DNA from: Schmidtea polychroa
Lineage: Eukaryota
Assembly (NCBI GenBank): GCA_044892525.1
Contig: CM097885.1
Coordinates: 19,594,001 to 19,654,000 of the forward strand
Length of the DNA stretch: 60,000 nucleotides
Reading direction: 5' to 3'
Positions 1 to 60,000 of this stretch are shown here, in pieces (positions within the stretch are counted from its first letter, which is position 1; each line of letters begins with the position of its first letter). The position numbers were made by a program, and so were the translations under genes. The notes beneath the pieces are model-generated. The model was not told the origin of the DNA. It searched no databases and saw nothing but the letters and a program-made list of their open reading frames with translations.

Positions 1-811
1 CGACTTACATCTTGTTTCTAGTAGATCTTTCATCAATCTCTATTCTTGAGTCCCTGTGCGCTCCGCGACTTCCCGTGGGGCTGATGTAGTGAGCCGTTAC
101 ACGGCCTTAACAATATCTATATACCTATTATACTATATTATATTATATTATATTATATATAAATGCGCGGTCACCAACGAATAAGGACCAAACAGAACAC
201 AAGTATAGTCAATCAAAAGTCGTGCGATCAGCTAATACTTCTACTTATCAATCAGGCTCTATTAATCAATCTCAGACGAGTAAAGCAAATTCGATGCCAT
301 GTTATCATTATCAAGATAAACTGTATTCGGCTCCCAATAGTTTTAGTGTTGGCTCTCATAGACCAACACCCTCATCCATTACAATTCGCGAAAGACGGAA
401 CAAATCCTAACAATAATATGAACCCGAAAAGATCTTTTTATCAAACCACCACACGTCTTTACAAATTCTGATCAAGGTGATAATGCAAAAAAGGATCAGA
501 ACGGCAAAGGATATACATTTCCTCAAATATTGTATGCGAATGAGAATGGTCAAAATGGTTCATGGACAAATCGGCAGGCTGTAAAATCTTTAGAAATAAT
601 CGGACTATATGAAATTATTATTTTTAGTTAACATTTTGTAAATGAGAAATGCCTGTTGAATATGTTTACCTGGTCTGATTATATTTTCATTTTTTATATA
701 GTTTCTATAATATATTTTTGTTTTACTTAAATAAGTGAAAATGGTAATTTAAATAAAAATTGTGTAAATCGAATTTATTATATAAATTGTCTGACTTTAA
801 ATTGAATTTAA

Positions 812-1231
812 TTGATTTTAAAATTATTTAAATTACTGATATTGTTAAATTTCATAACCTCGAACAAGGAGGAAGTATGTAAGGATATTAATTCATCTGA
901 TGATAGGTATTCACAAATCGTGTTATTGAATCACCTTCCATTTGGTCTTGTTAATAAAACTAATATCATACAAAAGATAATCATGCTAGATGAGTGGGAC
1001 GAATGTATTAAATATTGTTGTGACTACAAACAATGTGACGCGGTTTTGTTCAATACTACCCATTGTAAAATAATTCATTGCGAAAATCCATCATTATGTC
1101 AGCCAGAAAAAAAGAAAACTGAAGAATTATTTTGCGTTTTCTCGAATAATGGTCAAAGAAATGATTCTATTGCCAAATCACCAGAAAGGACTACGCCAAC
1201 CACAACAATATCTGAAACTTTAAAGAAATAG
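812..1231 (+). pseudogene. Cys-rich MANSC/MANEC-like secreted-protein fragment (no ATG; the ORF opens on TTG)
   Basis: Hydrophobic N-terminus, then a C..CC...C.....C..I.C.....C pattern (WDECIKYCCDYKQCDAVLFNTTHCKIIHCENPSLCQP) and a Thr-rich stalk. No start codon or downstream continuation found. Confidence 0.45.
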
Positions 1232-1709
1232 AGAATGGAATAAGATTGGAATAATATTGTTAAATTCCACAAGAAGACAATCATATGTTGTTTGAGTCAT
1301 ATTAGGTAATAAGCATTACACTGCTGCTGGATTGATTCCGTGTTCTCTAGTCTTTTCCAATATTCATAGTTGATATACGTAGTTCGTTCAATAATGCCTG
1401 GGACTGACTAAGGAAGAAATATGATAAACCAATCAAACCGATTTGTTTTAGCACCTACATATATGTTTGTTTATATGCATAAATTAAATAATCTGATGGA
1501 CTGACGTACGTACTCCATTTTTTGTCAAATGGATATATTGGAATACAGAAGTGTGATAAAATTCTATGTGCTTTTAAAGAAGTTATCTGATGAAATATTT
1601 CGTGATATGGCAACAAATGTCCTTCTAGATCCACAATATATCGTTTGATATCATTATTGTTCATGAAAGTGTGCACCGGCCAACTGAAATTTCCTATCAT
1701 AAATTACGC

Positions 1710-2370
1710 TATGTAAGGCGATTATTCGAGCTGAAAGACGAATTAAAGTGGGTGAAATAGCAGAATTACTTAAAATAAGTGTTGGTAGTTGTCACAATAT
1801 CATTGGGAAATTAGGCTATCCCAAATTATACTCATAATCTGTTTCTGTCTCTTGACATTAAGAAAATGCGCCTCAACAGCACGTTTTCAAATTTGCAACT
1901 GTTGAATCAGTATGGTGATGCATTTCTTAATAATATTGTTACTGAGACACTTCCTTTATACTTACCTGAAACCAAAAGGGAATCATCTGAATGGAAATAT
2001 GTAGAAGAGACACCTCCTCTAAAGATGGGAAGTGGCACCTCACATCGAAAACAACTGATGCTCTCAGTGTTTTGGGACAAAAATGCCGCCATTCACGTAG
2101 ATTTCTTGCTTAATGAACAAACAATAAATTGTAAATACTATGCCAAATTGGATGAGGAATGCCGTGCAAAGAAACCTGTACATGCAAGAAATGTTGCACG
2201 ATGTTCAACAGAAAAGAGTGGTTTTAGTCTTCTCCAATATCCACATTACAGCCCGAACCTTTCTCCGAGCAACTTTTTTGTTCAAACACCTGAAGAAAGC
2301 ATTACGTGGTCATCATTTTGAGACATCAGATGCACTCCACCAATTTGTTGAACAATGGCTTGCACAGCTT
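1710..2370 (+). mobile_element. Degenerate mariner (Tc1/mariner) transposase remnant
   Basis: Frameshifted pieces read RRIKVGEIAELLKISVGSCHNII (HTH), FLNNIVTE, PETKRESSEW, LMLSVFWD, HYSPNLSPS (YSPDL motif) and LFKHLKKALRGHHF. Confidence 0.9.
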
Positions 2371-2679
2371 CCTGGACTAGTATTTGATGTGCAGTTCAAT
2401 AAAAGTTGTTTCGGTTTTTTGTCTTGTGTTTCTTTCGTAGTTAGTTTGATGCATTATTGAACGAACTATGTAAATGAGTGTTTGTTTTGCATGTCTCGAA
2501 AGTCCGATATTTGCTGTTGCCATTTATTTTCATTTTTAACTTTAAAATTTACTTTAAAATTAACTTTAACATTTAAAAATATTTTTTATAAAAACGTCAA
2601 ACAATTATGAATTTTTTAATTTTTCTACAAAAACAATTATTCCTCCAGCGAGTATTATAAGTTTTATATTTTCCTTAAA

Positions 2680-2746
2680 AAAATTTGGTCGCGACGTTGT
2701 AAAAACATACCAATGGGGTGGCCAATACAAAAGTTGAGAACTACTG
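2680..2746. mobile_element. hAT (Charlie/Buster-like) terminus fragment
   Basis: Ends ...AAAAGTTGAGAACTACTG with GGTCGCGA subterminal sequence. No partner end identified. Confidence 0.5.
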
Positions 2747-3028
2747 ATACACCTAAATCCAGAATATATAAGTTTCTATAATCTAAAAAAAATCGATAAA
2801 ATTATATTATAGCAGCACACAAACTTACTTGTGTGCAAAGATTTAATGTTCCGAATGTTAAAAGTTTTATTATAGGAATTGAGAAAGTGACAGAAAAATA
2901 ATTTTACATACAAACACAGCACACATAATATAAAATACACGCAAATTTAATATAGCTTTTTTTATTCCGAAAGTAGAAAGTCATTAACATACTGTTAACA
3001 TATCATTAATTTAAAATTATTAAAATTC

Positions 3029-3501
3029 ATGGCTGAAAAAAATTTGGATTTTGAATCTGACAACTCAACTTTGAGTTTTCGAGAAATGGATGACAAAGCA
3101 TCGTAAGATCTATTTATAAAATATTTTTGAAGTTAATATTTCTTTAGATTTTCAGATATTTCCTTGGAGACACTTCCATTTTGCGAAGGTGTAATTCTGA
3201 CAATGTAAGAATTTTTTTATTTAATTACAAATAATTAAAATATTTTACAGCATATCAGATATTTCTAGTCAAACGCCTTTGTGTGAAGATATTCAACAAG
3301 TTTGGAATTGAAGAAAAAAATTCGAAAATCGTAAATTTTAATAACTTATTTTAGAAAAATAATATTTTCATAGAATTTCAGAAAATGACAAAATCCGTCT
3401 ACATCGTCAAAGAGGCAATTGAAAATGAGCTGGAGAAAGAAGATTACAAAAACTTAAAAAACAATTTTATCCATATACGCCTAAATGTCTTAAAAAAATA
3501 A
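3029..3501 (+). CDS. Small multi-exon gene or pseudogene of unknown function
   Basis: ATG at 3029 and three GT..AG introns of 43-46 nt (3103-3147, 3205-3250, 3331-3373). Exons 2 and 3 resemble each other (FSDISLETLPFCE / ISDISSQTPLCE). The simplest splice gives a stop in exon 3. Confidence 0.35.
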
Positions 3502-4224
3502 ATGTGTTTGGTGATTATTTTATTTCTTTTTAGTTAAAAATATATCTAACTTACATTTTATTGAAATAATTCCAAATTCATAACATGTCATAAAATACCT
3601 AAAAAAACACCTGAAATTTAATTATCAATATATTATAAATGCTGATTACAAGTAATATTTAAGAGCTTGAATAATGATCTCATAATTATATAAAATCAAA
3701 ATTCAAGCCTTAAAATATACTTAAATTTAAAAAACTTACTTCTAAAACCATAAATAAAATTGAATTGAAAATGAAAAAATGAAATAAACATTCTAATAAA
3801 TGGTGAGTCATCGATTGATGAACACACCAACATGTATTATAGAGACTTTTAACGTGTGGAATTAGGTATAGAAATCAATGAAACATTAAGTCAGACAAAA
3901 CGATGGCATGTAAGACAGACTGAGAGAAAACTAATAAAAACTAACAAAATTTGCCAGAGATACTTCTAATACAAACCCTATGTTAACTGAATAAAATATT
4001 TCAAAATTGAATGATTATTCGTTAAAAAAATACAACCTAATTTTGGATAAATCAACATGTGTTAACATGCAAAATTTAATGTATAATGTGTATCAAATTT
4101 TCGTGTCGTGATCGTCACTACATCTAAGAATAATGGACAAAATCAATTGAAATCGAACGTAATTCAACTGCCATTTATAAATTCATAAATTTGAACGATT
4201 CCTTGTTTTAAAAAACTAAATTAT

Positions 4225-5181
4225 TCTTGGGTTATCGGGTTGGTGAAACTGTGTATATTCAAACTTTTACTCTGACTCCAAAGCGTGTTTATTAATTCAC
4301 AATTCAACACTCTCGAACACAATTATTATAAGCTTATTATAAGCTTTATTAATATCCACACGGAATTGTACAAATTTCAATTACAACTAATTAACTATAA
4401 ACCAATTTATCACACAGAGTTTATTTCGACACTAGGATACGTTGATCAATTGTTCTATTTGCTTTGATCACGCAATTTATTTACTCCACTTTTACTTTAT
4501 ATTCAATTTTATAAAAGATTCTCGTCACTTCTCTTTTCACTCTGTTTTGATTCTACTTTTTAACTCTTTTCGTCTCTAATTCTGCTCTACTTTTTGACTC
4601 TAATTTCGTTTCGTTTTGTTCTTACTTTCATTCTGTTTTTGTTTTACTTTTTGTTCTACTTTTGTTCCACTTTTGTTCTACTTTTGTTCTACTTTTGTTC
4701 TACTTTTGTTCTACTTTTGTTCTGATTTCTCGTCCGCCAGCTTTCCTTTATATAGTTATTTTGTTTATGGCACTGGCGACAGATTTTGTTTTCCTATTTC
4801 CATTTTCTTCTGCGTTCCCCGCTATGTCAGTCTTATCTCTGACAGATGTCGAGATATTTTTCCTTTTCCCTTTTTGTTTGACCGCCTTCTTCCAGCAATT
4901 ACGTTATCACTGGCAGGCTATTGAGATAAGGATATTTTTGTTTTCCTTTTTTCCTGATTTCAAAATTCCTTTTCCTTTTTGTACTAATTAATTAGTACTG
5001 ACCTTGGTTTTTATTTTCATGTTTGATTCCTTTTATTTCCTTTATCTTTCTCATTTTTAATTTCTTTTTACTTCCGTTTTCTTTTCTGAGTTCCCATAGA
5101 TCGTCCCGTTTGTCATGGTGATCTTCCGCCAGGTAATTTTATTTATTTATTTATAAATTGTTTATTTAGGTATCCTCAACA
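4225..5181 (-). mobile_element. Solo LTR (Gypsy-type), reverse orientation
   Basis: Ends TCTTGGG (mutated TGTTGGG)...CCTCAACA with 4-bp TSD TTAT (4221-4224 / 5182-5185). Shares the CTGACTCC..GTGT motif with the LTRs at 10029 and 13519. Internal 12-bp TTTTGTTCTACT repeat at about 4650-4722. Confidence 0.75.
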
Positions 5182-5713
5182 TTATTTTACAAATATACAA
5201 TTAAAAATAAAAAATTTCAATTTTTGAAATTGATGTTTTAATATGAGGATTTTAGAGTATTCGAGTACTCCAGAGTTTATTTCGGAATAATGAATTCGTT
5301 TTGGGAAAGAGAACTGTTTAACGACCCATTTCCGTTTCTGGATTTATTTAAAGTTTGAAATAAAGCGGAAACATTCAATTATTCAAACTCAAACGAATCT
5401 TAACAGAAATCTGATTAAAAATTTAATACAAATTCAAAATAAATTTAGGAAATTACCTACGACTTTGAATTCCGAGTGAATCCAGGGTAATTGGCTAGTT
5501 TTGAATAAAATTCTTAACTTTTTCATCAATGAGTGTTTCAATTCCCCCCCCAGATTTTGTTAAGAAAATCAGGTTAATTTAATTACACTAATCAAAAATT
5601 AATCTCTTGCTTTTCAAAACAATTTAATGCTCAATGTTTAATGATGAGATAAACTATTTTTTATTTAATTAAATAATTTATATTTTTTATTTGAAACTTT
5701 CTAGAAAACCATC

Positions 5714-6297
5714 AATTTAAATTAATTTTCATGAGTTTTTTATTCTAAAAATTTAATTTATTAATTTTTTATTTAATTTGCTAACGAAATTATTACTTAC
5801 AAAAAATAATTCAATAAAAATAACTTTAAAAATAGATAAATTTTTTGATTTTTTTTAATCAAATCAATTTTGATTTGTTAAAAAACACTTGACAAAAACT
5901 GTACCGAAAATTCGTGTATAATTTGTAATTATTAAATTCATTTTGTATAGTCTAATTAGTAGATAGATAGGGCACCGCTAAATCAGGACTCCACTGGATC
6001 ACATACCCCCTTCCCCCTCCCGCCCTAGGGGAAATTTTTTAAATTCTTTTCAAGGTCAAATTTTTTAATGTAATTTAAATTAATTTTCATGAAATTTTTA
6101 TTCTAAAAATTTAATTTATTAATTTTTATTTAATTTGCTAACGAAATTATTACTTACAAAAAATAATTCAATAAAAATAACTTTAAAAATAGATAAATTT
6201 TTTGATTTCTTTTTAATCAAATCAATTTTGATTTGTTAAAAAACACTTGACAAAAACTGTACCGAAAATTCGTATATAATTTGTAATTATTAAATTC
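5714..6297 (+). repeat. ~225-bp direct duplication (5714-5939 and 6072-6297) separated by a Maverick-like terminus
   Basis: Two near-identical AT-rich copies. Between them, 5958-6070 begins AGTAGATAGATAGGGCACCGCT, followed by a C-tract and TCAAGGTCAAATTT, as in the end at 26576. Confidence 0.85.
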
Positions 6298-7229
6298 TAA
6301 TTAAGATGAAAAAAAATTAAATTAAATATTGATTTTATAAAAATATCATTTCTAATTTTTATAAACTTTTCGTATGAATCCAAGAAAAGATAGATAATTA
6401 TTTATTTTTAAATTTAGTTGTTTTATATATGTGGCAAATAGTGCCCTGAGCCTCGGACTGATGGAATTATGTTTTTGATAATTAATTTTGTGAGATCCGT
6501 TATTTTGATGGGGTCACCTACCGTCTATTCGTAACATTGAAGATCATAGAAAGATAACTGTTATTAGCTTATTTATATTGCACTCTTGGATTTATTTTGC
6601 GGATCACTTGCAATGCATGGATTTTACGGAATCTCGGGGTATTGAAATATAAAAACTCTTCCTTCAATTCTTTTGCTACTACAAATCTTTTTATAATGAA
6701 GTTTCTCAAAAGAATAACTCTGAGATGAGCGGTATCTGAGGAGAAAGTACCTTTTTAATTAGGATAATTTTCTTTAATGATTTTATGAAATCTTTTTCCC
6801 TAGTTTGAATTAAATCTTCGTTTCTTAACGTTTGTACACATATTTGTTATGCATATACCCTTTTATTTTCCTTCAAACCTTCAAATAATTTACGTTTAGT
6901 TGTTGATATGATAAACCTTTGAATGAAAAGAAACTAAAACTGGTTACAAAAATAAAGTTCTATTCCTACATTGAATAAGCTACGTATGCAAATACGTATG
7001 TAACCCATATTCACTGGGAAACTATTATTACTTTCTCCCCGATAAAAACAAACTGAACATAAGAACGGCAAGTAAAAGAATATTTATTTTATGAATTGAT
7101 AGAAAAAGAAATTTCATTTGTGAAGAGGTACATAGCTTCAAATCGTCCTAGTAAAAATTGCATGCAACCACAGGAAATTCTTTTCGGCGAAATTGAGTTT
7201 GATCTCAAGATAAACAACGCGTTCAGTTA

Positions 7230-9161
7230 TTATATTTTTTCCGTTATTTTTTTGGACCAAACTTTCTTCCGATCAGTTTGCAGTTGACAATTGTTGATCA
7301 ATGTCAACGCTACCTGCCATTTGATCCGATATTTTTTCTTCATTTCATTTTTGTTTTCAAGATTCATATCAAATTTGATCGGGGTATCTTTTGTCCTCGT
7401 ATGATTTTCTATCAAAATATCAACAAAGCATTTCATGATAGGATTTTGATGGTACTGAAGGGTATAGAGGAACCCAATATAGCTCATGTATCCACTGTCT
7501 AGCCTTTGCAAATAGATTGGCAAAGCATTAAAGTCGATTCTAGGGAAACAAAACACAAAGTTAAACATCCAAATAATCATTCGCTTTATTGAATTGAAAA
7601 ATCCCATCATCACATTCAGAAAGAAGGCACAATGTGCAAAAATCATGAATGCTCTTCGGTTGTTGATTTCCATTAGGGTTCCTCTTTCTTTTACAAATAC
7701 AAATCTAACCAAAAGACTTTGAACAACCATCAAAACAATTGACCCTACTATAACTGGTAACGATTGTAAAAATAACTTTCTGATCCAAGAGTTTTCCAAA
7801 AATATCAAAGGCAGTAAGATGATGCCAATAGTTAAAAATAAAAGGAGAAACATAAAGATTATAACAACACTTATCCCCCACAATATGTAGGCAGCTTGAT
7901 AGCCGCTATACCTTACAAAGCCGATAACCAATCCAGCACTATCTGGAGCCTTTCTCAGTGCAATAATTGATGAAAATCCTTGTTTGCTAATTTTCTGAAA
8001 ATGGAGGCGATAATTCCTCAAAATCAAAAATGATTGAATGACGGAGTTGAGAAGTCCTATTATTATGGCAGCAATCAAACAACCGAGGACAAGATTCGTA
8101 TAAAACAATGTTAAATATTTAAAGGCGTTTATTATCTTGACCTTGGAATATCGAGAATAATTTCCCGAGGCGATTTGGAACGCTGATTTCATAGTTGTAT
8201 TAGTATGTGATATCTTTTTATTTATCAAATAAATAATATTCCAACCTTGGGGGGTAAGGTCAATGATTTGATCCATGAAGATTCGATATGCAAAATAAAT
8301 TCCTACGGATATCCCGATTGCTAGCAAAGGAGGAATCCTGAATCCGGTTATCTTCACATAAATTCTTCGATTGTTTATTATTTTTTCTCTGAATGTTTTC
8401 TTATTTTTTTCTTCTTTCTTCTTTTTTCCAATTAATAATTCTCTAACATATTGCTTACTGCTATTATCAAAACTATTCTTCAACTCAGGGTTTTCACTGT
8501 TGGTCAGTCCATTCATTTTTATATGTTTAATTATTTTCCATAGAAATATCATAATTATTATCGAGTCCATTATTGTGCAAATTGTGTAAATTATCAATTT
8601 CGGAATAATTACCGTGCCCTGGACACATAATATATTAGAAAGGTTATTAAGAATCCCATAAACCAAGAACCCAATAGAATAAAAGAATCCAACAGTATAC
8701 CCTATCAAATGCTTGCAACCAATGCTCGCAAATAATGGATAAGACAATATCGAACAATAAATAACAAAAATTATTTTCAACGTCAATTTTTCAATTGGTG
8801 ACAAATGCGCAAATTTGTCCGATCCAATTATAAATTGATAAATATTTTCAGATAATGATAAAAAGACTACAATATATTCGTGAATATTGTCATTGCTAGA
8901 TATCATGTCCATCGGTATTGCCAAGCCGGGTCTACCATCATAGTTATTAACATAAAATGATACTCGTTTCGTACAGAACGCCAATACCAAGATAGACAAT
9001 ACTAATAGAGAAATAGGTCCAATTTCATAGATGTCACCCTTTTGAATGATGTTTGTACAATTCCTTTTATTCGTTTCGCCATCAAAAGAATGTAAAATTA
9101 TTTTTAGAGTTTCTTCAATTCCCAGCTTTATGTAATTGATAACCTGGAAAAGGTCTGCCAT
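7230..9161 (-). CDS. STRA6-like: STRA6/STRA6-like (RBP-receptor family) multi-pass membrane protein, paralogue 1, 643 aa, intronless
   Basis: Motifs GRPGLAIP, YSGYQAAYILWG, NNRRAF, FFLNVMMG, RID, DSGYMSYIG..HQNP and KWQVALTLINN.QLQ..RK. About 9 hydrophobic segments. Confidence 0.88.
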   Translation of the reverse strand: MADLFQVINYIKLGIEETLKIILHSFDGETNKRNCTNIIQKGDIYEIGPISLLVLSILVLAFCTKRVSFYVNNYDGRPGLAIPMDMISSNDNIHEYIVVFLSLSENIYQFIIGSDKFAHLSPIEKLTLKIIFVIYCSILSYPLFASIGCKHLIGYTVGFFYSIGFLVYGILNNLSNILCVQGTVIIPKLIIYTICTIMDSIIIMIFLWKIIKHIKMNGLTNSENPELKNSFDNSSKQYVRELLIGKKKKEEKNKKTFREKIINNRRIYVKITGFRIPPLLAIGISVGIYFAYRIFMDQIIDLTPQGWNIIYLINKKISHTNTTMKSAFQIASGNYSRYSKVKIINAFKYLTLFYTNLVLGCLIAAIIIGLLNSVIQSFLILRNYRLHFQKISKQGFSSIIALRKAPDSAGLVIGFVRYSGYQAAYILWGISVVIIFMFLLLFLTIGIILLPLIFLENSWIRKLFLQSLPVIVGSIVLMVVQSLLVRFVFVKERGTLMEINNRRAFMIFAHCAFFLNVMMGFFNSIKRMIIWMFNFVFCFPRIDFNALPIYLQRLDSGYMSYIGFLYTLQYHQNPIMKCFVDILIENHTRTKDTPIKFDMNLENKNEMKKKYRIKWQVALTLINNCQLQTDRKKVWSKKITEKI

Positions 9162-9565
9162 TGAATCAAATGTGAAATTTTCAAATGTAAGAATAAATAA
9201 AATATATAAATAAACCCTTTAGTAAAACGAATATAAATGCATAAATCGTATATCAGCGTCTGTACGAAGTTCACTCCTGATACTAAATATTTCGCTTGAT
9301 AAGGCGAGATATTGACGAGAATTGTTGTGATGTTCGAAATATTCATAAACTGAATTTGACGAAAAAACAGAAAATGATAATTATAAATAATAATTATAAG
9401 GTAGCCGCATTATTATCACGTATATTTATTATTTCTAAATACAAATAAATTAAAGTTAACAGAGTTTTCATTTTCTTCTAAGCAAATTATTTATTATTTC
9501 AACTTAGATTCAACCTCAACCCTTTTCACATCAACAAACAACATAAACCATCAAAGCAAAAACAA

Positions 9566-12500
9566 ATGTCATCAAACCAAACAACACCAACCAATATTTC
9601 CCAAACACCCAACAATAACGAAAACACTCACATAATGAAAAACATAAACTATTTTAATATCTCAAACACCAACACAGATACCACACACACACACTATAAA
9701 CTCCGTAATCAACCCAAGAACAAATATCTCCAACTACTTTACCGACGAAATCGGAACACCCACAAAAATGGTTAGAATTTGCCAAACTAACCATAACTCT
9801 ATCCGGAATACAGTCAACAAAGACTTTATGTTCAACCATAATTGCCATAATCAATCCTAGCAAAAAGCTAAAGAAAGCGCGGATAAAATCGATCAAAAAA
9901 ATCTCTGCAACATCCTAACAAACAGGAACAAAATCAACAGGAGGCAAATGCTAGAATCATGTCGACAACAAACCCATAGATTTCCTACGACAACTGAAAC
10001 AAAAACTCGAATATCTACAAAGAAATATTGTTGAGGTCCGTAAATTGAAATAAATTTAAATGAAATTTAGGTTAATAATTTAAATAAAAAGTAAGTGAAG
10101 AAAAAAGACAAATAAAAGCGTGATCATGCACAGAATCGATAGTAAAGGAAAGTGTGATGGAAGCAGTATTAGAAAATGCCAAAAGCAATTACGAAAGGCA
10201 AGAATCCGGAAATACGAGAAAAATCAATAAATGGTAAAATCATCGAAATCGAATGGGGAAAACGGGACAGGTATAGAGTAGCTAATGGTCAAAAAGATGA
10301 TGATTAGGGATTTATCAGAAAATTGTTAGGAAGGGTCGAAAAGCATTCAAATGTGTAAAAACAGAAAATGTTAATTAATTAATTAATTGGCTAATAGAAA
10401 ACCCGAGCTAATGGGAAATCCGAGCCAATGGAGAACCCGAGAGATGAAGGAAACCCGAGCTGGGTAAACAAGAAGAAAAGTAAACAGAAGGAAGATTTGG
10501 GTCAATTAGCATGACACAATGATTAATTGGAAAAGAGCAAGGAGAAGATAGTGCGTGTAGAAAGGCCGGACGGGCCATTAATTATCTTGGTTTGTTGGAC
10601 CATTATGGGTGACAGCCAAAGCAGATACGTGGAAGCAAATGTCAAGTGAAAGATTGGCTCGGCAATAACCATTTTTCATCCCGATTTCGAGGAGTATATA
10701 AGGAAAGGGAAAATCAGAGCAAATCGGCATTTTGCCTCAGGTAGGGTAAGAAGAAACCGAGCTTAGGAAAAGGCGAAAACGAATCTAGGAGATTAGGGAA
10801 AAAGAAGAAATAGAATAAGAATAAAAAGCGTGAAAAAGATCAGATCAAACAGAAAAATAGGAAAACGTTGGTCAAGAGAACCTAAGAAAATTAAAGGTGA
10901 ATATTATCTTTATCAAAGCATCAACACCGAGCGGAGAATCGGTCAAACGTAATTTTGATTATTAATTGTAAAGTGGTGAGAAAAGATTGTGAATTTGTTA
11001 TTTCAATATACGTTGGGTCGTTATTGTTTTGATTTAAAGGACACAAGGAGTCAGAGGAAACCGACTTAAATTAACCAAAACCCAACAATATCACAAACTC
11101 AGGATCAAATGAACTGGTGAAAGAATTCTTCATGTGAGCAATGTCACCAGAAATCAAAAGGATTCTAGCAGTCAGCAGCAACGCTGATGTAGAAACTCTG
11201 GCGGACATAGCGGATAAAATCAATGAAGAAATTTATCCGACAATTTGTAAATAAAATATGAAAACCGTAAACCCTGCGAATACCATAAAACAGAGCAGGA
11301 AAACTACAAACGTCACCATTGATAGCACCCACATTTGCTGATAAAAGTAAATACTTTCATGATGCATTCAAACAATACCGATTTTTAATCGACACTGATT
11401 CCGTAATATCACTATTACCACAACACCAGCACAAAAACTCGAAAAACACAGAAAAATCTCGGACAACAGCCAACGGCACCAGTATAAAAATATTAAGCCA
11501 ACAAACACTTTCTTTAACAATTAATTCGAAAACGTACAACTAGCCATTCACAATAGCTGAAGTTCAACAATCAATAATCGAAGCCGATTTCTTGTCACAT
11601 TACAACATATTTGTAGACTGCCGAAATAAGAAATTAATTACACAACAAACAAAGAAACAGCCAAGACTACAGCAACAACCAATTCGAAAGTAGATATTGG
11701 CATGATTCAAATGAGCACGACAAACACTAAAACAACCAATACAATCGAACATGGTCCAGAGATAACCGCATTACTAAACAAATTCGACAAACTCAGTGAA
11801 CCAGTAACTTTCGACGACAAAGTGGAACACTCTACTGAACATGCAATCATAACCAATGGTAATGAAGTGCATGCAAAGGTCAGACAACTAGATCCACAAA
11901 AAACAAACATTACAAAAGAAAATTTTCAAAGGTTACTAGAAAATAAAATAGTAACACACTCAAACTCAGACTGGTCCTGAGCACTTATGCTCAAACAAAA
12001 GACAAACGTTGAATGGAGAACCTGTGGAGATTATAGAATGCTCAACAAAATCACTGAACCAGACAATTACATAATGCCAATCATAAGAGACATAATTAAT
12101 AGATTAAAAGCCGCCAAAGTCTTCTCAAAAATAGACCTACAAAATACTTATCATCACATTCAATCAGAAAAGAAGATATTAAAAAACAATCGTTACACCA
12201 ATCGGCATGTTCAAATACAACAGAATGTTATTTGGTTTGAGAAATGTAGCCCCAAAATTTCAACTCTTCATGGACCAAACTCTGACAAAAATTAAGAACA
12301 CAATAGCATATATGGACGACATACTGATAGCTAGTCTAAACAAATCTATCCATTTAAGAGATATTGAAAAGACATTCGAAACATTGAACGCAGCAAACCT
12401 GAAAATCAATATCCAGAAATGCGAATATTAAAAAAATGAAATAAACTTTCATGAGCATACTCTGGACGAAAAAGGCACAAAGCCGATCAAAAAAAAATAA

Positions 12501-13430
12501 GCTCCATTCAACAATTTAAGTTTCCAAACACAAACCGAGAACTTAGGGGATTTCTGGGGATGGTAAACTTTTACCACGCTTATATATCAAATTTTATTGA
12601 ACTTGTAGCACCCCTAAACGACTTAAGAAAAACAATAGGAAACATCAAAATAAGCTGGACAGATGAAGCCACAAAAACTTCGAAAAAGCAAAATCATATT
12701 TATCCCAAGCTACATTACTCAGATATCCCAATCCTGAATTAGACTACACTCTCACAACAGACTGTTCTGGTTTAGCAATGGGCGCAACACTGTATCAAGA
12801 CAATGAATACGGTAAACAACCGATTGAGTTCTTCTCAAAGAAACTTAAAATACATCAAACAAGATATTCAACGTTTGATCGAGAAATCCTCGCAATACAT
12901 GAGGCAATGAAACATTTTAAACACCTACTGGAAGCAAGAAAATTCAAAATTTTCTCTGATGACAAGCCTCTAACAAATGCAATACAAATGAAAAACCCAT
13001 CACCTAGACAAATAAGACAATTAAATTATATATCACAATTTAATTGCACTATCAATTTTGAAGCTGGAGCAGCAAACATAGCGGCAGACACATTATTAAG
13101 AACAGAAATTGACATAAACTCAATCGAACTCGGCGAACTGAATGAAAGAGAAAAGATCAAAAACAAACAACAAGAAACACTAAAAGAACTACCAACAAAA
13201 CATAGCCTAAAATCAACGAATGCTGGTACGACGTCAGTAATGAAAACACACCAAGAATACTCTTACCAAAGGAATTCAGAAACAAGTGCATTTCAAAAAT
13301 GCATTAAATCAATCACCCAGGAAACAGAGCTACATACGAAATAATTCACAACAAATATATATGGTCAAATATGAGAAAAGAAATTAAAGATTTCACTAAG
13401 ACTTGCGAATTAACAAAACACCAAAAACGC
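9566..13430 (+). mobile_element. Decayed Ty3/Gypsy LTR-retrotransposon internal region (gag-pol), interrupted by a solo LTR and truncated in integrase
   Basis: gag-like KPIDFLRQL and EIKRILAV..LADIADKI; protease FLIDTDSVISLLP; RT WRTCGDYRMLN, FSKIDL, YMDDILI; RNase H PIEFFSKKL..YSTFDREILAI; integrase Zn-finger start HPG..YIWSNMRKEIKDF..TCE. Many stops and frameshifts. Confidence 0.93.
10029..11087 (+). mobile_element. Solo LTR inserted in the Gypsy gag
   Basis: TGTTG...CAACA termini with 4-bp TSD ATAT (10025-10028 / 11088-11091). Gag similarity resumes on both sides. Confidence 0.85.
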
Positions 13431-13518
13431 CGGTAGTCGAAAAAGCGAATTTATAGCGAAACCAGTAAAATTATAGAAGCCTCGACGAGACGTTGTTGGT
13501 TTCCCCAAATCATCAACC

Positions 13519-15042
13519 TGTCTGGGTTAGTACAAAAACCAAAAAAAGTTATATATAAAATGAAAACATAACAATTATTGATAAAATTAATAAAAGTGCC
13601 AAATTAATTAAAATCAAAAATCAATATTATCGGGTATAATTTAACGCCAAATTGATAGACGAGTTCAGAAATTAAAATTAAAATTTAATAAGGTGTACAC
13701 ATGGAAAGTTATTGTGATAAAGCAAATTAATTAAATTTAATTAATCTGTAATGGAAAACCCGAGCCAATGGGAACCCCGAGTCCATCGGAAACCCTGGCA
13801 CGGAAGGAACCCAATCCGCAATGAGCCCCGATAGATCAGGATTCCCGGGAAATAATTAATTGAAATTCTGTAGATAATTGCTTTTCTCAGAAACAGTATA
13901 AAAAAAGAGCTCAGAAACAAATAAGCCACCATTGGTTCAAAGAAAAAAAAAGCTCAGAAATCAGTTGATCAGCAACGGTCTGACTCCTTTGTGTTCTTTT
14001 TCAAAATCAAGATAACCCAACACAATAATTTCATTCAAGACCAATACAAGTACACTTTTTGATTACACTCTTTATTGAACAATTACAATCTTTAATAACT
14101 CTTTGATCTGCACTTTTCAACACTACAATAAATCTCACGTAGGAATAATCTTCCAAAGGGAGATGGCCCTTTCTGGTACGTTCGATTTTTAAATGGTTTA
14201 ATTTCTACTAACTTTAATATTTCCTTTTCCGCTCTCTTCAAACTTCTATTTTCTTTTCTTCGACCAACTGGCAATTATGTTTCTTTGCTGGTTCCTTTTA
14301 TACTTGACCCGTCAATTGATTTTAATTCGTCAAGCCCTTCGTATCCAATTTCCCGGGCTTCCTCCTATCTCTTTCTCTCATTATTCTAATTTAATTTTCG
14401 TCGGCCGATCTAATTTCCCCTTTGATCGACCATTTAGGCTCTCCCATGACGCTAGGGCTTTCTATTATCTCGGGCTTCCCATTATCTCGGGTTTTTCATT
14501 ATCTCGGGTTTCCCATTAGCTCGGGTTTCCCATTAGCTCGGGCTTCCCATTAGTTAATTAATTTTTAATTAATTTTTGTTTTTTATAATTTATTCTTTCA
14601 AGGGACCCCCCATTGATTTTATTTTATTATATTTGAACTCGTCTCATAATTTGGCATCCGCCCATACCAGTTTCCCCCGAAATTATTCAATTTTTATTTT
14701 TTTGATTATTTTAATTAATCTCTTTGTATTTTATTATTATGAATTTGGTGTTTTCATTGATTTTCACCTCAATTTTGTATCTCTTTTATTGAACCCCAAC
14801 AATAGAAAGAAATCTAGTAATTCGAAAAAAAGTTTAATCCTCGTACCAGAAAAGGTGATTGCTCCTTGGGTTATCTATCTTATCGAGTGAAAATTGTCTT
14901 GAGCGAAAGGTGCAAATAGTGACAAATTGTAATTTGATTGAAATTGAATAAAATTAGCCTGTGTTAGGTTTCGACTTATTTATTTGAATAAGAACACGAG
15001 GAGTCAGAGAGAGAACCGACTTTTAAAAATAAAAACCCAACA
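13519..15042 (+). mobile_element. Solo LTR of the same family containing an oppositely oriented related LTR piece (~13975-14820)
   Basis: TG...ACCCAACA ends with imperfect TSD AACC/CACC. ACCCGAGCCAATGGGAA repeats are forward at 13757 and reversed at 14470-14552. The insert is absent from the homologous site near 26115. Confidence 0.75.
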
Positions 15043-16102
15043 CACCGTTTAAAGTGTTACGTGAGTCTTTTAATTTTGGAAAACTTAATCAATTCATTTA
15101 AGAGTGTGGATAATTATTGATCCAGTGAATTTGTTATATTAAAGAAAATCAGCTTACAATTTGTTGTGTTTTTTGTTGTTTAATCAAAAAGAACGCTCAA
15201 TATCTGGAAACCGAATCCAACACCCAACACATCAAAAGTAAACAGTTATAGTATTTAATAGGATTCTATTTATTCAAGAAATAAAAGTCCATATTTTACA
15301 TGAGTGGTTTTAAAAATCTCTATATGATTAATCTCTAAGTCTGAGTCCATATAGTCCTATGTAAACCTTTATAGCTTCTAAATCTCGGTGTCTTACGCAT
15401 TGTGTAGTGTGCAAGGCTTTTTGTATACCTCTGTATTTTATTAATATTTAACTTTCCTAGATCTAAATAATCTCGAATAATTTCTTTTCAAATACTATTA
15501 TATAACTATTATATTAACTCTTTCAAATGTTTTAAAAATTTATTAAAATCTTCAGACATTCATACTTTTTTTCAATTTATCAAGAAGCTCTGATTAATTT
15601 TCAATGGCTCTTATTTAATTTTTGATACAATCAAATTTTTGGTAATTATAAGAAATATTGATAAAAAGTCGAAAACTAAAAAATGATAACTGAAAATAAA
15701 TTCGAAAATTGCAAATTAATAGGCAATTAAGAAAAATATCTCATGCAAAAATGAATTATAAAGAAAAAAGAAATTAATAGGTATTTTACTTAAAATCAAT
15801 TTGTTTGAATAGTTTATGTAAATATTATACTTTTTGATTAAGTTCCCATTACCGTGATCCCAAATCGCTGTATTTTAGTTCAAAGTTATTTACACATAGT
15901 AGTGATTTTACAGGCGTTCAAGATTTTTAAAGAAGAAAACGTTTATTTAAATTATGGTGAAAACAGTTTGGGAAATCATTTCTTGTTATTTTTTACTTCT
16001 TTCTTAAAAACATTTATGTTATGTAAAAAACAGGTTGTTTTAATATTCGATAATTGTAATATATAAATTTTGATTAAATAAATTTAAAAATCCTGAGCTC
16101 TA

Positions 16103-16640
16103 ATGCTTCCTATTATTCCATATTTAGCTATATTACTACCTTATTACGTCTTTATTTAGAGTAGAGCATCTACAAATTTAGTTGGTGGTATATTTGGGGT
16201 TATTACTGGATATAGATTTATAGAAGAGTTACACACTAAATTACTTTTAAAAGTTTTGCTTATGCTGCATCTACTATATCGGAAAATGAGCAACTAGAAA
16301 CCATAAGAAAAGGTTTCAAACGGTCGATGAGTAAATGTTCCTATGATAGAGACATGTGCACTATTAATCGAAACGTTCGATTAGATCAAGACAGAATAAA
16401 ATTTAATCAGGCATTTATTAGAGATGCTAATAATAAATTTAATTTAGCTGATCCTTCTTATTTGGTCAAATCTGGAATAGAAGCTATTATGGAAGATGAT
16501 GTAACAAAGAGATTTTCATCAAATGAAATGGAAGTTTTGAATTTATTAAGCCGAACTCATTCATATCAACATATAAACCATCAATTGACAATTCTATGGG
16601 TGGTTGGAATTTTACTAGATACGCCATAATGTTGCCATGT
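16103..16640 (+). pseudogene. GPAT3/4-like: 5' fragment of glycerol-3-phosphate acyltransferase 3/4 (GPAT3/GPAT4/AGPAT6-like), disrupted
   Basis: FNLADPSYLVKSGIEAIMEDDVTKRFSSNEMEVLNLLSRTHSYQHINHQLTILWVVGI..RY matches the conserved GPAT3/4 N-terminal block. Frameshifted, no catalytic domain. Confidence 0.8.
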
Positions 16641-16644
16641 TGAA

Positions 16645-16945
16645 TGCGCACTCTTCTGAAAAAAAATGATTTTGAAGACTGGATTTAATTTACGTTCGGA
16701 AGCCAATAAACCCGGTCAATTTATCGGTCAAGTCGAAGTGAATTTTCCACCATTCCAAGCTGGACTGTTAACAAATGATTTTTTCATTGAAGTAAACGAC
16801 TTCAATGTTTGACGAAAACCATCAACAAGTTGTTAAAAGAATTAAAGAAAATTCTTCATCAGTCACTCTGATGATTATCGACGCAGATGGATATAATTAT
16901 TGTAGAGCAAACAATATTGAAATTACGAAAGATGTGAAAGCCAGC
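16645..16945 (+). pseudogene. NHERF-like: NHERF-type PDZ domain fragment, frameshifted
   Basis: GFNLRSEANKPGQFIGQVE...AGLLTNDFFIEVN / ENHQQVVKRIKENSSSVTLMIIDAD. Confidence 0.8.
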
Positions 16946-19591
16946 TCTTAGAGTTCAACATAATGAAACACCACTATCTCGAACTAATTCCCACGAACCA
17001 TTAATGTTAGGTGCAACTGCAGTTACATACAGTCCTTCCAATGACAATAATTCCTCATCAGCCAAGAAGGACCAAACCACAACACACATGTAACATAATT
17101 CTATGACACGTTCTCCTGGGCTTGCACTTTTTCGGGAATTTTATTCACTAAACACAAATCTCAAATGTTCACGTTTCTTAACGGAAGTAGCAATTAGCAA
17201 CCATTTCTATTTTTACTACTACTAGTATGGTTTTTATGTATTAAAAATGAAACATTTCTTTTGTTCTTTAATTTTCATTGTTTTCATACAATTTATTAAA
17301 AATGACCACTAGATGAAATTTTTCTATTGTTAATTGAAGGGTATAACATGAAGTAACAAATGAAAGCACAAAATAGAATTAAATAAACCCTCATTTGGAC
17401 TGAATAGTAATATCAATTATTATGTAATGTTTATTTTTGTATTTTATGTCAGTAGATGAGAAATAAGGATGAATCTTTATGTAAAATTCAGTGACCGATT
17501 TTTATGAATATTTCAATTTATAGCAAACAAAGTATGCTGATTCAAACTGTAATAAAAATTAAAGTTAAAAATTATTTTTTTGTATAAATAAAAAAGCCAC
17601 CCATACTTGGATTTGAACATTCTACCAAACGACATAATCAAAAATCAAAAGTGAAATCACCCACATAACCACCAGCCTCATATGAAATAATAATAATAAT
17701 ACCACTGTATTTATTTGTAGTAAATGATTTATTCGATCAAAAATTTTCGAAATCATTTACCGATTTCAATGAAAGTTCAGACTAAAAAGGCATGCTGATT
17801 CATATTATATTAAAATAATTCACTGATACTGGGATTTGAACCCGTCACCCTACAGATGTATACGGTGTACTAGGCAACAACCTTTAAATAATTAACTGAC
17901 GCGACAATAAAAAGATAAATTTCTAAATACAAAAGTCAAACAAATAAGAAATTAAACCTCCAACATTTCAATTCATAAGGAATACTCAAACAACTGAGCT
18001 ACAACATATAAATAATATATTTAATTTAATTTTAACAACAATAAGAAGATATTATAAGAACTTTTTTCAATTTTCACCACTGATTTCTCTTCGGTTGACA
18101 TTGTATTTATTAAAAATTTTGACTATGAATCAGTAGTATTTTAATAAATACAATAAAAAGATAGAGTTTAACAACAATGCTCTATTATCATAACATTCTT
18201 TGTTTGGAAACGATGCAGTCTTTATTATTGGCTTTGATTCCTAAACTATGTTCGAATCTGTTAATATTAAAATTATTTAGCAAAATATAATGAAAATGGT
18301 ATTAAATTGGAATAAAACTCATTCGATATAGAAATGAACATCTGTTTTGAAATATGACAATAATGAAACTTAATTTCTTTCTGTAACATCATTACGAACT
18401 AATTATAACTAAGAAGCCATGATAATATATCCATTAAAAAACTGTAAATGAAGCTGAACAGAACAAATAAAATAAGTCACTTGTCATAAATAAAACTCTT
18501 CAACTGTAATTCAATACTATAATTGTCCAATTTGCTGAAATTTATATTTCGCTCTTAAGAAATCCATAGATAATGACATATGCGGGAGATGTTATAGCAG
18601 TAGATGGATAGGGCTGCTAACTCATTAACCCCCGATGAGGATTTTTTCTCTAAAATTCCTGGTATTTTTATGTTGTATCATATATTTCATAGTATCATAT
18701 GTTTCAACAGATTTGGATTGAATATGCTCTTTCTAAATTAGCTGAGAAATTTGACTGTAACATGACTTAATTTACAAAATATATATTATATGTCAGAATG
18801 CAAAACTTTTTCACAAATTTGCTGTAATTGGTTCAGACTCAATTTATATTTTATCTGTTAATTCTTTATTCAAAATTTTGACTAGGCCAAAATTACTTGG
18901 GCCATTTGGATATTTCTTTTCACCAGTTTTGATTTATAAATCTTGCCAAAATAATTTATTCTCGATTTGATATATGGACCAAATTCAATAACTCAAATAA
19001 TACTAAAATAAGAAGTGTAACATTGGAAGATCCTCTCCGATTGGTATGGAGAGGCATAAAAATAACTATATAAACCACAATTTTCCTTAGTCAAATAGCC
19101 CAAAAATTGTAAGCTAAGAAGAGTTGCAAATTCAGTAATTGATATTGCAATATAATTTCGAGCATACAAAATTATATAACCGAGCTCAGGTACTAGCAGA
19201 AGGAACATTTTATGAAAAATAAAGAAAACCATTGTATAATTTTTATAAAATGCGATTTTATTTTGTGTACATAATTGTTATTATTTAATAAAGTTTTTTG
19301 AACCAGTTATTTTCTTATTTATATAGGAAGAATCAGGTTGAGATTCCGAGAACCTCAACAATAATGTTAATAATAAATGTAATATTAATGATGATGATGC
19401 TATTTAGTAGAACTTGTTTTCTCAAATAGTATTTTCCTATAATTATGGTTCCTTATTAATTTTAATTCATAATTTTAGGGTATCAAGATAAGTTGCAAAA
19501 ATCAAATCGACTCACTCAAATAATATAAAATACATTGTATTTCCAATTTCCAGACTTAACTAGTAATTGGATGGGGGCATTTTCCTATAGT

Positions 19592-19972
19592 CAGTGGCGG
19601 AACTTCAAAATTTGGGCCCCCCGCGCAATGTAAAATAATTCCACAATAATTTTTTTTTAACAAAAATAAGTTAGATATTTATTTTATATATCATAAAAAT
19701 AATACAAAAATGAAACTAAAACTTAATGGACCTTAAATATTAAAATCTTTCCTCCTTGCCTTTATATTGGCAAAAGATTTTCGGTTAAAGTTTAATACAT
19801 AGTTATTCACAGCAGCCGCTATTCAATGATAGTTTTATGTTTGTAGGCAAATATAACTGCGGGATAAAAGTTTCAGAAAATGATTGTAAATATTTTTATA
19901 GTAATAATTTTGGGCCCCCTATAGCTGGTGGGCCCGCAACGCAGGGTGCTGCGTTCACTAGTTACGCCAATG
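19592..19972 (-). mobile_element. Non-autonomous hAT deletion derivative
   Basis: TIR CAGTGGCGGAACT / AGTTACGCCAATG with 8-bp TSD CCTATAGT/CCTATAAT. GGGCCCC subterminal motifs. Residual transposase C-terminus FANIKARRKDF* on the minus strand. Confidence 0.8.
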
Positions 19973-20637
19973 CCTATAATTAAAAGTCGAATTCAGGTAT
20001 TATGGAAGGTGGCAGTTAGGTGACATAAAAAAGATTTCAAAATAATATTCACTCTTCTCATTTATGAATTAATCACAGAATATAAAAGTAATTTTGGATA
20101 TTTAATTTTAAGTCGTATATATTTATTGTAATGATAGATAAATTAAATTCTATTTTCCTATTTGATTTTATCTTTTATTTTTTTATTTTTAACTTAAATT
20201 AATTTAATGAGAGTCGTAGTCCAACGACCAAACTTAGGTTGTAAAAGAAAACAGTAAAATGAAAACGTGCTTTGAAATAATTTTGACCATAACAGCAAAG
20301 TTATCCGACTAAAAGTGTTCGTTTCGTTCACTTGTTTTATCAAAAATTATGGGTTTAGTGTTAATAAATCAAATACAATGACTAATAAAATCGAATTCAT
20401 CCGATTGGTTAATGGATGAGAGCAACTAGTTAACAACCAATGATAAATGGAGCAGTCGCTGTGGAAATCGTAATCTATTTGTTAGAGATCATTTTCTAAT
20501 TATTGATTAGATATAATTAGACTTTTGATAGTTACACATCAACCACATTGAACTTTTGAAATCTAACCTCAAAATAATGATAATATCCAAATTCTTTAAA
20601 AAAACTATTAATATAATTTATAAAGTTCAAATGTTAA

Positions 20638-23600
20638 CAGGCCCGACGCTAGAGTATTTGGCGCCCTAGGCAAACTAAAAAAATGGCGCCTCTAGTCTAG
20701 AAACAAACCCAATAATTAAAGAAGTAAATGAAAATAAAATAACTATACTTCATTTATTTATTACACAAAAATATATATAAAAACAAAAACCATTTAAAAT
20801 TTAATTTTTCGTGCTTTTAGTTTAGCGAAATCTTCAAGCAGCAACTTCGTATCTATATCACGCGCCATTTCGTGTTCAATCGACAATATTGCTAATCCCA
20901 CAAGCCGTTCTTGTGACATTGTAGATCTTATATATGTTTTGATCTGTTTAAGCTTCGAAAAGCTTCGTTCACCGCTTGCCACAGAAACTGGTAGGGTTAA
21001 TAAAATTCGCAAAGCAACAAATATATTTGGAACGCTGTCCACTATATTATTTTTACAAATATAATTAAGTACATCTTCCGGCAATAAGTTTTTTGGAATA
21101 TGTCTAGCTATAAATATCAATTCGTTCAATAAATCTGTACCATCAATATCTTTAGAATCATCGTGCCGTAAAAAATTTTCCAGTTTAAGACAATCCTCTA
21201 ATATTTTCTTTGACGAAATATATTGCAAATTATGTATGTTGTATAGAAATCCAAATGTTGAATTTATCGTTGACATTTGGGTGAATCTTTGCTCAACAGA
21301 TTTTAAAGCTCTATCCAAAACTGCGAAGTAAAAGCTGATCTTAAATTTTTCTTTTGGGTTCTGAATGGGCTCATCGTTGGCTTCATATTCGAACTGTTTT
21401 TTTTGTTTTCTGATACGCTGAGTTTGTTTAAAGATTGGGGAAATTTCTGATTCTTCAGCAAGTTCTCGCGCATCTACCAATATTCTTTCAAAACCTTCAT
21501 CATTTCGGGAGTTGAATAGAAATTTTTTGGTATCTTCTAGTAGCTTCATAGCATCTTGAATATTAATTTTCTCAGATTGAAGTTGTTTGCTTGTAATATT
21601 TATGTTGAAAAGAATATCATACCAGATAATAACAGAAACTACAAACTCGAAATTCGAAATAGCTTTAGCAAGGCCCTGTGCTTCTATACGTGAAGTATTA
21701 CCAGAAACTCCTGTTTGAGAAGTATCTTGAAAAATATCAATAAGTGCAGCAATAACTTTACTTAGCTGATAGCGTAGAGGTTTAAGGGCATCGATTCGGC
21801 TCTCCCATCTTGTATCGCTCAATGGCTTCACTGTCAAGTTTGAAGCATGACGTTTTAAAACTTCCCATCGACGTGTTGAAGCGGCAAAATAGACATATAT
21901 TCGTTGCACTAACATAAAAAATGATGTAGCATCTAAACAACAGCTTACAGCGTCATTAACAACCAGATTCAAAGAATGCGCAGAACAAGGAACAAATAGT
22001 GCTCGTGGATTTAGATTCAGAATTCGCCGTTGCACGCCATTTTCTTTGCCTTTCATATTGCTACCATTATCGTATCCTTGGCCACGCAAGTTCTCAATAG
22101 GTAATGACATATCTGCTAACATCTGAACGATTTCATCGGTCATACCAGCACCAGTTGTATCTGTTAGTTTCACAAATCCCAAAAAATGTTCTCTTATGCA
22201 TATGGGATCTAAATCACAATTTTCTGTATTTGTATGGACAAAACGAATAATCAACGTCATTTGTTCAGTATGGCTAACGTCTGGTGTGCAATCCAGGATT
22301 ATTGAAAAATATTTAGCAATGGAAATCGATTTTAAAATTTTTGTTTTAATACTCTTAGATAAAAGTTGTATTAACTCATTCTGAATATCTTTTCCCAAAT
22401 AATGAACTTGTGTTTCATTGTTCTTTATTCTGCGAAGATGCTCACCCATAATTGGATCAAAAGAGGCCAAATATTCTACAAAGCTAAGGAAGTTTCCATT
22501 TCCAGGAGAATACAATTTTTCATTGCTTCCGCGAAATGCAATATTTTGCGTAGCAAGCACTTTAACTAGACCTATAAGACGCTCTAAGACTTGTTGCCAG
22601 TGTCTCTCTTCTTGTTTTATGAGACGCAAATTATCCTGGTCAATAGTTTTATTCTTTTTTAAACGCAATTCTAGCTCCTTCCAAGTTTGAAAATTAATTA
22701 AATGATCCTTATTTTTCTCATGTCTTTCTAAAATTACAGACATATTTTTCCAATCGCTTGATCCTTTATCGGAGAGATGTATTACACGCTGGTTATTATT
22801 AAAAATTTTGCAACAAAAGCAGAAAGCCGAATTAGTTGTTTTGGAATACTGTAGCCAATGACGCCGCATTTCTTCTCCATTTGCAAGTCTCCTTCTATAA
22901 AAATTCATTGAAAATTTTCTATGGCTCTCATTTTGAGGAAAATCAAATTCTTCAATTTGTTCTGGTCCGTGTTCAACCAAAATTTGCCTCAAACGGCCAG
23001 AACGTAAGTCATGTGAATTTAACCAAGTTGCCGGATCACTATAATCAAGACTCGAATTTACGCTTTCTAATATTTCCAAAGTTTCATTAATTAAAATTTC
23101 TTCAGTGTCTTCTATAGTTTCTAATACAATTTCTTCTATAGGTTCTTCAACAGTTTCTTCAATTGTTTCAACTTCAGTTTCTTCTATAGTTTCTTCCACA
23201 TTCGTATGTGGAAACTCAGTCAAAATAGGCACCTCTGCATTTCTAGTTGTAGAGTTCCTATCCATTTGCTCTTCCAAATTGCAGTATACTTGTTTTCTCG
23301 GAGTCATTTCATTTCGATTTTTATCTTGTGATTGTTGACGACAAATATATTTCAGAAAAGCACCTTCTTGCTTTTTTTCTTCATTTTTCTTTTCAGCTTT
23401 ACGTTTTCTATTTTGTGCGCCAGATAATTTTTTTCTATCTGCCATTATGCTACCTCAAGTAAAAATTAATAGAATATAATAGATTTAATAATAGGTGTAG
23501 AAAAATCCAATATAAATTAAATTACTGTGTTGTATATATGTAAAAATTATACTGGAAGTACGACCGAAATTATATATACTTTAAATAAAAAAAATTTGAG

Positions 23601-23920
23601 CCCTGCACTAATTAAATTTTATTTTTTTTTCACTTTCTGTTTATTTATTTTTTAACTTTTTTAACATTTACTTTAGTCTTTTAAAACTTTACTGCATGTG
23701 ACTTTATTCTTTTAAAATAAAACTAAAAATTATTGCGTAATTTAAAAAAATTTCAGAGCATGCTATATGCTAAATTTTTTTTAAAACCGCTTTCCAGTTA
23801 ACTTTTTTGAACTTGCAAAATATTTTTTTAAATCGATTTTCCGTTGTATTTTTTTAAATTTTAAAAGAAATAAGTAATCGGTATCGGACTAAAACAACGA
23901 TGGAATTACATGTTTTACGT

Positions 23921-23957
<37 letters not shown>

Positions 23958-24107
23958 AATTCATACATATGTATATATCAATATAAAGATAGAAAGTTTA
24001 TAAAATATTTAATTTACTTGATAAAAAAAGCAGAACTATTTGGCGCCCGCTTGTAAATCGGCGCCCTAGGCTGCTGCCGACGTCGCCTATGCCTAAAACC
24101 GGGCCTG
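20638..24107 (-). mobile_element. Full-length hAT DNA transposon (Tip100/ZMYM1-like group), apparently autonomous
   Basis: TIR CAGGCCCG / CGGGCCTG, perfect 8-bp TSD AATGTTAA (20630-20637 / 24108-24115), GGCGCCC(TAGG) subterminal repeats at both ends, and an intact ORF. Confidence 0.95.
20794..23445 (-). CDS. hAT transposase, 883 aa (TTF-type zinc finger, DUF4371-like region, hAT dimerisation domain)
   Basis: WLQYS...AFCFCC, LDCTPDVSH (D), YDNGSNM (D), CSAHSLNL (CxxH), TRWESR and SVASGERSFSKLK (E). Confidence 0.95.
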   Translation of the reverse strand: MADRKKLSGAQNRKRKAEKKNEEKKQEGAFLKYICRQQSQDKNRNEMTPRKQVYCNLEEQMDRNSTTRNAEVPILTEFPHTNVEETIEETEVETIEETVEEPIEEIVLETIEDTEEILINETLEILESVNSSLDYSDPATWLNSHDLRSGRLRQILVEHGPEQIEEFDFPQNESHRKFSMNFYRRRLANGEEMRRHWLQYSKTTNSAFCFCCKIFNNNQRVIHLSDKGSSDWKNMSVILERHEKNKDHLINFQTWKELELRLKKNKTIDQDNLRLIKQEERHWQQVLERLIGLVKVLATQNIAFRGSNEKLYSPGNGNFLSFVEYLASFDPIMGEHLRRIKNNETQVHYLGKDIQNELIQLLSKSIKTKILKSISIAKYFSIILDCTPDVSHTEQMTLIIRFVHTNTENCDLDPICIREHFLGFVKLTDTTGAGMTDEIVQMLADMSLPIENLRGQGYDNGSNMKGKENGVQRRILNLNPRALFVPCSAHSLNLVVNDAVSCCLDATSFFMLVQRIYVYFAASTRRWEVLKRHASNLTVKPLSDTRWESRIDALKPLRYQLSKVIAALIDIFQDTSQTGVSGNTSRIEAQGLAKAISNFEFVVSVIIWYDILFNINITSKQLQSEKINIQDAMKLLEDTKKFLFNSRNDEGFERILVDARELAEESEISPIFKQTQRIRKQKKQFEYEANDEPIQNPKEKFKISFYFAVLDRALKSVEQRFTQMSTINSTFGFLYNIHNLQYISSKKILEDCLKLENFLRHDDSKDIDGTDLLNELIFIARHIPKNLLPEDVLNYICKNNIVDSVPNIFVALRILLTLPVSVASGERSFSKLKQIKTYIRSTMSQERLVGLAILSIEHEMARDIDTKLLLEDFAKLKARKIKF

Positions 24108-24463
24108 AATGTTAATAAATACGCGAGACTATATAATTAAAATTTAATAATTAAAACTACAAAAATAGATAATTTTTGGTCGCTAACAGCCGCTTCCATT
24201 AGGAAACCTGAACATTTGACATTTTGGTTTAGCAAATAAAATTAACGAAAAAGTGCAAGCCCAAGAGAACGTGTCGTACAATTATGTTACATGTGTAAAT
24301 AACTTTGAACTAAAATACAGTGATTTGGGATCACGTCAATGGGAACTTAATCAAAAATTTTAATATTTACATAAACTATTCAAACAAATTGATTTTAAGT
24401 AAAATACATATTTTTTCTTATTTTATAAATAATTCATTTTGCTTCATACATTTTACTTAATTA

Positions 24464-24690
24464 CCGTATATTTCGGCGTATAAGGTGACCGTCAGATAAG
24501 ACGAGGTACAAAATTAGAGCAAATTTTTATGATTTATCATATATCGGTTGTAGTAGTATAAATACAACTAGTATAAATACAACTACCTGTACTGTACTAC
24601 TTTCTTTTATATCGGTTGTATAAAACGACCCACAATTTTCAAGGGTGATTTTTTGACTTTAAGGGTCGTCTTATACGCCGAAATATACGG
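24464..24690. mobile_element. MITE of the Tc1/mariner (Tc2/pogo-like) type
   Basis: TIR CCGTATATTTCGGCGTATAAG / CTTATACGCCGAAATATACGG flanked by TA on both sides. Confidence 0.88.
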
Positions 24691-25016
24691 TACCTATTAA
24701 TTTGCAATTTTCGAATTTATTTTCAGTTATCATTTTTTATTTTTCGACTTTTTATCAATATTTCTTATAATTACCAAAAATTTGATTGTATCGAAAATAT
24801 TTGTGTTAAATAGAAAAAACATGGTTTTATAGTCGAAAACACAATGAAATTCTAAATAACAAAATAAGACTCATTGAAAATTAATCAGAGCTTCTTCTTG
24901 ATAAATTGAAAAAAATTATCAATGTCTTTGAAGATTTTATTAAAACATTTGAAAGAGTTGTTTATTTTAGATTATATTAAAGTGTTTAGAAAGAAATTAT
25001 TCGAGATTATTTAGAT

Positions 25017-25675
25017 CAGTGTTTTCCAAACCGGGGTACGCGATGGATTTTTGGCCTTTTCAATCTTCTATTATCTAAATATTAAAAGATAAATAAAAAG
25101 AAATTTATAAATATAACATCGATGCCAGAAGGATTATCATATGCAGAAGAATAAAGCTTATTAGAAATATCTTCAGATGGTTTCTTGACAAATAATCATA
25201 TGAAATGCTCTTTCCCATCATTCTTGTTACACCTACAATCAATATATCCTTCTTTATCAGAAAAGGCCCTGAAATGCATATTTTCTTTTTCAACATCATA
25301 TTCATGTGAAGTTGCTTTTTCCACATTTGTAGATATTAAATCGAAAAAAAGAAATAGGCTTTTAGATGTTGAATCTCATCTAAGATTAAAATTAACCAAC
25401 AGAGAACCAAATTATGATGAATTATTATCTCAGCTTAAGCAATTTCATTCTTCTCATTAATTACAATAAATTAAGTATAGCATTTTTTATTTTACAATAT
25501 TTCAGTTATAAAAGTATTTAATTTTTCATTAATGCTATTAATTTAAAGGTCGTATATTTTAAAAAAAATATTATAAAAAAATTTAATCATTATATAAAAT
25601 TTTAAAGCAAAGGGGTACATTATATAATGCAACTGATCAAGGTGGTACACAGTACCAAAAGTTTGGGAAACATTG
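25017..25675 (+). mobile_element. Non-autonomous hAT (Buster/Charlie-like) element retaining the transposase C-terminus
   Basis: TIR CAGTGTTTTCCAAAC / GTTTGGGAAACATTG with perfect 8-bp TSD ATTTAGAT. ORF 25185-25460 reads FSTSYSCEVAFS..IKSKKRNRLLDVE..LRL...QFHSSH. Confidence 0.9.
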
Positions 25676-26689
25676 ATTTAGATCTAGGAAAGTTAAATAT
25701 TAATAAATTGGAGAGGTATACAAAAAGCCTCGCATATCATACAATGCGTAAGACACCGAGGTTTAGAATCTATAAAGATTCACATAATGATATAAGGAGT
25801 CAAACTTATATTAGTCATATAGAGAATGTTAAAACCAATCTTTCAAAATATGGACCTTTATTTCTTGAACGAATAGAAGCTTATTACATACTATCACTGT
25901 TTACCTTTGATATGTTTGGTGTTATTAATAAATGTTCTAGTAGGATTTGGTTTCCAGATATTGAGCGTTCTTTTTGATTAAACAACAAGAAACACAACAA
26001 TTAGTAAGTTGATTTTCTTTAATATAACAAATTCACTGGATCAGCCATTATCCACACTCTTAAATGAATTGGGTTAGTTTTCCAACATTAAATTACTCAC
26101 GTAACACTTCGAACGGTTGATGACTTGGTGAAACCAACAATGTCTCGTCCGAGACTTCTGTAATTTTACTGGTTTCGCTATAAATCCTCTCTAATTTTTG
26201 GCTTCTCGCTATTTTTCATTATCCGTTTTATTTTTGTCCCTGTTTTTTTATCATGCATGTAGTAGGCAAGTCAATTATTTACTAGGATTTGAGCAGTGAA
26301 TTACCAATCTAAATTAGCATTCATTTTTTAAACTTTGATCTAATAACGAAAATATTTACCGATCTCTACAAAGATTATATATTTGGATAATATTTGACAT
26401 TTTCGTGTTTCATTAGAAAAAAATAAAGGATTTTAAAAATGTATTTTTAAAATATTTTTCCGGTATAAAATGGGATTCATCTTATCGCTGGAGTCATTTT
26501 ATATTCTAGCTAATACGGTAACTATTTAATTAGTTTATATTTTAATTTTTAGGCCACTGGGTTTGTGTCGATGTTAGTAGATGGATTGGGCACCGCTGGC
26601 ACAGGACACCGCTAGCACAGTACCCCCCTCCCCCCTCCCCCCGTCGGTAAGATTTTCAAAAATATTCTAAGTCTAAAAGTACATTTTTT

Positions 26690-27215
26690 TTCAAGGTCAA
26701 ATTTAAACAAAGACATATGACTCATCAAGGTCATTGAAACAAAGACCATGACTCATAGTATGACTCATCAAATTTTTCAAGGGCATTTAAACAAAGACCA
26801 TGACTCATCATATGACTCATCAAGGTCATTTTCAAGGTCATATGACTCATACTAAGACTCATCAAGGTCAAAAAAATTTCTCAAGGTCATTTTAACAAAG
26901 ACCGTGACTCATCAAGGTCATTTTCAAGGTCATATGACTCATACTATGACTCATCAAGGTCATTGAAACAAAGGCCATGACTCATGATATGACTCATCAA
27001 GGTCATTCTCAAGGTCATATGACTCATAATATGACTCATCAAGGTCATTCTCAAGGTCATATGACTCATCCGATGACTCATCAAAATTTTCAAGGTCATT
27101 TTCAAGGTCATCTGAGTCATCCTATGACTCATCAAGGCCATTTTCAAGGTCACATGACTAATCCAAGGTCATTCCCAAGGTCATATGAGTCATCGCGATG
27201 ACTCATCAAGGTCAT
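26690..27215 (+). repeat. TGACTCA / TCAAGGTCA minisatellite, left arm (mirror at ~39530-40060)
   Basis: Dense irregular array of ATGACTCAT and TCAAGGTCA words. Confidence 0.95.
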
Positions 27216-27349
27216 ATTATTATTTTTAAAAAATATTATTAAGTGTGCTAGCGGTGCCCTACTATTTGGCATGCCAAAAGTTATCGTTCCCATCATTTTA
27301 TTTCATCGTTCGATAGCTTGTTTTGAAGCTTGGTGCAAGACCTTTCGAA

Positions 27350-27575
<226 letters not shown>

Positions 27576-27685
27576 TATTAATCTATATACTCCGAGTCTA
27601 TCCGACAAAAATATTCTGTCCCCCTATGGGTACTGCTCACGCTCAATAACTCGCATTCGATTATTTTATTATTATTCGATTATTA

Positions 27686-28870
27686 TATTATTATTTTTCA
27701 AAATATTATTATTTTCAAGGTCATATTATTATTTTTCAAATTATTATTATTTTCAAGGTCATATTATTATTTTTCAAATTATTATTATTTTCAAGGTCAT
27801 ATTATTATTTTTCAAAATATTATTATTTTCAAGGTCATATTATTATTTTTCAAAATATTATTATTTTCAAGGTCATATTATTATTTTTCAAAATATTATT
27901 ATTTTCAAGGTCATATTATTATTTTTCAAAATATTATTATTTTCAAGGTCATATTATTATTTTTCAAAATATTATTATTTTCAAGGTCATATTATTATTT
28001 TTCAAAATATTATTATTTTCAAGGTCATATTATTATTTTTCAAAATATTATTATTTTCAAGGTCATATTATTATTTTTCAAAATATTATTATTTTCAAGG
28101 TCATATTATTATTTTTCAAAATATTATTATTTTCAAGGTCATATTATTATTTTTCAAAATATTATTATTTTCAAGGTCATATTATTATTTTTTCAAAATA
28201 TTATTATTTTCAAGGTCATATTATTATTTTTCAAAATATTATTATTTTCAAGGTCATATTATTATTTTTCAAAATATTATTATTTTCAAGGTCATATTAT
28301 TATTTTTCAAAATATTATTATTTTCAAGGTCATATTATTATTTTTCAAAATATTATTATTTTCAAGGTCATATTATTATTTTTTCAAAATATTATTATTT
28401 TCAAGGTCATATTATTATTTTTCAAAATATTATTATTTTCAAGGTCATATTATTATTTTTCAAAATATTATTATTTTCAAGGTCATATTATTATTTTTCA
28501 AAATATTATTATTTTCAAGGTCATATTATTATTTTTCAAAATATTATTATTTTCAAGGTCATATTATTATTTTTCAAAATATTATTATTTTCAAGGTCAT
28601 ATTATTATTTTTCAAAATATTATTATTTTCAAGGTCATATTATTATTTTTCAAAATATTATTATTTTCAAGGTTATATTATTATTTTTCAAAATATTATT
28701 ATTTTCAAGGTTATATTATTATTTTTCAAAATATTATTATTTTCAAGGTCATATTATTATTTTTCAAAATATTATTATTTTTCAAAATATTATTATTTTC
28801 AAGGTCATATTATTATTTTTCAAAATATTATTAATTTCAAGGTCATATTATTATTTTCAAGGTCATATTA
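27686..28870 (+). repeat. 38-bp tandem repeat, about 30 copies (left arm)
   Basis: Unit TCAAGGTCATATTATTATTTTTCAAAATATTATTATTT. Period checked at 27791, 27829 and 27867. Confidence 0.95.
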
Positions 28871-29573
28871 TTTTTGTTTTAATTATCGATTATTTAATAA
28901 TTTAATTTTGTTTAAATCGTTGATTATACAATAATATTTTTATTTTTTCTTTTAATTGTAAATTATGTAATAATTAAATTTTGTTTAAATCGTTGATTAT
29001 ATGATAATATGTTTATTTTTGTTTTAATTATCGATTACTTAATAATTTAAAATTGTTTAAATCGTTAATTATATAATAATATTTTTTTTGTTTTAATTAT
29101 TAATTATGTAATAATTTTATTTTTTTAAATTGTTGATTAAATGATAATATTTTGTTTTTGTTTTAATTATCGATTACTTAATAATTTAATATTGTTTAAA
29201 TCGTTAATTATATAATAATATTTTTTTTGTTTTAATTATTAATTATGTAATAATTTTATTTTTTTAAATTGTTGATTTTATGATAATATTTTTATTTTTG
29301 TTTTATTTATCGATTACTTAATAATTTAATATTGTTTAAATGGTTAAATATATAATAATTTTTTTTTGTTTTAATTATCAATTACGTAATAATTTAATTT
29401 TGTTTAAATTGTTGATTTTATGATAATATTTTTATTTTTGTTTAAATTATCGATTATGTAATAATTTAATTTTATTTAAATCGTTGATTATATTTTTTTT
29501 GGTTTATTATCGATTACGTAATAATTTAATTTATCATTATTATTGGGAAAGAACGCCCGCGCGGAAGATTACA

Positions 29574-29674
<101 letters not shown>

Positions 29675-29907
29675 GATTATTATTGCAAATCTTCATAAAA
29701 CTTAATTTCTACGTCAATTTCATGATTTTCAACATTTTCATCATTTGCATATTTTAATAATTTTTAATATTTTCATAATTTTTTCCATTTTCAGTATTTT
29801 CATTATTATTTCAGGAACATTTTAATTAGTTACATGAACATTTACATCAAATATTTTTCAAAGTAATATTTCCGTTCAGTTTTTCAAAGTTCTTCTTCTT
29901 CTTATTC

Positions 29908-29974
<67 letters not shown>

Positions 29975-31116
29975 GATTATTATTGCAAATATTCATGAAA
30001 CTTAATTTCTACGTCAATTTCATAATTTTCACGATTTTCAACATTTTCACGATTTTCAACATTTTCATGATTATTATTTTTTCATTATTATTTTCAAAGA
30101 ATTATTTTCAAAGAATTATTTTCAAAGAATTATTATTATTATTTTTTATTATTATTATTATTTTTATTATTATTTGCAAAGTTCTAATTATTATATTAAT
30201 TTAGAAGTTTCATTATTATTATTTACTTAAATATTCATAAAACTTATTTTCTACGTCAATTACATGATTTTCAACATTTTCATCATTTGCATGAATTTTA
30301 ACAATTTTCTACATTTTCAATATTTTCACGATTTTCAACATTTTCATGATTATTTCAGGAACTATTCATCGAATATTTTTCAAAGTATTATTTTCAAAGA
30401 ATTATTTTCAAATTATTTTCAAAGTTTTTATCAATATTATTATTATTATTATTATTTGCAAAGTTCTTATTATTTTATTTTCGATGTTTTATTATTATTT
30501 ACTTAAATATTCATAAAACTTAATTTCTGCATCAATTTACGATTTTCAATATTTGATGATTATTTTAGGGAACATTTTCATAATGTTTAACGTTTTCATC
30601 CTTTTCAATATTTTCATCATTTTCAACATTTTTAATATTTTCAGGAACATTTTCATAATTTTCAACGTTTTCATGATTTTCAACATTTTCATCATTTCCT
30701 TGAATATTTTAATAATTTTCAACATTTTCATAATTTTCACGATTTTCAATATTTTCATCATTATTTTCTTCAAAATTCTTAGTTTATTTATAAAATATTA
30801 TTATTATCATTTTCAAAATTATTTTCTTATTATTTATTTTAAAGTATATTATTATTTTTATTATTATTATTATATATACTCCTAGTCTATCCGACAAAAT
30901 ATTTTGTCCCCCTATGGGTACTGCTCACACTCAACAGGTTGCAAGGGTACTAGTCATGCTTATTATTATTGTTATACAATATGATGTTATTTAGACATTT
31001 GAAGGTTCAACCATGGTTACAATTTCTACATTTTGAAAACTCTAATTTGATTGGCTATCTCAATTTTTATAAATGTAAAAACAAAAGTAATTTAGTTATT
31101 AAGAAATTTATTACTG

Positions 31117-31753
31117 ATGATTTCTACAAATAAAACTGTTGAATATGTAAATCACAAAACACATTTGGTAACTTTATTATTTTGTCAATATTTTTTATAT
31201 ATGTCATTTATAGCAAGGAAGAAATAAGGAAAAATTAAGTCCGACCGATTCCGAAATTTCAATGAAATTTTTTAACAACACAGTTGAAGATTTTATAAAT
31301 AATCATGATACTTACAGTGATAAGCAACTCATAAATATTTTAAAGATTTTCAAACATTCCTCTATTGAATATTTGTTTGATTTATTTAATTATGAGAAAT
31401 CCATTTTAAAGTTATCTTGTTATTTAATGTACTTAGAAAAAATAGCAGTAAACAATGATTCACTGAATGAATACTTTTGGAGTTGTATGTTTTTAAGGTT
31501 GAAACCTGGATATAGTAGATTGATTTATGATTGGATAGCAAAAACCGATTTGATTGAAAATAAGCTAACGAAAAAACTGAGCGATGTTAAGAAAAGGTAT
31601 TTAACTTGCTCAATTTGTAAAGAAAATCAAGTTTCGGTTTTGTATTTACCGTGTGGTCAAGTAATTGTTTGTTCTAAGTGTCACGAGAAGAATGTTCGCA
31701 ATTGTCAAGCCTGTTTAATACTGATTAATGAATATCATACTATATACATGTAA
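31117..31753 (+). CDS. Two-exon protein (~196 aa) with a C-terminal IAP/Mdm2-type RING finger, left-arm copy
   Basis: Exon 31117-31167, GT-AG intron 31168-31213 (46 nt), then an in-frame exon 31214-31753. C-terminus CSIC..VLYLPCGQVIVCSKC..CQAC...IYM*. ATTGG and TATA-like boxes upstream, AATAAA downstream. Confidence 0.75.
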
Positions 31754-34700
31754 GTTCTCAATACAAATAAATACAATATCAAAGTCAAATGAATTATTAA
31801 CATACATAATGACGGTACTATAATGTAGGAAATTTTCAAACATTGAATAATATGAAATCAGCTTGGTAATTAATTATATTGGGCGCAACTACCAAATGTT
31901 GATGATATGATGAAGGGAATGGTATTTATAATATTATTTTAAGATTATTCAAAATGAAATATAACCATGAGTTCATCAAAATGGAAAAAGATCTTCGCAA
32001 GAACCATGAAGATGCTGGATGTATTGGTTATTATTTTTTCGGAAATAAATGTTTTAATTTGTTTTTATAAATTTATTGTTTTATTGTAATACTTTTTGAT
32101 TAAAACATATTCATTTTGTTTTAATATTTGTATTAATTTTTTTATATAGTGTTATTTATATATATGGAAATTTACAATTATATATACAATTATATTTACA
32201 ATTATTATAAATCATAATGACTAAATGATGCTTTTCTTCTGTCCATTGATTTTCCTCTGATATTACTGCCATAATCATCTTCGACAAAATGTAAAGATAA
32301 TATTTCTAGTGTCTTTGTTAATTATGCCCATTTATTGCAAAGTCTTTGTTAATTATGCATTTGTATTGCAAATTTATTAGTTATACAATTATATTATTTT
32401 TTCATTCCCTGACATAATATTATTATTTTTAATTTTATTATTTTGTTTAACAATACCATATAGCAAATTTTTAGGCAATTTGATAAATAGTACATGGTTA
32501 TTTTAAATATATAGCAATTTCTTAAGTAAAATATTTCCAGATAAATTTAAAAATTTAGTTAGAAATCCATGGTTTTTGGCTATACCATTTAATTAAAATA
32601 TTCTTGGATTCATAACATTTCTTTTATATAGTTGATAGTAATACCAATTATCTCAATTATTTTACTAGAAACATAACTGAATTCTTAGTTAATATAGTAT
32701 TTTTGTGTATTTTTTAGTTAATTTATAAATATTATCTGACATATTGATGTATCAATGCAATATACAACAAATTACTCAATAAAAACCATAGCATATTGTA
32801 ACTTTTTATATAAAGTCTGAATTTATCCGACAATATATTTTGTCCCCCTATGTATATTTGTCGTAAGGGTACTGGTCACATGTCGCAAGGGTATATTAAT
32901 TAAAGCACATGTATATTAGTTAAAAATTCTTAGGTAATTTAGTGAGAAATGGATCATCATAGATATCAGAAATTCGTGAATAATTTGAATATTTTGAATG
33001 TAACTTACCGAATTCTCATTTCGAGCGTCTAATTTATTGGTTAACGTTGTCATGTTTAGTCATTTAATATAATATTTAGCAAAAGGTAAGATATGAATAT
33101 TTAGTATTTCATAGGTAATTTATTCATCTAATGTTCATTACAATAGTTAATATAACTTCGTGAGAAATGCATGGTTATTAATATATTCATTGATAATTTT
33201 GGTAGAAAATCTTTATCATTTGGAGTAAATTTCTATCTTTGTTTGAGGCAAAAGGAGTCATAATAGAAACATGATCATTTGTTATCAATTTACCAATTAA
33301 GGTGCTTATTAGTTAGAAATATAGGGTTACAATTTTTTCTAATTTAATGAGATGATCATTGGGTGTAATATATCTTATACATGGTTAACATTTTTAAATA
33401 GGGATTTTGAGTAACTTTTACCAAAACAGGGATATTTTGTGCGATCAATTTATGAATATTGGTTAATTTTCTCTTTTTTAGTCATTTAAAATAATATTTA
33501 ACAAAGGTAATTTAGCAAAATATCATTGAAAGATTTATCCATCCGATAACAATATTCCTTCCCTTTACCCTTAATATTCAACCGATTTAATTTCTAGAAA
33601 TCTAATTAAAATCATAAAATATTTTCAATAAAGATCAATTTTCTTTAGCTGTTGTCGATTTCCAACTTTTAAGTCAATATTTCTCAAGTTTTGTCACAGA
33701 TATCCCCACAATGAATAAAATAACTTCTTAAATAAAATAATTTAAAGCAATAACCTTTGATATCAATCCCAATTAATTCTAAAGATTTCAAATATTTCAT
33801 TGTCAAAACCAAGTAAATTGATCATTAACCCTAAACGACTTAATAAAACAGTGGATAATTAATAAAAACTGGTTCTAAAACCTAATATTACTGTGCCATA
33901 ACATTCATCACAACCTAATAAAACGATATAATTTCACAGGAACGATTATTAATTCATAGCTAAATACTGACTATGTCCCTTTGATATTTTACCAATAAGA
34001 ACATTGTCGATTTAAATAGAGATTTCAAACATTTCCGCCTTAACCGATCCCTCACTAAATATTTCTACCCCATTAAATACCTCCTTTAAAAATCATATAT
34101 TACCATCTTAACTGAACCTTCACTAAATCCAACCGACTTTAATATATCAATTCTCTTAAAATCCATAGAAAATTCTTCAAAATATGAATTTTATTTAATT
34201 GTTACAGACATCCTTCCATTGAAATAATTTAGTATCTAAATTCATGTAGTAAGAGCCCACTAAAAGATCACTAAAATCAATATTTTCTACAAATATTTCA
34301 CCACATTTACCATCAAATACCTAACTAGAAATGAAATATATTGATCATAATTCTTCATCGATTCAGCCAATTATAGCAATTATATCTTTCAAATCACAAA
34401 TTTCAGTATATTTTACAATAATTTTCAAGTAGATTTCAAATATATCATCATGATAAAATTAGCTGGTTTCAACTTTAGATTTTCAATATTTAAAAGTTCA
34501 TCAATATTCGTAGAAAATATATGAAAGAATTATTTTGTCAATATCATTACAAAGTCATCATAAAAATTAAATAATAATCACTTGATTATTGTAAAAACTC
34601 TAATTATTAACCTAACTGTCATTAAAAATAATTTTTATTTAAAATTAAATTTAAAAACAAGTCAATAAAATATAGCAAATTATCAAGAAATTAATTAAAT

Positions 34701-35883
34701 TTGTCTTAGAATTAACACTAAAACCTTAAATTTTTAAATATTCTTTCAATTATTCACAAAAAGGTTAGTAATAATGTTAGTAAAATCCCGCTAACTCTAA
34801 AAATTACCAATGAATTTAATGCTAATTAATAACCAAAAATTTGCCTAAATAAAATCATTAAAACACACCAGTACCTTTACGACCAGTACCCTTACGAGCA
34901 GTAGCAATTGTGAACAGTACCCATAGAGGGAGAAAATATCTTGTCGGATAAACTCATAGTATATATAATAAAACGAATTAACAATAACTCCATCAAATTG
35001 AATCAGTCAAATTAACACAAATTTTGATAAAAAATCTTATTCTAAAATGGTAAGAAGCGTAAAGTCGAACGATAATTTTAATAACACAGAGATAAAATTA
35101 ACAATATTATATTCTCAGGTGGTAAGAATCTTCAAATAACCATGTACTATTTATCAAATTGCCTAAAAATTTGCTATATGGTATTGTTAAACAAAATAAT
35201 AAAATTAAAAATAATAATATTATGTCAGGGAATGAAAAAATAATATAATTGTATAACTAATAAATTTGCAATACAAATGCATAATTAACAAAGACTTTGC
35301 AATAAATGGGCATAATTAACAAAGACACTAGAAATATTATCTTTACATTTTGTCGAAGATGATTATGGCAGTAATATCAGAGGAAAATCAATGGACAGAA
35401 GAAAAGCATCATTTAGTCATTATGATTTATAATAATTGTAAATATAATTGTATATATAATTGTAAATTTCCATATATATAAATAACACTATATAAAAAAA
35501 TTAATACAAATATTAAAACAAAATGAATATGTTTTAATCAAAAAGTATTACAATAAAACAATAAATTTATAAAAACAAATTAAAACATTTATTTCCGAAA
35601 AAATAATAACCAATACATCCAGCATCTTCATGGTTCTTGCGAAGATCTTTTTCCATTTTGATGAACTCATGGTTATATTTCATTTTGAATAATCTTAAAA
35701 TAATATTATAAATACCATTCCCTTCATCATATCATCAACATTTGGTAGTTGCGCCCAATATAATTAATTACCAAGCTGATTTCATATTATTCAATGTTTG
35801 AAAATTTCCTACATTATAGTACCGTCATTATGTATGTTAATAATTCATTTGACTTTGATATTGTATTTATTTGTATTGAGAAC

Positions 35884-36520
35884 TTACATGTATATAGTAT
35901 GATATTCATTAATCAGTATTAAACAGGCTTGACAATTGCGAACATTCTTCTCGTGACACTTAGAACAAACAATTACTTGACCACACGGTAAATACAAAAC
36001 CGAAACTTGATTTTCTTTACAAATTGAGCAAGTTAAATACCTTTTCTTAACATCGCTCAGTTTTTTCGTTAGCTTATTTTCAATCAAATCGGTTTTTGCT
36101 ATCCAATCATAAATCAATCTACTATATCCAGGTTTCAACCTTAAAAACATACAACTCCAAAAGTATTCATTCAGTGAATCATTGTTTACTGCTATTTTTT
36201 CTAAGTACATTAAATAACAAGATAACTTTAAAATGGATTTCTCATAATTAAATAAATCAAACAAATATTCAATAGAGGAATGTTTGAAAATCTTTAAAAT
36301 ATTTATGAGTTGCTTATCACTGTAAGTATCATGATTATTTATAAAATCTTCAACTGTGTTGTTAAAAAATTTCATTGAAATTTCGGAATCGGTCGGACTT
36401 AATTTTTCCTTATTTCTTCCTTGCTATAAATGACATATATAAAAAATATTGACAAAATAATAAAGTTACCAAATGTGTTTTGTGATTTACATATTCAACA
36501 GTTTTATTTGTAGAAATCAT
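35884..36520 (-). CDS. Mirror copy of the RING-finger gene, right arm
   Basis: Identical 163-aa translation in the ORF track (35884-36375), with the mirrored first exon at 36470-36520. Confidence 0.75.
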
Positions 36521-37662
36521 CAGTAATAAATTTCTTAATAACTAAATTACTTTTGTTTTTACATTTATAAAAATTGAGATAGCCAATCAAATTAGAGTTT
36601 TCAAAATGTAGAAATTGTAACCATGGTTGAACCTTCAAATGTCTAAATAACATCATATTGTATAACAATAATAATAAGCATGACTAGTACCCTTGCAACC
36701 TGTTGAGTGTGAGCAGTACCCATAGGGGGACAAAATATTTTGTCGGATAGACTAGGAGTATATATAATAATAATAATAAAAATAATAATATACTTTAAAA
36801 TAAATAATAAGAAAATAATTTTGAAAATGATAATAATAATATTTTATAAATAAACTAAGAATTTTGAAGAAAATAATGATGAAAATATTGAAAATCGTGA
36901 AAATTATGAAAATGTTGAAAATTATTAAAATATTCAAGGAAATGATGAAAATGTTGAAAATCATGAAAACGTTGAAAATTATGAAAATGTTCCTGAAAAT
37001 ATTAAAAATGTTGAAAATGATGAAAATATTGAAAAGGATGAAAACGTTAAACATTATGAAAATGTTCCCTAAAATAATCATCAAATATTGAAAATCGTAA
37101 ATTGATGCAGAAAATAAGTTTTATGAATATTTAAGTAAATAATAATAAAACATCGAAAATAAAATAATAAGAACTTTGCAAATAATAATAATAATAATAA
37201 TATTGATAAAAACTTTGAAAATAATTTGAAAATAATTCTTTGAAAATAATACTTTGAAAAATATTCGATGAATAGTTCCTGAAATAATCATGAAAATGTT
37301 GAAAATCGTGAAAATATTGAAAATGTAGAAAATTGTTAAAATTCATGCAAATGATGAAAATATTGAAAATCATGTAATTGACGTAGAAAATAAGTTTTAT
37401 GAATATTTAAGTAAATAATAATAATGAAACTTCTAAATTAATATAATAATTAGAACTTTGCAAATAATAATAAAAATAATAATAATAATAAAAAATAATA
37501 ATAATAATTCTTTGAAAATAATTCTTTGAAAATAATTCTTTGAAAATAATAATGAAAAAATAATAATCATGAAAATGTTGAAAATCGTGAAAATGTTGAA
37601 AATCGTGAAAATTATGAAATTGACGTAGAAATTAAGTTTCATGAATATTTGCAATAATAATC

Positions 37663-37744
<82 letters not shown>

Positions 37745-37962
37745 GAACTTTGATAAACTGAACGGAAATATTACTTTGAAAAATATTTGATGAAAATGTT
37801 CATGTAACTAATTAAAATGTTCCTGAAATAATAATGAAAATACTGAAAATGGAAAAAATTATGAAAATATTAAAAATTATTAAAATATGCAAATGATGAA
37901 AATGTTGAAAATCATGAAATTGACGTAGAAATTAAGTTTTATGAAGATTTGCAATAATAATC

Positions 37963-38034
<72 letters not shown>

Positions 38035-38629
38035 TTAATAATAATAATAATAAAATTAATAATTGTAATCTTCCGCGCGGGCGTTCTTTCCCAATAATAA
38101 TGATAAATTAAATTATTACGTAATCGATAATTAAACCAAAAAAAAATATTATCATAAAATCAACAATTTAAACAAAATTAAATTATTACGTAATTGATAA
38201 TTAAAACAAAAAAAATTATTATATATTTAACCATTTAAACAATATTAAATTATTAAGTAATCGATAATTAAAACAAAAATAAAAATATTATCATAAAATC
38301 AACAATTTAAAAAAATAAAATTATTACATAATTAATAATTAAAACAAAAAAAATATTATTATATAATTAACGATTTAAACAATATTAAATTATTAAGTAA
38401 TCGATAATTAAAACAAAAACAAAATATTATCATTTAATCAACAATTTAAAAAAATAAAATTATTACATAATTAATAATTAAAACAAAAAAAATATTATTA
38501 TATAATTAACGATTTAAACAAAATTTAATTATTACATAATTTACAATTAAAAGAAAAAATAAAAATATTATTGTATAATCAACGATTTAAACAAAATTAA
38601 ATTATTAAATAATCGATAATTAAAACAAA

Positions 38630-39015
38630 AATAATATGACCTTGAAAATAATAATATGACCTTGAAATTAATAATATTTTGAAAAATAATAATATTTTGA
38701 AAAATAATAATATGACCTTGAAAATAATAATATTTTGAAAAATAATAATATAACCTTGAAAGTAATAATATTTTGAAAAATAATAATATGACCTTGAAAA
38801 TAATAATATTTTGAAAAATAATAATATGACCTTGAAAATAATAATATTTTGAAAAATAATAATATGACCTTGAAAATAATAATATTTTGAAAAATAATAA
38901 TATGACCTTGAAAATAATAATATTTTGAAAAATAATAATATGACCTTGAAAATAATAATATTTTGAAAAATAATAATATGACCTTGAAAATAATAATATT
39001 TTGAAAAATAATAAT
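38630..39015 (-). repeat. 38-bp tandem repeat, about 10 copies (right arm)
   Basis: Reverse complement of the 27686-28870 unit, as a much shorter array. Confidence 0.95.
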
Positions 39016-39142
39016 ATAATAATCGAATAATAATAAAATAATCGAATGCGAGTTATTGAGCGTGAGCAGTACCCTTGTGAGCATTACCCATAGGGGGACA
39101 GAATATTTTTGTCGGATAGACTCGGAGTATATAGATTAATAC

Positions 39143-39286
<144 letters not shown>

Positions 39287-39312
39287 TAATAATAATAATA
39301 ATAATATAATAA

Positions 39313-39354
<42 letters not shown>

Positions 39355-41394
39355 CAATAACAATAAATTCGAAAGGTCTTGCACCAAGCTTCAAAACAAG
39401 CTATCGAACGATGAAATAAAATGATGGGAACGATAACTTTTGGCATGCCAAATAGTAGGGCACCGCTAGCACACTTAATAATATTTTGAAAAAATAATAA
39501 TAAAAATAATAATATTTTTTAAAAATAATAATATGACCTTGATGAGTCATCGCGATGACTCATATGACCTTGGGAATGACCTTGGATTAGTCATGTGACC
39601 TTGAAAATGGCCTTGATGAGCCATAGGATGACTCAGATGGCCTTGAAAATGACCTTGAAAATTTTGATGAGTCATCGGATGAGTCATATGACCTTGAGAA
39701 TGACCTTGATGAGTCATATTATGAGTCATATGACCTTGAGATGACCTTGATGAGTCATATCATGAGTCATGGCCTTTGTTTCAATGACCTTGATGAGTCA
39801 TAGTATGAGTCATATGACCTTGAAAATGACCTTGATGAGTCACGGTCTTTGTTTAAATGACCTTGAGAAAATTTTTTTGACCTTGATGAGTCTTAGTATG
39901 AGTCATATGACCTTGAAAATGACCTTGATGAGTCATATGATGAGTCATGGTCTTTGTTTAAATGACCTTGAAAAATTTGATGAGTCATACTATGAGTCAT
40001 GGTCTTTGTTTCAATGACCTTGATGAGTCATATGTCTTTGTTTAAATTTGACCTTGAAAAAAAATGTACTTTTAGACTTAGAATATTTTTGAAAATCTTA
40101 CCGACGGGGGGAGGGGGGAGGGGGGGGGGTACTGTGCTAGCGGTGCCCTGTGCCAGCGGTGCCCAATCCATCTACTGATGTTAAATTCTAACTGGATTAA
40201 GAAGTTTTTGAGGCTCAGGTATTTTTGTATATAGAATAATGATTTCGGGCTTTTTAACTAGATTTTGGCTATCGCTTAAAAACAGGGTTTTATATAAATT
40301 TGAAATTCTAACTATAGTAAGGGGTGTTTTGAAACTCAGATATTATTATACAGTAATTATAGTCTGAAGCTTTTCAATTCGCAAAGAAGGGTTTGTAGCA
40401 TATTTGGTCATGGACTGTTTGAATAATTAAATTTAGGGTAATATATTTGACAATTAGCAAATCAACATTGTGTATAAATTCACCTAAGTAACATATTTTG
40501 AATAATTATAAGTTGTTTACTTTGTTGTACTTTTTTATTGCATAAAGATAGTTTGCTATCATAATATTTTGATCAGAATCTACTAACCACTATTGAATAT
40601 ACATAAGCTAAGTGTTAGTCACAGAACTTCTGGTATTAATTGGATCCATTAAAAAATCAATATTTTGAATACAACGTTTTATTATTTAATCACAATAGTA
40701 TTTAAACAAATCACATCATAATTTGTTTGGAGTTTCTATAAAAAACAATTAATGAATAAGTAAGGATTTCAACATACAGACAACATACAATAATAATTTA
40801 ATTTATATTTTAGAATACCTCACAATAAGAGTTTAATTTAAAGCAATTATTTTACTTGCAATTAATTCATCTAAATTTACATATTCACATTTATGTAATT
40901 ATTTACCTGATTTTATTAGACAACCCTTATTACAATTAAATAAAATTGAATAATTATTTCTTTTAAATAATTCATATTTAGGGTGAATATTTACTTGATT
41001 GTTAATGGCTAGAATTTAATGCTCTTTTGTTATCCATTTTGCTCACTAAATACCTTTTCATGATATTTATTGGCAATGTTTTGAATAAATTTATTTTAAA
41101 TATTTATTTGTACTTGTTATTTTACAAAGATTTTCTGTATTTGAATTCAAGAATGAAGAATTTTACTAATCATTATCAAATTATTGGAACATCTCACAAG
41201 AAATGATGTCCTTAAGTTCAATCAATCACTATAATTTCTATTAATTCTTTCATCAATGAGTATCATCTTCGTAAGTATATATTTGAATACTGAACTCTTT
41301 CTTTATTTATTTTATTCAAAAATGAACCAGAATTTCAATCTCAACAAATTTTATCAAAGATCTATCAAATTTATTTAGTGATTCACTCTTAACA

Positions 41395-43356
41395 TCATAC
41401 TTCAGTTACCTTAACCAAAGTTTTCTGTAAATCTTTCTTCACAGCTTTCTCATTCATTAGAAATTTTCCAATTCGTCTCTTTCGATCACCTTGCAACTGC
41501 ATGTTATTTATCAGTGTAAACGCCACTTGCCATTTCTTTACGTTTTTCCTTGTTGATTCCATTTGTGATTTTAGTTTATTTTTATTCACTTTATATCTTA
41601 ACAATCTTTTGCTTTCTAAGTGCTTTTCTTTCAAAATATCAATGAAACATTTTATGATAGGGTTTTGATGGTACTGCAGGGTATAGAGGAACCCAATATA
41701 GCTCATGAAACCGCTATCAAAATTATGCAAATAGATTGGCAAACAATTAAAGTCAATTCTAGAGAAACAAAACACAAAGTTAAACATCCAAATAATCATT
41801 CGCTTTATTGAATTGAAAAATCCCATCATCACATTCAGAAAGAAGGCACAATGTGCAAAAATCATGAATGCTCTTCGGTTGTTGATTTCCATTAGGGTTC
41901 CTCTTTTCGTTACAAAACAAAATCTAACGATCGCACTTTGAACTACTATCAAAACAATTGACTCTACTATAAGGGGAAATGAATGCAAAAAAAGCTTTCT
42001 GATCCAAGAATTTTCCAGAAATATCAAAGGCAGTAAGATTATCCCAATCGTTATAAATAAAAAGAGAAACATAAATATTGTAACAACAATTATCCCCCAC
42101 AATATGTAGGCAGCTTGATAGCCGCTATACCTCACGAAACCCGATACCAATTCAGCACTATCTGGAGCCTTTCTCAGTGCAATAATTGATGAAAATCCTT
42201 GTTTGCTGATTTTCTGGAAATGGAGGCGAAAATTCCTCAAAATGAAGAATGATTGAATGACGGAGTTGAGAAATCCCACAATGAATGCAAATATTAAACA
42301 ACATAACAGAAGATTTACGTAAAAAAACGTTAAATATCTGTAGGCGTTCACCGAATCAGCAGCCGAATATTGAGAAAGATTACCTGAGGTCACTCGAAAA
42401 GCAGTTTTCAAATCTAAATCAATTTCATTAAACCTTTTATTCAACAAATAAATGAAGGTCCACATTTCTGGGGTAAATGAAATAATTAGCTCCATGAAGA
42501 TTCGATAAGCAAAATATAATCCAACCGATATCCCAACTGCCATTAAAGGAGGAATTTCGAAACCGGAAATTTCCACATGCCTGATAGCTTTTTTGTTGTT
42601 TTTTTTTTGATTCTTTCTGCTTAATAGTTCCTTGACGTATTGCCTACTGTCCTTATCGATGCAATGAATGAACTCTGATTTCTCAATGTTTTTCAATTTG
42701 TTTCCTTGGACATGCTTGAATATTTTCCATACAAATATTATAATCAAAACTAAATCATTTGCTAAACAAACAATATGGATGATAGAAAATGGAATGGTGT
42801 CATATGCGATAATACAATTAACATTTTCATAGACCAATCCCAAATTGCAGCACATCAAAAGAACGGAAAACATTAATCCCATGCAATAGCCAATCAAATG
42901 CTTTGCGCAAATTCCCGCAAATATTGGATAATAAGTTATCGAAAATACAATTACATATCCTAATTTAATTAGAAATTTCACATTCGGTTCTTGCAGTTCG
43001 TGAGCTTCATAAATAAAAATGGCTTTATAAATATCTTCGGAAAACGAGAGAAAAGCAATAACATACGCGTACCTGTTTTCACAGCTGTTTATCATATCCA
43101 TCGGTACCGCCAATCCTGGTCGGCCATGGCATGAATTGATTTGGAATGATACCCGTTTCGTTACAAATGCAAAAATGATAATAAGTATCACAGAAAAAGT
43201 CAAAAGCAAATAGGATACTAATGAAATCCGTACCGCGTTGATGGGACAAATAATTTGATTAGTATCGTTTAGATCTCTTTCTCCCGAGCTAACCATTGCA
43301 AATATTTCCATAATAGGTCCACCGATATACTCGGTATATTTCATGAATTCTTTCAT
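41395..43356 (-). CDS. STRA6-like: STRA6/STRA6-like paralogue 2, 653 aa, intronless
   Basis: Same family motifs: GRPGLAVP, YSGYQAAYILWG, NNRRAF, HQNP, KWQVAFTLINN. Confidence 0.88.
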   Translation of the reverse strand: MKEFMKYTEYIGGPIMEIFAMVSSGERDLNDTNQIICPINAVRISLVSYLLLTFSVILIIIFAFVTKRVSFQINSCHGRPGLAVPMDMINSCENRYAYVIAFLSFSEDIYKAIFIYEAHELQEPNVKFLIKLGYVIVFSITYYPIFAGICAKHLIGYCMGLMFSVLLMCCNLGLVYENVNCIIAYDTIPFSIIHIVCLANDLVLIIIFVWKIFKHVQGNKLKNIEKSEFIHCIDKDSRQYVKELLSRKNQKKNNKKAIRHVEISGFEIPPLMAVGISVGLYFAYRIFMELIISFTPEMWTFIYLLNKRFNEIDLDLKTAFRVTSGNLSQYSAADSVNAYRYLTFFYVNLLLCCLIFAFIVGFLNSVIQSFFILRNFRLHFQKISKQGFSSIIALRKAPDSAELVSGFVRYSGYQAAYILWGIIVVTIFMFLFLFITIGIILLPLIFLENSWIRKLFLHSFPLIVESIVLIVVQSAIVRFCFVTKRGTLMEINNRRAFMIFAHCAFFLNVMMGFFNSIKRMIIWMFNFVFCFSRIDFNCLPIYLHNFDSGFMSYIGFLYTLQYHQNPIIKCFIDILKEKHLESKRLLRYKVNKNKLKSQMESTRKNVKKWQVAFTLINNMQLQGDRKRRIGKFLMNEKAVKKDLQKTLVKVTEV

Positions 43357-44354
43357 TTAGAGGATTTCAAGGATCAAGATGATAATGGAAAATAGAAATT
43401 TCTCCCCAATTTTAATAAATGAATTGTATTTGTCCCAAAATTCTGTTATATAGTCTTTATTAATGTAAAATGAGATTATCAAATCGAATGTCGGGTTTAG
43501 TCTAGGGGAGAGATTTCCAGCACAAATCCTTTTAGTTCTATATTTGGAATATACAAACATACTTTGAATTGTAGGAATTTTAGACATTCACTGACAACGG
43601 CAGTTGACTAAATGATTTGTTGATCTTGTTGCTAGATCAAAATTGGAAATTTTTTAAAATTATAATTTTTCAAATATTTTTGAAATAAAAAAGTTACTCA
43701 TCACAAATTTTTGGTTTATTATTAGCAAAATATGAGCGTTTCATGCTACGATCAGTTTTCATACATTTCTCCCTCGGGGGATATGATCTTGAATTTATCG
43801 ATTATTGATTATTATCTTTTAGTGCAAATATTGATTTCTAAGTGCAAAGCGTAATTTCTGACCATAATCAGACGCATTTTTTGCTTTTCTCTAGTAAGGA
43901 CACTTTTATTTTCAATGTCCTTTTTCACTATAGAAAATGGAAATATTTATTTTTTAAATTGAAAAAAATGTGTAGAAAAGTGTAATTATTGTGTTTTGTT
44001 TTACCATAATGTAATGCGAGGGTTTGAGATTTTAGCAATATCTTTTTGGGTGGGGAAATTTGTATCAAAAGTTTGTGGAATCATGCTGGGAACTTGATTA
44101 TTAATCTCCAATTTCTCTGATTTCTACATGACCTACTCGATAAAATTTAAATATTATACCTTAATTTACATTGATGTACAATGTTTTAATTTCAATGAAG
44201 TAGAAGTTTTAATATACCAATGCTTACTCAATCTATTTTTTTAATATTTAGTTAATTTAAAACTTATTTTAGTAATTTTATTTTATACTTACATTTAACA
44301 TTGAATTATTCGGTATCAAAATTATATATGAAAGCGTCAGCATTTATTTTCACC

Positions 44355-44474
44355 TTAGAATGACACCGACTTCAGGTGACTTTAACCTTAAATGACCTTG
44401 ACCAATTACATAATACTTTGACTTCAAATAAATAACCTTAATGGGAGGGGCTAGAAAGCTCACTATATCCTACT
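44355..44474 (-). mobile_element. Divergent Maverick-like terminus
   Basis: Ends GGGAGGGG...CTATATCCTACT and is preceded by TGACCTTGA words, the same architecture as 40020-40176. Confidence 0.4.
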
Positions 44475-45173
44475 GCTAATAATTAATTTTCAATATTTCA
44501 TTTTCCAATTTTATAAATAATTATTTTTCTTCCAATTATATTGTTTTAATTGGTCGTTTTAAATTATTCATTTTAATCTGAGTTCTTTTGCTTCTGTAAC
44601 TAATTTTCCCGAATTTTTATTTCTCTATTTTATTTCTATTTTCCGTTTTGCTTTCTCTCATTTTCATGTTATATGATTTTAATTTTATTTTACTTCACAA
44701 TTTACCCGCCCCTTACTTATAGTATTACCTCCTTACTATCCCTTTTTTTGACTCTTCCTTTAAAAAAAATATTTTTCTTATTTTGATTTCAAAGATTTAT
44801 AGGTCATTCAATTTACAATAACCTCTACTAACAATTTACAAAAACAAATTAATTAATTAATGAATATTTATAAAAAAAACAAAATTAATTTATATTCTTA
44901 CAAATTTCCTTCGCAGATTTCATTAAATTCATTATACGCTCAACAATCTCCTCTGCGAATTGTTATTATTGTTGTGTATATTGTAGTCGGTGATTATTAA
45001 ACTATCTAATACTGATCTGACTCCGAGGGTGTTATTTAATAACGGTAATGTCAAATCACAGCGACGTAAAACTTTATCGATTAATACAATTGATTAGAGC
45101 AAATTCAGCGATACCAATTTTCAACACATCTCAAATGTTTCAAATGCCTTTACAACCCCTTCGGAGAAATAGT

Positions 45174-45671
45174 CTAACAATGACAAAATAACTTTAAAAA
45201 AAATAATAATAATTGTTTAAATCTAAGACACATCAGAAGAATTTCATTGTAATTAATATCACACGCTTTATTTGTAAAAAACCATTTATCGTGTCCAATA
45301 ACTTGAGATTGAGCCATGATTGAATTTGAAACATTGGATAATTGTTCAACACTTCGGCTAATAAACATTGGGGTTGTGTTGATCTTTTTAAAAGCTCGAT
45401 TGAATAGAATATCATATCCATAAGTTAGCAAGTTTATCTTTTTATCGCTTTGGGGAAATTTCATAAACATATCTTGGAGTTCCTCTTCTGTTATTTCATG
45501 ATTTACAGAAATTAAATCGTTGATTTCCGATCGTTTTGAAAAACTTCCATTAATAATTTGCAACGATCTTGCTGAGCCACGATCACATGGACAAGTTCCA
45601 CTGCTGAAAAGACATCTCTTCGTTATATTGCTCATTGAAATACAACATATCAAACATTCATTATCTTCCAT
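45174..45671 (-). CDS. Hypothetical 165-aa ORF with an N-terminal CxxC, probably a decayed mobile-element gene
   Basis: ATG-initiated ORF (MEDNECLICC...) next to pPolB remnants. Family not recognised. Confidence 0.3.
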   Translation of the reverse strand: MEDNECLICCISMSNITKRCLFSSGTCPCDRGSARSLQIINGSFSKRSEINDLISVNHEITEEELQDMFMKFPQSDKKINLLTYGYDILFNRAFKKINTTPMFISRSVEQLSNVSNSIMAQSQVIGHDKWFFTNKACDINYNEILLMCLRFKQLLLFFLKLFCHC

Positions 45672-46834
45672 ATTTCACTAAGGCCAAAAATTCAAATCAA
45701 AATTATAAATCAGTTCTTTAAAACCACAATTCCAGAAAAATTGAATAGAATATCATATCCATAAGTTAGCAACACTCTAAAAAACCGATACAATCATAAA
45801 CTGAGTAAAACCAAAAAAAACTCACAATAACTTTGACTAAATTCCACAATTGTCCGCGTCTGTGTGCGCACACAATTCAAATCAACAAAGTAAAAAGCGC
45901 ACACATACGCGAGATAAACTAATAATTTGACAATTGTCCGCGTCTGTATGTGCACACAAATCAAATCCAAAAAACAGGTAAAAAGCGCACACAGACGCGC
46001 GACCCGATAATCAACCAATAATAATACTAACATTTTGACTTCAAATCGGAATGTGATTCATCCACAGTGCGGGCATCCCTAACAGAAGAGGGGCATATTC
46101 CACTTCCTCCCTTATAGGGGCATCCCCAATATCAGCGAAGGCATCAATTATTAGACAATAACCTAAAGTTTTTGTAAATTTAATAACTAAATAAAATAAA
46201 TTTACTTAATGATTCCTCAACAGAAGTAGGGACATGATCTGGTATCTCTCCAATGTCAGTTGACCATAATCTTCTGAATCACTAATGGGTTGACTATTCA
46301 AATTTTTTAGAATTTATAGTAATTAAATAAATAAATTTAACTAATAAATCTTTTTCGATAATAATGACGTCATATTCGTCGTATTCATCAGTAATAATAA
46401 CTTCATCTTCAGCACGCAAAAGATTTTCGGTTATCTCGTACCATAAATTCTCTAAAATAATAATAAATAAAAACAATAATAAAATAAATAAATAACTTAT
46501 CATTAGCACCCGTCAACATGGCACGTAGGATATTATTTTGTCCGTTCATTTTGAAAAATAATTTTTAAAAGTGACGAATTTGGAAATCGCAAATGTTTAT
46601 AAAGAGAATGAAATTTTTCCTGTCCCAGCCATTCAGAATTTAGCTATACACACATAGAAACTATGCATGCCTTGTTAATCATGCAGTATTTTCCTTGTGA
46701 CTGTCCTCATTAATCATGACTTTGTTGAACATGCACTGAGCATGCATCGACCATGTGATGTCTTTGTCGACATTAATACTATAATTAAAAATAATAATAA
46801 AATTAATTAAAATAATAATAATAACAAAGCATTT

Positions 46835-48379
46835 AATTTATTTGAAGGGGGAATACGACATAAATAAATTGTATGGTTGGGCTCTTAGCCAAAATCTTCC
46901 CTATGCTGACTTGAATGAGTGTATGATTGAGAATATCGAAATCCTTCCATATGGGTATACTATGGAAGTCGATATTCTTGATTGCTTGCATGATTTTTTG
47001 AATGATTTTTTGATTGCTCCGGGAAAATGTGTCTGCTTAATTCGAAAGTTGAGAATATGATGCTCACACATTTGCTCAAGAAGAACCGTGTTTTTTATTG
47101 GAGGGTTCTAAAGCTGTATATAGAATTGGGGCAGTTATTAAAAATGGCAATTAAATTTACCCATGCACCCATTTTTAAATCACACATACATAAAAATACA
47201 AAATTAATAGCTCATTCTACAATGGAGTTGTATAGAGATTTGCATAAATTATTTAACAATAGCTGCTTGTACGGTAAAACCGTAGCGATTCTCAGAAGAC
47301 GGATGAATTTGAGGCTATGTAATACAGCCGAAAAGATGATTGTATATGCCTCAAAACCGAGTTTCAGGAAATCACTTAAAATTGATGATGACCTGGTTGC
47401 TGCTTGTTGAGTTCGATAGTATGTTCATACGCGCTACTGATAGGTGTAAGTGGGCATTGAATGTGTATACTTAATTATATCTGTTTATATTGAATAAATT
47501 TTATTTGTGTTTGTAAGTGAGTGCGTGTGTAAAGAAATTTGAAGAGCCCAGCCGAGTCACCCGTAAATAAACTGTCTCGGGAGAGCTGGGGTGAATGTAT
47601 GTAAGTTTTAAAAAAATTATTACAATTTAACTAAATAATAATAACAATAAAATGAAACTACAACTTTTATTTATAAAAAGTAAAACCTTATAGTGGAGGA
47701 TGTACCCAAAATGTTTGGTATAGAATAGTTTCCGAGGAATTTTCTTTTAGAGGTTTCCGAGGAATTTTACTTTAGAAAATCTTTCGCAATCCTTCGTTTT
47801 GTTTGATAGATAAATCTAGATATACCTTGAATTATTTTCTGAAGATCGGGGCGAAATTTCATATTGAAAAATTCGTAAGATAGCAAATTTTCTGGTAATT
47901 GTCTCTTGAATTATATAATTTACTTTTGACTATTGATTTTTTTTGATTTTTCATTTTTACTATAGCGATAATTTACTATAGTAAATTATCGCTATAGTAA
48001 AAATGAAAAATCAAAAAAAAATCAATAGTCAAAAGTTAATTATAGTTTTTTAAAGACTTTATTTCATGATGTACAGGGCGTCATAACGGGAGTAAAAACA
48101 AAACCTAATTGAGGTTCTGTTTTGACTTGTAATTATGATAAAAATATAACATTCTACTACACTGCTCATTTGAATAAGGATTCTATATATTTAGACGGGC
48201 CTAGTTGCATCGATCAATCAGACCCGTCTAAACTACGGATGTACCAATTACAGTGTGTAGAATTAGCCAAGTATAGGTCTGAATTCAGCTGTGGTATAAA
48301 TATCGTTGCCGACGACACCGACTCCTTTTTCCTAGAGATAAAACACTGTAAGCTTGACACTGAAATGTTAAAAAATTAA
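46835..48379 (+). pseudogene. Fragments of a protein-primed family B DNA polymerase (Maverick/Polinton pPolB)
   Basis: YDINKLYGWALSQNLP (DxNSLYG motif), GYTMEVD, KLFNNSCLYGKT (KxxxNxxYGK) and DTDSFF (YxDTDS). Frameshifted and interrupted at ~47410-48250. Confidence 0.85.
47914..48044. repeat. ~130-bp near-perfect spacerless palindrome
   Basis: Centre ACTATAGT at 47975-47982. The arms are reverse complements apart from about 2 differences. Confidence 0.92.
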
Positions 48380-48464
48380 TAAATTGATAGTAAAACACAT
48401 TTTTTAATAATTATTTATAAATTTGTTTATTCAGCTTCAAACAAAAATAATAAAGGTTTTTTTG

Positions 48465-48541
48465 TAAAAAGTCTCGCGGACCACTTGGAACCCGTTCGCG
48501 GACCCCCTTGGGGTCCATGAACCCCAGGTTAAGAACCACTG
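48465..48541. mobile_element. hAT (Charlie-like) terminus fragment
   Basis: CGCGGACC repeats ending CAGGTTAAGAACCACTG. Confidence 0.6.
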
Positions 48542-49433
48542 TTATAAAAGAATAAGATACTTTTATATTGTTTAATTATCTTCTATATTTTTGCCGAAAT
48601 AACCTTTTGAAAATTTCGAACTTCCGGGTTACAGTGAGATAAAACAATATCTATCTATTGGTGTATCTTATTGTAAATGTCTAGTAAATTTGTCTATTCC
48701 TACAGTCGTCAAATAAAAATTAATTAATTTATTAGTTTATATATTTTCAACATCTTTCGCTTCTTGTTTATTATCGACCTATACGTTTCCCCATTAAATA
48801 TTGATTTTTCGAATTTTTTTACTTGTTTTTTCATTTAAATTTGATTTGTAAATTTTTAGAAAAAATTTGTGTATTTAAGTTTTGTGTATTTAAGTTTTAC
48901 TTCAACAATAATCTCGGAAGTACGCTTGAAAAGAAAATGCATGTTACTAAAAAATTAATTTAAATTGATAAATACTGAAATATTTCGGGATCACTTATAA
49001 GAGTCTCATGACTCCTTCGAAAGCCGTAGTTCATTGTAGAATAAATAAATATTTTACATAATATAAAGTGATGATTTCTTGGTAGCAGCATTAATTAAAT
49101 TTAAACAATTAAATAATAATTTAAGACTTTTGCTGCGAGTAATATATTTAATACAAATGAAAAAAATTTCGACTATAAAATTGAAATAGGCTATCTTATA
49201 ATTTAAAATTTTTCCATTTGTTTTAAATATATTATTTGCAGCAAAAGGCTTAAATTATCATTTATTTGTTTACTTTTACATAATATTTTCAATTAAATAT
49301 TAAATGCAAATAATTTTATAAAGTATATAAAAAGTTTAGATGTCAGTTAGTGAACTTTGTACTGGATTTTGTTACACTACACATTTTATCTAAAAAATAA
49401 TAAATTTATATAATTTAAATACCTGACATTTCA

Positions 49434-51401
49434 ATGTCATATTTTCTTCCAGCTGCCATTTATGCTGTCCATGGAATTAATGAGACTTTCTCTATCATTT
49501 CCGAATCTCTTGAAGTCGAGACTCAGAAACCGAATTGTACAACATTATTTCAAAATAGTCATTCGTACATTATAGGGAAATCGGGTTTGCCATTAGTGTT
49601 TATTGTAATTTTAATGTTCATTACTAAACGGGTATCCTTCAAGACCAACACGTGCAAGGGTCGGCCTGGATTGCCCATACCAATGGATATGCTCAAGAAT
49701 AACGAAAACTTTTTTGAATATGTCGCAGCGTTTTTATCACTATCTGAAGACATTTACCAAGCTATATTTGGATCGAAATATTGGTCTTCATCAACGTTAC
49801 CTTTAGACAGGTTTTTTATTAAATTAGCTATTGTCATTTATTACTCCATTTTATCGTACCCAATATTTACGGCCATCTATACGAAGCGCCTCATAGATAA
49901 CGTGATTGGATTGATTTGCGCTAGTTTCTTTATGGTTTTTAGTATTTTGGATAGCTACTCTGAAATAAAATGTTTGAAAACTACTAAAATTATCCCACAA
50001 GTAATAATACATACTATTTGCATTATTATTGATGGGTCTTTGGTTGTGATCTTTATATGGAGGATATTCAAGCGTATCAAGGTAAATGGAGTGACAAACA
50101 AACAGAAATCTGAATTGATTCATCTCAGCGATAAAGATAGCAGAAAATATGTAACAAAGCTGTTAAAGAGAAAAATGAAAACAGAAAACGAAGAGACAAA
50201 ATTCTTTCAGAAGATTAATTTCAATAGAATAAATGAAGAACTTACTCAAACAGTTTATGTAAAGATATCAGGGTTCAGAATTCCTCCTTTACTGGCAGTT
50301 GGGATCATCGTTGGATTGTATTTTGCATATCGAATCTTCATGGAACTAATTATTGAACTTACCCCCCAAGGTTGGACTGTGATTTATGTGATAAATAAAA
50401 GGATTTTCCATACTAATACAAATATGAAATCAGCGTTCCAAATCGCCTCGGGAAATTATTCTCAATATTCCGAAGTCAAGATAATAAACGCCTTTAGATA
50501 TTTAACATTGTTTTATACGAATCTTGTCCTCGGTTGTTTGATTGCTGCCATAATAATAGGATTTCTCAACTCCGTCATTCAATCATTTTTGATTTTGAGG
50601 AATTATCGCCTCCATTTTCAGAAAATTAGCAAACAAGGATTTTCATCAATTATTGCACTGAGAAAGGCTCCAGATAGTGCTGGATTGGTTATTGGCTTTG
50701 TAAGGTATAGCGGCTATCAAGCTGCCTACATATTGTGGGGGATAAGTGTTGTTATAATCTTTATGTTTCTCCTTTTATTTTTAACTATTGGCATCATCTT
50801 ACTGCCTTTGATATTTCTGGAAAACTCTTGGATCAGAAAGTTATTTTTACAACTGTTACCTGTTTTTATTGGATCCTATATTGTGATTGTCATTCAAAGT
50901 CTTCTGATAAGATTTGTATTTGTAAAAGAAAGAGGAAGATTAATGGAAATCAACAACCGAAGAGTTTTTATGATTTATGCACATTGTGCCTTCTTTCTCA
51001 ATGTGATGATGGGGTTTATGAATACAATAAAGCGAATGATTATTTGGATGTTTAACTTTGTGTTTTGTTTCTCTAGAATTGACTTTAATGCTTTGCCAGT
51101 CTATTTGCAAAGGCTAGACAGTGGATACATGAGCTATATTGGGTTCCTCTATACCCTTCAGTACCATCAAAATCCTATCATGAAATGCTTTGTTGATATT
51201 TTGATAGAAAATCATACGAGGATAAAAGATACCCAGATCAAATGTGATGTGGATTCTGATTACAAAAATGATTACAAAAATGAAATGAAGAGAAAATATC
51301 GGATCAAATGGCAGGTAGCATTGACATTGATCAACAATTGTCAACTGCAAACTGATCGGAAGAAAGCCTGTATCAAATTAATAACTGAAAAGATATTATA
51401 A
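49434..51401 (+). CDS. STRA6-like: STRA6/STRA6-like paralogue 3, 655 aa, intronless
   Basis: Same family motifs. The C-terminal half is nearly identical to paralogue 1. Confidence 0.88.
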   Translation: MSYFLPAAIYAVHGINETFSIISESLEVETQKPNCTTLFQNSHSYIIGKSGLPLVFIVILMFITKRVSFKTNTCKGRPGLPIPMDMLKNNENFFEYVAAFLSLSEDIYQAIFGSKYWSSSTLPLDRFFIKLAIVIYYSILSYPIFTAIYTKRLIDNVIGLICASFFMVFSILDSYSEIKCLKTTKIIPQVIIHTICIIIDGSLVVIFIWRIFKRIKVNGVTNKQKSELIHLSDKDSRKYVTKLLKRKMKTENEETKFFQKINFNRINEELTQTVYVKISGFRIPPLLAVGIIVGLYFAYRIFMELIIELTPQGWTVIYVINKRIFHTNTNMKSAFQIASGNYSQYSEVKIINAFRYLTLFYTNLVLGCLIAAIIIGFLNSVIQSFLILRNYRLHFQKISKQGFSSIIALRKAPDSAGLVIGFVRYSGYQAAYILWGISVVIIFMFLLLFLTIGIILLPLIFLENSWIRKLFLQLLPVFIGSYIVIVIQSLLIRFVFVKERGRLMEINNRRVFMIYAHCAFFLNVMMGFMNTIKRMIIWMFNFVFCFSRIDFNALPVYLQRLDSGYMSYIGFLYTLQYHQNPIMKCFVDILIENHTRIKDTQIKCDVDSDYKNDYKNEMKRKYRIKWQVALTLINNCQLQTDRKKACIKLITEKIL

Positions 51402-51931
51402 TAATTCATTTTGATTTTGTCAGACATAATTTGTACTCAGTTTCAATGATTTTCACTTAGTTATTTTTTCCAAATTCCTACAACATTTTTCTATTTTGGA
51501 TAGAGGTAAGATACGATGAGACTCACTTTGTTATATCCATTTTTTAATTCATTTTTATAAAGAAGTTTACTTAATTTCTTTGAGTTTAAATAAAGTAAAA
51601 ATCACGTTTTTTAGTATTTTAACATTATAAAACAGATTGTGTGTGTGACTGAATGTTTTATTGAATACCACTCTCTTAGAAATTTTTAATTGATCAAATA
51701 TTTATAAAAGAAAGAAAAAAATGATATTTTAAAATTAAAAAAATTTGATGAAATTCCCCGGTCTCAAAGGGTTATTATATATTTATATAAAGGGGTGATA
51801 AATTATAGTTGAGTTCTTTCCTTCAAACCAATTATTGGCAGTTTCCAATAACAGCGATTTATATGTTTTTATAAATATACTTTACGTTAAAATCTTTAAT
51901 ATAATACCTTCTGTATTAAGTCAAAATAAAT

Positions 51932-52294
51932 GGCGACGCTCTGATATGGGTCACCCGATTTTCAAAAAAATATTTAATTAAAATTAAATTAAAATGTATA
52001 AAAAAATTCATAAGACCTAATTCAATTATTTATTGGGATCGGTGGCCAGCGTACTGGACAGAAAATTACAATCTTGAAATGCTTGATGGGTTTGATTATA
52101 TTCATTTGTCGGTTAACCACAAACTATTTTTCAAAGATCCAGTCACTGGTGTGCATACCAACAAGGCTGAAGGTTGGTGGGGAAATATTAAGTTGTAATT
52201 TGGTTATGTTGTTAGTATTATAATAGTTTCATTTTAATTTAATTTTAATTAAATATTTTTTTGAAAATCGGGTGACCCATATCAGAGCGTCGCC
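51932..52294 (+). mobile_element. Merlin (IS1595/ISXO2-like) internally deleted element
   Basis: ~65-bp TIR starting GGCGACGCTCTGATATGGGTCACCCG. The interior translates to WDRWPAY...HLSVNHKLFFKDPVTGVHTNKAEGWW. No clean TSD. Confidence 0.85.
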
Positions 52295-52338
52295 AAAGCC
52301 TGTCCTTGAGTTTGACCATCTTTTGAATTACCAACTCC

Positions 52339-52555
52339 AAATTCTCCTGCAACTCGCCTTGCGTTCATATAATCCCGACTCTTCTCTTCGATCAATCTCT
52401 CAGCGACGACGCTATAAATCCAAACCCATTTTATCTTTTGCATAATCATAAGCTTGAGCCATTCTTTCTTTGAAACTAGGAGTTGTGTTATCTTTATCTT
52501 TCACATGCGACAAATAAAATTTCCATAATTCAATGTGATAAATTCGCGATAACAT
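52339..52555 (-). pseudogene. CSTF3-like: Internally deleted fragment of cleavage stimulation factor 77 (HAT repeats)
   Basis: HIELWKFYLSHVK...PSFKERMAQAYDYAKDKMG joined directly, out of frame, to AERLIEEKSRDYMNARRVA. Confidence 0.8.
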
Positions 52556-52782
52556 ATTTCATAAGGGATCAGTGTCAATCTTATTATACCAAAAATAAAA
52601 ATCACGTAAACATAAGTAAAAATGTTACTACAAGAAGTACCCATTGACCATGCTTCACACTAACTATCTACTCCTAAAGTACCGTTTTTAGGCATATACA
52701 GCATACGCGACCATGTTGGGCCACGAAAATATAGGAGGTCCATCGCAGGTCACACAAAAAAGATCAGAAAAAAATTCAATTT

Positions 52783-53286
52783 TAGACCATTCATTTAAAA
52801 CTTCCACACAAAAAAGGGAAATATTTGATCTCCCCCAGTCCACTTACGCCCGGACCTCCCCCTCGGAACATCCAGAAAAATATTGGACTTTTTCCCAACT
52901 TTAATATAAAAATCGCTTGACGCATCACACAATAATTTTGAGAATACATATCAGAAACTGGAATTAATGAGCCACTTTCGATCTGTGATCATTGCGCCAA
53001 GGAGATACCGGGGTCTCCATGATGTCTCAGCCGTTCAATGGCAATTAATTAAAAGGTTTTTGCACACTGGATCTTTAATTGCTGTTTCAACAAGAATAAA
53101 ACGACCTATAAAGGATTTAAAAACTTTTATTTACAATATCAAACGAATTTACAAATGAATTGTAACTTTTGGAAATACTTCATCTGTGAGCGTCCAATTT
53201 GGCAGGACCCCCACCAACCCGCGGACATATTTTCCACCTTTGGACTCCACCCCCCATCAGTGCGAACGTCTTAAATGGATGACTCC
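52783..53286. mobile_element. Degenerate PIF/Harbinger-like MITE
   Basis: Imperfect TIR GACCATTCATTTAAAACTTCC / GAACGTCTTAAATGGATGACTC with C-rich subterminal tracts. Confidence 0.4.
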
Positions 53287-53749
53287 TTTTTAAAAATTAT
53301 TAAATAAACAAATTTATAAAAATTTAAAATTTAATTTCCGTACTTTAGTACTTTTCCGATTAAACAGATTGATCAGATTAACCAGATTGAATTTTTTCTG
53401 ACCTTTTTTACAATATGAGACCCCATAAATAAGGTTGCGTTGCCCACCACAATTCTAAACACGGCTCTGCTGAATTCTCCTCAGTTTTGTTCATCACCAC
53501 ATTCTTTGAGCGGAGTTATGTTGTTTTGTTTTTAGCCTTGGGGACGCCTCGATGTCGTCTTCTCGACGACGAAACGTGCATTAACCATAGGCTATTTATT
53601 ATTGTTATTATTACTAAACGTCATTATTTTATTGTTATTTCTAGCATTGCATTAGTGATATTGATCCTGAAAAATGCCTAATAATACGTAGTTATAAAGT
53701 TTAGTATTATAACTATTCACTAAGATCCAATTCAATTTTCTATCCACGC

Positions 53750-53900
53750 GGTCCTTTTTACAGGGGTCGTTTTTGCCAAGGGCCTTTTGTCAGATGCGCT
53801 TTTGCCTGGGGCTTTTATTTCGGGGGCCGTTTTGTCAGATGCCCTTATGCCGGGGCCTTTTTGTCGGGAGCCGTTTTGCCAAGGGTTCTTTTGATGGGGT
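53750..53900 (+). repeat. Degenerate 15-bp GC-rich tandem repeat, about 10 copies
   Basis: Units of the type GGGCCTTTTGTCAGA / GGCCGTTTTGTCAGA. Confidence 0.8.
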
Positions 53901-54234
53901 ACCATTAAAAACATAATTAATGTTGTTTTTTGGATCATTATTATTTGTAGAATTTATTGATTTTGCGTTATCAAACGATTATCTTAAATTTAAAAACATC
54001 AAGTAACAAAATTTTACCATTTATTATTTGTTGATTTTTAATATATCTTTGATTTGAAAGATTTTATTTTGAATAGAAAATAATGATTATTTTGAAGATG
54101 TTTACTGTTTGCCATTGACATCTGTTATTGTCTTACAAATTGTTATATCGTGGTAAATAAACTTTGTACATAATCTATACAACTATGAATTAATAATAAA
54201 ATATATTTTTCAATTTTGTTTAATTCATCACAAT

Positions 54235-54684
54235 CAGTGCTTTTTTCTGATAGAATGCTCCGGAACGGCGTTCCGGCACCTTTTTGGCTGAATGATTTTA
54301 AAAAATTGACATGTTTTGGTTGTTTGTCATATTTCTATTTCTGACATTTCAAATAGTCAATTACAATCAAATGAAAAGTAGTAGTCGTACACCAAAGGGA
54401 GTGAATCATAACTCCGTGCTTCCTATGTGTTATTACTATTATATGAAACACGCTCACGGTAAATTCAATTTGCTACAAACAACTTTACGATTTCATTTTT
54501 CTTTACATTTTTTCTACATTATAAAATTTATCGGTAATAAGTTACTAATAACTAATAAGTGTATATTTTGTGTCCTGCATAATTATTTTATTTATTAGCT
54601 AATTTCAGCGTCATTTTTTTGCATATAAAGTACTGATAGTACAGATACGTTCCGGTAACATTTTTTTTCAGAAAAAAAGCACTG
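54235..54684. mobile_element. hAT-type MITE
   Basis: TIR CAGTGCTTTTTTCTGA / TCAGAAAAAAAGCACTG with 8-bp TSD ATCACAAT/ATCATAAT and CGTTCCGG subterminal motifs. Confidence 0.85.
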
Positions 54685-57423
54685 ATCATAATATAAAGAT
54701 TATGAAAGTTTATATTTAAAAAAAATTTATGTTGATTTGATTTGGCTAAATTTGAATAATTATTTTGTTATTGAATAGTGTCAACTTGTCTCTGAATATA
54801 CCAAGTAATATTTCTTTTATTTGTTGAAGTTTAAAAAAAATATATTTGTGAGATTTATTTTAGGGAAAATGGAAAAAATAACACCCAATTTTTCAAAAAT
54901 GAAAAAAATGACATCCAAAAGTTCCTTTTATTTTATTCAACATTTTCTAGAATTTCCCGTAATCTATCACATCTTTTTTCCAAGTTTCAGAAAAGTTCAA
55001 ATTGGAATTTAGTCAAATAAAATTTGATTTACATTACTCCCTATGCTACTCTCCTTAGATATTTCTAGATTGCGTATTTATATAATTAAAAGTTCCTGAA
55101 ATAAGTGATGTTGCTGATAATTTTTTCATTGTTGTATTTTTTATTCCAGAGTTGTTGTGCAATGTGTTTGTATCTTATTTTTCACACCAAAATTATTTTT
55201 CTGTCTTTCTTTAGTAAATGCGCTTAATTTATGCCGGTCTCCCAAAATTAGTTAATTTTTCTCTAAATTGCGGACGCATTGAAGGGTTATTCGATATGAC
55301 TCAATGTAAGACGTCGACTAGAGATTATCGTCAATTAAGACAAGTACAACCTCTCAAGAGTGCCAAGCATAATTATTAATGCAACCCCACACATACCTGT
55401 GACACAGTGCACGTTGGTATTGTGTCCAGGGCCTAAATGCCAAGAGGAAAATGAGCTCTTTTTTTCGGACTGTTTTCCAAGTGTATTCATAAGTGTTGGA
55501 TGATGAAGGTAGGCACATCACCACATTCAATCTCAACAAGTATTATAGGACAGGGCCAAAAATATAGGGTCAATGTGTACGCCGAAGAGCGTAGATAGAT
55601 AGACAGTTCAATCAACCCAATTGCAGGCAACCCAATTCAATCCAAAAACAATCCAGTAATCCGAAAAGTGACTAAACATTATCGTCGAACAATTTTATCT
55701 TTTATTCCAATTGACAATTTGTGTAAATATTATTGACTAAACAATCTGTGCATATTTTATCTTTTATTATTTATGTAGAATGCTGTATGATCAATATTTT
55801 ATCGGGTGTATGTATTTAATAGATTTTATTAGTTAACCTTTTAATATAATCGTATACAAGGGAAAAATATTTTAATAATTTTTAATTCGATATTTAATAA
55901 CAATAAATTTTAATTAATTTTAAATTCGATATTTTCTAATAACGATTTCTTTAATAAACAGCTGAAAAATTTTATTCATAAACAGCTGAAAAAATTTTTA
56001 GAATTAATAAGTGTCTTAAAAACACTTGAAATAAAATAGAAAACTCAAAAATACTAATTATTTAAATTATAAGTATGAAAATAAAACTCAAAAATAATAA
56101 TTAATTAAATTATAAGTATTATTAAAATATGCAAATAAAATATTAAATTAATTCTTGAAATAACAGCTGCCCTAAAAATTTGTATAAATAGCGACAAAAA
56201 ATTAGTTTTAGTCGCCCAAAAATTTCAGCGAAAAACTCTTATTCAAAGGTTAATCCTTAGAATAGCTCAATACCCGAATCAGCACAAAAAGATTCACATA
56301 TAGACTAAACATACTAAGGTACAACACGCATTACACAACATATAACAATACACATATAATTTTTACAAGCATTTCAGAAAAAGATATTGAAAAAGAATTG
56401 TCAAAGCATTGCAAATTTTTTATATTTGGTAATTGTTGATTATAATAAATCTTAATACATATATTTGTCTTTGTTTTGATATATATATATATATATATAT
56501 ATATAGGAACCAGTAAGTTGAGTGTTCCCGAATATCGAGACCTCAACATAAGGACTGGTTGTATGTCTTACGTCTTGCATGTCGATCAGTAATTGCTGAG
56601 TCGTGGTAACAAAAAGTCGAATTTTCCTGAACCGAATGGTAAAATAATTTACTAAGACAAAATCAAAAGAAATCGTGAACCCAATGACAGAGACTAATTT
56701 TACATTTAGTACACTAGAAACACTACTATGCACAATCTTTACACTAAGTTCATCCATTTTAAAGTCTTCCTTGTTAATATTAGCCATAATCAGGGGTGGT
56801 CGAGCTGGAGGTTTAGAGACGATGAGTGTTGGTAGAAACGGACTTTGGCCCTTTGGCGGCAGAGACGTCTTGATTTTGTCGCCTTGTTCTTCGTGGCATC
56901 GGTAGTTAAGTTCATCGGCGTCAGCATAACGGCCACTTAAATATTTTGTAAAATGAACAAATGAGAAATTTCAATGTATTGAAAAGAATTTTACAATGTT
57001 GAAGACTACTAGTTTAATTTTGTTTAAATTCAAGGATTTGTTTAAATACTGGATTGAGACTTGAATAGCAGATTTTGAAATAGAATCCCTGAAGAAGTGT
57101 CACTGATATCACGCATAATACAAAACCATGTATAGTTATGTTATATGGCAGTGGGAAACGGAGGAAGACAACAAAAATTACAACATGTTTTTCTTGTTTG
57201 CAACAATTTGACTGGTGTCTTGGATTTCTTTTGGATATAATAAATCTTAAATTTGAGTGATTTTATCAAATTATGAAAAGGGAAATATGTAGGCTTGGCT
57301 GGCTAATTAAAATGAAAGAAATAATTTATACCGATAAGTTATTGACTGAATACATGTTATTAAGTAAGAGAAAAAATCAAATGCCTTTAGTTTTGAAGTT
57401 CCTGCTAAGTTTTGATATCATAT

Positions 57424-58176
57424 TAGTGGTGGATTGTAAGCAACCGGTGTACCGGTTTACCGGTAAATTGGAAAAAAATCACTCGATAAATTTACCGGTA
57501 AATTCGGTAAATTAAAAATTCTTGCTAGAAATTTTTATGTGTAAAATATCGTATTTATAAATACCTAAAAGTAAGAGTTACGAGTCCTTTACTCGATTTA
57601 CAAAAAGTTATAATTTTTATAAATAAATTACTTTATATTACACATTTTCTAAGTTAATTTAATTGTATTTTGTGCGAGTTTTGAAAGGTAAGGTAAGTTT
57701 TTATTTTACTATTATGCTTTTACATTTGATATTAACGTGCCACTTACCAAATCGAGTAACTCCATATTCTGCAATATTTGACAGACCCTAATTTGGTTTA
57801 GTATAGATTGCTTTTTAAATAATTTAAGTTTTTTGAGGAGCTATTTTTTAAAAAATGTTAATAAATAGAAAATTAATAGTTAATAAAGCTATTTCTGTGT
57901 CATTATTATTTTTTTTACTTTATTTTTATTTGTTTCTAAAATATTATTATAGTTTGTTTAGATTTATAATAATACATTAATCTTTATATTTTTCATATTT
58001 TATATTTTTGAAATAAAAATCGTGAAATGGAAATTTAAACTTGTTTTTTTTTGTCAACTTTATTTTATTTTTTAGGAAAAAAAAAATTTTCCGGTAATTT
58101 CCCGGTAAACCGGTAATTTTATTTTCATTTACCGATATACCGGTAAATGAAAAAATCGGTAAATTTACAATCCCTA
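57424..58176. mobile_element. hAT (Ac-like) non-autonomous element, degenerate left end
   Basis: GGATTGTAA / TTACAATCCCTA ends with clusters of TACCGGTA subterminal repeats at both ends. TSD not seen. Confidence 0.6.
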
Positions 58177-58621
58177 GTCTCTACAGTGAATCTTTAATCT
58201 GTCCGTTCGTACTCTGTGGTCTTCCACCTGTTTATTTAATTCTCACAAGTCCGTCCTGAAGTCCTCAATGATTCGTTCCATTACAATTAATAATAATTAC
58301 ATTTAACAGGAATACCAGACTAAGTTAAGTGAAATAATTTATTTTCCTTGGAAATTAAGAAATCATAGTTTCAGAAAGTCTGTATGTTCCTCCTTAGTTT
58401 ACTTTACCCCACATAAGTCTGAAGAATCGGGAGTATTATTGTAATTAGCGTGTGTATTTAAAAATTATAAATAGCAAAATAACATGAAAACAGGAGGTAC
58501 TTACGTTGCTATTACACGAGACACTTTTTATTTTCTCATTTTAACTATATATTTACTTTGTTCAACGAGAATCGACTTTCGTGGTCCCGCGAACTAGAAT
58601 TTGAGTAGCACTAACTTACTA

Positions 58622-58755
58622 TACCTAATCAGATGTACCTAATCAGATGTACCTAATCAGATGTACCAAATCAGATGTACCCAATTAGATGTAGCCAATC
58701 AGATGCACCCAATCAGATTCACCCAATCAGATTCACCCAATCAGATATATCTAAT
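58622..58755 (+). repeat. 14-bp tandem repeat, about 9 copies, containing CCAATCAG
   Basis: TACCTAATCAGATG grading into CACCCAATCAGATT. Confidence 0.9.
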
Positions 58756-59026
58756 TATCCCGAATTTCATGCTAATCGAATGCATGTAATTATTTAATTT
58801 GCTTGTAAAAAGTTCATTATTATTTTCAATTAATTAAATAATATTGATTTTGATTGGATGAATTTGTAATTTCGAACATTATGTAATGTTTTTTTTTCAT
58901 TCACACATCTCAACCAGACAAATATATCTATAAAAAATATAAAAATATATATATATACAACTTTCTTAGTCGTTTGACATTTTTGAAAGATTTTTATTAA
59001 TTTATTTTTAATTTTAAGTGATATTT

Positions 59027-60000
59027 ATGGACGATATTTTACCAATTCTAAAATACTCTTCTTATGGCATTGGAGAAGCTCTGGAAATAGTTTACAAGTC
59101 TTTAAATATTGAATCGGAGAAAAGAAATTGTACATATGTATTGCAAAATCGCGATACTTTCGAAATAGGTCCATCAATTCTGTTGGTATTGTCCATTGTA
59201 ATATTTGAGTTCATTTCCAAGAGGGTATCATTTACAGTAAAGAATTGCAATGGCTTACCGGGTTTGGCAATACCGATGGATATACTAAATAGTAAAGAAA
59301 ATATATTCGAATATATTGTGGCATTTTTGTCTTTATCAGAAGATATCTATCAGAGTATTTTTGTACTTGATGATGAATACCCGTCAATAACACCAATTGA
59401 AAGGTATCTATTAAAATTAGTTTTCATCATGTATTATTCTGTATCATCTTATCCAATATTCACGAGCATTGGTAGCAAGCATCTCGTGGGGTACACAATC
59501 GGACTGATATATTCTTTTTGTTTGTTTATTTATTATATTTTAGATGATTACTCAGATGTGAATTGTATTAAAGGCACCGTGATTATTCCTAGGCTATTAA
59601 TTTATATGATTTGCACAATTATTAATTTATCCTTGGTTTTGATATTTGTGAGGAAGATATTCAAGCATATCAAAGTAAACGGGTTGAATAACTTCGAGAA
59701 ATCAGAGTTTACACAAAGTATCGACGAAGACAGTAGACAATTTGTCAAGGATCTGCTAAACAGAAAGAATCGAAATGAAAACGACATAAAAAAATTATCA
59801 GAGATAAAAAAATACAATAAAGTTAATACGGAACTTTCTCAAAGAATTTACATAAAGATATCCGGATTAAGGATTCCTCCTTTGCTTGGGATTGGAATAT
59901 CTGTGGGATTGTATTTTGCTTATCGAATCTTCATGGATCAGATCATTGCATTTACCCCTCAAGGTTGGGATATTATTTATTTGATAAATGATAGGTTGTC
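59027..60000 (+). CDS. STRA6-like: STRA6/STRA6-like paralogue 4, 5' part (runs off the window)
   Basis: ATG at 59027: MDDILPILKY...KRNCT...KRVSF...GLPGLAIPMD...AFLSLSEDIYQ...RIPPLLGIGISVG...RIFMDQII. Colinear with paralogue 1, and absent from the ORF track, consistent with having no stop in the window. Confidence 0.88.
   Translation, partial: MDDILPILKYSSYGIGEALEIVYKSLNIESEKRNCTYVLQNRDTFEIGPSILLVLSIVIFEFISKRVSFTVKNCNGLPGLAIPMDILNSKENIFEYIVAFLSLSEDIYQSIFVLDDEYPSITPIERYLLKLVFIMYYSVSSYPIFTSIGSKHLVGYTIGLIYSFCLFIYYILDDYSDVNCIKGTVIIPRLLIYMICTIINLSLVLIFVRKIFKHIKVNGLNNFEKSEFTQSIDEDSRQFVKDLLNRKNRNENDIKKLSEIKKYNKVNTELSQRIYIKISGLRIPPLLGIGISVGLYFAYRIFMDQIIAFTPQGWDIIYLINDRL

Follow-up and report, generated by a model that had tools for sequence, protein, structure and literature searches.

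The 60,000-nucleotide stretch of Schmidtea polychroa DNA analyzed here, referred to as the window, carries a 1187-bp insertion in which a piece of GPAT3/4 is joined to a piece of a NHERF-type PDZ gene. The locus raises the question of what kind of mobile unit this is and how coding pieces of two host genes came to be joined inside it.

Ends of the element and the target-site duplication

The features are as follows.

15044..15892, no strand: left flank; one copy (A) of a local inverted duplication, continuing at 13449-13518 and 17090-17214
15893..15897, no strand: left target-site duplication CACAT, 5 bp, its length set by the family's right end at 17084
15898..17084, plus strand: complete element of 1187 bp, solo-LTR-like and belonging to a multicopy family, delimited by depth edges and ends
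15898..15975, plus strand: left terminal segment, in more copies than the adjoining interior, from depth and the joint 15975 to 16810
15976..16086, plus strand: AT-rich segment, U3-like or GPAT 5' leader, with a TATA-like TATATAA at 16060-16066 (weak as a motif at 83% AT)
16087..16642, plus strand: GPAT3/4 mRNA piece, exons 1-3 spliced, with its ATG at 16103 behind a short 5' leader, start coordinate approximate
16643..16973, plus strand: NHERF-type PDZ domain and the beginning of the next linker, from PDB matches, in frame with GPAT at the joint
16974..17084, plus strand: right terminal segment, R/U5-like or a third captured piece, highest depth, open for 41 codons
17085..17089, no strand: right target-site duplication CACAT, 5 bp, from the flank comparison and the family's right end
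24161..26185, minus strand: second copy (B) of the local inverted duplication, with the empty site and insertions of its own, from self-comparison of the window

Contigs from public sequencing runs were aligned to the window. Of 15 runs listed, 4 were covered, among them the DNA runs X1, X2 and X5; run X7 is RNA by automatic guess only. The element is absent from copy B (reverse complement of 24161-24465), where the flanks are 89% and 82% identical and a single CACAT is found at 24291-24295 on the reverse strand. The first-pass annotation had described an insertion at 15898-17083, flanked by a 6-bp ACACAT duplication, relative to a homologous empty site near 24290. The inserted stretch is indeed missing there, but the site belongs to an inverted paralog of about 86% identity and is not an empty allele. 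A skip joint from 15891 to 17084 in X1 and X2 was rejected as an empty allele or polymorphism; it has the copy-B letters at all four sites shown (4/4).

The left edge is sharp at 15898, as first described, and ACACAT is present on both sides. Contigs of other copies, however, part from the window sequence only after 17084; the last A is therefore the element's own, its right terminus reads CACAACA, and the duplication is 5 bp. When 200,000 pairs of breakpoints were drawn at random from this window, a shared run of at least 5 bp occurred in 1.3% and of at least 6 bp in 0.5%. The reported start, AGTAGT, is present in this copy, but in an X2 contig from another copy the alignment starts at 15899 with one unaligned letter opposite 15898. 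The first A is probably peculiar to the 15898-17084 copy, the family's first base being a different one.

The terminal bases pair as an imperfect inverted match (8/11). No longer inverted or direct terminal repeat was found in the element, and comparing its first 200 bp with its last 200 bp gave no direct repeat (best local score 19). That poly(A) and a CTACT right end are lacking, as noted at first pass, was borne out; the single A-run that reaches 8 or more letters lies inside the element, at 16659. Rfam gave 0 matches over 15700-17300, and thus nothing that points to a tRNA, 5S or ribozyme module.

The multicopy family

In run X1 the summed contig depth climbs from 90-180 outside the element, on its left, to 266-3686 within it, with sharp edges; such sums do not give copy numbers. 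The run contigs place sharp family ends at 15898 and 17084. Past 17084, 25 contigs of X1, 20 of X2 and 27 of X5 run off into unlike sequence (agreement 0.44-0.45). On the left, loose ends are absent from the 24 listed of 491 alignment rows, and varied left flanks are deduced from depth. As rough ratios, depth at 15929 is about 18-40 single-copy depths, compared with 3-10 at 15976, and at 17004, in the right terminal segment, it peaks at about 59-60. Depth at the right end exceeds that at the left by a factor of about 1.5-3, and both ends are deeper than the GPAT interior, as expected of an LTR if both ends are needed.

Family contigs also have internal-deletion joints, at 15975-16810, 16483-16680, 16848-17063 and 16938-16979. 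In the first of these, from run X2, the left terminal segment meets the PDZ part directly and GPAT is missing. The family comprises tens of copies in several stages, PDZ only, GPAT plus PDZ, and deleted forms, and it is very probably mobile. Further copies, for which a search had been advised, are represented by many contigs with the same ends and other flanks. Neither a second copy nor a further TG…CA element sharing these ends is present in the window. Among metagenome and viral contigs, 130 pattern matches to P0001, the best GPAT match (see below), yielded 0 confirmed relatives, and a 20-bp motif had 0 matches.

The right terminal segment has no protein match, a word-based search confirmed 0 of 9 candidates, which is weak evidence, and there was no usable Atlas match. 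The AT-rich segment 15976..16086 is thinly covered in the probable RNA run X7. An AATAAA at 16077 was considered as an LTR poly(A) signal and rejected; the letters are similar in an RNA-type contig, and the AT content of the region is 83%.

The captured gene pieces and their joint

Both gene pieces proposed at first pass were confirmed, in the same (sense) orientation and decayed. The GPAT3/4 piece encodes two hydrophobic stretches and no catalytic domain. The best of its 136 matches is P0001, with 87% identity and E 1.6e-63, followed by flatworm and vertebrate GPATs with PF01553. A word-based search of longer proteins confirmed 0 of 88 candidates (weak evidence), and no Atlas match was usable. 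The reading frame is broken near 16157, 16253 and 16609 and at 16641-16643.

The piece is also intron-free, as claimed. A single-copy X5 DNA contig (depth 58.8) has 41 extra nucleotides, bounded by GT…AG, at 16351|16352; these are missing in the element and likewise in RNA-type contig 25. Among the rows listed, the intron appears for run X5 only. The aligned stretch of the intron-bearing contig, 16261-16351, is a 91-nt exon, and a second intron was presumably lost at 16260|16261. Of the 13 sites listed, contig 25 has the letters of P0001 at 12 (10 residue-changing, 2 silent) and departs from it at 1. Because the 41-nt GPAT intron was lost, capture almost certainly went through an RNA intermediate.

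The best PDB matches of the PDZ piece are NHERF2/NHERF1 (E 5e-6). Matches to PDZK1/NHERF3 (E 3.5e-5) rank behind four artefactual repeat-protein matches, and Pfam gave only a weak PDZ match (E 0.04), on one of the four insert pieces. For the second half of the domain a word-based search of longer proteins confirmed 0 of 29 candidates, again weak evidence. The frame is broken near 16679, 16809, and from 16949 onward. A probable parental RNA contig matches 16699-16973 and diverges beyond.

At the joint, where the two pieces are in frame, the GPAT part stops at a conserved exon end; the same residue ends the match in 17 of the 136 GPAT matches, P0001 included. Several copies share the joint, and at least one contig in each of two DNA runs and in one probable RNA run bridges it. 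Its position at an exon end, in frame, suggests that it was made by splicing, which we regard as fairly likely. No NHERF acceptor was seen, however, and flatworm GPAT and flatworm NHERF are both R-L-like at this point, so the joint may instead have arisen by template switching at microhomology. Relative to its own RNA contig, the PDZ part has mismatches at 25 of 279 sites compared with 24 of 521 for GPAT (Fisher p 0.02). The PDZ part is thus more diverged as well as deeper, which points to two capture events, PDZ first.

Class of the element

The reading that we favor, at a little better than an even chance, is that 15898-17084 is a solo LTR from a family of LTR retrotransposons, non-autonomous or cargo-bearing, in which the LTR consists largely of spliced host mRNA. 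LTR class by itself is moderately likely. The ends of Gypsy LTRs follow the pattern TGTNR (PMC2836005), and the element's right end fits it directly, its left end from base 2, base 1 being A here. A working rule for solo LTRs, in the available part of its source, is a 4-6 bp duplication, such ends and no inner repeat (PMC8969392); the element has a 5-bp duplication at this copy, belongs to a fixed-end family and has no inner terminal repeat. The window shows, for this element, neither a paired LTR nor a primer-binding site, a polypurine tract, or an autonomous or mobilizing partner.

We infer the LTR class, the splice origin of the joint, the order of capture and the strand-transfer route. In the proposed series of events, the family would first have acquired the NHERF PDZ piece. 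A copy in or downstream of GPAT3/4 would then have trapped GPAT exons 1-3, the exon-3 donor being spliced in frame onto the PDZ piece. The chimeric RNA would have been reverse-transcribed, and strand transfer would have brought the cargo inside the LTR, between its ends. An integrase would have spread the element to at least 10 sites with short duplications. Finally, LTR-LTR recombination would have left the solo copy 15898-17084, followed by decay; this copy is a dead pseudogene. A bolder version, which is doubtful, takes the LTR to be a stepwise exon trap made mostly of spliced transcripts from two or three host genes. In some copies the frame would still be open and transcribed, encoding a membrane-anchored PDZ protein in which the hydrophobic N-terminus of GPAT precedes the NHERF PDZ, and the cassette would be dropped at each insertion or solo LTR; or the unit would have integrase-type ends and neither paired LTRs nor inverted repeats.

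Unlike the present element, which has integrase-type ends and no A-tail, SVAs are LINE-driven and have A-tails and variable duplications. An unlikely alternative is a non-LTR composite retroposon of the SVA_F1 type, in which the 110-bp right segment would be a LINE-RT tail, the exons would be added by splicing and insertion would occur by target-primed reverse transcription. Intron loss and the exon-end joint fit equally well, the right end is the deepest part and closes in a CAA-like run, and its excess over the left end is also what 5' truncation gives. In the available portions of the sources, SVA subfamilies were founded by exon capture via splicing (PMC6139936), and SVA_F1 (MAST2), the chimpanzee STK40-SVA (PMC6139936) and the gibbon PVA (PMC4432496) are alike in having host exons spliced to a mobile element and then amplified. 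The left end argues against it: the first 78 bp are deeper than what follows, the reverse of 5' truncation, and in some copies are joined straight to the PDZ part (15975 to 16810). The left edge is moreover sharp, the A-tail missing, and the ends form an imperfect inverted pair.

It is distinctly unlikely that a non-autonomous DNA transposon, with Ginger-like integrase-type ends or worn inverted repeats, took up a chimeric retrocopy and spread it by cut-and-paste. Both ends are retained among many internal deletions, Ginger/TDD elements show TG…CA ends and 4-5 bp duplications, and GingerRoot carries gene fragments. Inverted repeats are, however, 40-270 bp long in Ginger and 100-150 bp in GingerRoot, compared with 8/11 bases at best here, and a separate earlier retroposition step would be required. 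The first-pass annotation had favored Pack-type capture and shuffling. What stands is that two host genes were caught by a multicopy, fixed-end mobile unit; the missing parental intron, with a second probably lost as well, leaves the DNA-level part unsupported. The element shares with Pack-TIRs and Pack-MULEs such as Ssk-FB4 a multicopy, potentially transcribed unit with host gene pieces; those, in the available part of the source, capture DNA between inverted repeats, whereas here introns are lost and no inverted repeat is present (PMC8277862).

Neighboring (or trans-spliced) GPAT and NHERF parents could have yielded a single read-through spliced RNA that was captured whole. The in-frame joint at the GPAT exon end and its bridging by a probable RNA contig agree with this, but the greater depth and divergence of the PDZ part, indicating two captures, and the copies with PDZ and no GPAT (joint 15975-16810) make it very unlikely. 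A Maverick/Polinton-type integrase, hinted at earlier, is largely refuted and most improbable. This copy begins AGTAG, the flanks alone permit a 6-bp reading, and the window has a Maverick-type element. The likeness is nevertheless confined to the first five bases of this copy, the first A is not shared by the X2 contig of another copy, the match to the window's own AGTAG element ends after those five, and the right end is CAACA. Of the long inverted repeat, CTACT end and 6-bp duplication given for Mavericks in the available parts of the sources (PMC8969392, PMC6839031), none is found, and the hint fails for lack of a terminal inverted repeat. A plain segmental copy is refuted, as is a chance-repeat deletion within copy B (only a paralog, with indels of its own), by intron loss and by tens of contigs with exactly the same right end and other flanks.

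The element is most likely an unusual version of a known gene-shuffling route, with spliced mRNAs of two host genes, in frame, inside an LTR. In flies and mice, LTR elements are already known to shuffle two genes by way of RNA, the cargo there lying between the LTRs. In the available text of Tan et al. 2016 (PMC5131818), animal LTR-mediated retrocopies are partial intron-less mRNAs, sense and without an A-tail, re-copied non-autonomously, and two parental genes share one unit in BATUMI (CG4799/CG11924). The present element is like them in its partial intron-less mRNA of two genes, sense and tailless. There, however, the cargo replaces sequence between two LTRs and the joints are template switches, whereas here it lies between one unit's ends, without an LTR pair, and the gene–gene joint is at an exon end (PMC5131818). 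Foreign sequence inside an LTR, with 4-5 bp duplications, is shared with the TRIMs Cassandra, Ajax and Helenus (PMC10886601) and with BARE-2 (PMC13317346). As the available parts of these sources describe them, they carry 5S rRNA, tRNA or another retrotransposon, in contrast to the spliced protein-coding mRNA of two genes here, and paired LTRs, a primer site and a polypurine tract have been demonstrated in them but not in this element (PMC10886601, PMC13317346). Neither the literature on host mRNA inside an LTR nor that on planarian retrocopies, as far as covered, with most subscription papers, supplements and Repbase outside its scope, gave such a case; the family may already have a curated entry.

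Cargo inside an LTR would be present twice per insertion and would survive solo-LTR formation. Host coding pieces would then spread as seemingly LTR-less repeats, missed by standard searches for retrocopies and Pack elements. If the in-frame joint was made by splicing, the LTR route would also include exon trapping, as in primate SVAs, and the family stages (PDZ only, GPAT plus PDZ, deleted) make the order of events testable.

Other mobile elements lie near this one in the window: another solo LTR is 850 bp away, and an AGTAG…CTACT Maverick-type element with a 6-bp duplication occupies 26576-40176, 9.5 kb from the element.

Copies of the insert and its ends

The insert (15898-17084, 1187 bp) is real, multicopy and RNA-derived. 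Self-comparison of the window, which has a GC content of 28%, showed a local inverted duplication. The flanks 15722-15897 and 17084-17214 match the adjoining 24465-24291 and 24296-24161 with 89% and 82% identity, respectively, and identity is about 86% over six blocks. The inverted paralog arm (copy B) lacks the sequence between the two flank blocks, confirming the insertion reported by the first-pass annotation. The insert is bounded on both sides by ACACAT; at least 6 bp were shared by 0.5% of 200,000 random breakpoint pairs drawn in the window.

Contigs from 4 of 15 listed public runs were aligned to 15500-17500 at 80% likeness. The depth in X1, a DNA run, was 90-180 in the left flank, 47-63 for the locus's own contigs and 266-3686 in the insert, with abrupt steps at both ends. 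The profiles of two other DNA runs, X2 and X5, have the same shape. Rough depth ratios, summed contig depth not being a copy number, were 18-40 at 15929, then 1-11 over the first half of GPAT, 10-17 where GPAT meets PDZ, 13-42 in the PDZ part and about 60 at 17004. Further copies of the chimera were found: among the records listed, the joint is spanned by at least 31 letters on each side in X2 record 12, X5 record 21 and X7 record 27. Deletion forms are common among the copies listed (15975-16810, 16483-16680, 16848-17063 and 16938-16979). The insert is present at the same locus in a second DNA study (X5 record 24, 17046-17339, 11 differences) and is thus older than those haplotypes. An apparent empty allele at the locus was copy B and was rejected. 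A separate, very deep repeat lies just to the right of the locus at 17242-17442 (depth up to 30,034 in X1).

Among the loose ends listed, 25 (X1), 20 (X2) and 27 (X5) contigs diverge only past 17084, into AT-rich sequence unlike the window (agreement 0.44-0.45). The A at 17084 therefore falls within the element, which leaves CACAT, 5 bp, as the duplication, although a 6-bp duplication had been called from the flanking ACACAT. The AGTAGT start noted earlier is present in the window copy, but its initial A is probably peculiar to that copy, because the aligned pieces of other copies start at 15899 and X2 record 10 has one unaligned letter at 15898.

Cargo, lost introns and the joint

The open stretch 16240-16614 (125 residues) gave 136 protein matches, the best being P0001 (87% identity, E 1.6e-63). 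The closest named GPAT matches are from the flatworms Trichobilharzia, Opisthorchis and Protopolystoma, in keeping with DNA of a probable planarian-type flatworm, and one cluster among the GPAT matches is named GPAT3. A PF01553 acyltransferase domain lies downstream of the matched part in 10 of the 11 matches scanned; the exception, P0001, is too short. The GPAT piece consists of the N-terminal part only, from an ATG at 16103 to 16642, with two hydrophobic stretches. The second piece matches PDZ domains of NHERF1/2 (E 5e-6) and PDZK1 (E 3.5e-5). Thus both assignments of the first-pass annotation, GPAT3/4 and NHERF-type PDZ, hold. The joint is in frame: 16611-16682 leads from the end of GPAT to the beginning of PDZ without a shift, and the window copy has a single stop codon there, at the joint. 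The window copy is decaying, as had been claimed: its reading frame is broken in several places, and where it differs from the RNA-type contig, 11 of the 13 sites listed fall in codons that depart from P0001.

An X5 contig (depth 58.8) has 39 extra letters that, with the shared AG at 16351, make a 41-nt GT…AG intron inside a codon. This intron is absent from the window and from contig 25, an RNA-type GPAT contig (16142-16537). A letter at 16320 is common to these two contigs and occurs in no X1 or X2 contig listed, and contig 25 matches P0001 at 12 of 13 listed sites; both contigs thus represent the parental GPAT gene, and a parental intron is missing from the insert. A second intron was probably lost at 16260/16261, where the aligned piece of the X5 contig (16261-16351, 91 nt with the end coordinate read as inclusive) begins, at a codon boundary. 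The site corresponds to intron 1 of the vertebrate GPAT4 gene.

The joint itself suggests splicing. Seventeen of the 136 GPAT matches, among them P0001, stop exactly at the R of an LPxR motif, as do 39 of 135 alignments to P0002. Since partial gene calls of many taxa terminate at this one residue, it is probably a conserved exon end. The GPAT piece stops there too, and a joint both in frame and at an exon end suggests that GPAT exon 3 was spliced onto the PDZ piece. No NHERF acceptor site was seen, and a template switch at microhomology is a substantial possibility, though short of an even one; Tan et al. (PMC5131818) describe switches close to exon junctions. The PDZ part is more diverged from its RNA contig than the GPAT part (25/279 vs 24/521, p 0.02) and also deeper, which fits a capture order of PDZ first and GPAT later, assuming that contig 30, the RNA contig matching PDZ, is the parental NHERF message.

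Neighboring elements and the class of the insert

Other elements and frames in the window
26576-40176, Maverick/Polinton-type element, 13.6 kb, near-palindromic, starts AGTAGATGG, ends CCATCTACT, GATGTT 6-bp duplication
13519-15042, solo LTR (the second, if the insert is one), TGTCTGGGTT…AACCCAACA, bounded by a 4-bp duplication that has one mismatch, sits like the insert in the duplicated flank
20638-24107, hAT element, 8-bp duplication AATGTTAA, with one arm of the inverted duplication on each side
20794-23454, minus strand, open hAT transposase frame, 886 codons
24466-24692 and 25018-25675, two insertions carried by copy B, a small inverted-repeat element and a hAT fragment
7230-9218, 41395-43356, 49419-51401 and 59066-59997, cluster of related intron-less long open frames

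The Maverick/Polinton-type element has tandem arrays in each arm and an identical 179-codon open frame per arm (31214-31753 and 35884-36423) with a RING finger (PF13920, E 4e-07). The right end of the 13519-15042 LTR is similar to an LTR end near 11087, and the latter is followed by a decayed pol region of gypsy type (11630-13344, RNase H). Frame 7230-9218 is STRA6-like (PF14752, E 4e-77), and the other three are similar to it in DNA (64-82%).

The insert is somewhat more probably a solo LTR than anything else. The working definition (PMC2836005, PMC8969392) asks for TGTNR-type ends that stay fixed from copy to copy, a 5-bp duplication and the absence of an inner repeat. The insert has fixed ends, the 5-bp duplication and no inner repeat; its right end fits the TGTNR pattern, and its left end fits from base 2, base 1 being A in the window copy. 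If it is a solo LTR, the cargo would sit within the LTR itself. Solo LTRs do occur in the window (13519-15042). A LINE-driven composite retroposon is unlikely; no A-tail was found on the insert, in agreement with the first-pass annotation. Slightly less likely still is a DNA transposon that had taken up an existing retrocopy; apart from a match of 8 of 11 terminal bases, the insert has no inverted or direct terminal repeat. Ginger (PMC2836005) and GingerRoot require inverted repeats of at least 40 bp. Further comparisons drew on PMC8277862 (Pack-TIR/Pack-MULE), PMC4432496 (gibbon PVA) and PMC11410931. The Maverick-type integrase once hinted at is not supported by the criteria of PMC6839031 and PMC8969392, in view of the 5-bp duplication, the lack of a terminal inverted repeat and the right end CAACA; the insert shares just five bases with the window's own AGTAG-type element.

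The simplest route to a solo LTR of this kind would start with a transcript that begins at the GPAT promoter and splices into a PDZ-bearing element copy. Primed at the element's own primer site, reverse transcriptase would copy the PDZ piece, then the GPAT exons, as far as the start of the transcript, and would next switch to the left part of the element; the new LTR made in this way would hold the 5' end of GPAT in sense orientation. This would explain why the start codon is included, the introns are lost and the GPAT piece stops at a donor.

LTR elements with two-gene, intron-less, re-amplified cargo are known (PMC5131818) and resemble the insert in these respects. LTRs are known to hold foreign sequence, be it small RNAs (PMC10886601) or another retrotransposon (PMC13317346). 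SVA elements are known to trap exons (PMC6139936). Within a partial coverage of the literature, no case was found of a spliced protein-coding mRNA of two genes forming most of an LTR-like unit.

Possibly transcribed segments

Three contigs of X7, whose status as an RNA run is a guess, cover 16644 (summed depth 34.9), one of them spanning the joint, and depth is zero in most flank bins; this is a weak hint that the insert is transcribed. At 16087-16155, an X7 contig (depth about 199) seems to carry one and the same GPAT 5' sequence at both of its ends; it looks as if the parental GPAT message held a roughly 92-nt unit in tandem or circular form. One RNA-type contig tracks the segment 16974-17044 to its end and then continues with 255 differing letters, and eight others come in from another upstream sequence. 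This segment may be a piece of a third gene or the element's own transcribed end.

Follow-up and report, generated by a model that had tools for sequence, protein, structure and literature searches.

Background

Mavericks or Polintons, also treated as polintoviruses and adintoviruses, have AG..CT ends and 6-bp target duplications, and their accessory genes flank a core of pPolB, integrase and ATPase genes, as set out in parts of PMC8097293, PMC6431247 and PMC8502044. The element studied here has the same ends and duplications, and the accessory genes of its helper elements flank the same core; by contrast, it carries no core gene itself and forms a giant palindrome. Homologs of Bcl2 and IAP in adintoviruses are reported by Starrett et al. 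(PMC8502044, section 3.2); IAP homologs in Polintons are thus already on record. In the literature on animal Mavericks, covered by titles and abstract openings of mostly open-access papers and outside Repbase, we found neither a BIR-less spliced RING gene nor palindromic satellites.

Panhandle repair and palindromic defective genomes are known in protein-primed linear replicons, e.g. adenovirus. A comparable arrangement came to light in a window of 60,000 nucleotides from Schmidtea polychroa (assembly GCA_044892525.1, contig CM097885.1, positions 19,594,001 to 19,654,000), where the original prediction had proposed a spliced IAP-type RING gene, kept by a mobile element as two copies for the element's benefit. 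We judge it about 80% probable that autonomous Mavericks conserve this RING gene as an accessory gene and that the window's two copies are passengers in a palindromic derivative.

Results and Discussion

The carrier element

In window coordinates (a dot marks features without strand) the carrier is composed as follows.

26570..26575, strand., left 6-bp target-site duplication, GATGTT, matching 40177-40182
26576..40176, strand., near-palindromic, non-autonomous Maverick/Polinton-type element of 13.6 kb, ends AGTAGA..TCTACT
26576..32506, strand +, left inverted arm, comprising the Maverick terminal repeat, tandem arrays rich in AT, the RING gene and its 3' flank
30884..30935, strand +, copy of the motif marking the inner boundary of the Maverick terminal repeat, here fused to the 5' flank of the RING gene
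32507..35130, strand., unpaired spacer between the arms
35131..40176, strand -, right inverted arm, from the arm comparison
40177..40182, strand., right 6-bp target-site duplication, GATGTT, matching the left 6-mer

AG..CT terminal inverted repeats are present at 26576 and 40176, and the terminal 21-mer has 1,241 + 1,284 occurrences genome-wide (control 0). Target duplications of 6 bp were found at 10/10 other paired Maverick ends, which were chosen pairs; among ten sister palindromes three have a matched and one a mismatched duplication, and in six at least one of the two ends could not be detected. Elements that share the carrier's ends encode pPolB, integrase and an A32-type ATPase. The ATPase of these helper elements scores above its Pfam cut-off, the integrase (rve, with a chromodomain) below it, and their polymerase relatives carry PF03175; two conserved helper ORFs (426 and 360 aa) would suit capsid proteins in size, with no capsid match in Pfam or PHROGs. 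Within 26576-40176 we found no pPolB, integrase, ATPase or capsid gene. The motif at 30884-30935 lies downstream of the RING gene in autonomous elements, on the opposite strand.

The arm core, compared without gaps (29489-32506 versus 35131-38148), differs at 17 of 3,018 nt. Divergence between sister elements is 0.12-1.34%, as against near-identical arms inside elements: eight of the ten sister palindromes show 0-6 base differences between their arms across 2.6-4.2 kb, and the other two show 27-30. Copies of the spacer DNA, 98-99% identical, occur elsewhere mostly as inverted pairs; since this DNA sits in both arms of sister elements, the window's element has lost the inner part of its right arm. 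The carrier belongs, as a deletion derivative, to a large palindromic, non-autonomous Maverick/Polinton family. The spacer itself (32507-35130) has no Pfam match and no coding excess over shuffles. We rejected a by-eye impression that it is a decayed leucine-rich-repeat gene, given the missing Pfam match, stops as in shuffles and helper genes without a match to it. An inverted duplication at loci L047/L048 is unrelated and involves other genes.

The gene and its doubling

31117..31167, strand +, predicted exon 1 of the left copy, 51 nt, 17 codons, ATG at 31117
31168..31213, strand +, predicted phase-0 GT-AG intron of the left copy, 46 nt
31192..31628, strand +, tract identical to an autonomous-family copy, attributed to recombination or gene conversion
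31214..31753, strand +, exon 2 of the left copy, product tail IYM*
31658..31660, strand +, fourth zinc ligand codon, Gln here and His in nearly all other copies
32044..32068, strand +, putative, weak poly(A) signal and site, AATAAA at 32044
35884..36520, strand -, right gene copy (exon 1 36520-36470, intron 36469-36424, exon 2 36423-35884)

The gene coordinates, the 46-nt GT-AG gap, the length of about 196 aa and the IYM* end agree with the original prediction, as do two identical, convergent copies in the inverted arms (0 differences in 637 nt) and the RING gene as the only substantial intact coding sequence (the sole non-repetitive ORF of >=100 aa in 26576-40176). The predicted spliced product has 196 aa and ends in IYM*; read without splicing, the frame from the ATG at 31117 stops after 36 codons. 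Behind 32068, one contig of run X2, which is RNA by guess only, has a loose end with an A-run.

The window's gene is doubled because its whole carrier is a mirror image, and the doubling is likely a by-product of element copying rather than evidence that a second copy brings any benefit. A helper would drive fold-back, protein-primed replication, with each arm templated from the other, as the identity of the arms suggests. Arms copied from each other would double all arm content, breaks included, and breaks of the RING gene are indeed common to both arms of the sister palindromes.

Selection in autonomous Mavericks, decay in palindromes

The genome holds at least 1,280 copies of the RING gene, at least 253 in autonomous-Maverick context (a class assigned by 3' flank) and about 1,029 in palindrome context. 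Autonomous Mavericks carry one RING gene per element, adjoining the polymerase gene, and it lies beside pPolB at 12/13 loci (L158-L170). In context samples that cover the opening 30 places of contig 1 rather than random draws, 27/30 autonomous-context copies have an open frame and the full set of eight zinc ligands, as against 3/28 in palindrome context, where 22 are broken or truncated and 3 more are without a cysteine ligand (Fisher p 8e-10, the copies not being independent). Exon 2 is open in 6/28 palindrome-context copies, with a shared-variant pN/pS of 0.44, so that the palindrome lineage either was constrained at one time or is being refreshed by recombination.

Variants common to at least two copies comprise 19 synonymous and 27 non-synonymous changes (pN/pS 0.32, binomial p 3e-4), with shared changes at codon positions 3/1/2 numbering 17/8/5; for singletons pN/pS is 0.63 (p 0.17). 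Between lineages dN/dS is 0.161/0.49, and 0.123/0.67 for the RING part. The RING gene is a standard accessory gene of autonomous Mavericks under purifying selection, with a dN/dS of about 0.3 across copies in the autonomous lineages. The proposal that selection maintains it is supported for these lineages; for the window's element it is unsupported, as is selection for two copies. The frequent stops elsewhere that had been named as evidence against it occur in the palindrome subfamily, where the RING copies of the ten sisters are broken in 18/18 cases.

Tandem arrays of the RING gene reach about 49 copies. Reading such arrays as a selected gene accordion is unsupported, as the one at C1:242.7 Mb multiplies a copy that is broken.

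A mosaic allele with a lost zinc ligand

The 437-bp tract 31192-31628 has no mismatch to the autonomous copy L102, and five non-autonomous copies each differ from it at more than 20 places. Outside the tract the window's gene is, by its sequence, of non-autonomous type. The 35-mer at the tract's 3' boundary has 26 matches, and among these the tract occurs only in the window's two arms (2/26). The window's frame is probably open because the tract was taken, in a single event, from a helper copy. Carried without difference in both arms, this mosaic allele is a record of exchange between helper and satellite and of later copying from arm to arm, in agreement with the fold-back replication model.

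Ligand 4 is His in 98 of the first 100 listed among 1,113 motif matches, the other two being those of the window. Gln occupies this position at 6 places genome-wide, against the 1,113 motif matches; two of the six sit in broken copies, and a second palindrome carries it in each arm, the frames being open. The Gln pointed out in the original prediction is not typical of the family, since His is invariant in the aligned relatives (19/19). The window's change is probably a lesion that would cripple the predicted ligase.

These data bear on the proposal that both copies work and are maintained by the palindromic element, with a ligase or decoy product that helps the element and Gln as a functional decoy. 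The frame and splice sites are intact in both arms, palindrome-context copies are many (~1,029), a run guessed to be RNA contains palindrome-type alleles with their 3' flank, and the second palindrome has Gln in two open frames. However, with 18/18 sister copies broken, only 3/28 intact in the positional sample, the window allele unspread (both of its 2/26 boundary matches lie in the window insertion) and Gln confined to six places, two of them in broken copies, against His in 19/19 relatives, this proposal is largely refuted and highly improbable. We retain the reading of the window's copies as passengers.

The predicted protein

Exon 2 encodes a helical domain (weakly UBA-like, about aa 51-96), a linker helix, the RING (aa 132-167) and the tail IYM. 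It matches Pfam zf-C3HC4_3 at 30.2 bits (cut-off 27), and the motifs PCGQ and CQAC are present, as had been described. The spacing of the zinc ligands is IAP-type C3HC4, although the window copy, with Gln at ligand 4, fails the set of eight ligands. Of the 'IAP/Mdm2-like' spacing first proposed only the IAP half stands, Mdm2 being absent among 36 PDB sequence matches at E<=1; the Mdm2/MdmX RING has the ligand pattern C2H2C4. The best solved relatives are the RINGs of cIAP2, cIAP1 and XIAP (E 1e-15 to 1e-12 by profile), with whose cIAP members the E2-facing residues align well. As suggested earlier, the RING stands at the extreme C-terminus as in IAP RINGs: a helix precedes it, and the tail Tyr aligns with the XIAP/cIAP tail Phe, whose role is treated in part of PMC6349121. 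Pfam finds no BIR domain in the window protein or its 19 aligned relatives, likewise in accordance with the original prediction.

The N-terminal region weakly resembles IAP UBA domains in profile comparison: hhalign gave a score of 20.75 versus <=11.8 in 40 controls (probability 21.6, E 0.001), for a set picked by motif. Pfam UBA has no match in 19 members, and the (M/L)G(F/Y) loop is degenerate. Structure prediction, with a mean pLDDT of 38.6 alone and 43.3 with a low-diversity alignment of 10 sequences, was too poor to judge the fold; Foldseek on this low-confidence model (pLDDT about 43) returned nothing at E<=0.001, the ESM Atlas had no usable match for residues 15-125, and the dimer score was 0.00 in a run without alignment in which the monomer fold itself is uncertain.

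The version in autonomous elements is predicted to be a BIR-less IAP-type RING ubiquitin ligase. As a dimer, its RING would use the tail Tyr to prime E2~ubiquitin as cIAP/XIAP do, and a helical domain derived from a UBA would stand where IAPs have BIRs. Such a protein would not inhibit caspases itself; it would act by attaching ubiquitin to a host factor or by pairing with the RINGs of host IAPs. Alternatively, it may be a non-catalytic RING adaptor or a dominant-negative partner of host IAP RINGs, which we regard as possible but rather doubtful. Such a role would suit the missing BIR, the degenerate UBA loop, the retained dimer helix and tail, and the residue at the cationic linchpin after the last Cys, a position filled by Leu in the window copy, by Ser in lineages A and B and by Gly in D. 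A non-Arg linchpin predicts weak ligase activity, and RING heterodimers with an inactive scaffold exist, according to portions of PMC12326332; yet the same portions describe XIAP as active despite its non-Arg linchpin, the E2-facing residues fit cIAP RINGs, and lineage C has Arg, the residue carried by the oldest lineage.

The intron

The intron is probably real, as far as comparison of copies can tell. Its length varies from 41 to 50 nt, untied to multiples of 3, and exon 1, where it was found, almost always measures 42, 51 or 57 nt (50 once). Lineages C and D, in which two relatives at 38% and 46% identity have introns of 48 and 45 nt, possess phase-0 GT-AG introns of 45-48 nt at the matching place. 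The claim of a spliced gene thus has comparative support but no spliced joint: none at 31167/31214 was among the joints listed in the contigs of runs X1, X2 and X7, whose RNA origin is guessed only. A better-matching copy has four listed joints, none at the intron, and the sole contig spanning the intron is unspliced. A dip in depth at the intron, considered as a sign of splicing, was gone when the better-matching copy was used.

Exon 1 and intron could be over-called, with translation from an internal Met of exon 2, where a database gene call begins; the absence of a listed joint and lineage B, with an intronless 185-aa frame and its own Met, speak for this. Against it, the internal Met is Leu in 5/25 sampled copies, exon 1 but not the intron stays in multiples of 3, and lineages C and D share the intron, so that we consider the over-call distinctly unlikely and keep the spliced model.

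Relatives and origin

Four Maverick lineages keep the RING gene, down to 38% identity, three of them with the 45-48-nt phase-0 intron. A recent host capture, or a domesticated host family spread by the element, might explain the intron: intact vertebrate Mavericks have none in the part of PMC8097293 that deals with them, whereas one is predicted in the Schmidtea accessory gene. The 38% relative is also single in a 25-mer search, open although its neighbours are broken, and matched by contigs of two runs guessed as RNA. But it lies directly downstream of a broken pPolB, beside an integrase piece, which rules it out as a host donor gene and places it in an old Maverick; the 46% relative, too, has an integrase piece nearby, and no host-context copy was among the best 150 of 2,180 candidates. 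Host capture is very unlikely on these grounds, and an old origin from an animal IAP is likely. A word-index protein search gave one relative for the window protein and none for the 38% relative, and metagenome contigs yielded no relatives.

Significance

New are the retention in four lineages, the conserved short intron in three of them and the weak UBA likeness of the N-terminus. The window locus itself, a passenger with a likely crippling change, is of little importance; the RING gene marks a host-interaction function retained by an animal Maverick lineage. Natural alleles vary at the zinc ligand and the linchpin, and as the protein is small and expressible alone, its target should be findable by ordinary biochemistry. 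A bolder and unlikely scenario is that this BIR-less spliced IAP derivative (UBA-like plus RING), kept in at least four families, binds host IAPs or a silencing factor as a partner or has them degraded, and that more than 1,280 copies, arrays and helper-satellite exchange would let it regulate cell death in the host, or the control of transposons, at variable dosage.

Comparison with known systems

MYLIP/IDOL, MEX3C, MUL1 and CGRRF1 likewise have a zf-C3HC4_3 RING near the C-terminus, but they match less well (profile E 1e-8 to 1e-5) and their N-terminal domains are of other kinds. The palindromic defective genomes of adenovirus type resemble the Maverick palindromes in inverted arms that are near-identical through arm-to-arm copying, a mechanism suggested here by arm identity only; unlike them, the Maverick palindromes integrate with 6-bp duplications. 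From the IAP RINGs (cIAP1, cIAP2, XIAP, BIRC7; PDB 6hpr, 3eb5, 4ic2, 4auq) the Maverick protein differs in its mostly non-Arg linchpin, its degenerate UBA loop, the His ligand lost from the window copy and the missing BIR, because of which it is not an IAP by definition. With these RINGs it shares the C3HC4 spacing, the pre-RING helix, the position at the extreme C-terminus with an aromatic tail residue and, possibly, the UBA domain.

Structure of the RING gene and its carrier

The carrier of the RING gene is a non-autonomous, near-palindromic element of Maverick/Polinton type, whose inverted arms extend to 26576 and 40176 with the outer ends AGTAGA and TCTACT, and which is flanked on both sides by GATGTT.

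31117-31167 and 31214-31753, + strand: left copy, exons 1 and 2, separated by a GT-AG gap of 46 nt; predicted 196-aa product ending IYM*
36520-35884, - strand: right (mirror) copy, identical to the left copy

Re-reading of the sequence upheld the originally predicted coordinates, gap and identical convergent copy, and a RING without a BIR domain was borne out by a Pfam search, in which exon 2 passed the cut-off for zf-C3HC4_3 and gave no BIR match. The gene is also, as had been claimed, the only substantial intact coding sequence of the element, which contains no other non-repetitive ORF of at least 100 aa.

The terminal 21-mer has 1,241 forward and 1,284 reverse matches in the 781-Mb genome (control 0). 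All ten end pairs chosen from this list show a 6-bp duplication, a target-site hallmark of Mavericks (PMC8097293). Several of these ten elements encode a 1,350-aa polymerase (its relatives carry PF03175), an integrase-chromodomain ORF that scores under the Pfam threshold, an ATPase of A32 type and a TBP-like ORF (in the fetched stretch L032 at 5244-5705; PF00352, 57.5 bits). In the terminal repeats of the carrier (26687-27215 and 27664-28870), TGACTCA-type repeats are numerous, and a 38-bp tandem array there has unequal copy numbers in the two arms.

Outside the carrier, the window holds an intronless STRA6-like cluster (7230-9218, -; 41395-43356, -; 49419-51401, +; ~59066-60000) with members 64-82% alike in DNA, the first of which scores 260.8 bits against RBP_receptor. 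It also holds an open hAT transposase of 886 aa (20794-23454, -), retrotransposon-like pol pieces recognized by eye (11630-13344, +) and a Helitron-like piece whose weak Pfam score stays under the cut-off (45174-45674, -).

The RING gene in helper elements

The RING gene belongs to the helper family, i.e. to autonomous Mavericks with their own polymerase, integrase and ATPase. Full-length elements have one copy each, located downstream of the polymerase gene and oriented outward, towards the terminal repeat; its placement by the polymerase gene is the same in 12 of 13 further loci. Two classes of 3' flank follow the stop codon, helper-type (253 matches, control 6) and palindrome-type (1,029 matches, control 0). 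Among the first 30 helper-type places, exon 2 is open in 28 and, in the printed sequences, the eight ligands are kept in 27, one of which has a changed acceptor. Variants were counted in 25 helper-type copies, three local duplicates having been dropped: those common to at least two copies comprise 19 synonymous and 27 non-synonymous changes (pN/pS 0.32, p 3e-4; core genes of the same elements 0.07-0.53), and singletons 9 and 25 (0.63, p 0.17).

RING units also form tandem arrays (G000:C1:8.681-8.731 Mb, L132 and L133; C1:9.012-9.016 Mb, L136 and L137; C4:84.026-84.029 Mb, L143) with a period of ~1.03 kb, the longest with ~49 copies by span; all 19 units read are open. Unequal crossing-over is a likely origin, since the array unit ends in an (AAT)n tract, which in helper elements lies on either side of the gene. 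A 2.2-kb tandem array elsewhere (C1:242.72-242.77 Mb, L140-L142) includes a broken copy of the RING gene along with a terminal repeat.

Palindromic carriers and the window's intact copy

The unpaired spacer of the carrier matches other places at 98-99% identity, mostly as inverted pairs. Ten sisters picked from these matches are near-complete palindromes, 13-19 kb long in those with both ends identified, and their centres comprise 242-990 bp beyond the compared core; in the window's element the inner portion of the right arm has been lost. In eight of the ten sisters the two arms have 0-6 base differences over 2.6-4.2 kb, and in the other two they have 27-30; the difference between elements is 0.12-1.34%. 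One arm is thus probably copied from the other during fold-back replication. Such copying has a parallel in adenovirus.

Of the 20 sister arms, 18 contain the gene, and each of these 18 copies is broken, often by the same lesions in the two arms of an element. Exon 2 is open in six of 28 palindrome-type copies (the first 30 places minus the window's two); the seventh ligand is missing from three of these six, and among the other three a single copy has an exon 1 that could be identified. An independent palindromic derivative (L047/L048, G000:C1:29,602,228-29,617,439), a Maverick with a 6-bp duplication, has arms that carry inverted duplicates of the ATPase gene, the TBP-like gene and their neighbours. 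Because the palindromic sisters carry the broken gene in both arms and this derivative doubles different genes, the doubling is a property of the carrier. The two convergent copies with a Gln ligand, originally predicted to be maintained, are likely a by-product.

Short internal repeats occur in the palindrome interior (31760-35130). Of this interior DNA, only the terminal-repeat motif (32824 and 34950) recurs in the helper stretches fetched.

Exon 1 and the 3' end of the window's gene are palindrome-type. Positions 31192-31628 show no mismatch to a helper copy, and five palindrome-type copies each differ there at more than 20 places; among 26 exact matches of a 35-mer at the 3' boundary of this tract, only the window's two arms have the whole tract in palindrome context. 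The Gln codon occurs at six places in the genome, and the motif around the ligand has 1,113 matches, with His in 98 of the first 100 listed. Judged from sequence, the locus would be explained by a point lesion together with a single exchange with a helper.

Intron and related lineages

Exon 1, where found, is 42, 51 or 57 nt long in nearly every copy (50 nt in one), and intron lengths range freely from 41 to 50 nt. Besides the helper family matching the window's gene (lineage A), the genome holds three further lineages, B (70-72% identity), D (46%) and C (38%, E 7e-36). C and D carry phase-0 GT-AG introns at the corresponding position (48 and 45 nt, respectively). Against the intron, B appears to lack it, the joints listed for contigs of the sequencing runs include no spliced joint at this place, and one contig of run X1, guessed to be RNA, spans it unspliced. 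On balance, the intron is very probably real.

All lineages keep the eight ligands and a tail ending Y-[MIV], and the His ligand is invariant in a 19-sequence alignment. Between A and B, dN is 0.161 and dS 0.49; more divergent pairs have reached or approach saturation. As in lineage A, the lineage C gene lies directly downstream of a polymerase gene, here broken. A search of 1.84 billion representatives returned eight proteins at E<=1e-10, several of them spanning the N-terminal region; none of ten relatives looked up has an informative name.

The 70-72% identical gene of a second Maverick family, which apparently does not have this intron, lies near TBP-like and ATPase genes (L152-L157, L172, L173, L177-L179). 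Two old relatives (L147, G000:C3:20,314,263-20,314,915; L171:4504-5022) have open frames and eight ligands amid broken Maverick genes, and L147 also has matches in contigs from two possible RNA runs; domestication is possible.

Predicted function

Among solved structures, the best matches are the RINGs of cIAP2, cIAP1, XIAP and BIRC7. The RING is still preceded by the helix and followed by the aromatic tail residue that in cIAP1 make the dimer and prime E2~ubiquitin (PMC6349121). The linchpin is usually other than Arg, a state that lowers RING activity but need not abolish it (PMC12326332). For residues 51-96 of exon 2, a weak alignment was obtained with UBA-like segments from 11 BIR proteins, the G-F/Y loop being in register (score 20.75 versus at most 11.8 in 40 controls, probability 21.6; segments picked by the G-F/Y motif). 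If functional, the protein is predicted, with a probability of about 60%, to be a dimeric ligase that derives from an IAP, lacks a BIR and acts with modest activity on a host factor or on host IAPs; a non-catalytic adaptor ranks second, as a less likely reading. Lacking a BIR, the predicted ligase falls outside the IAPs but likely works like an IAP RING. Piwi-guided silencing of Polintons is described in a planarian (PMC8532177); nothing in these data links it to the RING protein.

Comparison with known systems

General background on Mavericks/Polintons is available (PMC6431247), and a term search of the text of PMC11131425 and PMC11414722 yielded nothing further. IAP and Bcl2 homologs are reported in adintoviruses (PMC8502044). 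Accessory regions are general in Mavericks and introns were not seen in intact vertebrate ones (PMC8097293), whereas the RING gene described here has a predicted intron.
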